Notes under the pieces: generated by a model | The model's database searches: none | What the model was told of the DNA's origin: nothing | Seen by the model: the letters and a program-made list of their open reading frames with translations, nothing else | Made by a program: the position numbers and the translations under genes | Shown here: positions 1 through 64,000 of the stretch, in pieces | How positions within the stretch are numbered: the stretch's first letter is position 1 | How the letters are laid out: every line of letters starts with the position of its first letter | NCBI GenBank assembly: GCA_943789005.1 | Contig: CALSSL010000001.1 | Coordinates: forward strand, 117,688-181,687 | Length of the DNA: 64,000 nucleotides | Direction of reading: 5' to 3' | DNA from: an uncultured SAR86 cluster bacterium | Lineage (GTDB): Bacteria > Pseudomonadota > Gammaproteobacteria > Magnimaribacterales > D2472

Positions 1-744
1 AAATAATAAGTTGTATAAATTATTATTTATTTCATTTAATAATCTTGCCTCATCTTTATTGTTTTTGCGCATAAAGGCACAAATTTCAGATATAGACTTA
101 GGTATTACGTTTGCGGCCACAGATATTACACCATGAGCTCCATGATTTAATGAATTCATAAAAGTAGGATCATCGCCAGAAAAAACTAGAAAATTATCAT
201 TATTTTTTGAGATATGGGTTAAAGCTTTGATTCTATCCATATTGTCTACAGCTTCTTTAATACCTACAATATTATTATGATGTGAAAGCACCTTCACGCT
301 TTCTGGAAGCAAATCGCATGCTGTTCGAGATGGAACATTGTATAAAATTTGATTTATTTCAACCGAATTTGCTATCTTCTCATAGTGGGCAATTAACCCT
401 TTTTGATTAGGTTTATTGTAATAAGGTGTTACTAAAAGAACATAATCAGCGCCTTTTAATCTTGATTCTTCTGATAAATCTATAGCTTCTTGGGTTGAAT
501 TTGCTCCAGTGCCAGCAACTACAGGCACTCTTTTATTAACATGATTAACAGTGAATTCTATTACGTCAATGTGTTCATTAACATTTAAAGTTGCTGATTC
601 TCCAGTCGTTCCAACAGACACAATTCCATCAGTACCTTGCTCGATATGCCAGTCAATTAATCTTTTAAGAGATTGATAATCTACACCTCCACTTTTTGTG
701 AGCGGCGTAACTAAAGCAACTAAACTTCCCTGTAATGCTTGCAT
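1..744 (-). CDS. dapA: 4-hydroxy-tetrahydrodipicolinate synthase (DapA); C-terminus runs off the window
   Basis: Manual minus-strand translation from the ATG at 744 gives MQALQGSLVALVTPLTKSGGVDYQSLKRLIDWHIEQGTDGIVSVGTTGESATL..., a typical DapA N-terminus with the GTTGE motif. It is absent from the ORF track because no stop lies inside the window. Confidence 0.85.
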   Translation of the reverse strand, partial: MQALQGSLVALVTPLTKSGGVDYQSLKRLIDWHIEQGTDGIVSVGTTGESATLNVNEHIDVIEFTVNHVNKRVPVVAGTGANSTQEAIDLSEESRLKGADYVLLVTPYYNKPNQKGLIAHYEKIANSVEINQILYNVPSRTACDLLPESVKVLSHHNNIVGIKEAVDNMDRIKALTHISKNNDNFLVFSGDDPTFMNSLNHGAHGVISVAANVIPKSISEICAFMRKNNKDEARLLNEINNNLYNLLF

Positions 745-810
745 GAATAAAAATTTCAGTAAAAAATAGGACTATACACTATTTTATTATAAAAACTTAA
801 GGTAAAAAAT

Positions 811-1281
811 ATGACTAAAATGTTAGAGGGCAAAAAATGTCCTAAATTTAAAGCTAAATGCACAAGCGAATTAAATCTCTCCAATGAAGATTTTATTGGA
901 AAAAATCTTGTTATATATTTTTATCCAAAAGACAGTACTCCAGGATGTACTACAGAAGGTCAAGAGTTTAGAGATAACTATAAATATTTTAAAAAATTAA
1001 ATACTGAGATTTTAGGAGTTTCGAGGGATAGTATTAAGTCTCATGAAAATTTTAAATCTAAGCAAGCATTTCCATTTGAATTGTTATCAGATCCTGATGA
1101 AAAAGTTTGCAGAGCATTCGATGTAATGAAATTAAAATCAATGTATGGAAGAGAATATATTGGAGTTGATAGAAGCACGTTTTTAGTAAGTGCTAAAGGC
1201 ATTATATTAAAAGAATGGCGCTCGGTTAAGGTGAAGGGTCATGTGGATGATGTGTTAAGCACATTAAAAAATTTGACTTAA
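811..1281 (+). CDS. bcp: Thiol peroxidase, Bcp/PrxQ-type peroxiredoxin
   Basis: 156 aa. Peroxidatic-Cys motif YFYPKDSTPGCTTE. AhpC/TSA size class. Confidence 0.9.
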   Translation: MTKMLEGKKCPKFKAKCTSELNLSNEDFIGKNLVIYFYPKDSTPGCTTEGQEFRDNYKYFKKLNTEILGVSRDSIKSHENFKSKQAFPFELLSDPDEKVCRAFDVMKLKSMYGREYIGVDRSTFLVSAKGIILKEWRSVKVKGHVDDVLSTLKNLT

Positions 1282-1282
1282 A

Positions 1283-2335
1283 TTACTCCAAAGAGGAAGG
1301 CCATGCATTCCAAACTGCTTTTATAAAGGTTGCTATTGGAATTGAAAAAAATACTCCCCAAAAACCAAACATACTTCCAAATATAAATACTGCCAAGATA
1401 ATGACTACAGGATGGAGTTTAAGTGTCTCTGAAAATATAAGAGGTACAAGAAGATTTCCATCTAATGCCTGCAGCAGCAAATAAAGACTAACTAACAAAT
1501 AAAACTGAGTACCCAAGCCAAATTGCAATAAGCCAACAATTACTATCGGAATAGTAACTAAAAATGCTCCAACATAAGGAATTATTACTGATAAGCCAAC
1601 AAGTACAGATAGCAAAGCAGAGTATTTTAATCCCAGTGATGAAAAAATAATTGCTGCTACAGCACCAACAATAAATATTTCAATTGTCTTTCCCCTTACA
1701 TAATTACTGAGCTGGATATCCATTTCAGCCCATACATTTGAAAACATTTCTCTCTTACCAGGAATTATTTTAAGAACCCCATCAATAATATTTTTTCTAT
1801 CAAATAAAAAGAAAAAAACTAATATTGGAAACAGTATGATGTATAGAAGAATTGTTATTGTGCTTTGAATACCAGAAATTGATGACTTAATAATATTTTG
1901 TGCAATAGCGGTTATTTCCTCAGATACTGCTTGAAAAAAGATTGCGATTTGATCAGACGAAACTAGCTCAGGAAACTTTGCAGGTAAATCAGACATGTAA
2001 TCTAAAAAATTATTAAATAAATTTGGTACATCTAGAATAAAAGCTTGAAGCTGGATATATAGAAGAGGTACTAGCCAGATTATCAAGGCTGCTCCTGTTA
2101 CTATAAAAATAGAGAAAGTTATTATTAGCGATGTGTATTGACCAATATTATAAGTTTGTATCTTTTTCTGCAATCCGACCAACAAATATGCCACAACAAC
2201 ACTTATTAAAAATGGGGTCAATATTGATCCAAAATAAGTAATAATTAAAAAAATTAATAATATTGCTATAGAAAAAACTATAGTTTCTTCATTGCTGAAA
2301 ATTTTTTTAAAAACTTTATTTAATTCATCAAGCAT
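1283..2335 (-). CDS. perM: AI-2E / UPF0118 family permease (PerM/YhhT-like)
   Basis: 350 aa multi-TM protein with a family-typical C-terminal region (LLVPLIFSETLKLHPVVIILAVFIFGSMFGFWGVFFSIPIA). It is divergent from bepA, as perM(yfgO)-bepA(yfgC) are in E. coli. Confidence 0.7.
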   Translation of the reverse strand: MLDELNKVFKKIFSNEETIVFSIAILLIFLIITYFGSILTPFLISVVVAYLLVGLQKKIQTYNIGQYTSLIITFSIFIVTGAALIIWLVPLLYIQLQAFILDVPNLFNNFLDYMSDLPAKFPELVSSDQIAIFFQAVSEEITAIAQNIIKSSISGIQSTITILLYIILFPILVFFFLFDRKNIIDGVLKIIPGKREMFSNVWAEMDIQLSNYVRGKTIEIFIVGAVAAIIFSSLGLKYSALLSVLVGLSVIIPYVGAFLVTIPIVIVGLLQFGLGTQFYLLVSLYLLLQALDGNLLVPLIFSETLKLHPVVIILAVFIFGSMFGFWGVFFSIPIATFIKAVWNAWPSSLE

Positions 2336-2530
2336 TTTTATCTCGTATTTTTTATAATTTTAAAAAATTGAACTATAGTCATAAAATAATAGTCAAAATA
2401 TAAAACTTATAGCAATTTGCGCCTTATCATGGGATATATTAATCTAAAAAGCTTCTTTATGTTAGTTTTGATAAAAATGTATGCTGATTTTAAAAATAAT
2501 GAATAAATACATCTTCATAATATCTCCATC

Positions 2531-3925
2531 ATGACTCTTACCTTAATAGGTCAAGAAAATAATAAATTAGACTTACCAGAATTGGGAGATAGGGTTTCTG
2601 GAGCTGTCTCTTCTGATGAAGAAAAAATTATAGGAAAGGAGTTTCTTAAGCAAATATACTTTCAAGCTCCTTTAATTTCAGATCCACTAATTCAAGAATA
2701 TACAGAATTATTAATTTATAGACTTTCAGAATATAGTGAAGTTCAAGATAGGCAATTTACTATTCTACTAATTGATGATAGCTCCTTAAATGCCTTTGCT
2801 GCTCCTGGAGGTATCATTGGTGTTAATGGTGGTCTTTTTTTAAATGCTGCTGATGAGGGTCAATTTTCTTCTGTAATGGCACATGAATTGGCTCACTTAA
2901 GTCAAAGACATTTCGCCAGAAATATATTAAATGCTGAAGATAGAAGCCTTGGATCTTCATTAGCAATGATTTCATCTATTGCATTAGCTCTAATAAGTAA
3001 CAACCCATCAGCTATGACAGTTGGTCCAGCTTTAATACAAACCCAAAATCTTAGATATAGCAGATTATTTGAAAAAGAAGCTGATAGAGTAGGTTTTGCA
3101 AATCTTATACGTGCAGGATATAACCCTAATTCAATGGGTGAAATGTTTGAAAATATGAATAACTTAAAAAAACTTAAAGGTGAAATACCTCCTGAATTTT
3201 TATTAACTCACCCACTCTCTTCTTCACGAATAAATGATGCTTTTAATGCAGCAGAAGGAATCTCAGAGGAAGGCACGAAAAAAAATTCATTAGAGTACTC
3301 TTTAATCAAATCTAGATTAGCGGTGCTTTATGAGAAAATACCATCACAATCATTAAGACTTTTTAAATCTAAATTTGAAAAAAATAAGTCTGATGCAAAT
3401 ATATATGGGTTAGCTTTATCATATGCTAACAATAACAATTTTAATGAGTCTTTAGGCCTATTAGATGCATTGATATCAAAATATCCTAAAAATTTATTCT
3501 TAAATACAACAAAAATTGAAATACTTACAAAAGCTCAAAAGTTTGATGCAGCTTTAAACTTATCAAACAGGTTCCTTGAGATATCTCCAAAAAATTATCC
3601 TCTAACAATTACAAAATCAAAATTATTACTAGAAATGAATAGATTTTTTGAATCTGAAGAAATGATAAGAGATCAGCTTATTAGAAGAAATGAAGATCCT
3701 CAACTATGGCTTTTACTATCTGAAATACAGCGAAATAGTAAAAATATTGTTGGTTATCATCAGTCTAGAGCAGAGTATTTTCTTTTGCTTGGTCAAAATG
3801 AACAGGCGTTAGGTCAGTTAGAATTCGCTTTAAATTTAACCAAAAACAACTTTCAAGTTTCTGAAAGAATAATGAACCAAATTATTTTAATCAGAAAAGA
3901 GATGGGTAAGTCTAGAGCTCTTTAG
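2531..3925 (+). CDS. bepA: M48 zinc metalloprotease with C-terminal TPR domain (BepA/YfgC-like); the N-terminal signal peptide appears to lie out of frame upstream
   Basis: HELAHLSQRH zinc motif. The start LDLPELGDRVSGAVSS aligns with the mature BepA N-terminus. The C-terminal half is TPR-like. See the finding on 2499-2560. Confidence 0.8.
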   Translation: MTLTLIGQENNKLDLPELGDRVSGAVSSDEEKIIGKEFLKQIYFQAPLISDPLIQEYTELLIYRLSEYSEVQDRQFTILLIDDSSLNAFAAPGGIIGVNGGLFLNAADEGQFSSVMAHELAHLSQRHFARNILNAEDRSLGSSLAMISSIALALISNNPSAMTVGPALIQTQNLRYSRLFEKEADRVGFANLIRAGYNPNSMGEMFENMNNLKKLKGEIPPEFLLTHPLSSSRINDAFNAAEGISEEGTKKNSLEYSLIKSRLAVLYEKIPSQSLRLFKSKFEKNKSDANIYGLALSYANNNNFNESLGLLDALISKYPKNLFLNTTKIEILTKAQKFDAALNLSNRFLEISPKNYPLTITKSKLLLEMNRFFESEEMIRDQLIRRNEDPQLWLLLSEIQRNSKNIVGYHQSRAEYFLLLGQNEQALGQLEFALNLTKNNFQVSERIMNQIILIRKEMGKSRAL

Positions 3926-5144
3926 AGTTATTATTAAGGTTTTTAGAAATTTTATATCCTGTTAGAGAGAATAACCCTGCAAAAGGAATTGCAACCATTG
4001 GCATTAAGCTAACACTTATTGCTGCTATTTTTCCTAAACCCATAAAAATGCTTCCTGTTAAGTCACCAAATCTAGTTACAAAGGTATCAATAAATACAGT
4101 TGATTTGTATCTATCTTCTTTTTCAAGCTGGCTGTATATAATTTCTCTACTTGGCTTGTTGAAACCATATTCAAAAACTCTTAATAGAGCTTGCGCAAAA
4201 ACCACTACCCCTACCGAAGGCGCTAATCCATATAGAAAGAAAACTATAATAAATAAAAATCCATAAACTATTAATATTGAGGTTATTCCAAAAAAAGAAA
4301 TAACAATATATGTAAGAAAAAGTTGGGTAATTAAAGTTAAAGGAGAAACCAATTGTTCGATTCGAGCAAAAAGTTCAATTCTGTCAGGTGCTAAATCTGA
4401 ATAAGATTCAATGATGGGGATTGCACTAATCCATTGAATTGTCATTAATGATGTAAAGAGCCATGAGTAAATAGCAACAGATCTTACTTCTTTTACTGTC
4501 ATAATATTTGAAAGTGCATCTGACCATTTACCACCAACCTCTTTTACAAGAACAATAGAGTTATTCAAATTAACTATATATCTAGCAAGAACGATTGCGG
4601 TGAGTAATAAAATAGATGATGACAATGCAAAAAGCTCTAGACCAAGATTTGTAAAAGATTCTGAGAGCCTAACTGAAATCTCAGAACCAAAAATAGCTCC
4701 AACTGATCCTCCAGCCATAATAAAACCATAGAGTTTTCTTGATTTTTCATCTCGAAAAATATTGATTACTAAAACCCAAAAAATTGAGACAACAAAAAAA
4801 GAATATATATTGCACCAGACATAAAAAACCCTGCCTAACCACATAGCTTGAACAGTATCTATTTCTTCCAATGATCGTGAATAAAAAATAAAAATGCATA
4901 GATTGATTATTAAAAAAGAGTAGCAGTACGTAATTATTTTTTTGAAGTTTGCTCTTGATGCAATCCAAGAATAAATTGGGTTTATTAACAACATAGTGAG
5001 TGCTGTTATAGATAGCAAAATTAATAAAAAATCTTGGCCATAGTTTTCAACAGCCATTTCATTTCTGACAGCTCTTAAAACATACCAAGATGCAAGAACA
5101 AGAAAAAATAGGAAACTAGTTAGGATTGTATTTTTTATTCTCAT
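3912..5144 (-). CDS. MFS-type transporter resembling the ATP:ADP antiporter / nucleotide transporter (TLC/NTT, COG3202-like) family
   Basis: 410 aa with about 11-12 hydrophobic segments. The N-terminal pattern FLFFLVLASWYVLRAVRNEMAV and the central FWVLVINIFRDEKSRKLYGFIMAGGSVGAIFG resemble TLC-family signatures. This is judged by eye only. Confidence 0.45.
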   Translation of the reverse strand: MRIKNTILTSFLFFLVLASWYVLRAVRNEMAVENYGQDFLLILLSITALTMLLINPIYSWIASRANFKKIITYCYSFLIINLCIFIFYSRSLEEIDTVQAMWLGRVFYVWCNIYSFFVVSIFWVLVINIFRDEKSRKLYGFIMAGGSVGAIFGSEISVRLSESFTNLGLELFALSSSILLLTAIVLARYIVNLNNSIVLVKEVGGKWSDALSNIMTVKEVRSVAIYSWLFTSLMTIQWISAIPIIESYSDLAPDRIELFARIEQLVSPLTLITQLFLTYIVISFFGITSILIVYGFLFIIVFFLYGLAPSVGVVVFAQALLRVFEYGFNKPSREIIYSQLEKEDRYKSTVFIDTFVTRFGDLTGSIFMGLGKIAAISVSLMPMVAIPFAGLFSLTGYKISKNLNNNSKEL

Positions 5145-5165
5145 AAAATTATTATGCCTTATGAA

Positions 5166-5241
5166 TGGTGGGTCGCACAGGATTCGAACCTGTGACCAAT
5201 TGGTTAAAAGCCAACTGCTCTACCAGCTGAGCTAGCGACCC
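5166..5241 (-). tRNA. lysT: tRNA-Lys (anticodon UUU), CCA encoded
   Basis: The reverse complement reads GGGTCGCTAGCTCAGCTGGTAGAGCAGTTGGCTTTTAACCAATTGGTCACAGGTTCGAATCCTGTGCGACCCACCA. It is 76 nt, folds as a cloverleaf with anticodon loop CU-UUU-AA, and is nearly identical to E. coli tRNA-Lys. It lies downstream of cpoB as in E. coli. Confidence 0.97.
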
Positions 5242-5268
5242 ATGGTAATGCATAATAAAAAAAGGTGA

Positions 5269-5925
5269 TTATTCCATATTTTTCAATAACTGCAAGGCCA
5301 AAGATGATGCAGTATTGTTTGGGTATTCTCTGATAACAAAATTATACTTGTCTTTGGCTTTATCAAACTCATTATTTTTTAAAAAAATATCTCCAATCTT
5401 CTTATGAGCAAGTGGAATTCTGTAATGATCTGGATAAAGGGTAATAAGCTCTAGAAAGTATGTATTTGATGATTGATAATCTTCTTGAATGTATGCTATT
5501 TCTCCAAGCCAAAAATAAGACAACGGAAGTTTCTCATCATCTGAAAAACTTTCTACAAAGTATTTAAATAATAAAGATGATCTGTCAAAGTCTTGATCGC
5601 CTAAAGCCTTTATCGCAGTCTTATAAACTTCTTCTTTACTTTTTGCATCATCAACACCAGCAAATCTTATAGTATTGTTTGAGGAAAAATTATCTAAATC
5701 AGATTTATCAGCAGTTGAATCATCAGCACCCTGAACTGATTCCTGTATTAATTTTTGAATTAGATAATCTTGGGATTCTAATTTGTTTCTTAAATCTGCG
5801 ATTTCTAGTTCTAGTTCTTGTATTTTAAGAAATAAAAGATCTACCTCTACGCTATCACTTTCTTGTGAAAAAGAATTTAAGGAAATAATAAATAAAAAAG
5901 AGAAAAATAAATAATTTTTTTTCAT
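5269..5925 (-). CDS. cpoB: Cell-division coordinator CpoB (YbgF), TPR protein
   Basis: Signal peptide MKKNYLFFSFLFIISLNSFS, an N-terminal coiled coil and C-terminal TPRs. It is the last gene of the tol-pal cluster. Confidence 0.75.
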   Translation of the reverse strand: MKKNYLFFSFLFIISLNSFSQESDSVEVDLLFLKIQELELEIADLRNKLESQDYLIQKLIQESVQGADDSTADKSDLDNFSSNNTIRFAGVDDAKSKEEVYKTAIKALGDQDFDRSSLLFKYFVESFSDDEKLPLSYFWLGEIAYIQEDYQSSNTYFLELITLYPDHYRIPLAHKKIGDIFLKNNEFDKAKDKYNFVIREYPNNTASSLALQLLKNME

Positions 5926-5928
5926 TTA

Positions 5929-6432
5929 TTAATTTATTTCTGCTCTTCTATTTTTAGCATAACTTGACTCATCTGAACCAGATGAAAGAGGTCTCTCTTC
6001 ACCAAAACTTTTAACGATTATTCTATTGGAATTAATCCCGTTAACAGCAAAATAATCTCGAACTGCTTCAGCCCTTCTCTGTCCAAGTGCTAGATTGTAC
6101 TCTCTGGTTCCTCTTTCATCAGCATGACCAGAAATTGTAATTTTAATAGAAGGGTTATTTTTCATTGCGGCAACTGCGCTTTTTAAAGTTTGAAGTGACT
6201 TATTATTTAAATTAAATTTATCAAATTCAAAATAAACTGTAGCATTTGTAAAAATTGCTTTTGTTTCATATTCTAAAGGGTAATCTTCTTGAATTGAGGC
6301 TTCTACAGTGCTTATTCCACCATCATAAACAACCTCTTCAGTTACATTCATGCTTGAGCATGATGAAATAATAAAAATAAAAACAAAAAGATTAAATAAA
6401 TTTTTGTTATATGTCATTTGTATATTGAACAT
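5929..6432 (-). CDS. pal: Peptidoglycan-associated lipoprotein Pal
   Basis: Lipobox IISSC. OmpA-like C-domain with GHADERGTREYNLALGQRRAEAV and NRRAEI. Confidence 0.92.
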   Translation of the reverse strand: MFNIQMTYNKNLFNLFVFIFIISSCSSMNVTEEVVYDGGISTVEASIQEDYPLEYETKAIFTNATVYFEFDKFNLNNKSLQTLKSAVAAMKNNPSIKITISGHADERGTREYNLALGQRRAEAVRDYFAVNGINSNRIIVKSFGEERPLSSGSDESSYAKNRRAEIN

Positions 6433-6452
6433 TGATTATCTCCTGACTTAAA

Positions 6453-7730
6453 TTATCTTAAAAAACCGGACCATGAAGGTTCTCTTACTTCACCTATTTT
6501 AGTGGGCAACCTAAATCTTGCTCCACTTAATGTAACTCCAGCAAGGAGCCCTATTCCATTTTCCGATATTGCATAGACTATCACATTACCATTAGGAGAA
6601 ATACTGGGTGACTCATCTAATTGTGAATTAGTTAATGGTCTTACAAAGTTTTCATTGAAATATTTAAGAGCTATCTGGAAATTACTATTTTTTCGATGGA
6701 CAAAAATAACTCCCTCTCCACTCGGAAGATAGGACCCTTTAGCATTATAATTTCCCTCAAATGTTATTCTTTTAGGCTTGGCATTGGATTGTCTAAGATT
6801 AATTTCGTACAACTGGGGAGACCCAGACCTTCCTGATGTAAACATAATTTTTGATCCATTAGGTGACCATGAAGACTCGGTATCTATAGAATAGTGATTT
6901 GTTAATCTTGTTAAATTTTTATTCTTTAAATTTAATATATAAATTTCAGCATTACCATCCTGATACAAAGTTAATGATAAAAATTTTCCATTTGGTGACC
7001 ATGAAGGTGAGCTTATCTGATATTTATTCTCTAAAACAATCTCTCTTTTTCCTGAGGCAATGTTTTGAGTAAAAACTTTTGCCATACCAGTCTCAAAAGA
7101 AACATATGCTACCTGTTTAGAATCTGGTGACCATGATGGAGAAATAATTGGCTCAGTACTTTTAAGAAGTATTTGCTCATTAGCACCATCTGCATCTGCA
7201 ACAATCAATTTAAAGAGCGAACTTCCTTTTGAAGATTCTTCTTTAACGTACAATAATCTAGTTGATGCAATACCTTTTAACCCAGTGATTTCCTCATAAA
7301 CTCCATCGCTTATGTAATGAGACAGTTGTCTTAATTTATTTGGCACACCAAAAACTTTTGATGATCTAATTTGAGATTCTTTTTTTACATCGAATACTTT
7401 ATATGTTGCTGAAATATTACTTCTATCCTCTTCGACTACAGATCCCATAAGAATATAATCAATTCCCAATATTTTAAAATCACTATAATTTATATTCTCT
7501 TCATTAGTTGGTATTGATAACAGCTTATTATTTTCTAATATTTTAAATTCACCTGTTCTATCTAAATCGTTTTTTACAATATTCTTGATTTCATTTGTAG
7601 CTGATTTGCTGCCTTTAAAATTTATTAATGCAACTGTATAAGGATTATCAGAGCCCTTTGTAATTTCTAGTACCAATTCAGAAATAATGGGTTGTGATAG
7701 TAATATTAACAATATTAAGTTTTTTTTCAT
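6453..7730 (-). CDS. tolB: Tol-Pal system beta-propeller protein TolB
   Basis: 425 aa with a signal peptide. It has repeated SPSWSPD(S/G)K propeller blades. It lies between tolA and pal. Confidence 0.93.
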   Translation of the reverse strand: MKKNLILLILLSQPIISELVLEITKGSDNPYTVALINFKGSKSATNEIKNIVKNDLDRTGEFKILENNKLLSIPTNEENINYSDFKILGIDYILMGSVVEEDRSNISATYKVFDVKKESQIRSSKVFGVPNKLRQLSHYISDGVYEEITGLKGIASTRLLYVKEESSKGSSLFKLIVADADGANEQILLKSTEPIISPSWSPDSKQVAYVSFETGMAKVFTQNIASGKREIVLENKYQISSPSWSPNGKFLSLTLYQDGNAEIYILNLKNKNLTRLTNHYSIDTESSWSPNGSKIMFTSGRSGSPQLYEINLRQSNAKPKRITFEGNYNAKGSYLPSGEGVIFVHRKNSNFQIALKYFNENFVRPLTNSQLDESPSISPNGNVIVYAISENGIGLLAGVTLSGARFRLPTKIGEVREPSWSGFLR

Positions 7731-8284
7731 GCTGGATTAAAAGTAATTACTATATTTTTAAAACTATTTTGATACATGCTAAATGGAATTTTATTAAAAA
7801 AGGAAAACGTTTCAACTCTTGATATAGCCTTTATAGCTGAGTTATCAAATCGTATATTTCCACTACTTTTTATTAAATCAATCTTGATAACTCTTCCATT
7901 TTTATTAATAGTCATTCTTAGATCACAAATAAGACCATCTTGAATATTTTTAGGCTTTATCCATGCTGATTGAATGGCTTGAATAATAAGAGCGCTGAAC
8001 TCACTAACCAATAAATCTTCTGACTCTTGAAGTATCATCCCTTCTTCTTGAATTAATTGATCAATATTAATGTCGGGAATTACAGGTGTTAACTCAATTT
8101 TATTATCACTTTGATATAAGGCCTCGGAGCTGCTTGTTTGTTTTGCTATAACTTCTTTTTTAATTATTTGTGTTTTTGCTTCGTCTTTAAATAAAAGATT
8201 CACATTCACAGGCTTGCTCAATACTGGGTCTTTGCTGCTTTTCAAAATAAAAGAAATCGGTAAGGTATAATATGATTGTTGCAT
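7727..8284 (-). CDS. tolA: TolA body (linker plus C-terminal TolA/TonB-like domain), lacking its membrane anchor in this frame
   Basis: The C-terminal region ALIIQAIQSAWIKPKNIQDGLICDLRMTINKNGRVIKIDLIKSSGNIRFDNSAIKAI resembles TolA domain III. It sits between tolR and tolB. The ORF has no TM segment, and a TAA lies 2 codons upstream of its ATG. Confidence 0.75.
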   Translation of the reverse strand: MQQSYYTLPISFILKSSKDPVLSKPVNVNLLFKDEAKTQIIKKEVIAKQTSSSEALYQSDNKIELTPVIPDINIDQLIQEEGMILQESEDLLVSEFSALIIQAIQSAWIKPKNIQDGLICDLRMTINKNGRVIKIDLIKSSGNIRFDNSAIKAISRVETFSFFNKIPFSMYQNSFKNIVITFNPA

Positions 8285-8336
8285 GAATTACAAATGAAAT
8301 AAATGAAGCTGTAAAGTAGTCTGACTTAATCTGCAT
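8187..8336 (-). CDS. tolA: TolA N-terminal membrane anchor, encoded in a different frame from the tolA body (49 codons)
   Basis: Manual translation gives MQIKSDYFTASFISFVIHATIILYLTDFFYFEKQQRPSIEQACECESFI*. The ATG at 8336 overlaps the tolR stop (ATGCAGATTAA). Ser14-His18-Leu25 have the same spacing as Ser18-His22-Leu29 of the E. coli TolA anchor. Confidence 0.65.
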   Translation of the reverse strand: MQIKSDYFTASFISFVIHATIILYLTDFFYFEKQQRPSIEQACECESFI

Positions 8337-8748
8337 AACCGGTAGTAACTATTCCTATATTTGAAATTCCAACACCCTGAATGGCAGCCATAGCTTTGGC
8401 AACACTATCAAAAATAACATCCTTATCACTCTGAAAAACTATTTCGATATCAGGATTTGCCTCAAAAATAATGGTCGATTTTCTTTTTAATTCATTGAGA
8501 TCGATTGGTAAAGATTCATCTCCAACATTAATATAATAATTACCATTCTTATCTATTGATATTACCATCGGCTCATTTTGAACAGACATTTTAGTTGTAT
8601 CAGTGCTTGGGAGATTCACCTCCACACCCTGAATTAATAATGGGGAAAGAACCATAAAAATTATTAAAAGCACAAGCATCACATCAATGTATGGAACTAC
8701 ATTTATTTCTGCCTTTAAATTTTTTTTCTTTGCTAGCCTATAGATCAT
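8326..8748 (-). CDS. tolR: Tol-Pal system protein TolR (ExbD/TolR family)
   Basis: 140 aa. The N-terminal EINVVPYIDVMLVLLIIFMV segment contains the conserved Asp in the TM helix. It lies in the tolQ-tolR-tolA position. Confidence 0.88.
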   Translation of the reverse strand: MIYRLAKKKNLKAEINVVPYIDVMLVLLIIFMVLSPLLIQGVEVNLPSTDTTKMSVQNEPMVISIDKNGNYYINVGDESLPIDLNELKRKSTIIFEANPDIEIVFQSDKDVIFDSVAKAMAAIQGVGISNIGIVTTGYAD

Positions 8749-9420
8749 TTATTTTTTTATAGATTGCTTATAAAAAATACTAGCTAACTCTTCAGAAAAA
8801 ATTAATGTTGACTGACTAATTGTTTCTAGTTCTGACGTATATTTATTAAAAGCTATGACTGCAGGAATTGCCGCAAATAGTCCCATTGCAGTTGCAACCA
8901 GTGCTTCTGAAATTCCAGGCGCAACTGCGTTTATGGTTGCTTGGGTTGCGTCTGATAAACCTTGAAAAGATGTCATGATTCCCCACACTGTGCCTAATAG
9001 TCCTATGTATGGACTGACAGAACCAACATTAGCTAGAAAAGATAGATGCTTATTCATCTCTTCCTCATCTGAAGCTATTGCGACTCTCATAGATCTATTA
9101 ATTCCCTCTAGATCAAGTTCGGTGATTTCATTACTTTGGTCAATTTGAAGGAATTCTTTGAATGAGCTCTTAAAAACACTTAAAGCTCCGTATACTGGAA
9201 CTATTTCAGTTTTTATTTCATTGTATAAGAGGTTTAAATCCTCACCACTCCAAAATCTCTCAAGAAAACTATCATTAATTACTCTAATTTTTTTATAAAA
9301 ATTATATCTCTCAACTATAACTATCCATGTCAACAATGAAGCTATTAAAAGAATTACCATGACAGTTTTTACAACCATGCCAGCTTCTAGAAAAAGATTT
9401 AAAACAGAAATGTCATTCAT
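8749..9420 (-). CDS. tolQ: Tol-Pal system protein TolQ (MotA/TolQ/ExbB channel)
   Basis: 223 aa, 3 TM. The conserved C-terminal region is GLLGTVWGIMTSF ... AVAPGISEALVATAMGLFAAIPAVIAFN. Confidence 0.92.
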   Translation of the reverse strand: MNDISVLNLFLEAGMVVKTVMVILLIASLLTWIVIVERYNFYKKIRVINDSFLERFWSGEDLNLLYNEIKTEIVPVYGALSVFKSSFKEFLQIDQSNEITELDLEGINRSMRVAIASDEEEMNKHLSFLANVGSVSPYIGLLGTVWGIMTSFQGLSDATQATINAVAPGISEALVATAMGLFAAIPAVIAFNKYTSELETISQSTLIFSEELASIFYKQSIKK

Positions 9421-9424
9421 TCAC

Positions 9425-9841
9425 TTATCCTCTATCAAAAATTAATAATAAATCATTAGGGAAAGGTTTAGGTTTTTTTGTCAACACATTTACCAAGCAC
9501 ACCTCAACAACTCCACTGCATATTTTTTTAGATGTCTTTGTATTAAAAATCTCTTGACCAAAAACCATCCTAGCATTTGTTTTTTTTGTTACGTGAGTTT
9601 GAACAGTAAGCTCTTCTCCTAGTTTCGCAGGTAGTAGATAGTTTATTTCAATGCTTTTTATAACAAACACCAAATCTAACTCTTTTAATTCCATTTGTGA
9701 AATATTGTTAAAAGTTAAAAAATCTGAACGAGCTCTTTCGAAATACTTTATATAATTTGCGTGATATACAAATCCCTGAAAATCTGTATCTTCAACATAT
9801 ACGACTAAATTAAAGTCTTTATGTTTGAAAGTTTTGTTCAT
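9425..9841 (-). CDS. ybgC: Tol-Pal-associated acyl-CoA thioesterase YbgC (4HBT fold)
   Basis: VYVEDTDFQGFVYHANYIKYFERAR matches the YbgC catalytic Asp motif. It lies directly upstream of tolQ. Confidence 0.85.
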   Translation of the reverse strand: MNKTFKHKDFNLVVYVEDTDFQGFVYHANYIKYFERARSDFLTFNNISQMELKELDLVFVIKSIEINYLLPAKLGEELTVQTHVTKKTNARMVFGQEIFNTKTSKKICSGVVEVCLVNVLTKKPKPFPNDLLLIFDRG

Positions 9842-10310
9842 GCAACTCTATATCCTCTTGAAATAATTCAAGGATTATTTGAATGAAATCCGGCCACAGT
9901 AAGTCAACAGTTATAAGGTTATTTGATATTTTGCTATTAATACATGACGCCAAAACTCTAACTTTAATAGGCCTATTATTAAACTTATATACTAATGCAG
10001 GTTTAAGATTCTCTTCTTTCGAAGATGCTAAAACTTGATCCCACCAGTCAGGTCTTGGCTCAGCACCTGCACCGTAAGCTTTACATTCAATACACCAATT
10101 GCCCAATGTTAAATCTGGCAATTCTTTAGTTCTGGTTTGTTCTAAAATTCTCTTAACGGGATTGGTTAGGTTTAAATCTTGTATCAAAGCGTTAGCAATT
10201 TGTCTTTCAAATGCAGCGCCTTTATTTCTTGAATTAATAGACAATTTTTTACTCTTTAACCTCAAAATTTTCAGGAAATTCTGCGTTTGTATGAACTTCT
10301 TGAACATCAT
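9819..10310 (-). CDS. PD-(D/E)XK nuclease resembling archaeal Hjc / phage-type Holliday-junction resolvases; the start codon is uncertain
   Basis: Motifs KGAAFERQIANAL (Glu) and LPDLTLGNWCIECK (Asp-x8-Glu-x-Lys). It overlaps yebC by about 60 nt if the ATG at 10310 is used; TTG codons at 10265 and 10244 are alternatives. It overlaps the ybgC start by 23 nt. Confidence 0.5.
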   Translation of the reverse strand: MMFKKFIQTQNFLKILRLKSKKLSINSRNKGAAFERQIANALIQDLNLTNPVKRILEQTRTKELPDLTLGNWCIECKAYGAGAEPRPDWWDQVLASSKEENLKPALVYKFNNRPIKVRVLASCINSKISNNLITVDLLWPDFIQIILELFQEDIELHEQNFQT

Positions 10311-10986
10311 CTAGCTCATCCATAAAATCCATAATTTTTAAAACTTTTTCAGACATTTCTTGATCAAGAGCAACAGATGTTTCGGCTCTAAGCGTTAATT
10401 CTGCATTAGTATTTTCTATATTGTTTTGCTTAAGAGATTCGAGAACATTTGAAAGATTTGAGCTTGAGGTAATTATTTCAAAATATTCTTCTTCATCTAC
10501 TAAATCGTCAGCACCTGCCTCTAAAACTATCTCTAAGATTTCGTCTTCAGAATAGACTTTGGCAACATGAATTATTCCTATTTTATTAAAAAGATATGAA
10601 ACAGAACCATCGGTTCCAAGATTTCCACCAAACTTAGAAAAAGCATGCCTAACATCAGAAACAGTTCTATTTCTATTGTCTGACATTGCTTCAACCATGA
10701 TTGCAACTCCGCCTGGGCCATAACCTTCTAGAACTATTTCTTCAAGAGATCCTGTTTCACCAGTACCTGAGCCTTTCTCTATTGCTCTTTTAATATTGTC
10801 TTTAGGCATATTGGCAGCATTAGCCTTATCCAATGCAAGTCTTAGCCTGGGATTATCATCAGGATCTGGGCCGCCCTTGGCTGCAACAGTTATCTCTCTA
10901 ATAACCTTAGTCCAAACCTTACCTCTTGATGCATCTTGACGGGCTTTTCGATGTTTGATATTTGCCCATTTGGAATGTCCTGCCAT
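10249..10986 (-). CDS. yebC: YebC/PmpR (TACO1) family probable transcriptional regulator
   Basis: MAGHSKWANIKHRKARQDASRGKVWTKVIREI is the family hallmark N-terminus. It lies downstream of aspS. Confidence 0.93.
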   Translation of the reverse strand: MAGHSKWANIKHRKARQDASRGKVWTKVIREITVAAKGGPDPDDNPRLRLALDKANAANMPKDNIKRAIEKGSGTGETGSLEEIVLEGYGPGGVAIMVEAMSDNRNRTVSDVRHAFSKFGGNLGTDGSVSYLFNKIGIIHVAKVYSEDEILEIVLEAGADDLVDEEEYFEIITSSSNLSNVLESLKQNNIENTNAELTLRAETSVALDQEMSEKVLKIMDFMDELDDVQEVHTNAEFPENFEVKE

Positions 10987-10988
10987 TG

Positions 10989-12755
10989 CTATTCTTCCTT
11001 GTGAGTACTAATAATTTTAAGTTCTTCCAGTTGTGCATCATCAACTTTGCTTGGAGCATCAGTAAGCAAGCAAGTAGCGCTTTGTGTTTTTGGAAATGCA
11101 ATTACATCTCTGATATTAGTTGTATCAGTAATTAACATTACCAATCTATCCAAACCAAATGCAATGCCCCCATGGGGAGGACAGCCAGATGAAAGAGCTT
11201 TTAAAAGGAATCCAAATTTACTATTTGCCTCCTCCTTAGAAATATTTAAAATATCAAATATTGTTTTCTGCATATTAGCATTAAAGACCCTTAGAGAACC
11301 TCCGCCTATTTCATAACCATTTAAGACAATATCATATGCATGAGCAATAACCTTCTCTGGTTCATTTTTTAATTCATCCACAGAGCAATTTGGTAATGTG
11401 AATGGATGATGCAAAGATGTTAAATTTCCTTCTGAATTCTTTTCAAACATTGGGAAATCAACTACCCAGCATGGTGCCCATTTTTTTGTATATAAGTCTA
11501 GGTCTTCACCAATCTTTTTAATTAAGCTGCTCATACTGAGATTTACAACACCACTTTTACCGGCTCCAAAAAATATTAAATCATTATCATGAAGGCTAAG
11601 CTCTGATAGTAAAGTGGAGACTGTTTCATCTTTTAAGAATTTTAAAATAGGTGATTGGAGGCCGTTCTCAATATCAGTTTTATCGTTCACTTTGATATAT
11701 GCCAGACCTTTTGCACCAAGCTTTGAAACGAAATTTGTATAGTCATCTATTTGGCTTCTGGTAAAAGAGCTGCCACCCGGAATTTTTAATGCGACAACTC
11801 TTGAATTATCATCTTTAGCAGGCTCAGCAAAAACCTTAAACTCTTCATTCACAACTAAATCAGATATTTCAACGAGCTTTAAAGGAATTCTTAAATCAGG
11901 TTTGTCGCAACCATAGTCTCTCATAGAATCATGCCAATCTAAAACAGAAAAATCATCTAATCGATCATTACAAAATTTGTGAACTAAATTCTTAACCATG
12001 CCCTCTCCAACTTGCATAATGTATTTCTGATCTATAAAAGAAGCTTCTATATCAATCTGAGTAAACTCCGGTTGACGATCAGCTCTTAGGTCTTCATCTC
12101 TGAAACATCTTGCAATTTGATAATATTTATCTAGACCACCCATCATAAGAAGTTGTTTAAAAAGCTGAGGTGACTGAGGTAAGGCAAAGAATTTACCTGA
12201 CTGAACCCTGCTTGGAAGTATAAAATCTCTTGCACCCTCAGGAGTTGCTCTTGTAAGTATTGGAGTTTCTATTTCATGAAAATCATTTTCATCTAAATAG
12301 TTCCTTATCGTAGATGTGATCTTGGATCTTGTTACAATTCTATGATTCATCTCAGGGCGTCTGAGGTCTAAAACCCTATTTTTTAAACGAACATCTTCAT
12401 TAACATCCTGATAATCATCAAGTGGAAATACAGGAGTATCAGCTTTGCTTAAGATTTTAATATCTTTACTCTCAAGCTCTATCTCTCCAGTTAACATATT
12501 TTTGTTAATAGTGCCTTCTAGCCTTGCTTTGACTACGCCAGAAATTTGAACAACATATTCATTTCTCAAGCTTTCAGCAATAGCAAATGATTTTGCATTA
12601 TCAGGGTTTATTACAGCCTGACAAATGCCTTTTATATCTCTAACATCAAGAAAAATTACTCCTCCATGATCACGTCTTTTATGAATCCAGCCACAAATAG
12701 TTACTTCATGATCAAGTTCTTTTGATGTAATTTCTCCACAATAGTGAGATCTCAT
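10989..12755 (-). CDS. aspS: Aspartate--tRNA ligase
   Basis: 588 aa bacterial-type AspRS: the N-terminal OB fold starts MRSHYCGE, followed by class II motifs [18 protein letters not shown] and [12 protein letters not shown]. Confidence 0.96.
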
Positions 12756-12769
12756 AATATTTCCTATAT

Positions 12770-13060
12770 TTATTTACTAATCTTATCTTGTTTAGGCTCT
12801 TTCTTGGAGTCAGAAGCTAAATTTTGTGAAGATTTATTAGTTGATTCTTTTTCATTTGATACCAAGTTCTTTTTTTTACCGGTCTTGAAGTCAGTTTCAT
12901 ACCAACCGCCACCCTTTAACCTAAAAGAAGGTGCAGAAATTAACTTAGTAAGAGATTCTTCTCCGCATTTCAAGCATAATGTTTTTGGTTTATCACTAAA
13001 CTTCTGAATTATTTCATGTTCCTGTCCACAATTTGAACATTTATAGTCATAAATCGGCAT
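12770..13060 (-). CDS. FmdB-family zinc-ribbon protein (CxxC-x-CxxC)
   Basis: [44 protein letters not shown] is the typical FmdB/TIGR02605 pattern. Confidence 0.8.
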
Positions 13061-13123
13061 AAGTCATCAAAAAAAGATAAAATTATAAACTAATAAGATT
13101 TATACATATAACTAATTTACAAA

Positions 13124-14404
13124 ATGTTGTTTTCAAAATTATTACTGCCTACATTAAAAGATGCTCCTCAAGAAGCAGAGGTTATTAGTCATAAGCTAAT
13201 GCTCAGAGCTGGCATGGTTAGAAAGGTAGCGTCAGGAATATATACATGGCTTCCAATGGGGTTAAAAGTTCTTAGAAAAATTGAGAATATTGTTAGAGAA
13301 GAAATGGATGCTTCTGGTGCTCAAGAAGTGTTAATGCCAATGGTTCAGCCAAAAGAGTTGTGGGATGAAACTAATAGATGGGAAAAAATGGGCCCAGAAC
13401 TTCTAAGAATTCAAGATAGGCATAAAAGAGATTTCTGCTTAGGCCCAACTCATGAGGAAGTTATAACAGATCTTATAAGAAACAATGTTAAAAGTTATAA
13501 AGAATTGCCTTTGAATATATATCAAATACAAACAAAATTTAGAGATGAAGTAAGACCAAGATATGGAGTTATGAGAGGAAGAGAATTTCTTATGAAAGAT
13601 TCTTATAGTTTTAATATTGACGAAGCCTGTCTTGAAGAAACCTACTTAACTATGAGGAATACCTATAAAAAAGTTCTAGAGAGAATGAATCTTGATTATA
13701 AGATTGTTTCAGCAGATTCTGGCGCTATTGGTGGAGATGCTTCAGAAGAATTTCATGTTCTAGCTGAAACAGGTGAAGATACTATAGCTGTTAGTGATAG
13801 CTCTGAATATGCTATAAACACTGAACTACTGCTTAAAGATGGTGAAGATATATCATCTCTTGAAGGAAAGCCATCACCTGATGGCAAGGGAACAATTGAA
13901 ATTAAAAAAGGTATTGAGGTTGGTCATATATTCCAACTAGGAAAGGTTTATGCCGAAGATATGAAAGCAAATGTCTTAAACAATGAAGGCAAAGCATCTA
14001 CTCTATATATGGGGTGTTATGGAATTGGGGTTTCAAGACTTGTAGCTGCAGCTATTGAGCAAAACAATGATGATAAAGGTATTGTTTGGCCTCACAGCAT
14101 AGCTCCATTTGATATAAATATTATTGCAATTGGCTTTGAGAAAGATCAAAAAATAGCAGAAGCCTCTTACAATCTTTATAAAGAGTTAATTGAAATGGGC
14201 TACGATGTCTTATTAGATGACCGTAAAGATGGTTTCGGAACTAAAATCAAAGATTCCGAATTAATAGGAATTCCAATGAATATTATTATTGGTAAGCAGT
14301 TCTTAGAAACAGAGGAAATAGAATTTAGAACAAGATCTGGAGATACATCTCTAAGCAAAATATCAGATTCACAAACTATCTTAGACTTCTTTAAAGATAA
14401 ATAA
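13124..14404 (+). CDS. proS: Proline--tRNA ligase, bacterial type, lacking the INS editing domain
   Basis: 426 aa. Motifs [38 protein letters not shown] and [16 protein letters not shown]. The region between motifs 2 and 3 is only a short linker (about 25 aa), where E. coli ProRS has about 180 aa. Confidence 0.9.
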
Positions 14405-14424
14405 GCCCTTGGGTTTATAATTTA

Positions 14425-14724
14425 TCAATCTATACCTTCTTCAGCATTTATAAATGCCTGTTCAACATATGGAAGCCTATCTTCTTTTCCTCCAAATGTA
14501 TCTGGATCCATTAATGACTCAATTACAGACAATGATCTATTAGATCCTTTTGGCCAATTATTAAAAATTTCAGTTAGTTTTTTTGTAATCTCAGGTTTGT
14601 TTTTTGATATATCTAATTCTTCAGTTGGATCTTTAAATATGTTGTATAACTCAACATTATCTTCATTGATTATTAATTTATATGGAGCACTAATAACCGC
14701 ATATTTGTCATTTAAAATATTCAT
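14425..14724 (-). pseudogene. Remnant: C-terminal fragment of an arylsulfatase-family gene
   Basis: The 99-aa ORF contains KLIINEDNVELYNIFKDPTEELDISKNKPEITKKLTEIFNNW, the usual sulfatase C-terminal (W)KL...ELY(D/N)...DP.E..N pattern. No catalytic N-terminal domain is present anywhere upstream. Confidence 0.55.
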
Positions 14725-14739
14725 TGATTTTCAATATCT

Positions 14740-14881
14740 TAATGAATTTATAAAGTTTGCTGATATGGATAAATTAGGCTTAATACTGATTAGACCAGAC
14801 GGACATATAGCGCTTAGAGCCGTTCCAAATAAAGATAATAAAAATATTTTAACTAGCTATTTTGAGGAAATAGGTTTTTAG
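14740..14881 (+). pseudogene. Remnant: C-terminal fragment of an FAD-dependent aromatic-ring monooxygenase-family gene
   Basis: The tail of the 94-aa ORF reads FADMDKLGLILIRPDGHIALRAVPN, matching the LVRPDGHVAWR signature at the C-terminus of PheA/TfdB-type hydroxylases. The N-terminal part of the ORF is antisense to the sulfatase remnant and looks non-coding. Confidence 0.5.
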
Positions 14882-14894
14882 TAATTTTATATAC

Positions 14895-16073
14895 TTATAA
14901 TCTTTTAATAATAGTAGCGTTTGCTGTTCCACCGCCTTCACAGATAGCTTGAAGAGCATACATGCCTTCTCTTCTTTCTAGCTCATGAAGCAAGGTTGTC
15001 ATCAGCTTTGCTCCTGTAGCACCTAGAGGATGGCCAAGTGCCATTGCTCCTCCATTTACATTCAGTTTAGTTCTATCAGCCTTAAGCTCTGCAGCCCAAG
15101 CCAAAGGCACTGGGGCAAAAGCCTCATTCACTTCATATAAGTCAATGTCATCAATGCTTAAGTTAGCTACTGATAGAGCTTTATGTGATGCAGGAATTGG
15201 TCCAGTTAACATATAGACAGGATCATCCCCAACAACTGAGATTGATACAATTTCTGCTCTAGGGTTTGCATTAATTTTTTTAAGTCCTGCTTCATTACAA
15301 ACAAGAACTGCTGCAGCGCCATCTGTAATCTGACTTGCATTACCAGCAGTAACTACCCCGCCTTCAGATACAGTTTTAAGTCCTGCTAGTTTTTCAAGAC
15401 TTGCATCAAATCTTATACCCTCATCTGCAGTGACCATTTCTTCAATACCCTCAGCATTTTTAGCCTGAACCGGAAGAATCTCTCTATCAAAATACTTCAA
15501 TTCAGTAGCTTTTGCAGCTTTTTGATGACTCTCAAGAGCAAACTGATCTAAGTCTTCTCTTGATAGATTCCATTTTTTAGCTACTAATTCAGCACCTGTA
15601 AATTGAGAGAAAAATACACCTGGATATCTAGCTTTAATACCATCAGAATCAAAGGGGAAACCATGACCAGCATCATAACCATCCTTAACCGATGCTCCAA
15701 TTGGAACCATAGACATTACTTCAACTCCACCACCAATTACGATATCTTGAGTGCCTGACATTACTGCTTGAATTGCAAAATGAATCGCTTGTTGAGAAGA
15801 CCCACATTGCCTATCAACGGATGTGCCTGGAACTGATTCTGGATATGATGAAGAAAGGATTGCATTCCTAGCAACATTTCCTGACTGGGCACCAACCTGG
15901 TCTACACATCCAAAAATAACATCATCAACTAGCGATGGATCCATATCAAGTCTTGCTGCTATTTCATCTAGTACTTTTGCTCCTAAGTCGGCTGGATGCC
16001 AAAGACTTAACCTGCCATCCCTTTTTCCACCTGCGGTTCTAACTGCTTCTACAATATAAGCTTTTTCTGCCAT
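14895..16073 (-). CDS. Acetyl-CoA C-acetyl/acyltransferase (thiolase)
   Basis: 392 aa. Nucleophile Cys in VDRQCGSSQQAI. C-terminal NVNGGAMALGHPLGATGAKL and CEGGGTANATI. Confidence 0.92.
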   Translation of the reverse strand: MAEKAYIVEAVRTAGGKRDGRLSLWHPADLGAKVLDEIAARLDMDPSLVDDVIFGCVDQVGAQSGNVARNAILSSSYPESVPGTSVDRQCGSSQQAIHFAIQAVMSGTQDIVIGGGVEVMSMVPIGASVKDGYDAGHGFPFDSDGIKARYPGVFFSQFTGAELVAKKWNLSREDLDQFALESHQKAAKATELKYFDREILPVQAKNAEGIEEMVTADEGIRFDASLEKLAGLKTVSEGGVVTAGNASQITDGAAAVLVCNEAGLKKINANPRAEIVSISVVGDDPVYMLTGPIPASHKALSVANLSIDDIDLYEVNEAFAPVPLAWAAELKADRTKLNVNGGAMALGHPLGATGAKLMTTLLHELERREGMYALQAICEGGGTANATIIKRL

Positions 16074-16107
16074 AAAAAATCCCTATTAAAAAAATCTAAT
16101 AGGGATT
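16074..16107 (-). terminator. Rho-independent terminator downstream of recA
   Basis: Perfect 11-bp inverted repeat AATCCCTATTA / TAATAGGGATT (16078-16088 and 16097-16107) with an 8-nt loop. On the minus strand it is followed by TTTT, which abuts the thiolase ATG. Confidence 0.7.
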
Positions 16108-16124
16108 AGTGTATCAAGAAATAG

Positions 16125-17141
16125 TTACTTTGTAGATTTTGCTCTACTAGCGATAAAAGCCTCTCTAATTTCTTTCAATAGGCTTTCTCTAATTTTGGCA
16201 TTTTCTTTAAGAAACATACTAGCCTTGACTTTACCTTGACCGATAGTCTCGCCATTCATTTTATAAAATGCACCTGACTTCTCAATCAATCCAAGTTTAT
16301 GGCCATAATCTAATATTTCACCCTCTGAATTAATACCTTGGCCATACATGATTTGGAATTCCGCTTGTTTAAATGGAGGAGATACCTTGTTCTTAACAAC
16401 CTTTACTCTAGTTTCATTACCCATTATCTCATCGCCTTCTTTAACAGCTCCAATTCTTCTAATATCTAACCTAACTGAAGAGTAAAATTTTAAGGCATTA
16501 CCGCCTGTAGTTGTTTCAGGACTTCCAAACATAACGCCAATCTTCATTCTAATTTGATTGATAAATACAACTGTTGCACCGGATCTTTGAATGTTGCCTG
16601 TAATTTTCCTTAATGCTTGAGACATTAATCTAGCTTGTAGACCAACATGATGATCACCCATCTCACCTTCTATTTCAGCTCTCGGAACAAGAGCAGCTAC
16701 CGAATCTATTATTACCAAATCAACACTATTTGATTTCACTAACATGTCAGCAACCTCTAAAGCTTGCTCTCCTGTATCAGGTTGTGAAAGTAATAACTCG
16801 TCTACATTTACCCCAAGTTTTTCAGCGTACTGAGGATCTAGTGCATGCTCTGCATCAATAAAAGCACATGTTCCACCTTCTTTTTGACATTCAGCAATTA
16901 TTTGAAGTGTTAACGTTGTTTTTCCGGATGATTCAGGTCCATATATTTCAGTGACCCTTCCTTTAGGTATGCCGCCAATTCCTAGTGCTATATCCAGCCC
17001 CACTGAACCAGTTGATATTGATGGAATATCTAAAATTTCTTTATCGCCCATTCTCATTACGGTTCCTTTACCGAAATGACTATCTATATCTGCAAGTGTA
17101 TCCTTTAATGATTTTGAACCTGTATCTTTTGATTTAGCCAT
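16125..17141 (-). CDS. recA: Recombinase RecA
   Basis: 338 aa. Walker A is [12 protein letters not shown], followed by [18 protein letters not shown] and the L2 region. The call is unambiguous. Confidence 0.98.
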
Positions 17142-17151
17142 ATTATCTCCT

Positions 17152-17171
17152 TACTGTATATTTATACAGTA
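17152..17171 (-). promoter_or_regulatory. LexA SOS box upstream of recA
   Basis: TACTGTATATTTATACAGTA has an intact CTGT-N8-ACAG core and differs at one central position from TACTG(TA)5CAGTA. It ends 10 nt upstream of the recA ATG, directly before the AGGAG Shine-Dalgarno. Confidence 0.8.
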
Positions 17172-17195
17172 TAATGCTAATTAAGAAATTTACAA
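17168..17195 (-). promoter_or_regulatory. Putative sigma-70 promoter of recA, with its -10 overlapping the SOS box
   Basis: The minus strand reads TTGTAA (17195-17190), a 16-nt spacer, then TATACT (17173-17168). Confidence 0.45.
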
Positions 17196-17267
17196 CTTAA
17201 AAGTATATTTTTTCTTCATTTTATCTTACAGTCACACTTTTTATATGAAAGTTATTAAATAATTAAT

Positions 17268-17591
17268 ATGGCGTTTGTAGTTACAGAATCATGCATAAAA
17301 TGTAAATATACAGATTGTGTAGAAGTATGTCCTGTTGACTGTTTTTATGAAGGGCCTGATTTTTTAGTTATCCATCCAGATGAATGTATTGACTGTGCAT
17401 TATGTGAACCAGAGTGTCCAATAGACGCAATATTGTCTGAAGATGAACTTCCTGAAGATCAAATAGACTTTATTGAAATCAACGCAAGACTTTCTGAAGT
17501 ATATGAAAATATTACCGAAGCTAAAGAGCCATTACCTGAAGCTGAAAAATACGAAAAAATTAAGAATAAAAGAGACTTAATAGGATTATAA
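17268..17591 (+). CDS. fdxA: 7Fe ferredoxin (Azotobacter/Pseudomonas FdxA type)
   Basis: 107 aa. Cys clusters [18 protein letters not shown] and [12 protein letters not shown]. Confidence 0.9.
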
Positions 17592-18331
17592 ATTTATAAA
17601 TGGGGATATCATTACCCCGCTTACAAGAATTAAAGCTGCAAAGAAAGTCATAACTTGTAATTTATATTCAGCCAGAAGGTAGTTTATAAATTTGGGCATT
17701 AGTATATAGCGAGCCAATGCATCCTACACCAAAAGGCAAGAGAATCTTAAGATCTATATTTGCTACGGAGCCAATCACAAGTTCATAAACCCCAATTGAT
17801 AACAAAATCGCGCTGCCAGATATTCCGGGCATTAAGAAAAAAGAAAATGCTATGAATCCAATTATGATAAGAGCTAATAGTGACGGTTCACTAGTAACAA
17901 AGTTTAATAGAGTTCAAAAGTATTCCAAATATAATTCCAGCTAAAAAATAATAATTCCATACCACAATGGTATTAAATTCTTTTTTTAGTCTATAAGATT
18001 ATTAACAAGGCTATCAAACACATTAAAACAGCAAGAAAAAGTGAAAAATATTCAGTGTATTCAGAATATAAATAGATAATGAGCTCTGGATGCAAAGAGC
18101 TACACTTAAACCCATGGCTATAAAAAATGGGATGATTAAATCAAGAAAAAATACTTCGTTTAGTCTTTTAAAATTAATAGTTAGGTTTGATATCTTTAAA
18201 TTAGATAAAAATGTAATAAATTTTTCATAAACATTAAATGCAATAGCTACTGTGGAACCTGATATTCCTGGTAATAGCTCTGCAAGACCAACAAAGAACC
18301 CTGAAACTACAAACCTTAATCTTTCACTCAT
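17586..18331 (-). pseudogene. Decayed DUF368-family (undecaprenyl-phosphate translocase-like) membrane protein gene
   Basis: The N-terminal 102-aa ORF carries the first GLAELLPGISGSTVA repeat. It ends in a cluster of five stops (TAA TGA TAG TAA TAA, about 18025-18000). The same frame then resumes with WNYYFLAGIIFGILLNSI. A frameshift leads to LLALIIIGFIAFSFFLMPGISGSAILLSIGVYE (the second repeat). Another frameshift precedes [21 protein letters not shown]. Confidence 0.75.
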
Positions 18332-19011
18332 GAATCATTGCCATCACTTGAGGTTCCTGGAAGCATAGGCACAAAAGCAACCTCATCGTATGTTTTCTCT
18401 TCAACCTCATCATTTTCTAATTTAGTTATAACATGAAGTTGCTGAAATTTTGAGTTTCCAACAGGTATAACTATTTTGGAATTAACTTTCAAACAATCCA
18501 TTAAGTCATGAGGATACTGTCTTGGTGCAGCTGCGCACAATACTCCATCATATTTAATATCTTGATCCCAATCGATATAGCCATCGCCGTGTTTGAATAA
18601 AACATTGTTAATCTTTAACTCGCTGAGATTCTCTCTTGATTTAACAACTAAGGGTTTAATTCTTTCTATTGCATGTACTTGTTCGCAAAAATAAGAAAGA
18701 ACTGCGGATTGATAACCGCAGCCAGAACCCAGTTCAAGAACTTTATCAAAAATTTTTCCTCTTGATTTAGTATGTGAAATGAGTAGTTCGGTCATTCTAG
18801 CAACAATATATGGCTGGGAAATCGTTTGCTTATAGCCTATTGTTAATGATCTATTCTCATAAGCTCTTGATTGCAAAGCATTATCTAAAAAAATATGCCT
18901 TGGTATTTGAGACATAGCATCAAGAACTCTAAAATCTTTAATACCCATCTCTAGAAGAGTTTCTATCATCTCTTCTCTTACCCTTCTGAAAGTAAAGCCT
19001 GAATTATTCAT
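18328..19011 (-). CDS. pcm: Protein-L-isoaspartate O-methyltransferase
   Basis: 227 aa. TISQPYIVARMTELL and the SAM motif VLELGSGCGYQSAVL. It lies downstream of surE. Confidence 0.92.
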   Translation of the reverse strand: MNNSGFTFRRVREEMIETLLEMGIKDFRVLDAMSQIPRHIFLDNALQSRAYENRSLTIGYKQTISQPYIVARMTELLISHTKSRGKIFDKVLELGSGCGYQSAVLSYFCEQVHAIERIKPLVVKSRENLSELKINNVLFKHGDGYIDWDQDIKYDGVLCAAAPRQYPHDLMDCLKVNSKIVIPVGNSKFQQLHVITKLENDEVEEKTYDEVAFVPMLPGTSSDGNDS

Positions 19012-19750
19012 TAATATAATTTTTTAAACCTTCTCTTAATGGAGTTTGATCTAAACCATAATCCAAAACAGTCATAGAAATATATCCATCTTGAATAGCA
19101 AGAGCATCTGTTAAATGATCCTCTTGTATAGGTTTTCCTGAAAGATTATATCTGTACTTTTTTATATTATCAGTAGAGCTGATTTCAATTGGCTTAGAAG
19201 GAATTCCTCGTTGAGCCAATGCTGTAACTTTCATACCTTTACACTCTTTTTCAGGCAAATCTGGAAAGTTTACATTAATAACTTTACCAACATACTCTTT
19301 AGGGAGACTGGCTACAAGATTTATGATCTCAATAGTTTTATTAACTATAAAATCCATATTTATAGTTTCATAAGATGCAACAGATAATGCTAACGGTGGA
19401 TACTTTAATTTTCTTCCGCCAACTGCAGCGCCAACTGTTCCAGAATATATAACATCTGTACCAATATTAGCTCCATGGTTTATTCCTGAAACCACCATAT
19501 CAAATTCAAAATCAACGATTCCCAATAAACCAAAATAAGTACAATCAGCAGGAGTGCCATCAACAGCAAAAACTCTATCTTCAACTTGTCTTATTTCTGT
19601 TTCTTTCAAGAAAGATATAGCCGCACTCATTCCACTACAATTATTTTCAGGAGCAATGATCCATACATCATGTTCTTCTGAAAGTTTTTTAAAAAGGCTT
19701 TGAATATTAGGCGCTTTATAACCATCATCATTTGTTAATAAGATTTTCAT
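19004..19750 (-). CDS. surE: 5'/3'-nucleotidase SurE
   Basis: MKILLTNDDGYKAPNI and the SGINHGANIG motif. Confidence 0.93.
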   Translation of the reverse strand: MKILLTNDDGYKAPNIQSLFKKLSEEHDVWIIAPENNCSGMSAAISFLKETEIRQVEDRVFAVDGTPADCTYFGLLGIVDFEFDMVVSGINHGANIGTDVIYSGTVGAAVGGRKLKYPPLALSVASYETINMDFIVNKTIEIINLVASLPKEYVGKVINVNFPDLPEKECKGMKVTALAQRGIPSKPIEISSTDNIKKYRYNLSGKPIQEDHLTDALAIQDGYISMTVLDYGLDQTPLREGLKNYINE

Positions 19751-19755
19751 GAGTT

Positions 19756-20895
19756 TTACTTAAGATTTACTAATGATTGAACTGCTATAGCTTTATTTTG
19801 ACCTATGATACCAATCTTTTCAGATGTTGTTGCTTTTAGACCAATTTTAGATTTTGGAATTTTTAAAATATTTGAAAGACTCTCAATTATACCTTCTCTA
19901 TGAGGACTAATTTTTGGAGATTCACATATTATTGTTGCATCAATATTATAGATCTCCAGATTAAGTTCTTTAATTTTTTTAAGGCAAAAATTTATTATGT
20001 TTACGCTATCAAGGCCTTTATTGGCATCATCTTTGTCTGAAAAAAATATTCCAATATCTCCCAAGGCTGATGCTCCTAATATGGAATCAGCAATTGAATG
20101 AAGAAGAACATCTCCATCTGAGTGAGCCTCAATTTCAAATTCACATTCAAGAAAATAACCACCTATTAAAAAACCTTCTCCCTCTTTATATGTGTGTAAA
20201 TCAAAACCTGTTCCAGTTCTTGTAGAAAATTTCTCGAAAAGACATAGATCTTCCATATGAGTAATTTTTATATTTGAAGATCGACCTTTAAGTCTTGAAA
20301 CACTATAACCTTTTTTTTCTAATGCAAAAGATTCATCTGGAACATTGATACCTTCATCTAATAGTGATATCAGCGAGGAATATAATTTTTTAAAATTAGA
20401 TATCTGAGGCGTTTGAACTAAATAGTACTTTGATTTATCTAGCGTTGAATGATGAAACCCATCTTCATGCTTAATAGAATCAATAACGGGTATATAAAAA
20501 ATAGAACAATCTGTCTTAGATATAGTTATTTCTTTATAAAGACTTTCAATATCTTCTTCGAATACATTAGGTCTTGCTGCATCATGCGTAATAACATAGG
20601 TATAATCTTCATCTAGAGCTTGATTTAAAGCATTTAATATTGATTGAGCTCTAGAATCTCCCCCTTCTACTATGACAATTTTCTCATTGTTATAAAAATC
20701 TTGATCTTTTATATAGTTGTCTGATTTAGAAACAGTCACAACTACCTTGGATACTAGATGAGAGTCAAGAAATGGCTGTACAGATTTTTCAATAACCGAT
20801 TTTCCATCTAATTTTGAATATTGCTTTGGAAGCTCTTTATTAAACCTTTTACCAACACCAGCTGCAGCAATTACAACTAATAAATTATTTTTCAT
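19756..20895 (-). CDS. ispDF: Bifunctional IspD/IspF (MEP cytidylyltransferase / MEcPP synthase fusion)
   Basis: The N-terminal half has the IspD motif VIAAAGVGKRF. The C-terminal half has the IspF motifs GTGFDLH and EAHSDGDVLLHSIADSILGA. It is a single uninterrupted 379-aa ORF. Confidence 0.9.
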   Translation of the reverse strand: MKNNLLVVIAAAGVGKRFNKELPKQYSKLDGKSVIEKSVQPFLDSHLVSKVVVTVSKSDNYIKDQDFYNNEKIVIVEGGDSRAQSILNALNQALDEDYTYVITHDAARPNVFEEDIESLYKEITISKTDCSIFYIPVIDSIKHEDGFHHSTLDKSKYYLVQTPQISNFKKLYSSLISLLDEGINVPDESFALEKKGYSVSRLKGRSSNIKITHMEDLCLFEKFSTRTGTGFDLHTYKEGEGFLIGGYFLECEFEIEAHSDGDVLLHSIADSILGASALGDIGIFFSDKDDANKGLDSVNIINFCLKKIKELNLEIYNIDATIICESPKISPHREGIIESLSNILKIPKSKIGLKATTSEKIGIIGQNKAIAVQSLVNLK

Positions 20896-21190
20896 CTTTA
20901 TTACTTTCTTTATCTTTAAATGATATCAACTCTTCTTCAGGATAAACTAGATTTAATTTTTCTCGAGCAAAATTTTCAACATGTTCATTGGATTGCTGTG
21001 CATTTTTGATTTCAAATTCCAAGATATCATTTTTATTTTTTAGCTCGTCATTCTTTTGAATCTGAATATCATTTTCAACAATAAGATCTGATTTCTTTTG
21101 ATATGAATTGTTACCAAAAAAAATACTGTTTAGTAACAAAGCTATAAGGATTATGAGTGATATTGTTAAGAACAAGGACAGTCTGTTCAT
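20885..21190 (-). CDS. ftsB: Cell-division protein FtsB
   Basis: 101 aa with an N-terminal TM segment, a coiled coil and the C-terminal [15 protein letters not shown] motif. It lies in the eno-ftsB-ispD position. Confidence 0.75.
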
Positions 21191-22464
21191 TGAGAAAGAC
21201 TTAACTCAGGAGACTCCTCTTCAATCCATAGCAGTCTATTATATTTTGCCACTCGATCTGATCGACATGGTGCGCCTGTCTTAATTTGACCAGCACCAAG
21301 CCCAACAGCAAGATCGGCAATTGTTGTATCTTCTGTTTCTCCAGATCTATGAGAAATGATAGATTTATAATTATTGGTATTAGCTATGTTTATAGTCTCT
21401 ATTGTTTCGGTAATGGAGCCTATTTGATTAAATTTAATTAAAATTGAATTTGCCAAATTGTTATTGATACCTTCTTGGAAGATGGTTTTATTAGTTACAA
21501 ATAAATCATCTCCAACTAATTGGCATTTTGCACCAATCTTTTTAGTAAGAATCCTCCAACCTTCATAATCATTTTCATCCATTCCGTCCTCAATGGATAA
21601 AATTGGATACCTATCCACAAGTTCTTCTAAATAATTTGCAAAAGATTCTGGATTTAAAGACCTTCCTTCTCCAACTAGATTGTAATTCTCTCCATCAAAG
21701 AACTCACTTGCAGCACAATCTAAAGCAATAAAAATATCTTTTCCTGGAATAAGGCCTGAATTTTCAACAGCCTCTAATATCAATTTTATTGCCTCTTCAT
21801 TTGATTGGAGATTTGGAGCAAAACCACCCTCATCTCCAACAGCAGTTGATAAGTTTTTATTTTTTAAGATTGATTTTAAGTTCCAATATATCTCTGATGA
21901 CCATCTCATAGCTTCTTTAAAGCTTTGTGCTCCCTTAGGCATAATCATAAATTCTTGAATATCAATATTATTATCGGCATGTTCTCCACCATTCAAAATA
22001 TTTAACATAGGCATTGGGAGATTGCTTTCTACCTTTGATCCAGTAATATTTTGATAGATGTCGGCAAAGTGTCTATGAAGTTCGATACCCTTATCTTTTG
22101 CTGCAACATGAGATACAGCTAATGAAACAGCTAATATCGCATTTGCACCAATGTTAGACTTATCACAAGTCCCATCAATTTTAATAATAATGTTATCAAG
22201 CTCTCTTTGTTCACAGGGATCTAAACCAATTAATGCAGGCTTTAAGATGGTATTAATATTATTTACAGCGTTTTGAACACCTTTTCCTAAATAGTCTTTA
22301 TTTCCATCCCTTAGTTCCAATGCCTCTTTAGTTCCAGTAGATGCGCCGCTTGGAACAATAGATTGAGCTGTAATATTATTATCCAAAGTAATAGAACAAG
22401 ATACAGTTGGAACACCTCTTGAATCAAAAACTTGTATAGCTCTAATATCTGCAATTTTTGACAT
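21187..22464 (-). CDS. eno: Enolase
   Basis: 425 aa. [30 protein letters not shown] and [16 protein letters not shown]. Confidence 0.98.
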
Positions 22465-22467
22465 GCT

Positions 22468-23306
22468 TTACTTGATATCTAGGGTTTCTTGAGCTTTTAT
22501 AAAATTATCAAGATCTTTTATTTGTTTCAAGAAAGGTTCTAACATTTCCAATCTTAATGCGCATGGGCCATCACATTTTGCATTATCTGGATCTGGATGA
22601 GCTTCTAAGAATAAACCAGCAATACCTTGAGAAATTCCAGCTTTTGCTAAGCTAAGAAGGTATTCTCTTCTTCCACCGGCTGCATTTCCAAGACCTCCAG
22701 GTAATTGAAGTGAATGTGTTACATCAAAAATAGTTGGTTTGTTTAAATTTTTAAGAATTTGAAAATTTAATGTATCTACAATTAAATTATTGTAGCCAAA
22801 AGAATTACCTCTTTCGCATAATGTAATTTTTTGATTTCCAGCCGATTCGCATTTCTCAATGATATTCTTCATTTCAGGTGCTGATAAAAATTGTGGCTTC
22901 TTAAACTGCAAAATAGAATCTGTCTTAGCAGCTGCAACTACTAAATCAGTCTGTCTTGCTAAAAAAGCTGGTATTTGAACAACTTCGCATACTTCACTAA
23001 CAGGCTGAGCTTGCTCTGGCTCATGAATGTCTGTGATTACAGGAATATCGAATTGATCTGAAATTTCTTGAAGTATTTTTAAGCCCTCTTCCATACCAGG
23101 GCCTCTAAAAGAAGATACAGAACTTCTATTAGCCTTATCAAAAGAACCTTTGAAAATATAATTTATTTCCAGCTTGTCAGATGCTGATTTAAATTCTTCT
23201 GCAACTCTAAATGCTAAATCTCTTGATTCAAGAACATTCATCCCACCCATAAGTGTTAAGGGTTGTGAATTACCAATAGTAAATTTTCTTAATTGGATAT
23301 CGTTCA

Positions 23307-23307
<1 letters not shown>
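22468..23307 (-). CDS. kdsA: 3-deoxy-8-phosphooctulonate (KDO-8-P) synthase
   Basis: 279 aa. SFDKANRSS, QIPAFLARQTDL and FDVTHSLQLPG. Confidence 0.95.
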
Positions 23308-24935
<1,628 letters not shown>

Positions 24936-25014
24936 TTAATTGAATCATGATGGGATAACAGAATAACAGAATAACTTAAATAGTTAAATAACAATTACCT
25001 ATTATGAATAAAAA

Positions 25015-26076
25015 TTAATTAATATTTTTATAAATTCTTTTAACTCTTGATTTAATTCTTATCATTAAATCATAAGAAATTGATCCATTGTTTGAAGCCA
25101 GATTATTAATTGAGTGATTTGGAGAAAAATATTCACACCAATCTCCAATTGAACAGTCTTTAATATTTGTTACATCAATTGTGGTAACGTCCATGCTTAC
25201 TTTTCCAAAAACTTTAGCTTCTTGATTGTTAACCATAACAATAGTTCCGTCTTTAACATGCTGTGGTAGTCCATCTGCGTATCCTAAATAAACAGTAGCT
25301 ATCTTCATGTCATTTTCAGCAACTGCCCTGCCGTCGTATCCAACCCTCTCACCTTTGGCAATTTCTTTTACATTAATAATTTGAGATTTTAAGGTGATTG
25401 CTGTTTGAAGCTCATTATTACCAATGTAGCCACCAAAGATTCCTATACCAACTCTAACCCAATCAAAAGATTTTTCAGGAAAATTCAAAACACAACCAGT
25501 ATTTGCAATGCTTTTTTGAACACATGGATTTAATTTTTTTGATAATTCTTCAAATCTAAGGAATTGTTTTTCATTTGAAGGATCTTCTTTTACATTAGAT
25601 GCTGCTAGGTGAGTCATAAGAGTGAATCTGACATCCTTTAGATGGTTTTCATAAATGTTTAGAAAATCATCCACCTCAAAGCCAAGTCTATTCATTCCTG
25701 TATTAATTTTGAACCATAAATTCTTATAATCATTGCTGGTTTTTATAATATTAAATTGATGCTGATTATGGACAACTAAATCAAGGTTATTTTTTTTTGC
25801 AATCTTAAAATCATCATTAGAATAAACACCCTGCATTAAAAGAATCTTTTTTTTTGATATTTTTCTTATTTCTGTTGCCTCATCGATTCTAACGACGCCA
25901 TACCCATCTACCAAATCATCAATATCATGAACGACCTTTGATAAAATATGGCCATAAGCATCTGATTTGATGACTGCAAGAAAATTTGAAGAAGGCTTAA
26001 TTTTATTTTTAAGCTTTTGAATATTATTTCTTAAAATTAATGGATCTATTTCAAGAATGCTGCTCAGAGATGTCAT
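25015..26076 (-). CDS. alr: Alanine racemase
   Basis: 353 aa. The PLP-Lys region is AVIKSDAYGHI. It lies downstream of and overlaps dnaB, as dnaB-alr do in E. coli and Pseudomonas. Confidence 0.88.
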   Translation of the reverse strand: MTSLSSILEIDPLILRNNIQKLKNKIKPSSNFLAVIKSDAYGHILSKVVHDIDDLVDGYGVVRIDEATEIRKISKKKILLMQGVYSNDDFKIAKKNNLDLVVHNQHQFNIIKTSNDYKNLWFKINTGMNRLGFEVDDFLNIYENHLKDVRFTLMTHLAASNVKEDPSNEKQFLRFEELSKKLNPCVQKSIANTGCVLNFPEKSFDWVRVGIGIFGGYIGNNELQTAITLKSQIINVKEIAKGERVGYDGRAVAENDMKIATVYLGYADGLPQHVKDGTIVMVNNQEAKVFGKVSMDVTTIDVTNIKDCSIGDWCEYFSPNHSINNLASNNGSISYDLMIRIKSRVKRIYKNIN

Positions 26077-27443
26077 TCGAAGGATTCATAATAACCATCA
26101 CTAGAAAAGTTTTCAAATCGAGTATATTCTTTTAAGAAAGTGAGATTAACTGTTCCAATTGGTCCGTTTCTTTGTTTTCCAATAATTATTTCAGCCTTAT
26201 TGCCCTGGTCAGAATCTTCGTTATAAACCTCATCCCTGTATATAAAAAGGATTACATCAGCATCCTGCTCGATAGCACCAGAATCTCTCAAATCAGCCAT
26301 GATAGGTCTTTTGTTGGGTCTTTGTTCTACTGCTCTATTAAGCTGAGATAAAGCTATCACCGGAACATTTAATTCTTTTGCAAGAGATTTTAGGGATCTT
26401 GATATCTCTGAAATTTGATTAACTCTATTTTCGGTTGACGTTGGAAGCTGCATAAGCTGAAGATAGTCAACAACTATCAGTGATAAGCCATTTTCTTCTT
26501 GTCTAGCTAATCTTCTTGCCTTTGCTCTTAGTTCCATTGGAGACAGTAAAGAACTATCATCGATCCATAAAGGAAGATTCTTTAATCTTTCGCCCTCTTG
26601 TAATAGAAGTTTAAGTTCATTATCTTTTAACATTCCAGATCTAACATTTTGTTGATTAAGTTTGCTCATACCGGAGAGCATTCTTGTAGTTAAAGCTTCT
26701 CCAGGCATTTCTAAACTAAATATAAGAACAGCGCCCTTATTGTCTTTACCTAATAAAACGTTTTCTGCAATATTCATAGCTAATGATGTTTTACCCATGC
26801 TTGGTCTTCCAGCAACAACAACTAAATCACCATCTTGGATACCCTGAAGTTTTGTATCAAGATCTTTAAAGCCAGTTGAAGATCCAATCAAACCACTTCC
26901 CTTATTAGATAATTCATAGAGCTTATCCATTGTAGATGGAATTAAATCTTTCATAGATTGAAGACTTTGATCGTTTTGGCTGGTCTCATCATTTAAGGCA
27001 AAAATCATACTTTCAGCTTTATCAAGTAATGCAGCTCCATTTTGCCCTTGGGGATTTTGTATTAATTCAGAAATTTCTGAATTTGCCTTCATTAATTTTC
27101 TTGCTATAGACCTTTGTCTAATAATCTCTGCATACGCTTCTAAATTTGCAGCTGATGGGGTTGAGGTTGCTAATTCAATTAAATAGTCTTTACCACCAAC
27201 CTTATTTAAAGAATTTTTATTATCTAATTTTTCTGAAACTGTTAACGGATCTAAAGGTTTATTTTCTTCAATCAGCTCAGACATTGACTGAAAAATAATC
27301 TGATGATCTCTTCCATCAAAATCATTTTCTTTAATTACCTGTATGACGGTATCAAAACGATGAGTTTCAAGCATCAGGCCACCAAGCACAGCTCTTTCAG
27401 CTTCTCGAGCTTGTTCGTTTTGATTTATAGACAAGTCAGACAT
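26073..27443 (-). CDS. dnaB: Replicative DNA helicase DnaB
   Basis: 456 aa. Walker A is AGRPSMGKTSLAMNIA, followed by IVVDYLQLM and IALSQLNRAVEQR. Confidence 0.97.
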   Translation of the reverse strand: MSDLSINQNEQAREAERAVLGGLMLETHRFDTVIQVIKENDFDGRDHQIIFQSMSELIEENKPLDPLTVSEKLDNKNSLNKVGGKDYLIELATSTPSAANLEAYAEIIRQRSIARKLMKANSEISELIQNPQGQNGAALLDKAESMIFALNDETSQNDQSLQSMKDLIPSTMDKLYELSNKGSGLIGSSTGFKDLDTKLQGIQDGDLVVVAGRPSMGKTSLAMNIAENVLLGKDNKGAVLIFSLEMPGEALTTRMLSGMSKLNQQNVRSGMLKDNELKLLLQEGERLKNLPLWIDDSSLLSPMELRAKARRLARQEENGLSLIVVDYLQLMQLPTSTENRVNQISEISRSLKSLAKELNVPVIALSQLNRAVEQRPNKRPIMADLRDSGAIEQDADVILFIYRDEVYNEDSDQGNKAEIIIGKQRNGPIGTVNLTFLKEYTRFENFSSDGYYESFE

Positions 27444-27481
27444 CGGAATATGATTTTTACATCATATTTTAAAATATACAA

Positions 27482-27928
27482 CTACTCTGCTAATACTTTT
27501 ACAATTACTTCCACAGAAACTTCAGGATGTACTGCAATAGCAATAGAATGTTCGCCAATTTCTTTAATTGGACCTTCTGGGAGCTGAACTTCACTTTTAT
27601 CTATATCAATTCCAGCAGCAGAAAATGCATCTGAAATTTCTCTTGTACCTACTGAGCCATATAATGCTCCTTCTTCAGTTACAGGAACAGCTATTTCACA
27701 AGAAGATCCTTTTATTCTTTCGGCCCTAGCTTGTGCTTGTGTTAACAGGTCAGCTGACGCAGCAGCAAGCTCATCCTTTCTAGCTTCAACTTCTGCAATA
27801 TTTTTATCACTGGCAAATGCAGCCTTTTTTTGAGGAATTAAAAAATTTCTTGCATAACCAGAGTTAACTTCAACAACATCACCAATTTCGCCAAGTCTTT
27901 GTATTTTATCTAAAAGTATAATTTTCAT
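27482..27928 (-). CDS. rplI: 50S ribosomal protein L9
   Basis: MKIILLDKIQRLGEIGDVVEVNSGYARNFLIP is the L9 N-domain. Confidence 0.93.
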   Translation of the reverse strand: MKIILLDKIQRLGEIGDVVEVNSGYARNFLIPQKKAAFASDKNIAEVEARKDELAAASADLLTQAQARAERIKGSSCEIAVPVTEEGALYGSVGTREISDAFSAAGIDIDKSEVQLPEGPIKEIGEHSIAIAVHPEVSVEVIVKVLAE

Positions 27929-27933
27929 AGTTT

Positions 27934-28128
27934 TTATTGATGCATATCCGTATATGGTAAAAGAGCTAAAAATCTAGCAATTTTAATTGATTTAGTAATT
28001 TTTCTTTGATTAGACGCTGAAACACCAGTCACTCTAGCAGGAATTATTTTTCCTGTTTCAGTTATGAATGGCTTTAAGATATCGATATCTTTGTGATCAA
28101 ACTTTTTAGGTAAATCGTATTTACTCAT
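27934..28128 (-). CDS. rpsR: 30S ribosomal protein S18 (short form, start moved to an internal ATG)
   Basis: The conserved core is [55 protein letters not shown] lies 6 nt upstream of the ATG at 28128. The Lys-rich extension of the longer track ORF (to 28209) merely overlaps the acidic tail of rpsF. Confidence 0.85.
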
Positions 28129-28573
28129 TGTCATCTCCTTCTTTTGAGCTTTCTTCAGCTTCTTTTTTCTCAGAGTTTTCTTCAGCAGGCTTAGTTTCCA
28201 CTTCTTCAACTACTTTTTTTTCTTCAACCTCAACCGGTTCAGGCTTTTTGTTTTTAGCTTCGATGAATAAACCTGAATCTTCGCCACTATGCTCTTTTAC
28301 AACAAGGAATAAGTGCCTAATAATTGACTCGTTATATTTAATTTTTGTTTCGATTTCTAAAAGTTTAGAAGGATCTCCTTCAAGATTAAATAATAGATAA
28401 TGTCCTTTATTATGATTGGCTATTGAATAAGCTAACTGCCTTCTTCCAACATCTTCTGTTTTAACAATCTTAAAAGAATTATCTGCTAATAATTTTTCAA
28501 AATCTTTTTTGAATTCATCAACCTTAGAAGAAAGATTGGGGTTTAGAATTATTACTGCTTCGTATTTTTTCAT
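28121..28573 (-). CDS. rpsF: 30S ribosomal protein S6 with an acidic C-terminal tail
   Basis: [14 protein letters not shown]...[10 protein letters not shown]...GHYLLFN is the S6 core. Confidence 0.92.
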
Positions 28574-28629
28574 TATCTACCTTATGGTTAAAGATTTACA
28601 CCTTAATTGGTATAAACCAAGGAAGAGGC

Positions 28630-28658
28630 ATTCTAAATGAATTGATATATAGAATCAA
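28630..28658 (-). promoter_or_regulatory. Putative sigma-70 promoter of rpsF-rpsR-rplI
   Basis: The minus strand reads TTGATT (28658-28653), a 17-nt spacer, then TAGAAT (28635-28630). The -35 overlaps the ftsA stop codon. Confidence 0.4.
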
Positions 28659-29881
28659 TACTCGCTTTTAACTATCTTAAGGAGTTTGGAAATCCAGCTT
28701 TGGCTCTGTTCTGCTATTAAATCATCATTCATTTGTTTGAATCCATGATCGACCAAGCCGATAGATGTAGCATATATTGGATTTTGAAGAATACTTTCCA
28801 TTCCAGAGAACTTATTTGGTATTCCTAGCCTGACTGATGTTTGAAAAATAGATTCAGCCAATTCTACAACACCTTCCATTTTGGAAGTTCCGCCAGTGAA
28901 TACTATTCCAGCAGAAATTTTTTCTTCAAAACCATTTCTAGTAATCTCAGCTTTTACTAATTCAAATAACTCTGTATATCTTGGTTGAATAATATCAGCT
29001 AAAGAGCTTCTAGATAATTCTCTTGTGGGCCTCCCTCCAACTCCTGGGACTTCGATACTTTCGTCATCTTTTGTAAATTCGGTGACTGAACATCCGTGTT
29101 TTTGTTTAATTTCTTCAGCTTGAGGCGTTGGTGTTCTTAAGGCCTGAGCAATATCACTTGTTACCTGGTCGCCTGCTATTGGTATAACTCCGGTAAACAC
29201 AATTGAGCCTGAATTAAATATTGCAATATCCGTAGTTCCACCTCCAATATCAACCAAACAAACTCCTAACTCTTTCTCATCTTCTGATAATATAGAATGT
29301 GAGCTAGCTAATTGCTCTAAAACAAATCCATCTACAGACAAACCACAATTCTTAATACATTTTTCAATATTTTTTACGGCACTGTTTGCACATGTTACTA
29401 AATGAACTTTAGCTTCGAGTCTAACCCCGGCCATTCCTAGAGGATCAAGGCTTACTTCTTGATTATCAATAACATACTCTTGAGGCAAAACATGCAAGAC
29501 GTTTTGATCTGAAGGAATTGAGACTGCTTGAGCAGAATCAATTACCCTATCAATATCATATGGTGTTACTTCTTTATCTTTTATTCCAACCGCGCCTTGA
29601 GAATTTAAACTTTTGATATGACTTCCAGCTATCCCGACATAAACAGACTTTATTTTTTCTTCTATCATTGACTGAGCCTGTTCTACAGCTTTTTTAATAG
29701 CATCTGTGGTTGCATCTATGTTTACCACAACACCTTTCTTTAGACCGCTTGAAGGATAAGCCCCTAAGGCAATGATTTCTAATTTTTCATGTTCATTGTA
29801 TTTGCCAACAATACAAACTACTTTAGAGGTTCCTATATCTAAGCCAACAACTATATTAGAATTTTTTACATTATTTGCCAT
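28655..29881 (-). CDS. ftsA: Cell-division protein FtsA
   Basis: 408 aa actin-fold protein. [23 protein letters not shown] and GIVFTGGTS. Confidence 0.96.
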   Translation of the reverse strand: MANNVKNSNIVVGLDIGTSKVVCIVGKYNEHEKLEIIALGAYPSSGLKKGVVVNIDATTDAIKKAVEQAQSMIEEKIKSVYVGIAGSHIKSLNSQGAVGIKDKEVTPYDIDRVIDSAQAVSIPSDQNVLHVLPQEYVIDNQEVSLDPLGMAGVRLEAKVHLVTCANSAVKNIEKCIKNCGLSVDGFVLEQLASSHSILSEDEKELGVCLVDIGGGTTDIAIFNSGSIVFTGVIPIAGDQVTSDIAQALRTPTPQAEEIKQKHGCSVTEFTKDDESIEVPGVGGRPTRELSRSSLADIIQPRYTELFELVKAEITRNGFEEKISAGIVFTGGTSKMEGVVELAESIFQTSVRLGIPNKFSGMESILQNPIYATSIGLVDHGFKQMNDDLIAEQSQSWISKLLKIVKSEY

Positions 29882-30500
29882 AACTCAATGCGACTCCGTC
29901 TTTATTTCTTAAATCTATCATACTAGGAATCTTTCTATTTTCGTATAAGTAATTCAATGTATCTTCTAATGATTTTAATTTTTGATCAGTAATATTCTTC
30001 CCAATTTTTATTTTAAAAGAATTCGTATGAACTTCCCATCCAGCAACATAGGTATAAATAATTCTTTTTATAATTAACTGGTTAAATGCCTTAATTTCAA
30101 AAAAATTAATTATGTTCATTGGCAACCTGAGGTCATTAATAGGTCCCTCGACTAGTATTAAATCCAATTGAGTTTCATCAAATCTAAATTTTTTAAGATT
30201 CTGATCAATAAAATAATTATTATTTAAAATAAAATATGGCTTTCTGCTTGAAATAGTTAATTTTGCAGACTTTGTAAAAGGTTTAAAATTTATTTTGTAT
30301 TCATCGATCCAATCTTGAGCTTTAATAAGATTTTCTAAATCATTCCTAGAGCTTATTTGATTTAAATCTTGGACAAATATTTTTTGTGATTCTAAGAAAA
30401 AATTATCAAAAGTTAGTTCAATGCTAAAGTCTTTTGCAAATAATGTAATTGCAAAAAAGGGTGAAAGAAAAATTAATAATATCTTGTTAAAGAGATTCAT
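29871..30500 (-). CDS. ftsQ: Cell-division protein FtsQ (compact)
   Basis: 209 aa with an N-terminal TM segment and POTRA-like region. It sits between ddl and ftsA. Confidence 0.65.
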   Translation of the reverse strand: MNLFNKILLIFLSPFFAITLFAKDFSIELTFDNFFLESQKIFVQDLNQISSRNDLENLIKAQDWIDEYKINFKPFTKSAKLTISSRKPYFILNNNYFIDQNLKKFRFDETQLDLILVEGPINDLRLPMNIINFFEIKAFNQLIIKRIIYTYVAGWEVHTNSFKIKIGKNITDQKLKSLEDTLNYLYENRKIPSMIDLRNKDGVALSYGK

Positions 30501-31392
30501 TAATTATTCTATCAACTACATCATTGTATTGAAGTCCAAGGAATTTTCCTGACTTTGGGACGCAGCTATGCGACGTCATTCCAGGGACAGTATTGATTTC
30601 AAGGACATAAAATACCCCATCCTTGTCCTGAAGAAGATCTACTCTTGCCCACCCAGTGCAGTTAAGAGCTGTGAAAGCGTCTATTGCTATTTGATTAATT
30701 CGTTTTAATTCGTGAGGGGTTAGATTTGCTTCAATCAGGCCAGTATCATCTGAAATATATTTTGCTTCATAGTCATAGAATTCATTACCCGTAATAATTT
30801 CAATTGCAGGGAAACATTCATCTCCAATAATAGTGACAGTAAATTCTTTACCAGTAATACACTCTTCTGTAATGAATGCCCTGTTTGGGTTTAGAGATCT
30901 CTCAATTGCCTCAATAAAGCTTTTTTTATCTTTTATCTTAAAAATATCGACACTTGATCCGTCTTGACAAGGTTTCAAGAATACATTCTTTAAATTTAGA
31001 GATGACGGAAGCATATCAATATACTGGGTAAGGGATTCATGTAACTTCCAAGATGGTGTATTAATATTATTTTGTTGCAGAATTGTCTTACAAATATGTT
31101 TATCCCAAGTATTCTTGCATGCTTGTTGTCCAGAGCCAGTATAACTGATTCCCAAGCTATCTAATTCTGATTGAAACTTACCCCCTTCTCCCTCAAAACC
31201 ATGAAGTGCAATAAATACTAAATCATTTTTTTTTAGTATTTCAAAATTATTAAGATCGTTGTAATCAATTAACTCTGCCTGGTATCCCAGTTGATTAAGG
31301 GCATTAAAGACCCCTTCACCACTTTGCAAAGAAACATCTCTTTCCGAAGAAGATCCTCCATAAATGACAGCAATATTCTTTATTTCTTCCAT
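30487..31392 (-). CDS. ddl: D-alanine--D-alanine ligase
   Basis: 301 aa. IAVIYGGSSSERDVSLQSG, ALHGFEGEGG and EINTVPGMT. Confidence 0.93.
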   Translation of the reverse strand: MEEIKNIAVIYGGSSSERDVSLQSGEGVFNALNQLGYQAELIDYNDLNNFEILKKNDLVFIALHGFEGEGGKFQSELDSLGISYTGSGQQACKNTWDKHICKTILQQNNINTPSWKLHESLTQYIDMLPSSLNLKNVFLKPCQDGSSVDIFKIKDKKSFIEAIERSLNPNRAFITEECITGKEFTVTIIGDECFPAIEIITGNEFYDYEAKYISDDTGLIEANLTPHELKRINQIAIDAFTALNCTGWARVDLLQDKDGVFYVLEINTVPGMTSHSCVPKSGKFLGLQYNDVVDRIINESL

Positions 31393-32774
31393 TTTTCCTT
31401 AATTAATTCACAAACACTAGAAACACTTCCAGCACCCTGTGTTATCAAAATATCAAACTTATCGCTCTTGGAATTAATTATTTCAATAACATCTGAATGA
31501 TTTTTTATATACAAAGCATCTCTGTGGCCCAGTTGTTTAATACTTTCTACAATTGTTCTTGAATCTATTCCTTTAATTGGTTTCTCGCTAGCAGGGTATA
31601 TATCTAAGAGTATTAAGGAGTCTACTTTTTTCAGAATTTTTATGAAATCATCAAAAAGTTGAGCTGTTCTTGAAAATCTATGAGGTTGAAAAATCATGCA
31701 GATCTTTTTCCCGGGAAATTCTTCTCTACAAGCATTTATATTTGAAAGGATTTCTATTGGATGGTGTCCATAGTCATCTATTAAAATTTTTTTATTTAAA
31801 CCAAAATTAATCTCATGTTTTTCATATCTCCTTCCAACACCAGTGAATTCTTTTACACCTTTCTTAATGGCTTTGATGGGTAATCCTTCTTCAATTGCTA
31901 CTGCTATTGATGCTGTTGCATTAAAAATATTATGTATCCCAGGCTGTTGAATTCTGAAAGAATATTTTTTATTTCTTTGATTGTCGTTAATATCAAAATT
32001 CTGGAAGCCATTTTTATAAAATGAATTTAATATTTGGAAATCTGCTTTTTTAGTTTTGCCAAAGGTTATCTGTTTTCTAGAAATTTTCTTTGCAATTTTT
32101 TTTATATTTTTATCATCGACATTGATAATGATATATCCATAAAAAGGAACATTTTCAGAAAATTTAATAAAAGCATCTAATAGATTCTCAAAATTATTAT
32201 CATAATGAACTAAGTGATCATCATCTATATTTGTTAAAACTGCTACATCTGGATTTAAATGCGAGAAAGAGCCATCACTTTCGTCAGCTTCAGCAATCAA
32301 ATAGTTACCTTTTCCAAGGTCCGAATTTTCATCTGTGCTAAGAACCTTGCCTCCAACAACATAAGTAGGACTTAAATCTGCTGAACTGAATATTTTTGCT
32401 ATCATGCTTGTGGTAGTTGTTTTACCATGACTGCCTGCAATTGCTATGCTTTCATAGCCTCTCATAATACTTCCAAGCATTTCTGCTCGTGGAATTATAG
32501 TTATACCATTTTTTATTCCTTCTAGAATTTCAGGATTTTTTTTATCAATAGCACTTGAGACAACTATAAGATTTGAAGATTTAATATTAAATTTACTGTG
32601 CCCTATAAAAACTTTAGCTCCCTCTTTCTTAATCTTTTTTAGTTCATATGATTCATTTATATCAGACCCAGAAACTTTATATCCCTTTTGTAAAAGCAGT
32701 CTTGCAATACCAATCATGCCAGCACCACCAATGCCTACAAAATGTATATGTTTAATTTTTTTAAAGAAATTCAT
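31380..32774 (-). CDS. murC: UDP-N-acetylmuramate--L-alanine ligase
   Basis: 464 aa. HFVGIGGAGM and the P-loop IAGSHGKTTTTSM. Confidence 0.95.
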   Translation of the reverse strand: MNFFKKIKHIHFVGIGGAGMIGIARLLLQKGYKVSGSDINESYELKKIKKEGAKVFIGHSKFNIKSSNLIVVSSAIDKKNPEILEGIKNGITIIPRAEMLGSIMRGYESIAIAGSHGKTTTTSMIAKIFSSADLSPTYVVGGKVLSTDENSDLGKGNYLIAEADESDGSFSHLNPDVAVLTNIDDDHLVHYDNNFENLLDAFIKFSENVPFYGYIIINVDDKNIKKIAKKISRKQITFGKTKKADFQILNSFYKNGFQNFDINDNQRNKKYSFRIQQPGIHNIFNATASIAVAIEEGLPIKAIKKGVKEFTGVGRRYEKHEINFGLNKKILIDDYGHHPIEILSNINACREEFPGKKICMIFQPHRFSRTAQLFDDFIKILKKVDSLILLDIYPASEKPIKGIDSRTIVESIKQLGHRDALYIKNHSDVIEIINSKSDKFDILITQGAGSVSSVCELIKEKWKK

Positions 32775-33817
32775 GTTACTTCAATCTTTTCAATTACTTG
32801 ATTAGCAATATTTGCTGCGGATAAAAGATGATCGGTGTTTTGACTATTTTTCCATTTATTGTATGTTTTTTGATTGAAAATTTCCTCTAATTTAGAGCTT
32901 AAATCTTCAAAACCATCTTTTTGCTCATGAATAAAACCCATATTGATTTTTTCAATATGCTTGGCGTTATAAAATTGATGATTATCTATTGATGACGGCA
33001 GGGGTATCATTAAAAGCCCTCTTGACATCGATGTAACCTCTGAGATAGTTAAAGCTCCTGACCTTGATATAACAAAATCAGACCATTTTATTTGTGATTC
33101 TGGACTGTTGTAGAACTCCATGACCTCTGCATTAATTTTAAATTTTTTATATAAATCATTAACTAAATCTTTTTTATCTTTACCGCATTGATGTTTAATA
33201 AGAACTTGATGTTTGAATTTTTTTAAAGATTTTGGAAGCTCTGTATTTATATACTCTGCCCCCTGACTTCCTCCAGTAATATAGATTTTTATACACCCAT
33301 CATTCTCTATCTCTTCTGAAAAAGACTTAAAACTTTCTCTTATAGGGTTTCCACAAATTATATTATTTTTAATACTTATATTTAGAGGGAATGCCGTAAA
33401 GTTAATCGTTGCTACTTTAGAGAGAAGTTTATTAGCTGATCCTAGAATTGAATTCTGTTCGTGTATGAAAATTGGTTTTCGAAGTAAAAAAAATGCTAAT
33501 CCAATTGGAACTGTTATAAAACCACCAAACCCAACCATAGCGTCTATTCTTTCTTTTCTAACGGTTCTAATTGTAGAAAAAATACTTTTTGGAATTAACA
33601 TTAAAGATTTTATTTTGCTAAAAAAATTTTTTCCTCTGAAGCCCTCCATTACTAATACAAAGTGTTTGAATTTTGATGTCTTTAGAGCATCTACTTCAAT
33701 GGGTTCTCCTGTCCCCATAAAAACAACTTCATGCCCAAGTCTAGTGATTTCATTTCCTACGGCAATAGCTGGAAATATATGCCCGCCAGTTTTTGCTGCT
33801 GAAACTAAAATCTTCAT
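32771..33817 (-). CDS. murG: Undecaprenyl-PP-MurNAc-pentapeptide GlcNAc transferase
   Basis: 348 aa. SAAKTGGHIFPAIAV and the C-terminal SRSGALTISE motif. Confidence 0.92.
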   Translation of the reverse strand: MKILVSAAKTGGHIFPAIAVGNEITRLGHEVVFMGTGEPIEVDALKTSKFKHFVLVMEGFRGKNFFSKIKSLMLIPKSIFSTIRTVRKERIDAMVGFGGFITVPIGLAFFLLRKPIFIHEQNSILGSANKLLSKVATINFTAFPLNISIKNNIICGNPIRESFKSFSEEIENDGCIKIYITGGSQGAEYINTELPKSLKKFKHQVLIKHQCGKDKKDLVNDLYKKFKINAEVMEFYNSPESQIKWSDFVISRSGALTISEVTSMSRGLLMIPLPSSIDNHQFYNAKHIEKINMGFIHEQKDGFEDLSSKLEEIFNQKTYNKWKNSQNTDHLLSAANIANQVIEKIEVT

Positions 33818-33821
33818 ATTG

Positions 33822-34928
33822 TTATATTAATTTGTTTTCTTTATTTATTCTAAGCACTATGGCAACTAAAGACATCATTATGATGATACTGGTGCCTCCA
33901 TAACTTATAAATGGAAGTGTTAATCCCTTTGTTGGTAACAAGCCAATATTAACAGCTATATTAAATAAAGATTGGATAGCTATAAGAATTAATATTCCAA
34001 ATGAAGTATAGCCCTGAAATAATCTTTCTTTGCCAAAAGAATCTAATGCAACCTTTAAAATACCAATAAAAAGTATTACGAATAGCACTATTAAAAATAA
34101 TCCTCCAATAATTCCAATCTCTTCAACAAGAATAGCAAAAATAAAGTCAGTATGAGCTTCTGGAAGAAAGAAATTTTTTTGAAAACTATTACCTATACCC
34201 AGCCCGAACCAGCCTCCTTGTCCAATACTAATTAAAGAGTTGGATAGTTGCCATCCTGCATTTCTTACCACATCTTCTGCAAAAGGATCAGTAAAGGCTA
34301 ATATTCTTGCTAGTCTCATAGGTGAAGTTGATATTGCCATATACCCCAACAAGGCAATTAAAATTGATAACAAACTAAATTGAAAGAAAGATATTCCAGC
34401 ATAAAATAAAATTGAAACAACTAATAAACAAATAATTGCAGTGGATCCCAAATCAGGTTGACTCATTATTAAAACAGAAATTATAAAAAGTAAAAATAGA
34501 GGTTTTAAAAAGCTTCTTAATGAGTCTATTTCAGACATTCTTCTTACTGAATATCCTGAAATATATAGTATCAAACTAAACTTACATATTTCTGAAGGTT
34601 GAATATTAATTGGTCCCGCCTTTATCCACCTAATGCTTCCATTAACACTAGTACCAATGTCGGGAATAAATAATGCGATTAATAAAGCAATACTTACCAA
34701 CATAAAAACCCAGTCTAGTTTGTATAAAATATCTGACGGGATTAGTAAAAATATAGACATTGATATAAGCCCTATAGATATAAATAACATTTGACGAGAA
34801 GCAAAATAAAATGGGTTTCCAGTCAAATCATCAGCTACATATATACTTGATGAGGTTACCATAACTATACCTAGTGAAATTAGACTTATAAAAGGAATAA
34901 GTATCAGGAGACTATTCTTATCAGTCAC
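33822..34928 (-). CDS. ftsW: Peptidoglycan glycosyltransferase FtsW (SEDS family)
   Basis: 368 aa, 10 TM. PSEICKF, LPEAHTDFIFA and GLLPTKGLTLPFISYGG. Confidence 0.92.
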   Translation of the reverse strand: MTDKNSLLILIPFISLISLGIVMVTSSSIYVADDLTGNPFYFASRQMLFISIGLISMSIFLLIPSDILYKLDWVFMLVSIALLIALFIPDIGTSVNGSIRWIKAGPINIQPSEICKFSLILYISGYSVRRMSEIDSLRSFLKPLFLLFIISVLIMSQPDLGSTAIICLLVVSILFYAGISFFQFSLLSILIALLGYMAISTSPMRLARILAFTDPFAEDVVRNAGWQLSNSLISIGQGGWFGLGIGNSFQKNFFLPEAHTDFIFAILVEEIGIIGGLFLIVLFVILFIGILKVALDSFGKERLFQGYTSFGILILIAIQSLFNIAVNIGLLPTKGLTLPFISYGGTSIIIMMSLVAIVLRINKENKLI

Positions 34929-35946
34929 CTAAAACCTCTTTTACTAGAAAGTTAAAGTGAGCGCCTCTCTCTTCAAAGTTAATATAATCTTTGCCACTTG
35001 GGTATCCTGGAGAAAATACTATATTTTGTTTGTCTTTTAAATATATTAAGGATTCTTTTAAATCAACGAACTCTAAAATTTTTTTATGAATCAGGCATTT
35101 TTGAATATCTTCTCGATGATGTCCAAATACTATTATTTCCTGAGGGCCCTTAATGATAATTTTTGAAAATAGTTCTTTTGCGGGATTACCACAAACAATT
35201 AAAGAATAATTATCTTCCTGGAAAAAAGAATTCGCTTCTTTAATTGCATACAACAGAGAGTCAGAGTTTGTTGATTTTGAATCATTCACAATGTTTTCAC
35301 TTATAAATTCAAATCTATAAGGCAAATTCTTGAGTTCTATTTTTTTTGATTTTTTTCCTGTAATCCATTTGAAGAGATTATACGGATCACTCTCAAAAGA
35401 AAATTTTTTTGCATTTAATATTTTTTCTTTAGCGTATTGATACTCTTCAAAGCTTTTATGATAATCAAGATGGTCAGGGGCTATATTTAACAAAACTCCA
35501 TAATCTAAATAATTATTAGACATCTTATCAAGCTGATAGCTTGATAGTTCTATTATTGAATATTTCTTCCCATTATTGATTTCGTCCAACATGGGCTTTC
35601 CAATATTGCCAATAAGATTTACTGATTCGTTCTGAGCAATTAGTTGTGATAAGTGAAAACAAGTAGTACTTTTCCTATTAGTTCCGGTTATTCCTATTTT
35701 TATAGAATTATCCTCATGAAAAAAAATATCTAAGTCTGTTAAAACATCATATGTTTTTTTTAGTAATTTAAATTTATCTCTTGAAATGCCTGGACTGCAA
35801 TATATTTTATTATATTTTGAAAAATCTTTGTATGAAGAATACTTCAAGATATTCTCATCATAAATATCATAATCTATGTTTCTTTTAAGAAGATACCTTT
35901 CAAAAGACTTTCCCGTGATTCCATAACCATAAATTAAGGATTTCAT
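34921..35946 (-). CDS. murD: UDP-N-acetylmuramoylalanine--D-glutamate ligase, unusually compact (341 aa), with P-loop GTNRKST
   Basis: It sits between mraY and ftsW. IGITGTNRKSTT, LNIAPDHLDYH and NDSKSTN match the Mur-ligase/MurD motifs. Confidence 0.75.
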   Translation of the reverse strand: MKSLIYGYGITGKSFERYLLKRNIDYDIYDENILKYSSYKDFSKYNKIYCSPGISRDKFKLLKKTYDVLTDLDIFFHEDNSIKIGITGTNRKSTTCFHLSQLIAQNESVNLIGNIGKPMLDEINNGKKYSIIELSSYQLDKMSNNYLDYGVLLNIAPDHLDYHKSFEEYQYAKEKILNAKKFSFESDPYNLFKWITGKKSKKIELKNLPYRFEFISENIVNDSKSTNSDSLLYAIKEANSFFQEDNYSLIVCGNPAKELFSKIIIKGPQEIIVFGHHREDIQKCLIHKKILEFVDLKESLIYLKDKQNIVFSPGYPSGKDYINFEERGAHFNFLVKEVLGD

Positions 35947-35955
35947 TTTTCAAAC

Positions 35956-37041
35956 TTATCTCAATTTTAAAGTTGCTAAAGCAATAAGAATTAAAACCAA
36001 AGTTACAATCCAAAAACGCACAATAATTTTTGGTTCTGGCCACCCTTTTAATTCATAATGATGATGAATGGGAGCCATTAAAAATACTCTTTTTCCTCGT
36101 GTTTTGTATGAGATAACTTGAATGGCGACACTTAAAGTTTCTATTACAAAAACTCCAGCCATAATTGCAAAAACAAGCTCATGTCGAAGGATTATTGCAA
36201 CAATTCCTAAAATAGCTCCAAGTGTTAATGAGCCAATATCTCCCATAAATATCTGAGCTGGATAAGTGTTGTACCAAAGAAATCCAATTCCTGAGCCAAT
36301 CAAAGCTCCACAAAATACTATTAACTCTCCAGATAACTCAAGATGTGGTAAATAAAGATAATCAGCAATGATCTGATTACCCATACTATATGCAATTAAA
36401 CCTAATGCGCCTGCAATAAGAACTGAGGGAAGAATAGCTAAGCCATCTAAACCATCGGTAAGGTTAACTGCATTTGACGATCCAACAAGAACAAACATTC
36501 CAGAAGAAATAAAGATTAATGCACTCATTGGTATTATTAAATCTTTAAAAAAGGGGACTATAAATGAGGTTTCTGGAGGTGTTTCTGCAGAATGAAATAA
36601 ATAAAACATCGTAAGAAAAGAAAATAAGACTTGGAGAAAAATTTTTTGTTTTGAGCTAAGACCGTCAGAACTTTTTTTTGTAATCTTGATGTAGTCATCA
36701 AGAAAACCAATCAAGGCAAAAGATATTGTGACAAATAAAACAACCCATATATATCTGTTTCCTAAGTCAGCCCACAATAATGTGGAAATTACTAAAGAGG
36801 ATAAAATCAGAAGACCTCCCATCGTTGGTGTTCCTGACTTTTTATAATGAGATTCTGGTCCATCTATACGAACGTGTTGTTCAAACTGCATTGATTTTAG
36901 AAGTTTAATAATTGCAGGCCCTAGCAAAATAGATATTAAAAGAGCTGTAACTGTTCCCCCAAGAGTTCTAACTGTAAGATATCTTAAAACATCAAAGCCC
37001 GGATCGAAGCTAACAAGCACTGTACCTAAATATTCAAACAT
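35956..37041 (-). CDS. mraY: Phospho-N-acetylmuramoyl-pentapeptide transferase
   Basis: 361 aa. GTPTMGG, NAVNLTDGLDGLA and APIHHHYE. Confidence 0.96.
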   Translation of the reverse strand: MFEYLGTVLVSFDPGFDVLRYLTVRTLGGTVTALLISILLGPAIIKLLKSMQFEQHVRIDGPESHYKKSGTPTMGGLLILSSLVISTLLWADLGNRYIWVVLFVTISFALIGFLDDYIKITKKSSDGLSSKQKIFLQVLFSFLTMFYLFHSAETPPETSFIVPFFKDLIIPMSALIFISSGMFVLVGSSNAVNLTDGLDGLAILPSVLIAGALGLIAYSMGNQIIADYLYLPHLELSGELIVFCGALIGSGIGFLWYNTYPAQIFMGDIGSLTLGAILGIVAIILRHELVFAIMAGVFVIETLSVAIQVISYKTRGKRVFLMAPIHHHYELKGWPEPKIIVRFWIVTLVLILIALATLKLR

Positions 37042-38374
37042 CTATATATCTTTCCATTTTCATCCCTCGAGATCCTTTTATTAGCACTACATCTTTTGAT
37101 TGTATATTTTTCTTTAAGAAATCTTTAAGCAATGCCTCATCTTTGAAAAAGATTCCATTTTCACCAAAACTCTCTACAGCATATTTTGTTAAATCTCCAA
37201 ATCCAAGAAAAATATCAATTTTTTTTGAAGCTGCATACACACCAACCTCTTTATGCATCTTATTTCTATGTCTTCCAAGCTCTAACATGTCGCCAAATAC
37301 AAAAATCTTTCTTTTGCGCGAGGTTGCTAACAAATCTAGTGCATTTTTAACAGATTCTGGATTGGCGTTATATGTATCATCAATGACAACTGATCCCTTT
37401 ATCCATTTAGATTGTTTTTGCCTGATTACTGAGTTTGAATTATTTTTAAGCTTAGAAATAAAAATTTTATCGGAATTATTAAGAATACTTGAAACTGCAT
37501 AACTAGCAAGAATATTTTTTACATTATGCTCGCCTGATAGTGGCGTCTCAATTCTCACATCTTTATTATATTTTTTAGACTGAATTCTAAATTTAGTGCC
37601 ATTTAAATTATATTTAATTTCTATAGGATAAAAATCTGCAGATTTATTCATTCCAAAGGTAAATAAATTAATATCACTTCTTAGACTTTTCCAGTAATTT
37701 AAATGTTTTAGATTTTCATTCGGCACAATGAGATCTCCATTTTTTCTTATATTAAATACAAGCTCAGATTTAACATTTAATACTCCATCAATATTTTTTA
37801 ATTTTTCTAAATGTGAGTTTCCTATATTAGTTATAAGGCCAATGTTAGGCTTGAGTAATGAACTTAAATATTGAATATCTTTAGGTTTAGCAGCTCCCAT
37901 CTCAATAACCAAATATTTCGAATTAGCATTAGCATTTATAATGCTTAAAGGCATTCCAATTTCATTATTGTAATTTTTTATTGTTCCTGAACTTTTATTT
38001 AAGACACTTGATATTATTTTGGTTGTTGTTGTCTTTCCATTGCTACCAGTAATACCAATTACATCACCGTTAAACGTCTTAAGAATATTTTTTGCAATTG
38101 TTCTTAAGGCAACAACTGAACTATTGACATAAATTATATTCTTATCATTATTGCCTTTAAATCTTCTGCTATCAGTAACTACGAAAGATGCTCCTTTTTT
38201 CAGTGCGTCTTCTACATAGTCGTTACCATTAAATTGCTCTCCTTTGATTGCAAAAAATAATGACCCTGCTTTTAAATCTCTTGTATCTGTTGATATGCTT
38301 GATATGTTTGATTTTTGAATAATTTTTATATTTAAAAACTTAGCTAAATCAGAAGAGTTATTTATAAATTTCAT
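37034..38374 (-). CDS. murF: UDP-MurNAc-tripeptide--D-alanyl-D-alanine ligase
   Basis: 446 aa. P-loop ITGSNGKTTTTKI and DDTYNANPES. Confidence 0.92.
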   Translation of the reverse strand: MKFINNSSDLAKFLNIKIIQKSNISSISTDTRDLKAGSLFFAIKGEQFNGNDYVEDALKKGASFVVTDSRRFKGNNDKNIIYVNSSVVALRTIAKNILKTFNGDVIGITGSNGKTTTTKIISSVLNKSSGTIKNYNNEIGMPLSIINANANSKYLVIEMGAAKPKDIQYLSSLLKPNIGLITNIGNSHLEKLKNIDGVLNVKSELVFNIRKNGDLIVPNENLKHLNYWKSLRSDINLFTFGMNKSADFYPIEIKYNLNGTKFRIQSKKYNKDVRIETPLSGEHNVKNILASYAVSSILNNSDKIFISKLKNNSNSVIRQKQSKWIKGSVVIDDTYNANPESVKNALDLLATSRKRKIFVFGDMLELGRHRNKMHKEVGVYAASKKIDIFLGFGDLTKYAVESFGENGIFFKDEALLKDFLKKNIQSKDVVLIKGSRGMKMERYIDV

Positions 38375-39860
38375 TAACTACCTCATGATCGCTAAAATAT
38401 AATTTCTTTCCATTTATTTCTTGAGTTTCTTCATGGCCTTTTCCAAGAATAACTAAGCATTCATTATTTCTCAATATTGAGCTGCCAAATATAATTGCTT
38501 CTTTTCTGTCTTCGATTACAGTAACTTTTTTATCATCATTTTGATTGATTGCATCTGAATATATATTGCTAAAAGATTCATTTCTTGAATTATCAGTTGT
38601 AAAAATTACTCTATTTCCGTAATCTATTGCAGCTTTAAGCATTTTTGGTCTTTTACTTTTGTCCCTATCGCCACCACAACCAAAAACAATTATTAAATTT
38701 TCGAAGTATTCTTTGATTGAAGATAGAAAAAATCTAAAACCTTCAGGATTATGAGCATAATCTATGATGACATGCGCAGGAATATCTTGAATATACTCTG
38801 AGCGACCCTTGGGAAGTTTTAAAAAAGATAAATCATTTACTTCGCTTTCAGAAAAATCATAAAATCCAATAGAACATATAGCAAAAACTAAATTACTAAT
38901 ATTAAAATTAGGAAAAATTGATGTCTTAAATAAATATTCTCTCCTTGAGGTAGGATGATAGCCAGCTGGAGGCTTATTAACTATAACTTTAAAAATAGTA
39001 TTTTTTATAGATGATTCAATAATTTCATAAAAAATATCTGCTGACATTTTACTTTCACTTACTACAGTTATTTCATTTCTAGAATTTTTAAGAAAATTGT
39101 GTTTGCTAATATCTCTCTCTAAATCTTCATGAATTAATTTCAGATGGCATTTATTTTGGAATAGCTTGAATTTAGCATCTTTATAAGACTGAATATTTTT
39201 ATGATAATCAAGATGGTCTGATCCAATATTTAATATGCATGCTGAATTTATTAAAGTTATATTTTTTAGTCTATTTTGATCAAGAGCATGAGATGAAACC
39301 TCTAGACATACAGATACTCCATTTTTTATTCCAAAAAAATTAAATACTTCAAATATTTCAAATATATCTGGTGTTGTTTTTATAGAAATTGAATTATTTA
39401 TCTCTTTATCTTTATACTGAGCTCCAATAGTTCCTATATAAATTGATTCATATCCTGCATTAGTTAGAATTTGGTGACATAAAAATGCTGAGGAAGTTTT
39501 TCCATTAGTGCCCGTAAATGTAAAAAAATTATTTTCATTTTGAAGATCTCTTAAATTATAAAATTCATGCAAAAATTCATATATTTTATCCGTTGCGTTT
39601 TTGCGTTTAGGCTCTTCTAAATCCTCAATAAAAAAAATATTACTTTTAGTAGATTCAAAACTGGGATCATTATGTATTGCAATAGATGCACCTAAACTTA
39701 GTGCTTTATTAATATATTTACTTCCATGATTAAAAGTTCCTTTTAATCCAAAAAAAATTGAACCATTTTTTACCTTATCAGTTGAATTAGTGACATTGGA
39801 TATTCTTATTCCCTTTGGGAAATTAATGCCGAGTATTCTTTCTAGCTTATTCATCTTCAA
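38358..39860 (-). CDS. murE: UDP-MurNAc-L-Ala-D-Glu--2,6-diaminopimelate ligase
   Basis: 500 aa. P-loop FTGTNGKTSSAFL, IDYAHNPEG and GCGGDRDKSKRP. Confidence 0.9.
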   Translation of the reverse strand: MKMNKLERILGINFPKGIRISNVTNSTDKVKNGSIFFGLKGTFNHGSKYINKALSLGASIAIHNDPSFESTKSNIFFIEDLEEPKRKNATDKIYEFLHEFYNLRDLQNENNFFTFTGTNGKTSSAFLCHQILTNAGYESIYIGTIGAQYKDKEINNSISIKTTPDIFEIFEVFNFFGIKNGVSVCLEVSSHALDQNRLKNITLINSACILNIGSDHLDYHKNIQSYKDAKFKLFQNKCHLKLIHEDLERDISKHNFLKNSRNEITVVSESKMSADIFYEIIESSIKNTIFKVIVNKPPAGYHPTSRREYLFKTSIFPNFNISNLVFAICSIGFYDFSESEVNDLSFLKLPKGRSEYIQDIPAHVIIDYAHNPEGFRFFLSSIKEYFENLIIVFGCGGDRDKSKRPKMLKAAIDYGNRVIFTTDNSRNESFSNIYSDAINQNDDKKVTVIEDRKEAIIFGSSILRNNECLVILGKGHEETQEINGKKLYFSDHEVVNEIYK

Positions 39861-41463
39861 TATATCCTAAATAATTGAGAGAACTTTCTGCAATCTGTGC
39901 AAATAATGGGGCAGCTATCATGCCGCCTGAGTAAGAGTTTAAACCTGGATCTTCTATGGATACAAAAATAGTTAATGATTCATCTGAAAGCGGGGCTATG
40001 CCAACAAAAAAAGCTCTATATAAGTCTTTTGCATAACCAGAACCTGAGGTAGTTCTATGAACAGTGCCTGTTTTACCACCTTCACTAAAACCTTTTATAT
40101 CTGCCTTCTTTCCTGTACCAATCTTAACAACTTGCTTAAGTGCTTCTAGTGTATGACCTGCAGAAGTTTCAGAAATTACTCTTTGGGAAGTAACTTTATC
40201 ATTCATCAATAATTTAAAATCTTTTTTAATTCCTTGGTTTGCAAAAACAGAATAAGCTGCCGTAATTTGAAATGGACTAACTGTAAAACCATAACCATAT
40301 CCTAAACTTGCTAATTCTCTTTCAGACACAACCTCTTTTGCATTTATTAAACCAAATGCTGCGGCCGGGAAATTAATTGAAATCGGCTTGCTGAAACCAA
40401 AGTTATAATAATTATCTTTTAAATCCTCATATCCTAATTTAAGAGCTATCTTAGATGCTCCAACCTGACTTGAGTATGCAATAATTTCTTTAGGAGTTAA
40501 TTTCTCATAATTCTTTGTATCGATTATCATCTTGTTTTCCAATTGTAGTCTTCTTGGAATTTCCATATATTCATCTGGGTTTATAATGTTTTCATCAACA
40601 GCTCTTGAAAAAACTACTGGCTTCAAGACTGAACCCAGCTCATAAGCATCTATCAAAGCTCTATTCTTTTGGATTGAACGTGTGGGATTATTAGGATTGT
40701 ATGAAGGATAGCTTGCAATTGCTAAAATTTCTCCCTTCTTATTATCAAATACCAAAACTGTTCCAGCCTTTGCTTTATTCTTAGCAATTGCTTCAGCTAA
40801 ATACTTATAAGCATAAAATTGAATTGTTGAGTCAATAGTAAGGATTATATCTTTACCTGGAGTTGTTTTATTAACTTCAATTGGTTTAGAAATTATTTTC
40901 TGTTTAGCGTTTACAAAATATTTTTGTTTCCCTGCTTGACCTGAAAGCATTGAGTCATAACTCTTTTCTAGTCCCTCTTGAGCCTTATCTTTACCGTAAA
41001 ACCCAATTAAAGTTGCTATCTGTTCACCCAAAGGATAATGCCTACTATGTCTTACCTCTATCTCAACATTATCTAGATTTAAACTATTAATAACTTTTTG
41101 CTCTTCAGCATTAAGATTCTTTTTTAATAGTGTTTTCTTCAAGAAAGAATCTTTGATAGAAAGATCATTATTTATATTTATAACATCTTTAAGTTTTAAA
41201 TATTTATCATTGTTGAGGCCTTTTAAAGCATAAAGATCATAATTAATAATTGAGATTGCCAGAGGAAAATTATTTCTATCATAGATTGAGCCTCTAACTG
41301 GATTAATATTCCGATATTTTATATATCTTTTTTTTCCTTCATTTTGTAAGAAAATACTGTCTTCTACTTGGACTAAAATAATTTTATAAAAAATTGTAAA
41401 AATAGAAATTGCCAAAAAAGTACAAATAAAAAAAAGTCTCCAGTTAATAAAATTAGTTTTCAT
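39847..41463 (-). CDS. ftsI: Peptidoglycan D,D-transpeptidase FtsI (PBP3)
   Basis: 538 aa with an N-terminal anchor. SxxK appears as GSVLKP, and KTGT as GGKTGT. Confidence 0.92.
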   Translation of the reverse strand: MKTNFINWRLFFICTFLAISIFTIFYKIILVQVEDSIFLQNEGKKRYIKYRNINPVRGSIYDRNNFPLAISIINYDLYALKGLNNDKYLKLKDVININNDLSIKDSFLKKTLLKKNLNAEEQKVINSLNLDNVEIEVRHSRHYPLGEQIATLIGFYGKDKAQEGLEKSYDSMLSGQAGKQKYFVNAKQKIISKPIEVNKTTPGKDIILTIDSTIQFYAYKYLAEAIAKNKAKAGTVLVFDNKKGEILAIASYPSYNPNNPTRSIQKNRALIDAYELGSVLKPVVFSRAVDENIINPDEYMEIPRRLQLENKMIIDTKNYEKLTPKEIIAYSSQVGASKIALKLGYEDLKDNYYNFGFSKPISINFPAAAFGLINAKEVVSERELASLGYGYGFTVSPFQITAAYSVFANQGIKKDFKLLMNDKVTSQRVISETSAGHTLEALKQVVKIGTGKKADIKGFSEGGKTGTVHRTTSGSGYAKDLYRAFFVGIAPLSDESLTIFVSIEDPGLNSYSGGMIAAPLFAQIAESSLNYLGYIEDE

Positions 41464-41740
41464 TCTTTTCTATTTTTCTTTCTAATTTTTTTGGTTTTTT
41501 TTTGACCATTCCCAGAGTTTCTATTGATTTTTTTTCTATTGTTGCGGGTGAGTTATTTGAATGAAATTGGGTTAAGAGTTTTATATTCCTATCTTTGAAA
41601 TCTTCATACTCAATGAATAAATTTTGTTGGTTTGAATTCAATCTATTTATTTCAAAAGATAATTTTATTTGCTCTAAACTTAAAAAACAGAGAAAAATTA
41701 GCAACATAAATGGTATCAAATATTGAAATTCTTTCTTCAT
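41453..41740 (-). CDS. ftsL: Cell-division protein FtsL
   Basis: 95 aa with a TM segment, a leucine-zipper-like coil and the IEKKSIETLGM motif. It sits between rsmH and ftsI. Confidence 0.7.
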   Translation of the reverse strand: MKKEFQYLIPFMLLIFLCFLSLEQIKLSFEINRLNSNQQNLFIEYEDFKDRNIKLLTQFHSNNSPATIEKKSIETLGMVKKKPKKLERKIEKNEN

Positions 41741-42630
41741 AATTTTTTAAAAACTCTCATAATTGCACTTCTTGATCTTTTATTAATTTCTATTTCATTT
41801 TTTGATGGCCTCACCTTCTTTGCAATGCATGAAAAATCAGCTGTTTGAATTGTATTCAATGGTATATCTTTTGGAAAACTCTTTACGTTTGGCCTAAAAA
41901 AATTTTTAACAATATTATCTTCTAGGGAATGAAATGAGATAACTACAATTACTCCGTCTTTTTTTATAATTTTACTTGCCTGGTTTAATGATTCCGTTAG
42001 TTGATTTAATTCATCATTAATGAATATTCTAAAAGCTTGAAATGATTTTGTTGCTGGATGAATCTTAATTTTTTTTTCAGGATAGATGTCTGCAATAATT
42101 TCTGAAAGTTGAAGGGTTGTTTTAATAAATTCTATTTTTCTACTTTCTATAATTCTTTTAGCAATTAGCTTTCCATGTTTTTCTTCTCCATATTTATAAA
42201 GTACTTCCATAATTTCTTCTTGCGAAGCTCTATTAATCCATTTAGATAATGGTTCTCCTTTTGATGTATTAAAACGCATATCAAGAGGGCCATCACTTCT
42301 AAAGCTAAACCCCCTAGAACCATCATCAAAATGTGTTGAGCATGTGCCTAGATCATATAAAATGCCATCGATAGAATTATTTTCAAAATATCTATCAATC
42401 TTATTAAATGATTTATGTATTGAACAAAAATTGTCTTTAGAAATATTTAAAGAGTGTTTAAAAGCATCGGGATCTTTATCAAATGATGTTAAGTGACCTT
42501 CTTCAGAGATTTTATCTAATATTGCTGAGGAATGACCGCCTCTTCCATAAGTACAATCTATGTAATTACCATTTATTTTTTGAACTAGAAAATCAACTGA
42601 CTCTTCCAGTAATACTGGAAAATGAAGCAT
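41737..42630 (-). CDS. rsmH: 16S rRNA (cytosine1402-N4)-methyltransferase
   Basis: HFPVLLEESVDFL, DCTYGRGGHS, DLGTCSTHFD and ISFHSLEDNIVK. Confidence 0.96.
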   Translation of the reverse strand: MLHFPVLLEESVDFLVQKINGNYIDCTYGRGGHSSAILDKISEEGHLTSFDKDPDAFKHSLNISKDNFCSIHKSFNKIDRYFENNSIDGILYDLGTCSTHFDDGSRGFSFRSDGPLDMRFNTSKGEPLSKWINRASQEEIMEVLYKYGEEKHGKLIAKRIIESRKIEFIKTTLQLSEIIADIYPEKKIKIHPATKSFQAFRIFINDELNQLTESLNQASKIIKKDGVIVVISFHSLEDNIVKNFFRPNVKSFPKDIPLNTIQTADFSCIAKKVRPSKNEIEINKRSRSAIMRVFKKL

Positions 42631-42631
42631 A

Positions 42632-43741
42632 TTAGTCTACTTGTTTTCTCATAAAAGTTGGCACATCGAGGAAATCAATTTCCGCTGCAGACGATGTGCC
42701 ACCTTTCTGACTTATATGTTCTTTACTCAATCCTACCGGATTTAGTTTAATTGAAGGTTGGTTATCAATTACTAAAGTTGGTGCTCTTTGATCAACTCCA
42801 GTTGCTACAATTGTTACTAATAAATCATCATCAACACTTTCATCGTAAACTAATCCATAAATTATATTTGCATCTTCATGAACTATTTCTTCTACGATAT
42901 CTGCTACTTCTGTTTGGTCTCCAAGTGTTGGTTTTGCTGCTGTAATATTTACAAGAACACCTCTAGCATTTTTAAGATTTATATCTTCAAGCAATTCACT
43001 TCTAACTGCCTGAGTTGCAGCAGCTGCAGCTCTATTTTTTCCACTTGCTCTCCCAGTACCCATCATTGCAATTCCTTTCTCAGACATAACTGTCTTTACA
43101 TCAGCAAAGTCAACATTTATATGCCCTTTTTTCATAATAATATCTGAAATGCCCTGAACTGCTCCCTTGAGCACATCGTCAGCCTTAGCAAAAGCATCTT
43201 GCATGGCAGTATCTTCTCCTAGAATTTCATATAACTTTTGGTTAGGTATAGTTACCAAACTATCGACTTCTTCCACTAGAGCTGCCAAACCCTTTTCAGC
43301 AGCAGTCATTCTTCTCTTACCCTCAAATTTAAATGGCTTAGTAACAACAGCAACTGTTAATGCTCCTAAATCTTTTGCTATTGAGGCAACAACAGGAGCA
43401 GCTCCAGTTCCTGTACCACCTCCCATTCCAGCTGTAATAAATATCATATCAGCGCCAACTAAAAGCTCTTCTATTGCTGCTCTGTCGCTTTCCGCAGCTT
43501 TTCTTCCAATATCTGGGTTTGCGCCAGCTCCTAGCCCTTTTGTAAGCCCATTACCAAGCTTTAAAGTGATTGCTCCATTAGCTTGTGATAAAGCTTGCGT
43601 ATCAGTATTGGCACAAATAAAGTCTACGCCTTCTATATTATGATTAATCATATGGATGACTGCATTTCCGCCAGCCCCCCCAACACCAACCACTTTTATC
43701 TTAGCATTCTCTACGGCTTGACCTATTACTTCAAAATTCAT
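42632..43741 (-). CDS. ftsZ: Cell-division GTPase FtsZ, in a non-canonical position between mraZ and rsmH
   Basis: 369 aa. VGVGGAGGNA, the tubulin signature GMGGGTGTGAAPV and the conserved C-terminal peptide DFLDVPTFMRKQ. Confidence 0.98.
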   Translation of the reverse strand: MNFEVIGQAVENAKIKVVGVGGAGGNAVIHMINHNIEGVDFICANTDTQALSQANGAITLKLGNGLTKGLGAGANPDIGRKAAESDRAAIEELLVGADMIFITAGMGGGTGTGAAPVVASIAKDLGALTVAVVTKPFKFEGKRRMTAAEKGLAALVEEVDSLVTIPNQKLYEILGEDTAMQDAFAKADDVLKGAVQGISDIIMKKGHINVDFADVKTVMSEKGIAMMGTGRASGKNRAAAAATQAVRSELLEDINLKNARGVLVNITAAKPTLGDQTEVADIVEEIVHEDANIIYGLVYDESVDDDLLVTIVATGVDQRAPTLVIDNQPSIKLNPVGLSKEHISQKGGTSSAAEIDFLDVPTFMRKQVD

Positions 43742-43754
43742 TTCTTATCCCCTA

Positions 43755-44222
43755 TTAAAAAGACATTGATTTGATACTTTCTGGGAGAATCACATCTAAA
43801 ATTTCTGTTGATAATGATCCGCCTGTTTGTCTCATTTCCCAATTGTTTACATTCCATATTTCAAATTTGTTTCCCATTCCAATAAGAGAAATTTGTTTTT
43901 GATCTGATATATCTGCGTATTTTCTTAGTTCTGAAGGAATAAGAACCAACATCCTGCTATTTGGATCAAATTCAATAACACTTGCATTGCCTAAAATAGT
44001 CCATTGAAGGTTTCTTACAATTGGGTCTAATCCTTGCAAAGATTCTAATTTGGATGAGATTTCATCCCATTGTGATTCTGGATATACTTTTAATGAGGGA
44101 TATTGAGGATCTTTTGTTATAACAACTTTAGTTTCATTATTGTTTATTAAGTGAGATCGATATTTAGCAGGTATTGCTAATCTACCCTTCTGATCAAGTG
44201 AAACTGTGTTGAAACCATACAT
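43755..44222 (-). CDS. mraZ: Transcriptional regulator MraZ
   Basis: 155 aa. MYGFNTVSLDQKGRLAIPAKYR plus a second SpoVT/AbrB-like repeat. Confidence 0.93.
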   Translation of the reverse strand: MYGFNTVSLDQKGRLAIPAKYRSHLINNNETKVVITKDPQYPSLKVYPESQWDEISSKLESLQGLDPIVRNLQWTILGNASVIEFDPNSRMLVLIPSELRKYADISDQKQISLIGMGNKFEIWNVNNWEMRQTGGSLSTEILDVILPESIKSMSF

Positions 44223-44244
44223 GGTTTAAAATATAAAGCCTTTT

Positions 44245-44284
44245 TACACACTTTGCAACACATTTACACACTTTTTCACACTTT
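44245..44284 (-). promoter_or_regulatory. Putative MraZ operator: four direct repeats with 10-bp phasing
   Basis: The minus strand reads AAAGTGTGAA AAAGTGTGTA AATGTGTTGC AAAGTGTGTA, lying 23-62 nt upstream of the mraZ ATG. MraZ proteins are known to bind phased short direct repeats with a GTG-type core. Confidence 0.55.
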
Positions 44285-44299
44285 AAAAATACGTATAAA

Positions 44300-44636
44300 A
44301 AGTGAGTTGGTCTATAAGCCGGATTCTGTAAATGATGATCATCTATCTCGATATTATGTTGCCATAATATTCTAGCAACCTACCCAAATCCTAAGCGAGC
44401 AGCTTTATAGGATTTCTATTTGGTCTTGCTTCAGGCTGGGGTTTACAATGCCTTAAATGTCTCCAATTAAGCGGTGAGCTCTTACCCCACCATTTCACCC
44501 TTACCAATAAATTGGCGGTATATTTTCTGCTGCACTTTCCGTAGGCTCACGCCTCCCAGGCGTTACCTGGCGCCCTGCTCTATGAAGTCCGGACTTTCCT
44601 CTAGAATTAACTAGCGATCATCCAACCAACTCGGGG
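44300..44636 (-). ncRNA. rnpB: RNase P RNA (type A, compact, about 337 nt; ends approximate)
   Basis: The minus strand contains GAGGAAAGTCCGGAC, GGTAACGCCTGGGAGG, GGTAAGGGTGAAATGGTGGGGTAAGAGCTCACC and ACAGAATCCGGCTTAT. The P1 pairing is GAGTTGGT / ACCAACTC. It lies between rsmI and mraZ, as I recall for Pseudomonas. Confidence 0.93.
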
Positions 44637-44663
44637 TTATTATAATTACTTTTAATGAAGAAG

Positions 44664-45485
44664 CTATTTTAGTTCTGATAATTTTTTATAGATATCTCTT
44701 TTGTTTTCTTTAGTTATCATAGATATTAGTTTTGCTGCTTCCCTGGTAGGCATATTTTTAAGAAAAGATTTATATATTTTATTATCAAAAATTAAATCTG
44801 CATCATTTGATGAGAAAGACTCTATTACTATTACAAATTCGCCCTTCAGTGTAAGTTTATTGTTGTTAAGCTTTTCCAGTAGGGACGTTGCTGTTCCTCT
44901 TTCAATATTTTCGTGAATTTTTGTCATTTCACGACATAAAGAAACCTTTTTACTTTCAGAATATTCACTTGCAATATAAAACAAAGTTTCATGAATTCTT
45001 TTTGCCGACTCAAATAATAATATTGTATTTCTTTCTTTTTTTAGGGATTGAAAAAATTGTATCTTTTGTGATTTTTTTCTTGGTACAAAGCCTAAAAAAG
45101 AAAAACTTGAAGTTGGTAAGCCTGAAAGAACTAGTGCACTAATAACAGATGATGGTCCTGGTAGAAGTGTAAACTCTACATTATTATCAACACATTTTTG
45201 GATCAAATAATAGCCGGGATCTGATATTGCAGGAGTTCCGGCATCACTAACAACGGCAATATTAATATCCGAGTTTGTTAATGTATTGATTATTTTATTT
45301 GATACTTCTTGTTCGTTATGCTCATGAAAAGATTTGCATCTTTTATCACAGTTTATAAACTTTAATAACTTACTTGTATTTCTAGTGTCTTCTGCAAAAA
45401 TATAATCTGCATCTTTTAAAACTTCTATTGCTCTAAGTGAGATATCATTTAGATTACCTATTGGTGTTGATATTAGATATAACAT
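44664..45485 (-). CDS. rsmI: 16S rRNA (cytidine1402-2'-O)-methyltransferase
   Basis: 273 aa. MLYLISTPIGNLNDISLRAIEVLKDADYIFAEDTR and SDAGTPAISDPG. Confidence 0.92.
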   Translation of the reverse strand: MLYLISTPIGNLNDISLRAIEVLKDADYIFAEDTRNTSKLLKFINCDKRCKSFHEHNEQEVSNKIINTLTNSDINIAVVSDAGTPAISDPGYYLIQKCVDNNVEFTLLPGPSSVISALVLSGLPTSSFSFLGFVPRKKSQKIQFFQSLKKERNTILLFESAKRIHETLFYIASEYSESKKVSLCREMTKIHENIERGTATSLLEKLNNNKLTLKGEFVIVIESFSSNDADLIFDNKIYKSFLKNMPTREAAKLISMITKENKRDIYKKLSELK

Positions 45486-45500
45486 AGTTTAAAAAAATAT

Positions 45501-46457
45501 ATGATTAAACAAAGCTTAACATTTATTTTAACAGTTTTGATTTCTGTAATTTCTGGTTGTACGACCACCTCACCAAATATTGAAAAGAGATTTGTAGCTA
45601 TAGAAGATGTGTCTAGATTGCTTAATAATAAAAAGCTAACCCTCAATTATTCTGTTAATAATAAAAATAAAGAATATTTTATATCTGCTTTATTAAAAGA
45701 AGAATATGAGTTTGAAATAGAATTTAGTGACGATGGAAAAAAGTTAAATAATAATCTTTTAGATTCAAATCTTTCTTTTTTTTGTAACAGTTATATTGAA
45801 GATCAGAGATATAAATTAAATTCATGGCTTTATGAAGAAGCAAACAAACATGAAGATATTTTAGTGGTTTATAGCGAGGGGTTTGAAACTCAAGCAAATA
45901 CATTGAAAAAAAATTACCCTAACTCAAAATATTATTTTCTAAATAATAGTAATTATGAAAATTTTGTAATTAGAGTTATTGGGGTTGATTCAAGTGTTAA
46001 AAGATTTAATGAATTACAAAAAAATGATAAAAGTATTTCGATATTAAATACTCCAAGAGAAAAGAAGGATTTTAAGAAAATATATTTCTTAACTGATTAT
46101 GTTATTGGCAAAACTCTAATTCCTATATTTAGAAGTTATCTAATAGATACTGATTTTTACTCTACAGTTGATATTCTATTGGGAGCTTCATCAGTAAAAG
46201 AGCTAAATGATTTTGAAAATATGATTATTCCAGCGCCTGAGTATTTCTTTAAAAATTTATCTTCAAAAAAAATAACTACAAATCTTAGAGAAAAATTAAA
46301 TCAGGAATTAGTAGAAGACTTAATTTTAGCTGAAACTATTTATCAAAATAATTTATTTGGAGTTAGCGCAAGATTTAATTCTGGTAATGCCAAAATTAAT
46401 AGTGGTCAGTGCATAAATAGAGAGCTTTATTTGATGAAAGTCTCCATAAATACTTAA
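45501..46457 (+). CDS. Lipoprotein, possibly a reduced LpoA-like protein (assignment by position only)
   Basis: Lipobox LISVISGC. It is divergent from rsmI, as lpoA is in E. coli and Pseudomonas, but at 318 aa it is about half the usual length. I could not verify any diagnostic motif. Confidence 0.35.
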   Translation: MIKQSLTFILTVLISVISGCTTTSPNIEKRFVAIEDVSRLLNNKKLTLNYSVNNKNKEYFISALLKEEYEFEIEFSDDGKKLNNNLLDSNLSFFCNSYIEDQRYKLNSWLYEEANKHEDILVVYSEGFETQANTLKKNYPNSKYYFLNNSNYENFVIRVIGVDSSVKRFNELQKNDKSISILNTPREKKDFKKIYFLTDYVIGKTLIPIFRSYLIDTDFYSTVDILLGASSVKELNDFENMIIPAPEYFFKNLSSKKITTNLREKLNQELVEDLILAETIYQNNLFGVSARFNSGNAKINSGQCINRELYLMKVSINT

Positions 46458-46458
46458 A

Positions 46459-47070
46459 CTAAACTTCTTTAAGATCTCTTTCTAAAGATGATAGGCTGTC
46501 TAAAAACCCAGGTCTTTTAAAAACTGTTTTTTGATAATCTAAAAGAGGTTTCAGGTGTCTATTTACTGGAAGCTTGATACCAATAGACGGCAGTCTCCAT
46601 AAAATAGGAGCAAAGCAGCAGTCTACAAGTGTAAACTCATCACTCATGAAAAATTTAAATTCTTTAAATGTTGGAGCTATAGATGATATTTCATGAAGAA
46701 GTTCTTCTCTTAGTTTTAATAACTCTTTTTCAGGAAGTTCTGCTGCTATTAATGTGTCAACAATAGGACACCATTCTCTGTCAATTCTAAGCATCAGAGT
46801 TCTGCTGTTTGCTCTTGCAACAGGATAAACAGGTAAAAGTGGTGGATGAGGAAATCTTTCGTCAAGATATTCCATCATAACCGAAGGATCATGAATTGCT
46901 AAATCTCTATCAACAAGAATTGGTAACTTATGATATGGACTTATTGAAAGAATATCCTCAGGAGTTTCCTCAGGCTTGGCTTCTTTAATCTCGGCAGTAA
47001 TATCTTTTTCTGCTAACACTATTCTAACTCTCTGACTGTAATGATCATCGCGATCTGAATATAAAATCAT
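46459..47070 (-). CDS. sspA: Stringent starvation protein A (GST-like)
   Basis: 203 aa with a GST fold (SQRVRIVLAEKDI ... LVDRDLAIHDPSVMMEYLDERFPHPPLLP). It lies downstream of petABC. Confidence 0.88.
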   Translation of the reverse strand: MILYSDRDDHYSQRVRIVLAEKDITAEIKEAKPEETPEDILSISPYHKLPILVDRDLAIHDPSVMMEYLDERFPHPPLLPVYPVARANSRTLMLRIDREWCPIVDTLIAAELPEKELLKLREELLHEISSIAPTFKEFKFFMSDEFTLVDCCFAPILWRLPSIGIKLPVNRHLKPLLDYQKTVFKRPGFLDSLSSLERDLKEV

Positions 47071-47085
47071 ATTTTCCCCTAATTT

Positions 47086-47919
47086 TTAATGATAGTCTTT
47101 GTGATATTCTCTATATAACAAGGCTGATAAAGCGGTGAATATTAGAAAATAGAATATAACATACCAACCTATTCTCTCTCTTGTTGCTTTTGCAGGCTCC
47201 CCAACATACACAAGAAAGTTAGTAAGATCGTATATAAGCTCATCGAACTCATCTTTTGTTAATTTACCTGAGCCCTCTTCAACCTTTAAATAACCGCATT
47301 TTTCTTTCGTTATGGTGTTTCCTAATTCATCTCTTTTTTCGCCACCATTATTTGCAATTATAGGAATATCTTTGCAAACTAATTTCTGGTTTCCTTGAAG
47401 CGCCAGAAGAACATTAGGCATAGCAGTTCCTGGATAAACTAAATTATTTACACCATATTGTTTTGATGAATCCTCATAATATGCTCTTAAGTAACTATAA
47501 ATCCAATCATCGCCTCTAACTCTGCTAACAAGAGTGAGATCAGGAGGAGCAACTCCAAACCACTGAGCAGATTTTTCCTTTGACATTGAACCAGTCATTA
47601 AGTCTCCTGGCTTTATAGATTTATCAAATACTAAATTTTCAAAGAATAATTCTTCAGGAATTTGAAGATCTGTAGCAACTCTTCCCCATCTTGAATACTG
47701 AAGAGAGTGACAGCCGTAACAATAATTTAGGAATGTTGACGCTCCTCTTTGCAGAGATGCCATATCATTAAGTGAATATTTAAACTCATCGCATTCGCCA
47801 TAATCCTTACATGATCCACCTTCTGCAGCAGATATATTATTAATACAAAGAAATAATGTCGCAAAAATTATTAAATTACGAATACTTAATCCTATTTTGA
47901 AATTATTCTTTACACTCAT
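47086..47919 (-). CDS. petC: Cytochrome c1 of the ubiquinol-cytochrome c reductase
   Basis: Signal peptide, heme motif CYGCH and a C-terminal TM anchor. Confidence 0.88.
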   Translation of the reverse strand: MSVKNNFKIGLSIRNLIIFATLFLCINNISAAEGGSCKDYGECDEFKYSLNDMASLQRGASTFLNYCYGCHSLQYSRWGRVATDLQIPEELFFENLVFDKSIKPGDLMTGSMSKEKSAQWFGVAPPDLTLVSRVRGDDWIYSYLRAYYEDSSKQYGVNNLVYPGTAMPNVLLALQGNQKLVCKDIPIIANNGGEKRDELGNTITKEKCGYLKVEEGSGKLTKDEFDELIYDLTNFLVYVGEPAKATRERIGWYVIFYFLIFTALSALLYREYHKDYH

Positions 47920-49133
47920 AAACGCTTTGGTACTTCTTTAGTTTTTTCGTATTTAGTATAAAAAGGCATTAGTAAGAAAAATGCAAAATAAATTGCTGTG
48001 CATATAACGCTCATAGTTTTTCTAACCTCAGTAACACCTACAGTTCCTAGATAACCTAATGTTAGAAAACTGATTCCAAAAAAAGCTAGCGCAACTTTAC
48101 TATAAATACCTTTGTATCTTATTGATGCTACCTTGCTTCTATCCAACCAAGGCACTACAAATAAAATTGCTACAGCTGAACCCATAACTATTAAGCCACC
48201 AAGTTTATCAGGAACAGCTCTTAACATTGCGTAATAAGGTGAGTAGTACCAAACTGGAGCTATATGTTCAGGCGTTACAAGTGGATTAGCTTCTTCAAAG
48301 TTTGCCATCTCTATGAAATAACCTCCACCTTCAGGAAAAAAGAACATAATGATTGCAAAAACTGTCATAAATACACCAATTCCTACTAGAGCATTTAAAA
48401 CTTTATATGGAAAGAATGGCACGCTATCAAGAGGCACTCCATCATCATCAAGGTATTCTTCTATATCTACACCCTCCGGGTTACCAGCCCCAACTTCATG
48501 CAATGCAACAAGATGTAAAAAAACCAGTGCTATTAAGACTAAAGGCAGTGCTACAACATGAAGTGCAAAAAATCTTGATACAGTTATGCCTGATATATAG
48601 TAATCGCCTCTTACCCATAGCTCTAATGATTCACCTATATATGGAATAGCTCCAAATAAAGAGATGATAACTTGAGCCCCCCAATATGACATTTGACCGT
48701 AAGGTAATACATACCCAAGAAAACCCTCAGCCATCATTGCAAGATAAATTGCACAACCAAAAATCCATACAAGCTCTTTAGGTTTTTGATAAGAACCATA
48801 CAACAAACCTCGAAACATATGAAGATAAACAACAGCAAAAAACATTGAAGCCCCAGTTGTATGCATGTATCTAATGACCCATCCATAGTCAACATCTCTC
48901 ATTATGTATTCAATAGATGAAAAAGCTTCTTCCTCAGTATTTGAGTAAGGCATTATCAACCAAATACCTGAAACAATCTGAATTATAAGCACAACTGATG
49001 CTAAAGCTCCAAAGAGATACCAAAAATTAACTTTTGAGGGAACAGGATGTTTTGATAAATGTCTTTCAAAAGTATTTGCAATAGGCAATCTTCTGTTAAC
49101 CCAGCCAAATAATTTTCCTACCATTTCGCTCAT
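47916..49133 (-). CDS. petB: Cytochrome b of the bc1 complex
   Basis: 405 aa. WLIMPY, RYMHTTGASMFF, the PEWY-like region VTPEHIAPVWYY, and heme-ligand His pairs. Confidence 0.96.
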   Translation of the reverse strand: MSEMVGKLFGWVNRRLPIANTFERHLSKHPVPSKVNFWYLFGALASVVLIIQIVSGIWLIMPYSNTEEEAFSSIEYIMRDVDYGWVIRYMHTTGASMFFAVVYLHMFRGLLYGSYQKPKELVWIFGCAIYLAMMAEGFLGYVLPYGQMSYWGAQVIISLFGAIPYIGESLELWVRGDYYISGITVSRFFALHVVALPLVLIALVFLHLVALHEVGAGNPEGVDIEEYLDDDGVPLDSVPFFPYKVLNALVGIGVFMTVFAIIMFFFPEGGGYFIEMANFEEANPLVTPEHIAPVWYYSPYYAMLRAVPDKLGGLIVMGSAVAILFVVPWLDRSKVASIRYKGIYSKVALAFFGISFLTLGYLGTVGVTEVRKTMSVICTAIYFAFFLLMPFYTKYEKTKEVPKRL

Positions 49134-49718
49134 CTAAGTCATCCCTCCATCTTCACCAATTGTAAGAATGGACCCTTTAAAAAAATGAGGCGGTACAGGT
49201 AAGTTGGTTGGTGCAGGAACACCTTTATAAACTCTTCCAACCATATCAAACATTGACCCATGACAGGGGCAAAAAAATCCGCCAGCCCATGATGCATCCC
49301 ATGGCTTTGGTTCTACCTCAGGATGATATTTTGGTGAACAGCCAAGGTGTGTACAAACTCCAGCAATAACAGTATATTCTGCACTCTTAGACCGAGTAGG
49401 ATTAATGCCTTTGTATGGCTCATCGATCTGATTTGAATCTGGATCAGCCAACTTTGGTAAAGTTAGCTCAAGACTCTGCAAACTTTCTTTAGTGTGTCTA
49501 ATGATAAATACTGGTTGTTTTCTCCATGCGACTTGTATTTGTTGACCATATTGCATCTTTGATACATCTAATTTTACTGATGCTCCAGCTGCTTTAGCCT
49601 TGGCGCTTGGATTCCAGGCTGCTATAAAGGGTGTTGCTGCAAATGGAATACCTGATAAGCCAACTGCACTTGTTAAACCTATTAAAACCTTTCTTCTTGT
49701 ATTGTCTTTTTCTTGCAT
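49134..49718 (-). CDS. petA: Rieske iron-sulfur subunit of the bc1 complex
   Basis: Tat-like N-terminus with RRKVL. The 2Fe-2S boxes are CTHLGC and CPCHGS. Confidence 0.93.
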   Translation of the reverse strand: MQEKDNTRRKVLIGLTSAVGLSGIPFAATPFIAAWNPSAKAKAAGASVKLDVSKMQYGQQIQVAWRKQPVFIIRHTKESLQSLELTLPKLADPDSNQIDEPYKGINPTRSKSAEYTVIAGVCTHLGCSPKYHPEVEPKPWDASWAGGFFCPCHGSMFDMVGRVYKGVPAPTNLPVPPHFFKGSILTIGEDGGMT

Positions 49719-49799
49719 TAGGCCTTTGTATGCTTTGATTGTACTAATAGAAAACTAGGGAATTATACCACTAATTTTGTAGAAAAAATTTGAAAAAAA

Positions 49800-50192
49800 T
49801 TAACGTTTTGAAAACTGCTTGCTTTTTCTTGCCTTAACTAATCCAGGTTTTTTTCTCTCAACTTTTCTAGGATCTCTAGTAAGCAAACCTGCTTTTTTTA
49901 GTTGAGGTCTTAGCTCTTCATCATAAGATATTAAAGCTCGAGAAATACCATGTCTTATAGCTCCAGCCTGGCCAAAACTTCCACCACCTTTAACTTTGAT
50001 AGTAATATCTAGTTTATCTTTAAGTTCAGTCATTTCTAAGGGTTGCATAACCAACATTTGAGCAACTTTTCTACCAAAATATACATCTAATTGCTTATCA
50101 TTAACTGTTATATTTCCTTTACCAGAAGAAAGATAGATTCTAGCTGACGAAGTTTTTCTTCTACCTGTTGCGTAATGAGTTTCAGTTGTCAT
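49800..50192 (-). CDS. rpsI: 30S ribosomal protein S9
   Basis: [15 protein letters not shown] ... the C-terminal [11 protein letters not shown]. The start is moved to the ATG at 50192, which forms an ATGA overlap with the rplM stop. Confidence 0.95.
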
Positions 50193-50623
50193 ACAGTTGG
50201 ATTCCATTCAATTGGTTGTTGAGATTCATGATCATGGTCAGGACCACTAAACACTTTGAGTTTTTTGATCATAGATTTACCCAATTTATTTTTAGGCAAC
50301 ATTCCTTTCACAGCCTCTTCTATAATTCTTTCAGGAAACTTTTCATTCATTTCTCTAAAAGTTTTAGTTTTCAATCCGCCTGGATACAAAGAATGAGAAT
50401 AATATTTTTTATCAGTAAATTTAGCACCAGTTACTTTAATTTTTTCTGCATTAATAACCACCACATAATCTCCACCATCAGTATGGGGTGTAAAAGTAGG
50501 TTTATCCTTACCTCTAATTCTGTCAGCAATTTTTGTAGATAATCTTCCTAAAATCTTGTCAGAAGCATCAACTACATACCATTGTCTTTCAATATTTTCT
50601 TTCTTAAGTGAGAATGTTTTCAT
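50189..50623 (-). CDS. rplM: 50S ribosomal protein L13
   Basis: [30 protein letters not shown] aligns with E. coli L13 from Met1. The track ORF begins 2 codons further upstream. Confidence 0.95.
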
Positions 50624-50694
50624 AATCATATTTTTGTAAGATGCGAATATTAATGTTTACAACAAAAATTAGCAATATTTTAGTGCATAATTCT

Positions 50695-51732
50695 TTAAAT
50701 TAAATACTCAGAAGTTTGCATTTCATTAAGCCTACTTTGGCATCTATCCCACAATATCTTTAATTTCTTGCCTGTATACAACTTGTTATGATCAACATCA
50801 TTAAAAAAGAATTTTATTTTTGATTTATCTCTATAGCATATGTCTATAAATGATATAAATCTTCTTACAGTATCTGCCGAATTATCATCACAATATTTAA
50901 ATTCATTTAAGAAAATCCATTCAACATTTTTAGAAATTTCTATGTAGTCCCTGGATCCATTAGGTTCATTAAAAAAATCACTAAAAGATATCCATAAGAA
51001 ATCATTTGAAAATGCTTTACATGAAAATTCTCGAGAATTTACTTTAAATTTTTTTTTGACAATATCTTTAAATGCAAAATTTTCTTCTAAAATTAACTTG
51101 ATATCTTTATCCTTAAAAGACTGGTTTGAGTTTTCTTTATTAATACTAACGATATTTCTTGTTCGATAGTCCGTTAATCCATCAAGTTTATAAATATTTA
51201 AGTATTTTTCAATTGCCTTCATTGCATTAATAAACTTTTGCCTTTGCAGACCATCTTTGTATAGATCATCTGGATGGGCATTGGAGGTGATATACAAGAC
51301 AACATTTAATTTAATTAATTGTTTTAGTAAATTTGCAACAATCATAGCGTCAGCAACGTCTTCAACTTGAAATTCATCTATCAAAATAATTTGATATTTC
51401 TTGCTCAAAGACTTGGCTATATGGTTTAAAGGGTCACTGTTACCTGAAAGAGCTGCAAGTTCGTTATGAATATTTTGCATAAAATCTATATAGTGAAATA
51501 TAGCTTTATTTTGTTTCAATATTTTCATAAAGGACTTTACTATTAGTGTTTTGCCCCTTCCAACTTCGCCCCATATATAAAAACTTGTATTATTTAACTT
51601 ATTTTTTTTAAATTTATTTATGAAACTTTTTTCTTGAGGAAGAGCCTCAGTCATTTTTTGAATTAAATGAGATTGAGGTAAATCTATTTCAATCCCTTGG
51701 TTTTTAAGATTATCGATGATATTTTGAATCAT
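50695..51732 (-). CDS. zapE: Cell-division ATPase ZapE (AFG1/YhcM family)
   Basis: Walker A WGEVGRGKT and Walker B ILIDEFQVEDVADA. It lies next to rplM-rpsI as in E. coli. Confidence 0.8.
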   Translation of the reverse strand: MIQNIIDNLKNQGIEIDLPQSHLIQKMTEALPQEKSFINKFKKNKLNNTSFYIWGEVGRGKTLIVKSFMKILKQNKAIFHYIDFMQNIHNELAALSGNSDPLNHIAKSLSKKYQIILIDEFQVEDVADAMIVANLLKQLIKLNVVLYITSNAHPDDLYKDGLQRQKFINAMKAIEKYLNIYKLDGLTDYRTRNIVSINKENSNQSFKDKDIKLILEENFAFKDIVKKKFKVNSREFSCKAFSNDFLWISFSDFFNEPNGSRDYIEISKNVEWIFLNEFKYCDDNSADTVRRFISFIDICYRDKSKIKFFFNDVDHNKLYTGKKLKILWDRCQSRLNEMQTSEYLI

Positions 51733-51739
51733 TAATATT

Positions 51740-52732
51740 ATGAATTTTATACAAAGAACTAAAATAAACTATTTACTAGTTATTTCAATAACAATATTTT
51801 TATCATGGGTATTTTTTTCTTACGATAAAAACAAATTTGTTTCTGCTACTGAAAATTCTATTGAATCTGTTGTAACTATTTATTCTTATAAAAATAATAG
51901 AAGCTATGTAAATAATAATATTGGTTCTGGGGTTATTTTTTCTAAAGATGGATATATTGTCACTAACTATCATATTATTTCTGATAATAAATTTATTAAA
52001 ATTAAACTTAACAATGGCCAAGAATTTGATGCAAAAATTATAGGGGGTGATATTAATGCAGATATTGCTGTATTAAAAATTCAATCAAGTGAAGAGTTAA
52101 AACCGATTAATATTTCAGATAGTGATGATTTAAAAATTGGTGATAAAGTTCTGGCAATTGGTAACCCTTATGGAATTGGTATTTCTGTTTCAAGCGGAAT
52201 AATTAGTGCTACAGGAAGAGATTACGGAAATCCTTATCTTGAACTTATCCAGACAGATGCTGCAATTAATCCTGGCAATTCTGGTGGCGCGCTAATAAAT
52301 GAAAATGGTAATTTGATTGGCATAAATACAAAAATATTTTCTAGGACCGGAGGATTTCAAGGTCTTGGCTTTGCAATACCGTCCAATAATATTGTTCAAA
52401 TAGCATCTGAATTAATACAATATGGAAAAATAAGATCCGTCTGGATTGGTAATTTTAGAGTAAGTCCAATTAGACTTAATATAAACAACAGTTTTATAAG
52501 CGGTCTTAGAATGGTTGAAATTGATAATTATGGGCCACTATTTGAGAAAGGTATTAATGTAAATGATGTAATAATTAGTATTAATGGTAATAAAAGTGAT
52601 TGGGAAAATTTAACATCCTCATTAAAATTTGCTGGTCTTGGTAACAATATTATTTTTGAGATTTTAACTAGTGATAATAAATACAAAACTATTGAAATAG
52701 AATCGGATAATATAAAAGAGTTAGCTCGGTAA
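51740..52732 (+). CDS. degS: Membrane-anchored HtrA-family serine endoprotease, DegS/AlgW-like (single PDZ)
   Basis: N-terminal TM segment. The catalytic triad regions are TNYHII, DIAVLKI and GNSGGAL, followed by one PDZ domain. Confidence 0.82.
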
Positions 52733-53980
52733 TCTTGTAATGCTAGCTCCTAGATAATTTAACTTTTCCTCAATTCTCTCGTAACCCCTATCAATATGAT
52801 AAATTCGATCAACCTTTGTTTGCCCTTTAGCACACAAGCCAGCCAAGATTAAACTTGCTGATGCTCTTAAGTCAGTTGCCATAACTTCAGCCCCATATAA
52901 AGAATCTACTCCTTTGATAATAGCCTGATTGCCATTAATTTGTATGTCGCACCCCATCCGATTTAACTCCTGAACATGCATAAATCTATTTTCAAAAACA
53001 GTCTCATATATATTCGATATACCCTCAGAGATAGCATTAATTACAGAGAATTGAGCCTGCATATCCGTTGGAAACTCTGGAAATGGTGCGGTTGTAATGT
53101 CAACTGGTTTAGGTTTTTGATTTATCATTGAAAGAGAGATCGAATCTTTTGATAAAGTTATTCTAGCTCCAGCTTCTTTTAACTTATCAAGAACTTTACT
53201 TAATCTTTGGGGATTTATTTGTTTAATAGTAATTTCTCCACCTGTTACGACTGCAGCAACTAAATAAGTACCAGCTTCAATTCTGTCCGATGGAATAGTA
53301 AATTCACATCCATGAAGCTCCTTCACTCCTTCGATAGTAATCTCATCAGTACCTGCACCATTAATTTTAGCGCCCATCTTGTTCAAAAATTCTGCTAAAT
53401 CAATAATTTCAGGTTCTTTTGCTACGTTTGTAAGTATTGTAGTTCCCTCTGCAAGAGACGCAGCCATCATGATATTTTCAGTACCCGTTACGGTAACTCC
53501 ATCAAATTTAATCTTTGTTCCAACTAGTCTATGAGCACTTGCTTCTATATATCCATTTCTTAATGTAATTGATGCTCCAAGTTGCTTAAGAGCATCTAGA
53601 TGATAATTTACTGGCCTGCTACCAATTGCACAACCTCCAGGTAATGCTATTTTTGCTTTACCATATTTAGCAACAAGTGGGCCAAGAACAAGAATAGAGG
53701 CTCTCATGGTTTTTACTAATTCATATCTTGCTTCTTTTTCCTTAAGATCATTTGATTTTATGGTGAAATCCATATTTTCATTAAGCATTATCTCAGCTCC
53801 CATTGAGCCGAGAAGTTCGAACATTGTGGTAATATCCTGAAGATAAGGTAAGTTTTTAAGAACAATATTTTCATTTGATAAAATGGTTGCAGCAATCATT
53901 GGGAGTGCAGCATTTTTGGCACCAGAACAAGTAATAGTCCCGCTCAATGAAGCTCCCCCATTAATCAATAATTTTTCCAT
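52721..53980 (-). CDS. murA: UDP-N-acetylglucosamine 1-carboxyvinyltransferase
   Basis: 419 aa. SGAKNAALP, catalytic Cys in [12 protein letters not shown], and the C-terminal [12 protein letters not shown]. Confidence 0.97.
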
Positions 53981-54199
53981 TTAATTTACTCTTGTTTCTA
54001 TGCTTAATGCATGAAGTTCGCCTGATTCAAATTTTTTCTTTAGGGGTGATAAGACCATTTTATGTTGATTGATTAATGAAATATTATTAAAAGATTTAGA
54101 TATAACTAATAGTTTAAAATTACATGAATCACCCTCAAAAAGACATTCAGCATCCGGCATCTCATCTAAAATAATGTTTTTAATTAGCTCTTTATCCAC
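53981..54199 (-). CDS. ibaG: BolA-family protein IbaG (YrbA)
   Basis: 72 aa. F.LLVIS..F......NQHKMV is the BolA pattern. It lies directly upstream of murA. Confidence 0.72.
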   Translation of the reverse strand: MDKELIKNIILDEMPDAECLFEGDSCNFKLLVISKSFNNISLINQHKMVLSPLKKKFESGELHALSIETRVN

Positions 54200-54827
54200 T
54201 TATTCCTGCATCTCCAGCATCTGAAACCCAGCCCTCAATTGTATTTTCTATATCTCCATTATTGTTATTAGCGAGTGCTTGAAATTGATTTCTGAATGTT
54301 AAGCCGAGATTCACTCCATTTACAATGATATTTACTATTGACCAGCTATTATTTTTATTTCTTCTTAATTTGTATGATATGGGATACTTACTGCTGCCTG
54401 TATTAAGCACCTGCTGAACCTCAATATTTTTTATATCTTCTAAAATTACAGACGAGTTAGGAAAAATTGTAACAATCTCCTGATTCTCCCACTGCGCAAG
54501 AGTTTCAGCATAAGTATCTAATAATGAATCTTTAAAAATTTCAACAAATTGATTTCTTTGCTCAGCGGTTGATGCTAAATAATATTTTTTTCCCATAACA
54601 CTTGCAGCAACCCTTTTGAAATCAATCATAGGTTCAAAGATATCTTTAATTTTTTGTTCATACTGTTCTCTGTCTTCTGCAAACAAAGATTTATTTTCTA
54701 TTAAAACTGAAACCATTTTCTGAGCATTTTTATCAATAAATATATAAGGATCATTTTCTGATAAAAGCGGAAAAGTGCTCACTAGCAAGATAAAGGAAAA
54801 TAAATAATTTTTAACAACTGCAAACAT
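54192..54827 (-). CDS. mlaC: Periplasmic phospholipid-binding protein MlaC (Ttg2D family)
   Basis: Signal peptide. IFEPMIDFKRVAASVMGKKYYLASTAEQRNQFVEIFKDSLLDTYA is typical of MlaC. It lies upstream of ibaG-murA. Confidence 0.75.
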   Translation of the reverse strand: MFAVVKNYLFSFILLVSTFPLLSENDPYIFIDKNAQKMVSVLIENKSLFAEDREQYEQKIKDIFEPMIDFKRVAASVMGKKYYLASTAEQRNQFVEIFKDSLLDTYAETLAQWENQEIVTIFPNSSVILEDIKNIEVQQVLNTGSSKYPISYKLRRNKNNSWSIVNIIVNGVNLGLTFRNQFQALANNNNGDIENTIEGWVSDAGDAGISG

Positions 54828-54880
54828 TGGTCTATTATAGCATTTAGAAGATAATAAAAATCGAGTAAATTTATCAAGAC

Positions 54881-55843
54881 ATGAAAAAATTTAATTACAT
54901 AAACTCTGCAAAAAAAACATTCAAAATAGAATCAGATGCTATAAATGATTTATCAAAACAAATAAATAAAGATTTTGGATCACTCTGTGATTTGATTAGA
55001 TATAACAAGGGTAAATTTATCATAATGGGAGTTGGAAAATCTGGTCACATTGGTCAAAAAATCTCTGCTACCCTATCAAGCACTGGTACAAGATCTATTT
55101 TTATTCATCCGACTGAAGCTGCTCATGGAGATATGGGGCTGATTGAAAAAAAAGACATTGTATTTTTGATATCTAACTCTGGTGAAACTGATGAAATTAT
55201 AAATATTTTGCCGTCTCTAAAAAGATTAGCTAGCAAAATAACCTCTTTAACTTCTAATAAAGAATCTACCATTGCAAAAGCATCAGACATAGCTATTTCA
55301 ATCAAATCAAAAGAGGCCTGCCCATTAGATCTTGCGCCGACATCATCTACAACATCGGCTTTAGCTTTTGGAGATGCGTTAGCTATTGCTCTACTTGAAT
55401 CAAAAGGTTTTACAAAAAAAGATTTTGCTTCCTCCCATCCAGCTGGAAAACTGGGGAAAAAATTAATTACTCAAGTTAAGCATTTGATGCATTTTGGTAA
55501 AGATATTCCTCAAGTAAATATTAATACTCTGCTTTCTGATGCCTTGCTTGAAATTACTGATAAAAGCCTTGGCATTACTCTAGTAAAAAATCGTTCAAAA
55601 GTAGTTGGGATATTCACTGACGGGGATTTGAGAAGATGTCTTAATCAAAAGATAGATATTAATTCAACTAAAATTAAAGATGTGATGACCAAAAAGTTTG
55701 TTGTTATTGAAGATGAGGCTTTAGCGATAGATGCTGCTGAAATTATGGAAAGTAATAAAATTTTTACATTAGTTGTTATGAAGAAAAATAAGAATGTTGG
55801 AGTTATTTCAATGCATGATCTAATTCAAGCAAGGATTTTATAA
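54881..55843 (+). CDS. kdsD: Arabinose-5-phosphate isomerase KdsD (SIS + 2 CBS)
   Basis: 320 aa. SIS motif IIMGVGKSGHIGQKISATLSSTGT, then HPAGKLGKKL and tandem CBS domains. Confidence 0.92.
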   Translation: MKKFNYINSAKKTFKIESDAINDLSKQINKDFGSLCDLIRYNKGKFIIMGVGKSGHIGQKISATLSSTGTRSIFIHPTEAAHGDMGLIEKKDIVFLISNSGETDEIINILPSLKRLASKITSLTSNKESTIAKASDIAISIKSKEACPLDLAPTSSTTSALAFGDALAIALLESKGFTKKDFASSHPAGKLGKKLITQVKHLMHFGKDIPQVNINTLLSDALLEITDKSLGITLVKNRSKVVGIFTDGDLRRCLNQKIDINSTKIKDVMTKKFVVIEDEALAIDAAEIMESNKIFTLVVMKKNKNVGVISMHDLIQARIL

Positions 55844-56266
55844 TTGAGGACTTTAGATTCTATAAAAATTCTATCTCTTCTATGCTTTATATCGATAGAT
55901 ATAAATTCAGAATTTACTACCAACACTCTTACAATTAACTCCTCATCAATAGAAGTAAAAAAAAATTACGATGAGATAATATTCAACGGGAATGTATTAA
56001 TCAAATCTAAAGATTTTATAATTAATGCAGACAATGCTATATACAATAATATAAAAAAGATTGTTTCAGTAAATGGTGCTCCATCTAGAATTAATTCAAC
56101 ATATGAAGACAATATTTTTATAGGCAGTGCAGATAAAATAGTTTTTTCTGAAACTAATGAAATTAAATTAATTGGAAATGCTCAAATGAACTATGAAAAT
56201 ATTGATATAACTTCAAATGAGATTAGTTTCAGTTTACAAGATGGAAAGATTACTACCAATAATTAG
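55844..56266 (+). CDS. lptA: OstA-like LPS-transport protein (LptA-like; TTG start)
   Basis: 140 aa with a hydrophobic N-terminus. The pattern FNGNVLIKSKDFIINADNAIY ... LIGNAQM resembles the LptA/LptC OstA fold. It lies immediately upstream of lptB. Confidence 0.6.
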   Translation: MRTLDSIKILSLLCFISIDINSEFTTNTLTINSSSIEVKKNYDEIIFNGNVLIKSKDFIINADNAIYNNIKKIVSVNGAPSRINSTYEDNIFIGSADKIVFSETNEIKLIGNAQMNYENIDITSNEISFSLQDGKITTNN

Positions 56267-56268
56267 TC

Positions 56269-56982
56269 ATGCTTAGATTAAAAAATATTAAAAAATCCAT
56301 CAAAGAAAAAAATATAGTTAACGATATTAGCTTTGATGTTCCTTTGGGAGCAATCAATGGCCTATTGGGTCCTAATGGTGCAGGTAAAACAACTACGTTT
56401 TATATAATTGCTGGTCTTATAAAGTGCGATCAAGGTAAGGTTATTTTTAATGATCAAGATATTTCTAAGTTATCTATGCATCAAAGATCAAAATTGGGTA
56501 TTAAATATTTACCTCAGGAACCATCGATCTTTCAAAACTTATCTGTATATGAAAATTTGCTCGGTCTTGCACAAATATCTATACCAAAGAAACAAGATGT
56601 TGATATATTTATTGAAAAATCAATAAATGAATTTAATCTTTCAAAAATTATAGACTTAAAAGGAAGGCAGTTATCTGGTGGACAAAGAAGAAAGGTTGAA
56701 ATTGCAAGAACGCTGGCTACAAAGCCAGAAATAATTCTTCTTGACGAACCTTTTGCTGGCATCGATCCGATCGCAATAGATGAAATAAAACAAGTCTTAA
56801 TTAAATTAAAATCCAAGAATATAGGTATTTTAATAACTGATCATAACGTTCGGGAGGCCCTTGAAATATGTGACCAAGCAATGGTTATAAGTAATGGCGC
56901 TCTCATAGCAAGTGGAAATAAATCATCATTAATAAATAATGAGATGGTAAAAAGAGTTTATCTCGGAAATATGTATAACTAA
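56269..56982 (+). CDS. lptB: LPS export ABC transporter ATP-binding protein LptB
   Basis: Walker A GPNGAGKTT, signature LSGGQRRKVEIAR and Walker B ILLDEPFAGIDP. It is followed by rpoN. Confidence 0.93.
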   Translation: MLRLKNIKKSIKEKNIVNDISFDVPLGAINGLLGPNGAGKTTTFYIIAGLIKCDQGKVIFNDQDISKLSMHQRSKLGIKYLPQEPSIFQNLSVYENLLGLAQISIPKKQDVDIFIEKSINEFNLSKIIDLKGRQLSGGQRRKVEIARTLATKPEIILLDEPFAGIDPIAIDEIKQVLIKLKSKNIGILITDHNVREALEICDQAMVISNGALIASGNKSSLINNEMVKRVYLGNMYN

Positions 56983-56987
56983 GATTT

Positions 56988-58262
56988 ATGGCCATATCAT
57001 TAATAAAAGAATTTAAGCAAAAACAAAAAATATCACTTACTCCTTTATTAAAGAAATCCATAGATTTATTGCAATTATCAAGATATGAATTAATACAAAA
57101 AATTGATCGTGAAATTGAAATAAATCCATTTGTTGAAAAAGAGATGTTGGAGGAATTTGATATAGATCAAAATTATAATGACTCTGATTTTGATTTTAAT
57201 GTTGCAGCTGTTGAAAGTCTTAGAGGTAGGTTAATTAATCAAATTAATGATTTGCGCTTGGATCGAATTGATAAAAAAATTGCCCTTACTATTATTGAGT
57301 GTATTGATGAATCAGGCCAGCTCATCGAGGATATAGACGAAATTCATTCAATAATGCAAGGTAAAACTTCAATCCATGATATTCAGAATATTCTTTTAAA
57401 TGTGATCCATAATTTAGAGCCTATTGGTATTGGTTTTAGAAATTTTAAAGAATGTATAAAGATACAAATTAATAAAAAAGATTTGAATAAAAAGATTAAA
57501 GACTTATGTTTGCAAATATTAAATCAAAACCAATTAGACAGTCTTGATGAGATAATTAATGCTTTTTTAAGTAAAGGATTCACTAAATCTGACATTGAAA
57601 AAGCAATGCTAGAAATAAAATCATGCGATCTCAGTCCCGGTTTAAATTATGAAAATACAAACTATATAATTCCAGATCTTAAGATTGAACTCGATAAAGA
57701 ATCTCTTAAAGTGAATTTTATAAATGATACTTTTCCAACAATAAAAATTGATGAGGATTTAATTGAAAAAACAAACTTACAATTAAAAAATAAGCCAAAT
57801 AAATTGCTTACTGAAAAAATTCAGGATGCAAAATGGCTGCTATCATCAGTAAAAAAAAGAAATGACACTGTCATGAAGGTGGGAGAGCTGATATGCAATC
57901 GTCAGATTTCTTTCCTTCAAGACAACCCACTTAAAATTAACCCCTTATCTAATAAAAATCTTTCTGATGAGCTTGGATTACATCCATCAACTATTTCAAG
58001 AATTCTTAGATCAAAATATATTGATACTCCTAAGGGAATTATTCCATTAAAATTATTAATGGTATCGTCAGTTTCAAAAACTAGAGATGTCACTCCAATT
58101 CAATTGATGCAGTTGATTGAGTCTATTATTCAAGAAGAAAGGAAGCCTAAAAGTGATAATAAAATTGCTTTAGAATTAAACAAAAGAGGTTTTAATCTTG
58201 CAAGAAGAACTATTACAAAATACCGTAAAAAACTTAATATAGCTTCTTCTAGGAATAGGTAA
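56988..58262 (+). CDS. rpoN: RNA polymerase sigma-54 factor
   Basis: 424 aa. Region I is QKQKISLTPLLKKSIDLLQLSRYEL, followed by an HTH and the RpoN box ARRTITKYRKKL. Confidence 0.95.
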   Translation: MAISLIKEFKQKQKISLTPLLKKSIDLLQLSRYELIQKIDREIEINPFVEKEMLEEFDIDQNYNDSDFDFNVAAVESLRGRLINQINDLRLDRIDKKIALTIIECIDESGQLIEDIDEIHSIMQGKTSIHDIQNILLNVIHNLEPIGIGFRNFKECIKIQINKKDLNKKIKDLCLQILNQNQLDSLDEIINAFLSKGFTKSDIEKAMLEIKSCDLSPGLNYENTNYIIPDLKIELDKESLKVNFINDTFPTIKIDEDLIEKTNLQLKNKPNKLLTEKIQDAKWLLSSVKKRNDTVMKVGELICNRQISFLQDNPLKINPLSNKNLSDELGLHPSTISRILRSKYIDTPKGIIPLKLLMVSSVSKTRDVTPIQLMQLIESIIQEERKPKSDNKIALELNKRGFNLARRTITKYRKKLNIASSRNR

Positions 58263-58291
58263 TCAATTTTACAATAAGGTAGAATCAAGCG

Positions 58292-59632
58292 ATGGAAAAC
58301 TTTGATGAAAAAAATAATCTTGATCAACTATTAGATAATTCATCAGACTTGTCTAATGATGAGGTAAGAAGCCTTCTTAATAAATTATCATCATCAGAAA
58401 TTGCTCATGCCCTAGAGTCCTCTCCACCTAAACAAAGAAAGTTATTTTTTTCACTTTTAGAGACAAATGAAGAAGGAGATGTATTGGCCGATCTTGGAGA
58501 AGAGATTCAACAGGACTTAGTTTCTGGTATATCTAATGAAGAATTGGCTGAAGCTGTAAAAGAGTTGGAGCCAGATGAGACTGTAGATATTCTTCAAAAT
58601 TTACCCGAAGAAAGAATGAACACCATTCTATCTAAAATGTCTTTAAGAGATAGAAAAAGAATAGAGATTGGTCTGACCTACCCTGAAAATACTGCTGGAG
58701 GCCTTTTAAATACAGATGTAATAAGTGTGAGACCTAGTCATACTATTGAAGTGGTTATTAATTATTTAAGAGATCAGAAAGAATTGCCAAACAATACAGA
58801 TAAAATTTTTGTAGTTAACAAGGAAGATGAGTATGTTGGTGAATTAGCAATTGGAAAAATTATAACCAGCAGACCAAAATTATCTGTAAGAGAGGTAATG
58901 GACACAAATGCAAATCCTATTTTTGTTAACCAGGATGATAAAGAAGTGGCAACTATTTTTGAAAGAAATGACATTATATCATCAGCCGTTATTGATGAGT
59001 CGGGTAAATTAATTGGAAGAATAACAATAGATGATGTTTTAGATGTTATTAGAGAAGATGCTGATCAAAATTTTTTAGGTATGGCTGGTGTTGCCGAAGA
59101 TACTTTTGCCCCACCCGGAAGAGCTGCAAAAAGCAGAGTATTTTGGTTAAGTATGAATCTATTAACAGCTTTCATAGCATCTATGACCATCAATATATTT
59201 AAAGATGTTTTAGACCAAATTGTATATCTTGCTATTTTAATGCCTATTGTTGCTAGCATGGGCGGAGTTGCCGCCACCCAGACATTAACAATTGTCTTGA
59301 GAGGTTTGACTTTAGAACAAATTAATTCTTCTAATTTACAATGGTTGTTCAAAAGAGAGTTGGCAGTATCTATTTTGAATGGATTTGTTTTGTCCATACT
59401 AGTTGGTTTAGTTACATTCTTTTGGTTTAATGAAGTACTTCTAGCATTATTGATTTCACTAGCACTAGTCATTAATTTAATAAGTGCAGTAATAGCAGGT
59501 GTCTTTGTACCATTGATTTTGAGAAGCTTAAATCAAGATCCCGCAATTGCGGGAAGTGTTGTGGTAACAACAGTTACAGATGTGATTGGATTTTTATCAT
59601 TCTTAGGACTTGCAACCATATTTTTAATTTAG
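58292..59632 (+). CDS. mgtE: Magnesium transporter MgtE
   Basis: 446 aa with an MgtE N-domain, a CBS pair and a 5-TM C-domain containing PIVASMGGVAATQT and VTTVTDVIGF. Confidence 0.92.
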   Translation: MENFDEKNNLDQLLDNSSDLSNDEVRSLLNKLSSSEIAHALESSPPKQRKLFFSLLETNEEGDVLADLGEEIQQDLVSGISNEELAEAVKELEPDETVDILQNLPEERMNTILSKMSLRDRKRIEIGLTYPENTAGGLLNTDVISVRPSHTIEVVINYLRDQKELPNNTDKIFVVNKEDEYVGELAIGKIITSRPKLSVREVMDTNANPIFVNQDDKEVATIFERNDIISSAVIDESGKLIGRITIDDVLDVIREDADQNFLGMAGVAEDTFAPPGRAAKSRVFWLSMNLLTAFIASMTINIFKDVLDQIVYLAILMPIVASMGGVAATQTLTIVLRGLTLEQINSSNLQWLFKRELAVSILNGFVLSILVGLVTFFWFNEVLLALLISLALVINLISAVIAGVFVPLILRSLNQDPAIAGSVVVTTVTDVIGFLSFLGLATIFLI

Positions 59633-61963
59633 CCTTTTTATTTCAGGCTCATCAATATCTCCTTCAACCTTAAAATTAATTGTTGATATATCTTCAATAG
59701 TATCTTCAAAGATATTTTCAAAAACCATTCCTCCAGCTATAGCTGGAATGCCTCCGAATATAGCAGCATACCAAGGAATATTTTCAGATATCTTTAACCT
59801 TAGTGATAGATCTAAATTTAATTTATCTAACTCCCCTTTTTGATTTTTTAAAACCTCTCCGATCCATTTAAGCGACGCTTCATCTGTTTCAAAAACAATT
59901 GGATATTCTATAAATGCTCTTTTTTTACCTAAAATTATTTTTCCAGAAGCTCTATTAATATTTAAGACATCATCAGATGCATCGTCTAGACCTTCAACAA
60001 TTGCATTTAAATTTAATATTCTAAGAGCTCTTAAGAAAGTAGACTCTGGTATTTCTGTATCTAGGTTTAAATCTTTGATTAAAAAGTCCAACTTACCTTC
60101 TAAATTTAATAAATAATTTAAGCTGTTCCATTGAATATTTAAATCAGTCTCAAAAAAATTAAATCTATATTTTGATAAGTCATTAAAATAACCTGAAGAA
60201 TTATCTAATCTATATTTACCCTTAATTTTAAACAGATCTAAATTACTGTTATAGCTAATATATGCTTTTTGATTATCTTTATTAGGTCCTATTTTTAATC
60301 TTGAACTGTTAATATTAATACTATCAATTGTTAAGATATTTTCATTTCTTAATAAATAAAAATCTACATCTTGTATTAAGTTATCTTCTGTTAGAATATT
60401 TTTACCGATAAATCTTAAGCTTAGGTTATTTATATCGCTTGGTAAGTTGGATTGAGCAAGTTTAATTCCATCGAAATCAAATTTTGTATTATTTAAATTA
60501 ACCTTTATGAAGTTAGTTTTGTCTATATTTATAGTTCCATTTAAACTCTCGCCAACCAAATTAATTATAGTTTCGTCTTTAAATGAGACATTAAAATACT
60601 GATTTAAATATATATTATTTAAAAAATTAAACTTTCCAGATTTCATTTTTATTGATTTCAATATGGCGCTCCTGCTATCTGAGCTGTTAAAAAAGATGTT
60701 GTTAAGATTAATCTCATTTAGATCTAGGTAAACATAAAGTCCATTATTATGGGTAGTGTTTTTTATAGTTTCTTTAAATGCTGAGCCAAAAGAAAAAAAA
60801 CCATATCCATTTGAGTTAATGGAAGCTTCGATATTTTTATTTTTTATTTTATATATTGGCTTATAAATATTTTCTACTAATACAACAGTCTTTAATATTT
60901 CAGTGGGCTCTTTTTTTATCTCATTAATACTTGAAGAAATTTGAGTGTGTGCAAGATTTGATGATAGTTTCATTGAAGTATTTTCTTGAGAAATGTTCAT
61001 AACTAAATTAAAAATCTCTTTGCCCGAAATATTAAAATATCTACTTGGTTCAATTAAAGTGCCCATATCTATTAAGATATCGGTTCTTACTAAAAAATTC
61101 TTATTACTATTGATTTCCAAGGCACCTTTAATTGTTTGATCGGGTATCTCTGATTGAAATAATCCATATAGAGAATTTGATCCAGAAAAGATAGTTGCAT
61201 TAATTTTATCTATTACGTATCCAGAATTATTTACCAGTTTTGAATCATTAAAAATTAATTTATCAACTCTCTTGGATTCTTTAGTTGTAAGATTGAAAAC
61301 TCCCTTAGATCTAAATTCAAGATTAATATCATGATTTTTGAAAGCACTCATATCAAAAAGGTTGCCCTCAATTAATTCGTTGCTGTCAAAAAAATGCAGG
61401 CTTGAGTAATAAATTGATTCTGAAATTACATCAAAAAAAGCTTCTATATTTATAAATGAATAAGCATTGATAACCCCGTTATTAAAAATAGCTTTGGTAT
61501 TTTTTTCACCAAATAATAAGGAAAAAGTTTCTGATTTAATTTCTAAATCATTATTATTAAATTTTAAATTTTTTCCTTTTATGATAATTGGGTCAAAGGC
61601 TTCTTTAGAACTTTGTTCAGAAAAGCGAATCGAATCTATCTCAAGTATAGATAGGCTTATGTATTGTTGAGTTAGTGATTCATAGATATTAACTCCAACC
61701 CTAAAGTTATTAATATAAGCCATCTCATAATCATTTCTATCTTTTATTCTTATTTCTTCGATTAAAAAGTTAGGGCTAAATAAATTTTTATTTGATTTAA
61801 TGTATTTGAAATCAATAGAAAGATTATGTAACAGTGCATAGTCTATTATTTTTAATGTTTGGTTAGGCTTATATATCAAAAAGGTATAAATGCCCCCGAT
61901 AATGACCAGGGAAATGGAAATTAAAAAAAATATATATAAGAAAATTTTTTTGACTTTACTCAC
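59624..61963 (-). CDS. AsmA-like / YhdP-family protein (shortened)
   Basis: 779 aa with one N-terminal TM segment, a long beta-rich Asn/Ile/Lys-rich body and a C-terminal hydrophobic patch (PWYAAIFGGIPAIAGGMVF) followed by NFKVEGDIDEPEIK. It lies downstream of mreBCD, where yhdP sits in E. coli and Pseudomonas. Confidence 0.5.
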   Translation of the reverse strand: MSKVKKIFLYIFFLISISLVIIGGIYTFLIYKPNQTLKIIDYALLHNLSIDFKYIKSNKNLFSPNFLIEEIRIKDRNDYEMAYINNFRVGVNIYESLTQQYISLSILEIDSIRFSEQSSKEAFDPIIIKGKNLKFNNNDLEIKSETFSLLFGEKNTKAIFNNGVINAYSFINIEAFFDVISESIYYSSLHFFDSNELIEGNLFDMSAFKNHDINLEFRSKGVFNLTTKESKRVDKLIFNDSKLVNNSGYVIDKINATIFSGSNSLYGLFQSEIPDQTIKGALEINSNKNFLVRTDILIDMGTLIEPSRYFNISGKEIFNLVMNISQENTSMKLSSNLAHTQISSSINEIKKEPTEILKTVVLVENIYKPIYKIKNKNIEASINSNGYGFFSFGSAFKETIKNTTHNNGLYVYLDLNEINLNNIFFNSSDSRSAILKSIKMKSGKFNFLNNIYLNQYFNVSFKDETIINLVGESLNGTINIDKTNFIKVNLNNTKFDFDGIKLAQSNLPSDINNLSLRFIGKNILTEDNLIQDVDFYLLRNENILTIDSININSSRLKIGPNKDNQKAYISYNSNLDLFKIKGKYRLDNSSGYFNDLSKYRFNFFETDLNIQWNSLNYLLNLEGKLDFLIKDLNLDTEIPESTFLRALRILNLNAIVEGLDDASDDVLNINRASGKIILGKKRAFIEYPIVFETDEASLKWIGEVLKNQKGELDKLNLDLSLRLKISENIPWYAAIFGGIPAIAGGMVFENIFEDTIEDISTINFKVEGDIDEPEIKRLN

Positions 61964-61964
61964 T

Positions 61965-62438
61965 CTATTTTATTGTTAGAGATGGGAAGTAAAATCTTAG
62001 CATTGAAATTATTAAAAATAAAAAAGTATTAAAAATAAGACTTATAAAAAGAATTAGGTAAGAAAAATTTTCTAAATTAATAAATAAATGACTAAAGCCT
62101 ATGTAAAAAGTAGCGGATCCACTAAAAAACATACAAATCTGAATAAAGGAAAAAAGCTTAAATGTATTTGAGTAACTATTAACAGCATAGGCCATCATAG
62201 AAAAAAGTGCAGCATTTAAGCCAATGGGAGAACTAGAAATGAAGTCCACGTATAGACCAAATAAAAAAGCATATAAAGCATTTGTATTAAATCTTGATTT
62301 ATAAATAGCAAAACTGAATATTAAAAAGGTAATGGGTATATTTATGTATGCCTTAATTAATATTGGAGCTAAAAAGCTTTCTAATATATTTGCAATAAAT
62401 ATGATCACTAGGAGCTTAATGTATCCAATATTATTCAT
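61965..62438 (-). CDS. mreD: Rod-shape-determining protein MreD
   Basis: 157 aa polytopic membrane protein directly after mreC. Confidence 0.72.
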   Translation of the reverse strand: MNNIGYIKLLVIIFIANILESFLAPILIKAYINIPITFLIFSFAIYKSRFNTNALYAFLFGLYVDFISSSPIGLNAALFSMMAYAVNSYSNTFKLFSFIQICMFFSGSATFYIGFSHLFINLENFSYLILFISLIFNTFLFLIISMLRFYFPSLTIK

Positions 62439-63268
62439 AATTTTTCTAAGACTCCTATAAAACTACTCTTTAAGGGATTGGCTACTAAATCGATATCGAA
62501 ATGAATATTATTATCATCTATAGCATTAATGCTGGATACGTAACCTATTAAGATGTTGCTAGGGTAAATCCCACCCATCCCTGAAGAGAAGAACTCTTGA
62601 CCAATTTCAATTGGGTCTGGCCAGATAAGCTTACTATAATTACAAGTTATAACTCCTGGCTTTCCAGAGCCTCTCGCATTACAAAAATGATTGTTTGAAA
62701 TTATTGGCATTACATGAGAAACATCAGTAAGAAGAAGTATTTCAGCTATAGACTTATCATAAATAATTTGGCCAAGAATTCCTTGATCGTTTATAACTGT
62801 ACTGCCAATAAAATTAATATCTTTACTATTAAAGATTTTAATAAACATTCTGTGTTGACTGCAGCACAAGTACTTTTCTACATCAAATGAATTAATTTTT
62901 GCAAGATGAAATGGCTTGTTTATTTTATTTAAATCTAAAAATTTCTTAATAGCCTCATCATCTATGAAAAATTTAGAATCTCTTGAGAGAATAAAATTAG
63001 CAATATAGCTATTATCTAGCTCTTGTTTTAATTTTTTATTTTCTTCTATTAATTTAGATTTTTCTTTTGATATCTCGAAAATATAATTGAGTGGATCTAA
63101 TGTAATTCTTTTAATTGTATATGATGAGGAAATTGTAAAAGATTTATAGAGATTTTTTGCTCTCTCAAAGCTTTTATAATTAATATCTAAATAAAGCAAA
63201 AAGGCGGATAATGTTATACAAAGAAAATATAGTGCTTTTGAACCTGAGGTGGGTGCTACCCTCGACAT
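62435..63268 (-). CDS. mreC: Rod-shape-determining protein MreC
   Basis: 277 aa with an N-terminal TM segment, a coiled coil (LIEENKKLKQEL) and a C-terminal beta domain containing GGIYPSNILIGYV. Confidence 0.82.
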   Translation of the reverse strand: MSRVAPTSGSKALYFLCITLSAFLLYLDINYKSFERAKNLYKSFTISSSYTIKRITLDPLNYIFEISKEKSKLIEENKKLKQELDNSYIANFILSRDSKFFIDDEAIKKFLDLNKINKPFHLAKINSFDVEKYLCCSQHRMFIKIFNSKDINFIGSTVINDQGILGQIIYDKSIAEILLLTDVSHVMPIISNNHFCNARGSGKPGVITCNYSKLIWPDPIEIGQEFFSSGMGGIYPSNILIGYVSSINAIDDNNIHFDIDLVANPLKSSFIGVLEKL

Positions 63269-63273
63269 AATAT

Positions 63274-64000
63274 TTACTCAGAAGAAAGTAGATCTATATT
63301 ATATTTATCCATAATTTCTAGAGCTTGACCTCCACCTCTTGCAACACAGGTTAGTGGATCTTCAGCAACTATTACGGGTATTCCAGTAGAGCTTGAGATA
63401 AGTTTATCAAGATCTCTCATTAAAGCGCCGCCGCCAGTTAAGACAATACCTCTCTCAGCAATATCAGCTGCAAGTTCAGGCGGTGATAATTCAAGAGCAT
63501 TTCTTATAGCTCTTACAATTCCATACAAAGGATCTCTCATGGATTCAAATATTTGCTCGCTATTTATTGAAAATGTTTCAGGTATTCCTTCAGCAAGATT
63601 TCTACCAGTGATAGACATTTCGAGTTTTTCTGATTCAGCGGTAGCACATCCAATAGTGTATTTTATTTTTTCTGCAGTTGATTCACCAATAACACATCCA
63701 TAATTTCTTCTAATCCAAGATGTTATTGATTCATCCATTTTATCTCCACCAATTTTTACAGACTCTGCATAAACCACTCCATTCAAGGAAAGAATAGCGA
63801 TCTCAGATGTTCCTCCTCCAATATCGACTACCATATTACCACTTGCTTCTTCTACAGGAAGTCCGGCTCCAATAGCTGCAGCCATTGGCTCTTCTATGAG
63901 TTTTACATCCCTGGCTCCCGCCCCCAGAACAGACTCTCTGATAGCTCTTCTTTCAACTTGGGTAGATCTACATGGAACACAAACCAGCACTCTTGGGCTA
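63274..64000 (-). CDS. mreB: Rod-shape-determining actin homologue MreB (N-terminus off the window)
   Basis: [35 protein letters not shown] and [18 protein letters not shown]. The reading frame stays open to the window edge. Confidence 0.96.

Follow-up and report, generated by a model that had tools for sequence, protein, structure and literature searches.

A phage-type, Hjc-like nuclease in the place of ruvCAB in SAR86 bacteria, a putative stand-alone junction resolvase

SAR86 bacteria are among the most abundant bacterial groups of the surface ocean. In the window of SAR86 DNA analysed here (the whole stretch of 64,000 nucleotides), the minus strand carries between positions 5269 and 12755 the genes aspS, yebC, a small nuclease gene, ybgC, tolQ, tolR, tolA, tolB, pal and cpoB, in that order (Table 1). 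The original prediction had described this string as aspS-yebC-X-ybgC-tolQ-tolR-tolA-tolB-pal-cpoB, with the small gene as X, and the order is borne out in the window. The G+C content of the window is 31.5%.

Table 1. Positions of the nuclease gene, its catalytic codons and neighbouring genes in the window
Feature	Position	Strand	Remarks
PDDEXK_15 nuclease gene	9819..10244	-	141 codons; TTG start at 10244-10242
Nuclease catalytic codons	E13 = 10208-10206; D44 = 10115-10113; E53 = 10088-10086; K55 = 10082-10080	-	
Non-gene stretch 5' of the nuclease gene	10245..10310	-	yebC 3' end plus 4-nt spacer, open in the nuclease frame
yebC (TACO1/YebC family)	10249..10986	-	PF01709, PF20772; directly upstream of the nuclease gene; stop 10251-10249
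aspS (aspartyl-tRNA synthetase)	10989..12755	-	Head of the conserved gene string
ybgC-type acyl-CoA thioesterase	9425..9841	-	PF13279, PF03061
tolQ	8749-9420	-	Downstream part of the string (5269..9420)
tolR	8326-8748	-	Downstream part of the string
tolA	7727-8284	-	Downstream part of the string; Pfam-checked
tolB	6453-7730	-	Downstream part of the string
pal	5929-6432	-	Downstream part of the string
cpoB	5269-5925	-	Downstream part of the string; Pfam-checked
recA	16125..17141	-	About 6 kb from the nuclease gene; PF00154 in orthologous loci

The small gene had been read as an open reading frame (ORF) of 163 codons (9819-10310, minus strand), wedged between yebC and ybgC and overlapping both. 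A mechanical ORF of this extent is present, and the 23-nt overlap of its stop with the start of ybgC (9819-9841) was confirmed, but the gene itself is shorter. In the 86 SAR86 loci that we compared, the position corresponding to window 10244 holds a start codon throughout (TTG in 72, ATG in 14), an in-frame ATG upstream of it is missing in all but one, and database homologues are mostly annotated at 141 amino acids. We therefore place the gene at 9819-10244, with 141 codons, and this start-site comparison rules out the 163-codon reading together with its overlap of about 60 nt with yebC: the yebC stop and the TTG are separated by a gap of 4 nt, so the two genes do not overlap. The 22 extra codons are an accident, in that the 3' end of yebC is open in the nuclease frame in the window genome and in its closest relative. 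A scan for promoters and terminators returned counts near those of shuffled controls, with no convincing site around the nuclease gene.

The nuclease gene and its surroundings are conserved across SAR86. A scan of contigs from one genome per species, with the single protein as query, yielded 119 relatives, and we retained the best 80 loci. Most of these 80 carry the title SAR86 cluster bacterium; the others come from marine metagenome-assembled genomes (MAGs) named no more closely than Gammaproteobacteria, Proteobacteria or Pseudomonadota, and from one named Rhodospirillaceae. Identities are 62-98%, with the closest, at 98%, in SCGC AAA168-P09. The string aspS-yebC-nuclease-ybgC-tolQ-tolR recurs with equal spacing in 86/86 SAR86 loci, and tolB comes next wherever the contig is long enough. 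Two more distant relatives (57% and 58% identity) also have the nuclease gene directly after yebC; one continues with ybgC-tolQ-tolR and the contig of the other stops at the nuclease gene. All 86 copies are intact and encode 140-142 amino acids, within SAR86 there is no variation in the catalytic residues or in most of the core, and the median pairwise dN/dS is 0.071 (451 pairs with unsaturated dS). This dN/dS, the 657 homologues in the protein database and a Pfam score above the cut-off (see below) establish that the ORF is real and not a chance reading. It is a housekeeping gene of long standing in the SAR86 order, passed on vertically, rather than a recent insertion. The original view of it as an integral operon member, to be checked by the position of orthologues between yebC and ybgC, holds for every SAR86 locus compared.

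The 141-aa protein matches the Pfam family PF24608 (PDDEXK_15, "phage putative PDDEXK endonuclease") with 38.5 bits against a gathering cut-off of 27 bits. The match spans profile positions 1-112 of 164, and the longer reading of 163 aa reaches 37.8 bits. It also matches PHROG 244 (E = 7.6e-13), which PHROGs labels 'RusA-like Holliday junction resolvase'. We aligned 53 full-length members with 28-58% identity to the window protein, all of which match PF24608. G9, E13, R32, D44, E53, K55 and Q70 are invariant in this alignment, and the family is further marked by Q36, by the motif WW-x-Q and by additional helix at the C-terminus. The motifs on which the nuclease call had been based are present in the protein, KGAAFERQIANAL and, after 31 residues, LPDLTLGNWCIECK, and give the arrangement E...D-x8-E-x-K; the conservation that this arrangement calls for is found, as E13, D44, E53 and K55 do not vary among the 53 relatives. 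Together with the predicted order of the core, these four residues place the protein in the PD-(D/E)XK superfamily. The family is small: when 1.84 billion cluster representatives were searched exhaustively, just 241 clusters matched at E ≤ 0.001.

The nuclease has no match in NCBIfam, and a single-protein sequence search against the chains of the Protein Data Bank (PDB) found none. The window protein does not match the Pfam family of Hjc itself (PF01870) at E ≤ 10, and 3 of the 53 relatives match it weakly (best E = 0.0016). Profile searches therefore uphold the predicted PD-(D/E)XK nuclease, through PF24608, but not membership of the Pfam Hjc family. RecU (PF03838) and RusA (PF05866) were rejected as identities because neither gave a Pfam match and no structure of either stands among the top 50 Foldseek hits in the PDB; a Cas4/RecB-like nuclease was rejected from the Pfam and Foldseek results. 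Since the fold of the nuclease differs from that of RusA, the 'RusA-like' wording of PHROG 244 is a name only.

An AlphaFold2 model built on the 53-member alignment has a mean pLDDT of 93 and a pTM of 0.87. Its elements follow the order alpha-beta-beta-beta-alpha-beta (helix 3-23, strands 45-47 and 50-57, helix 65-78, strand 81-88); helix 1 and strands 2 and 3 bear the catalytic residues. In a Foldseek search of the PDB with this model, places 1-21 are all archaeal Hjc or Hje (2wcw, 2wiw, 1ob8, 1gef, 2eo0 and 4tkd), among them Archaeoglobus fulgidus Hjc (including DNA complexes), Sulfolobus solfataricus Hje and Hjc, Pyrococcus furiosus Hjc and S. tokodaii ST1444. These matches have E values from 9.6e-5 to 5.5e-2 and probabilities of 0.90-1.00; the structural match is moderate, with TM scores of 0.43-0.59 and sequence identities of 12-24%, and after this set the probability drops to about 0.5. 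No VRR-NUC structure is among the top hits. In the sequence comparison of the family profile with the PDB, Hjc chains rank best, though below threshold, and hhalign aligns the family with A. fulgidus Hjc at 79.9% probability (E = 1.4e-5); KG..FER, PD and IE.K line up between the two. A library of viral structures gave its best matches, at TM about 0.8, to unnamed phage proteins, and several weaker matches are annotated as junction resolvases of phages or archaeal viruses. The model thus has an Hjc-type fold, and we hold the assignment of fold and nuclease class with high confidence. Given the PF24608 membership and the match to Hjc in profile and fold, the nuclease is a remote homologue of Hjc within a phage-centred family of its own, which upholds the original Hjc-like PD-(D/E)XK call.

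The fold itself leaves room for other activities, as PD-(D/E)XK enzymes that share this core, common to many nuclease types, do many other jobs. The protein might be an active nuclease with another housekeeping role, and its place after yebC a coincidence. Its substrates could be flaps, D-loops or forks that have stalled or reversed, or it could introduce nicks and so make up in part for the lost functions of MutS/MutL or RecN/RadA. Phage resolvases are described as typically promiscuous on branched DNA (PMC3864405), and markers for MutS, MutL, RadA and RecN are likewise absent from the closed SAR86 isolate HIMB1674 in Table S1 of PMC11582366, both of which would fit such a role. Against it, the top structural neighbours are exclusively junction resolvases, with no NucS/EndoMS, MutH, Vsr, RecB/Cas4 or RecU among the top 50 Foldseek hits in the PDB; the gene sits at the exact position of ruvC; and its phage relatives sit in replication and recombination modules, the usual place of a resolvase. 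We consider this explanation unlikely, and a junction resolvase remains the preferred reading.

Every context that we sampled outside SAR86 is phage-like. The closest outgroup sequence (P0135; 45% identity, 38% G+C) lies on an IMG/VR viral contig, adjoining a VapE-type primase-helicase and a DUF3799 protein. A second member (P0146) belongs to a temperate-phage layout of an integrase, a YqaJ exonuclease with an ERF annealing protein, a DnaB-primase, a RecA-dependent nuclease, the PDDEXK_15 gene and the terminase, in this order. [quoted passage not shown] Among GenBank phages there are matches of 28-39% identity; some carry the name 'putative PDDEXK endonuclease', others 'RusA-like Holliday junction resolvase'. 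In a neighbour-joining tree the SAR86 sequences form one clade, with P0135 as its sister, inside the phage diversity. This placement, taken with the single fixed location of the gene, suggests that an SAR86 ancestor acquired it from a phage in a single event.

That the family is otherwise phage-borne could also suggest that the SAR86 gene is a phage remnant or selfish passenger without cellular function, or an anti-phage defence nuclease. Such a gene would hardly be expected to stay intact at one fixed position in every one of 86 loci, through a radiation at the level of an order and at a dN/dS of 0.07, or to lie tightly packed among housekeeping genes and overlap one of them; no other phage genes lie nearby. 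PADLOC-DB defence-system models gave 0 families at E ≤ 1 for the nuclease, and a defence-nuclease identity was rejected on this ground. Between them, the conservation of the gene and the lack of a PADLOC match all but rule out a passenger or a defence gene, and leave a domesticated phage nuclease with a cellular task as our reading.

The position of the gene suggests what this task may be. The usual gene upstream of ruvC in other gammaproteobacteria is yebC. In P. aeruginosa, PA0964 pmpR (yebC) is followed by PA0965 ruvC, PA0966 ruvA and PA0967 ruvB (PMC6448920). The SAR86 nuclease, directly after yebC, occupies this ruvC-ruvA-ruvB slot. We take the P. aeruginosa string PA0964-PA0967 to continue with ybgC-tolQRAB-oprL. 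By eye we found no ruvA, ruvB or ruvC in the 64-kb window, and none lies within the ±10 kb flanks of the 86 SAR86 loci. For whole genomes we rely on a published marker table: in Table S1 of PMC11582366, the closed isolate HIMB1674 is without the RuvA markers PF01330 and PF07499 (N- and C-terminal domains), the RuvB C-terminal domain (PF05491) and RuvC (PF02075), and the per-genome columns for the markers absent from the isolate, those of RadA, RecN, MutS and MutL included, are 0 for all but one or two genomes. According to the same study, 27 of the 28 markers missing from the isolate are also systematically absent from 732 environmental SAR86 genomes (PMC11582366). Its main text notes in general terms that some of the missing markers belong to DNA recombination and repair, and contains no word starting with 'ruv', no 'Holliday' and no 'resolvase'. 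The original prediction that ruvCAB was replaced at this locus by a nuclease of a different fold is therefore supported, both by the match of the slot to the P. aeruginosa order and, to the extent of the marker table, by the absence of Ruv markers.

RuvAB together with RuvC or RecU is counted in the near-universal core of bacterial recombination, and in a survey of 117 bacterial species RuvAB was lacking only in genomes without RecA and in Wigglesworthia and Aquifex, with only ten genomes without both RuvC and RecU (PMC1193525). Other recombination genes are kept: recA is retained in the window, and RecO, RecR and PF03652 (YqgF/RuvX) are retained in SAR86 according to the supplementary tables of PMC11582366.

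YqgF/RuvX, which is retained in SAR86, was formerly proposed as a resolvase. It is conceivable that this protein, or an enzyme that goes unrecognised, resolves junctions in SAR86 while the nuclease has become a non-catalytic accessory factor that binds DNA or regulates. Against this stands the present view of YqgF as a nuclease that acts on pre-16S rRNA, and a loss of catalysis sits poorly with four invariant catalytic residues under strong purifying selection. For genomes without RuvC and RecU, Rocha et al. suggested that YqgF might take over, and the presence of PF03652 in SAR86 (PMC11582366, Table S1) would accord with that; by their own account, however, resolvase activity of YqgF was undemonstrated, and it co-occurs with RuvC or RecU in most genomes (PMC1193525). 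We regard a YqgF-based explanation as very unlikely and return to the nuclease itself as the candidate resolvase.

With RecA and RecOR kept, Ruv lost and an Hjc-like enzyme in the ruvC slot, the most economical reading is that this enzyme is the junction resolvase of the cell. A phage-derived nuclease of the Hjc fold, fixed in the ruvCAB slot, is probably the stand-alone junction resolvase of SAR86, with cleavage of junctions inferred from fold, active site and position. The broader proposition, that the SAR86 order as a whole resolves recombination intermediates by a domesticated phage Hjc-type resolvase without any RuvAB motor, is a putative one that we favour by a slighter degree. Overall, RuvABC seems to have been displaced at its own site, throughout the order, by a domesticated and non-orthologous resolvase of phage origin.

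A possible course of events is as follows. An ancestor of the SAR86 order would have captured the nuclease gene from a phage, and the gene would have become fixed exactly at the former ruvC-ruvA-ruvB site, between yebC and ybgC. By analogy with Hjc and phage resolvases, the protein may form a homodimer that binds the four-way DNA junctions made by RecA, and its active site (E13, D44, E53 and K55), with Mg2+, may introduce two symmetric nicks, leaving duplexes that can be ligated. A RuvAB motor would not be needed, and the nuclease would supply the junction resolution that was lost with RuvABC. Homodimerisation, junction specificity and the role in vivo are features that we infer for the nuclease.

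There is a precedent for a resolvase that acts without the Ruv proteins. RusA, encoded by the cryptic prophage DLP12 of E. coli, is a phage-derived stand-alone resolvase that can replace the whole of RuvABC; when expressed, it suppresses ruvA, ruvB and ruvC mutants in a RecG-dependent manner. In E. coli it is silent, and its role as a suppressor is confined to the laboratory. The SAR86 nuclease has another fold and belongs to another family than RusA, and its proposed substitution for RuvABC would be natural, fixed and order-wide, in contrast to laboratory suppression by RusA. If our reading is correct, the SAR86 locus would be the natural, fixed counterpart of rus suppression of ruv mutants.

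The archaeal resolvases Hjc and Hje (PF01870; 2wcw, 2wiw, 1gef, 1ob8 and 1hh1) are the nearest match in structure. They share with the nuclease a length of about 125-145 amino acids and a PD-(D/E)XK core in which helix 1 carries E, strand 2 opens with D and strand 3 contains E-x-K, and they act without RuvAB, as we propose for the SAR86 enzyme. They differ in that the SAR86 nuclease falls below the Pfam Hjc threshold and is as distant from them in identity and TM score as given above, in the family's invariant R32, its Q36, WW-x-Q motif and C-terminal helical extension, and in their hosts: Hjc and Hje are archaeal, whereas the family of the SAR86 nuclease is bacterial and phage-borne. Its ties to the phage members of PF24608 and PHROG 244 are closer, by membership in the profile, by the invariant residues and by viral structure matches at TM about 0.8. 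Even so, the members sampled outside SAR86 belong to phage replication and recombination modules, whereas the SAR86 branch of the family is chromosomal, sits in a housekeeping operon and is inherited vertically across the order.

The classic bacterial example of a PD-(D/E)XK resolvase in the place of RuvC is RecU, found in Firmicutes and Mollicutes (PMC1193525). Lineages with RecU retain RuvAB, and RecU rarely adjoins ruvAB (PMC1193525), whereas SAR86 is without RuvA and RuvB markers in Table S1 of PMC11582366 and the replacement would have taken place in situ. With RuvC itself the SAR86 nuclease shares the genomic position directly after yebC (PMC6448920) and, presumably, the role, but the fold of RuvC is RNase H-like and unrelated, and RuvC acts as part of a RuvAB branch-migration complex (PMC1193525).

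The PF24608 family, the PD-(D/E)XK superfamily, the replacement of RuvC by RecU and the tabulated loss of RuvABC in SAR86 are all already known. What appears to be new is the link between them, namely that a phage-derived, Hjc-like family came to occupy the ruvCAB locus itself, with RuvA and RuvB lost as well, and that this happened in a globally abundant gammaproteobacterial order (SAR86/Magnimaribacterales). In a literature search, no paper turned up that connects SAR86 with an alternative resolvase, with ruvC or with the Holliday junction, and none on PDDEXK_15; Dupont et al. 2012 make no mention of ruv, repair or recombination.

A nuclease in the vacated slot offers a concrete and testable answer to how SAR86 completes homologous recombination. 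If the proposal holds, it would assign a function to PF24608, a phage family so far uncharacterised, make a compact stand-alone junction resolvase available for study, and provide a clean natural case of a phage gene that displaces non-orthologous genes at their own site. It would also define a minimal recombination kit, RecA and RecOR with one 141-aa nuclease, as a product of genome streamlining. Annotation would improve as well, because the SAR86 nuclease genes are currently labelled 'hypothetical protein'. Ruv proteins serve as markers of genome completeness and phylogeny (PMC11582366), and the proposed replacement would help to interpret completeness estimates of SAR86 genomes.

Besides RuvABC, the published marker table (PMC11582366 Table S1, covering SAR86 isolate HIMB1674 and environmental SAR86 genomes) lists RadA, RecN, MutS and MutL as absent from SAR86, together with YbaB/EbfC, ClpB, PrfC, LolA and others, and lists RecO, RecR and YqgF as present. 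SAR86 thus seems to have a heavily pared-down set of recombination and repair genes.

Three IMG/VR contigs carrying a gene of the phage-centred PDDEXK_15 family (L095, L103 and L107, ~62% G+C) were inspected by eye over a region of interest at around 5300-12400. In these phages, a primase-like gene (~900 aa) immediately precedes the PDDEXK_15 gene, and genes for a Sak4-like ATPase and for an SSB whose acidic tail ends in DDDIPF are found within a few kilobases. By this inspection alone, the four genes seem to make up a compact module for replication and recombination.

Public data contain frameshifts or over-extended gene calls at the yebC-nuclease junction. In at least one database protein, the metagenomic P0142, YebC C-terminal residues are joined to the nuclease N-terminus, and this fusion shares its trap with the rejected 163-codon reading of the nuclease, which extended into the 3' end of yebC.

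Elsewhere in the window, the spacer between proS and the thiolase gene (14405-14894) spans ~490 nt, against just ~75 nt in L001 and other related SAR86 loci. It holds two overlapping small ORFs, neither with a Pfam match, which may have been left by decayed genes or brought in by a small insertion.

The usual place of ftsZ is after ftsA. Here, the cluster of division and cell-wall genes begins with mraZ, ftsZ and rsmH in that order (41737-44222, minus strand), and the gene that follows ftsA is rpsF (identified by eye) instead of ftsZ. The only Rfam matches across the window were class A RNase P RNA and one tRNA. Both tolA and the ORF that lies where murD is expected among the cell-wall genes look much shorter than the corresponding genes of E. 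coli.

Coordinates of other window features
Feature	Position	Strand	Remark
tRNA	5169-5241	-	Rfam; downstream of cpoB
tolA	7727-8284	-	185 aa
proS	13124-14404		
Small spacer ORF	14425-14724	-	
Small spacer ORF	14597-14881	+	
Thiolase gene	14895-16073		
ftsA	28655-29881	-	then rpsF
ORF in murD position	34921-35946	-	341 aa
rsmH	41737-42630	-	
ftsZ	42632-43741	-	between mraZ and rsmH
mraZ	43755-44222	-	
Bacterial RNase P RNA class A	44299-44633	-	Rfam, 316.6 bits; between mraZ and rsmI
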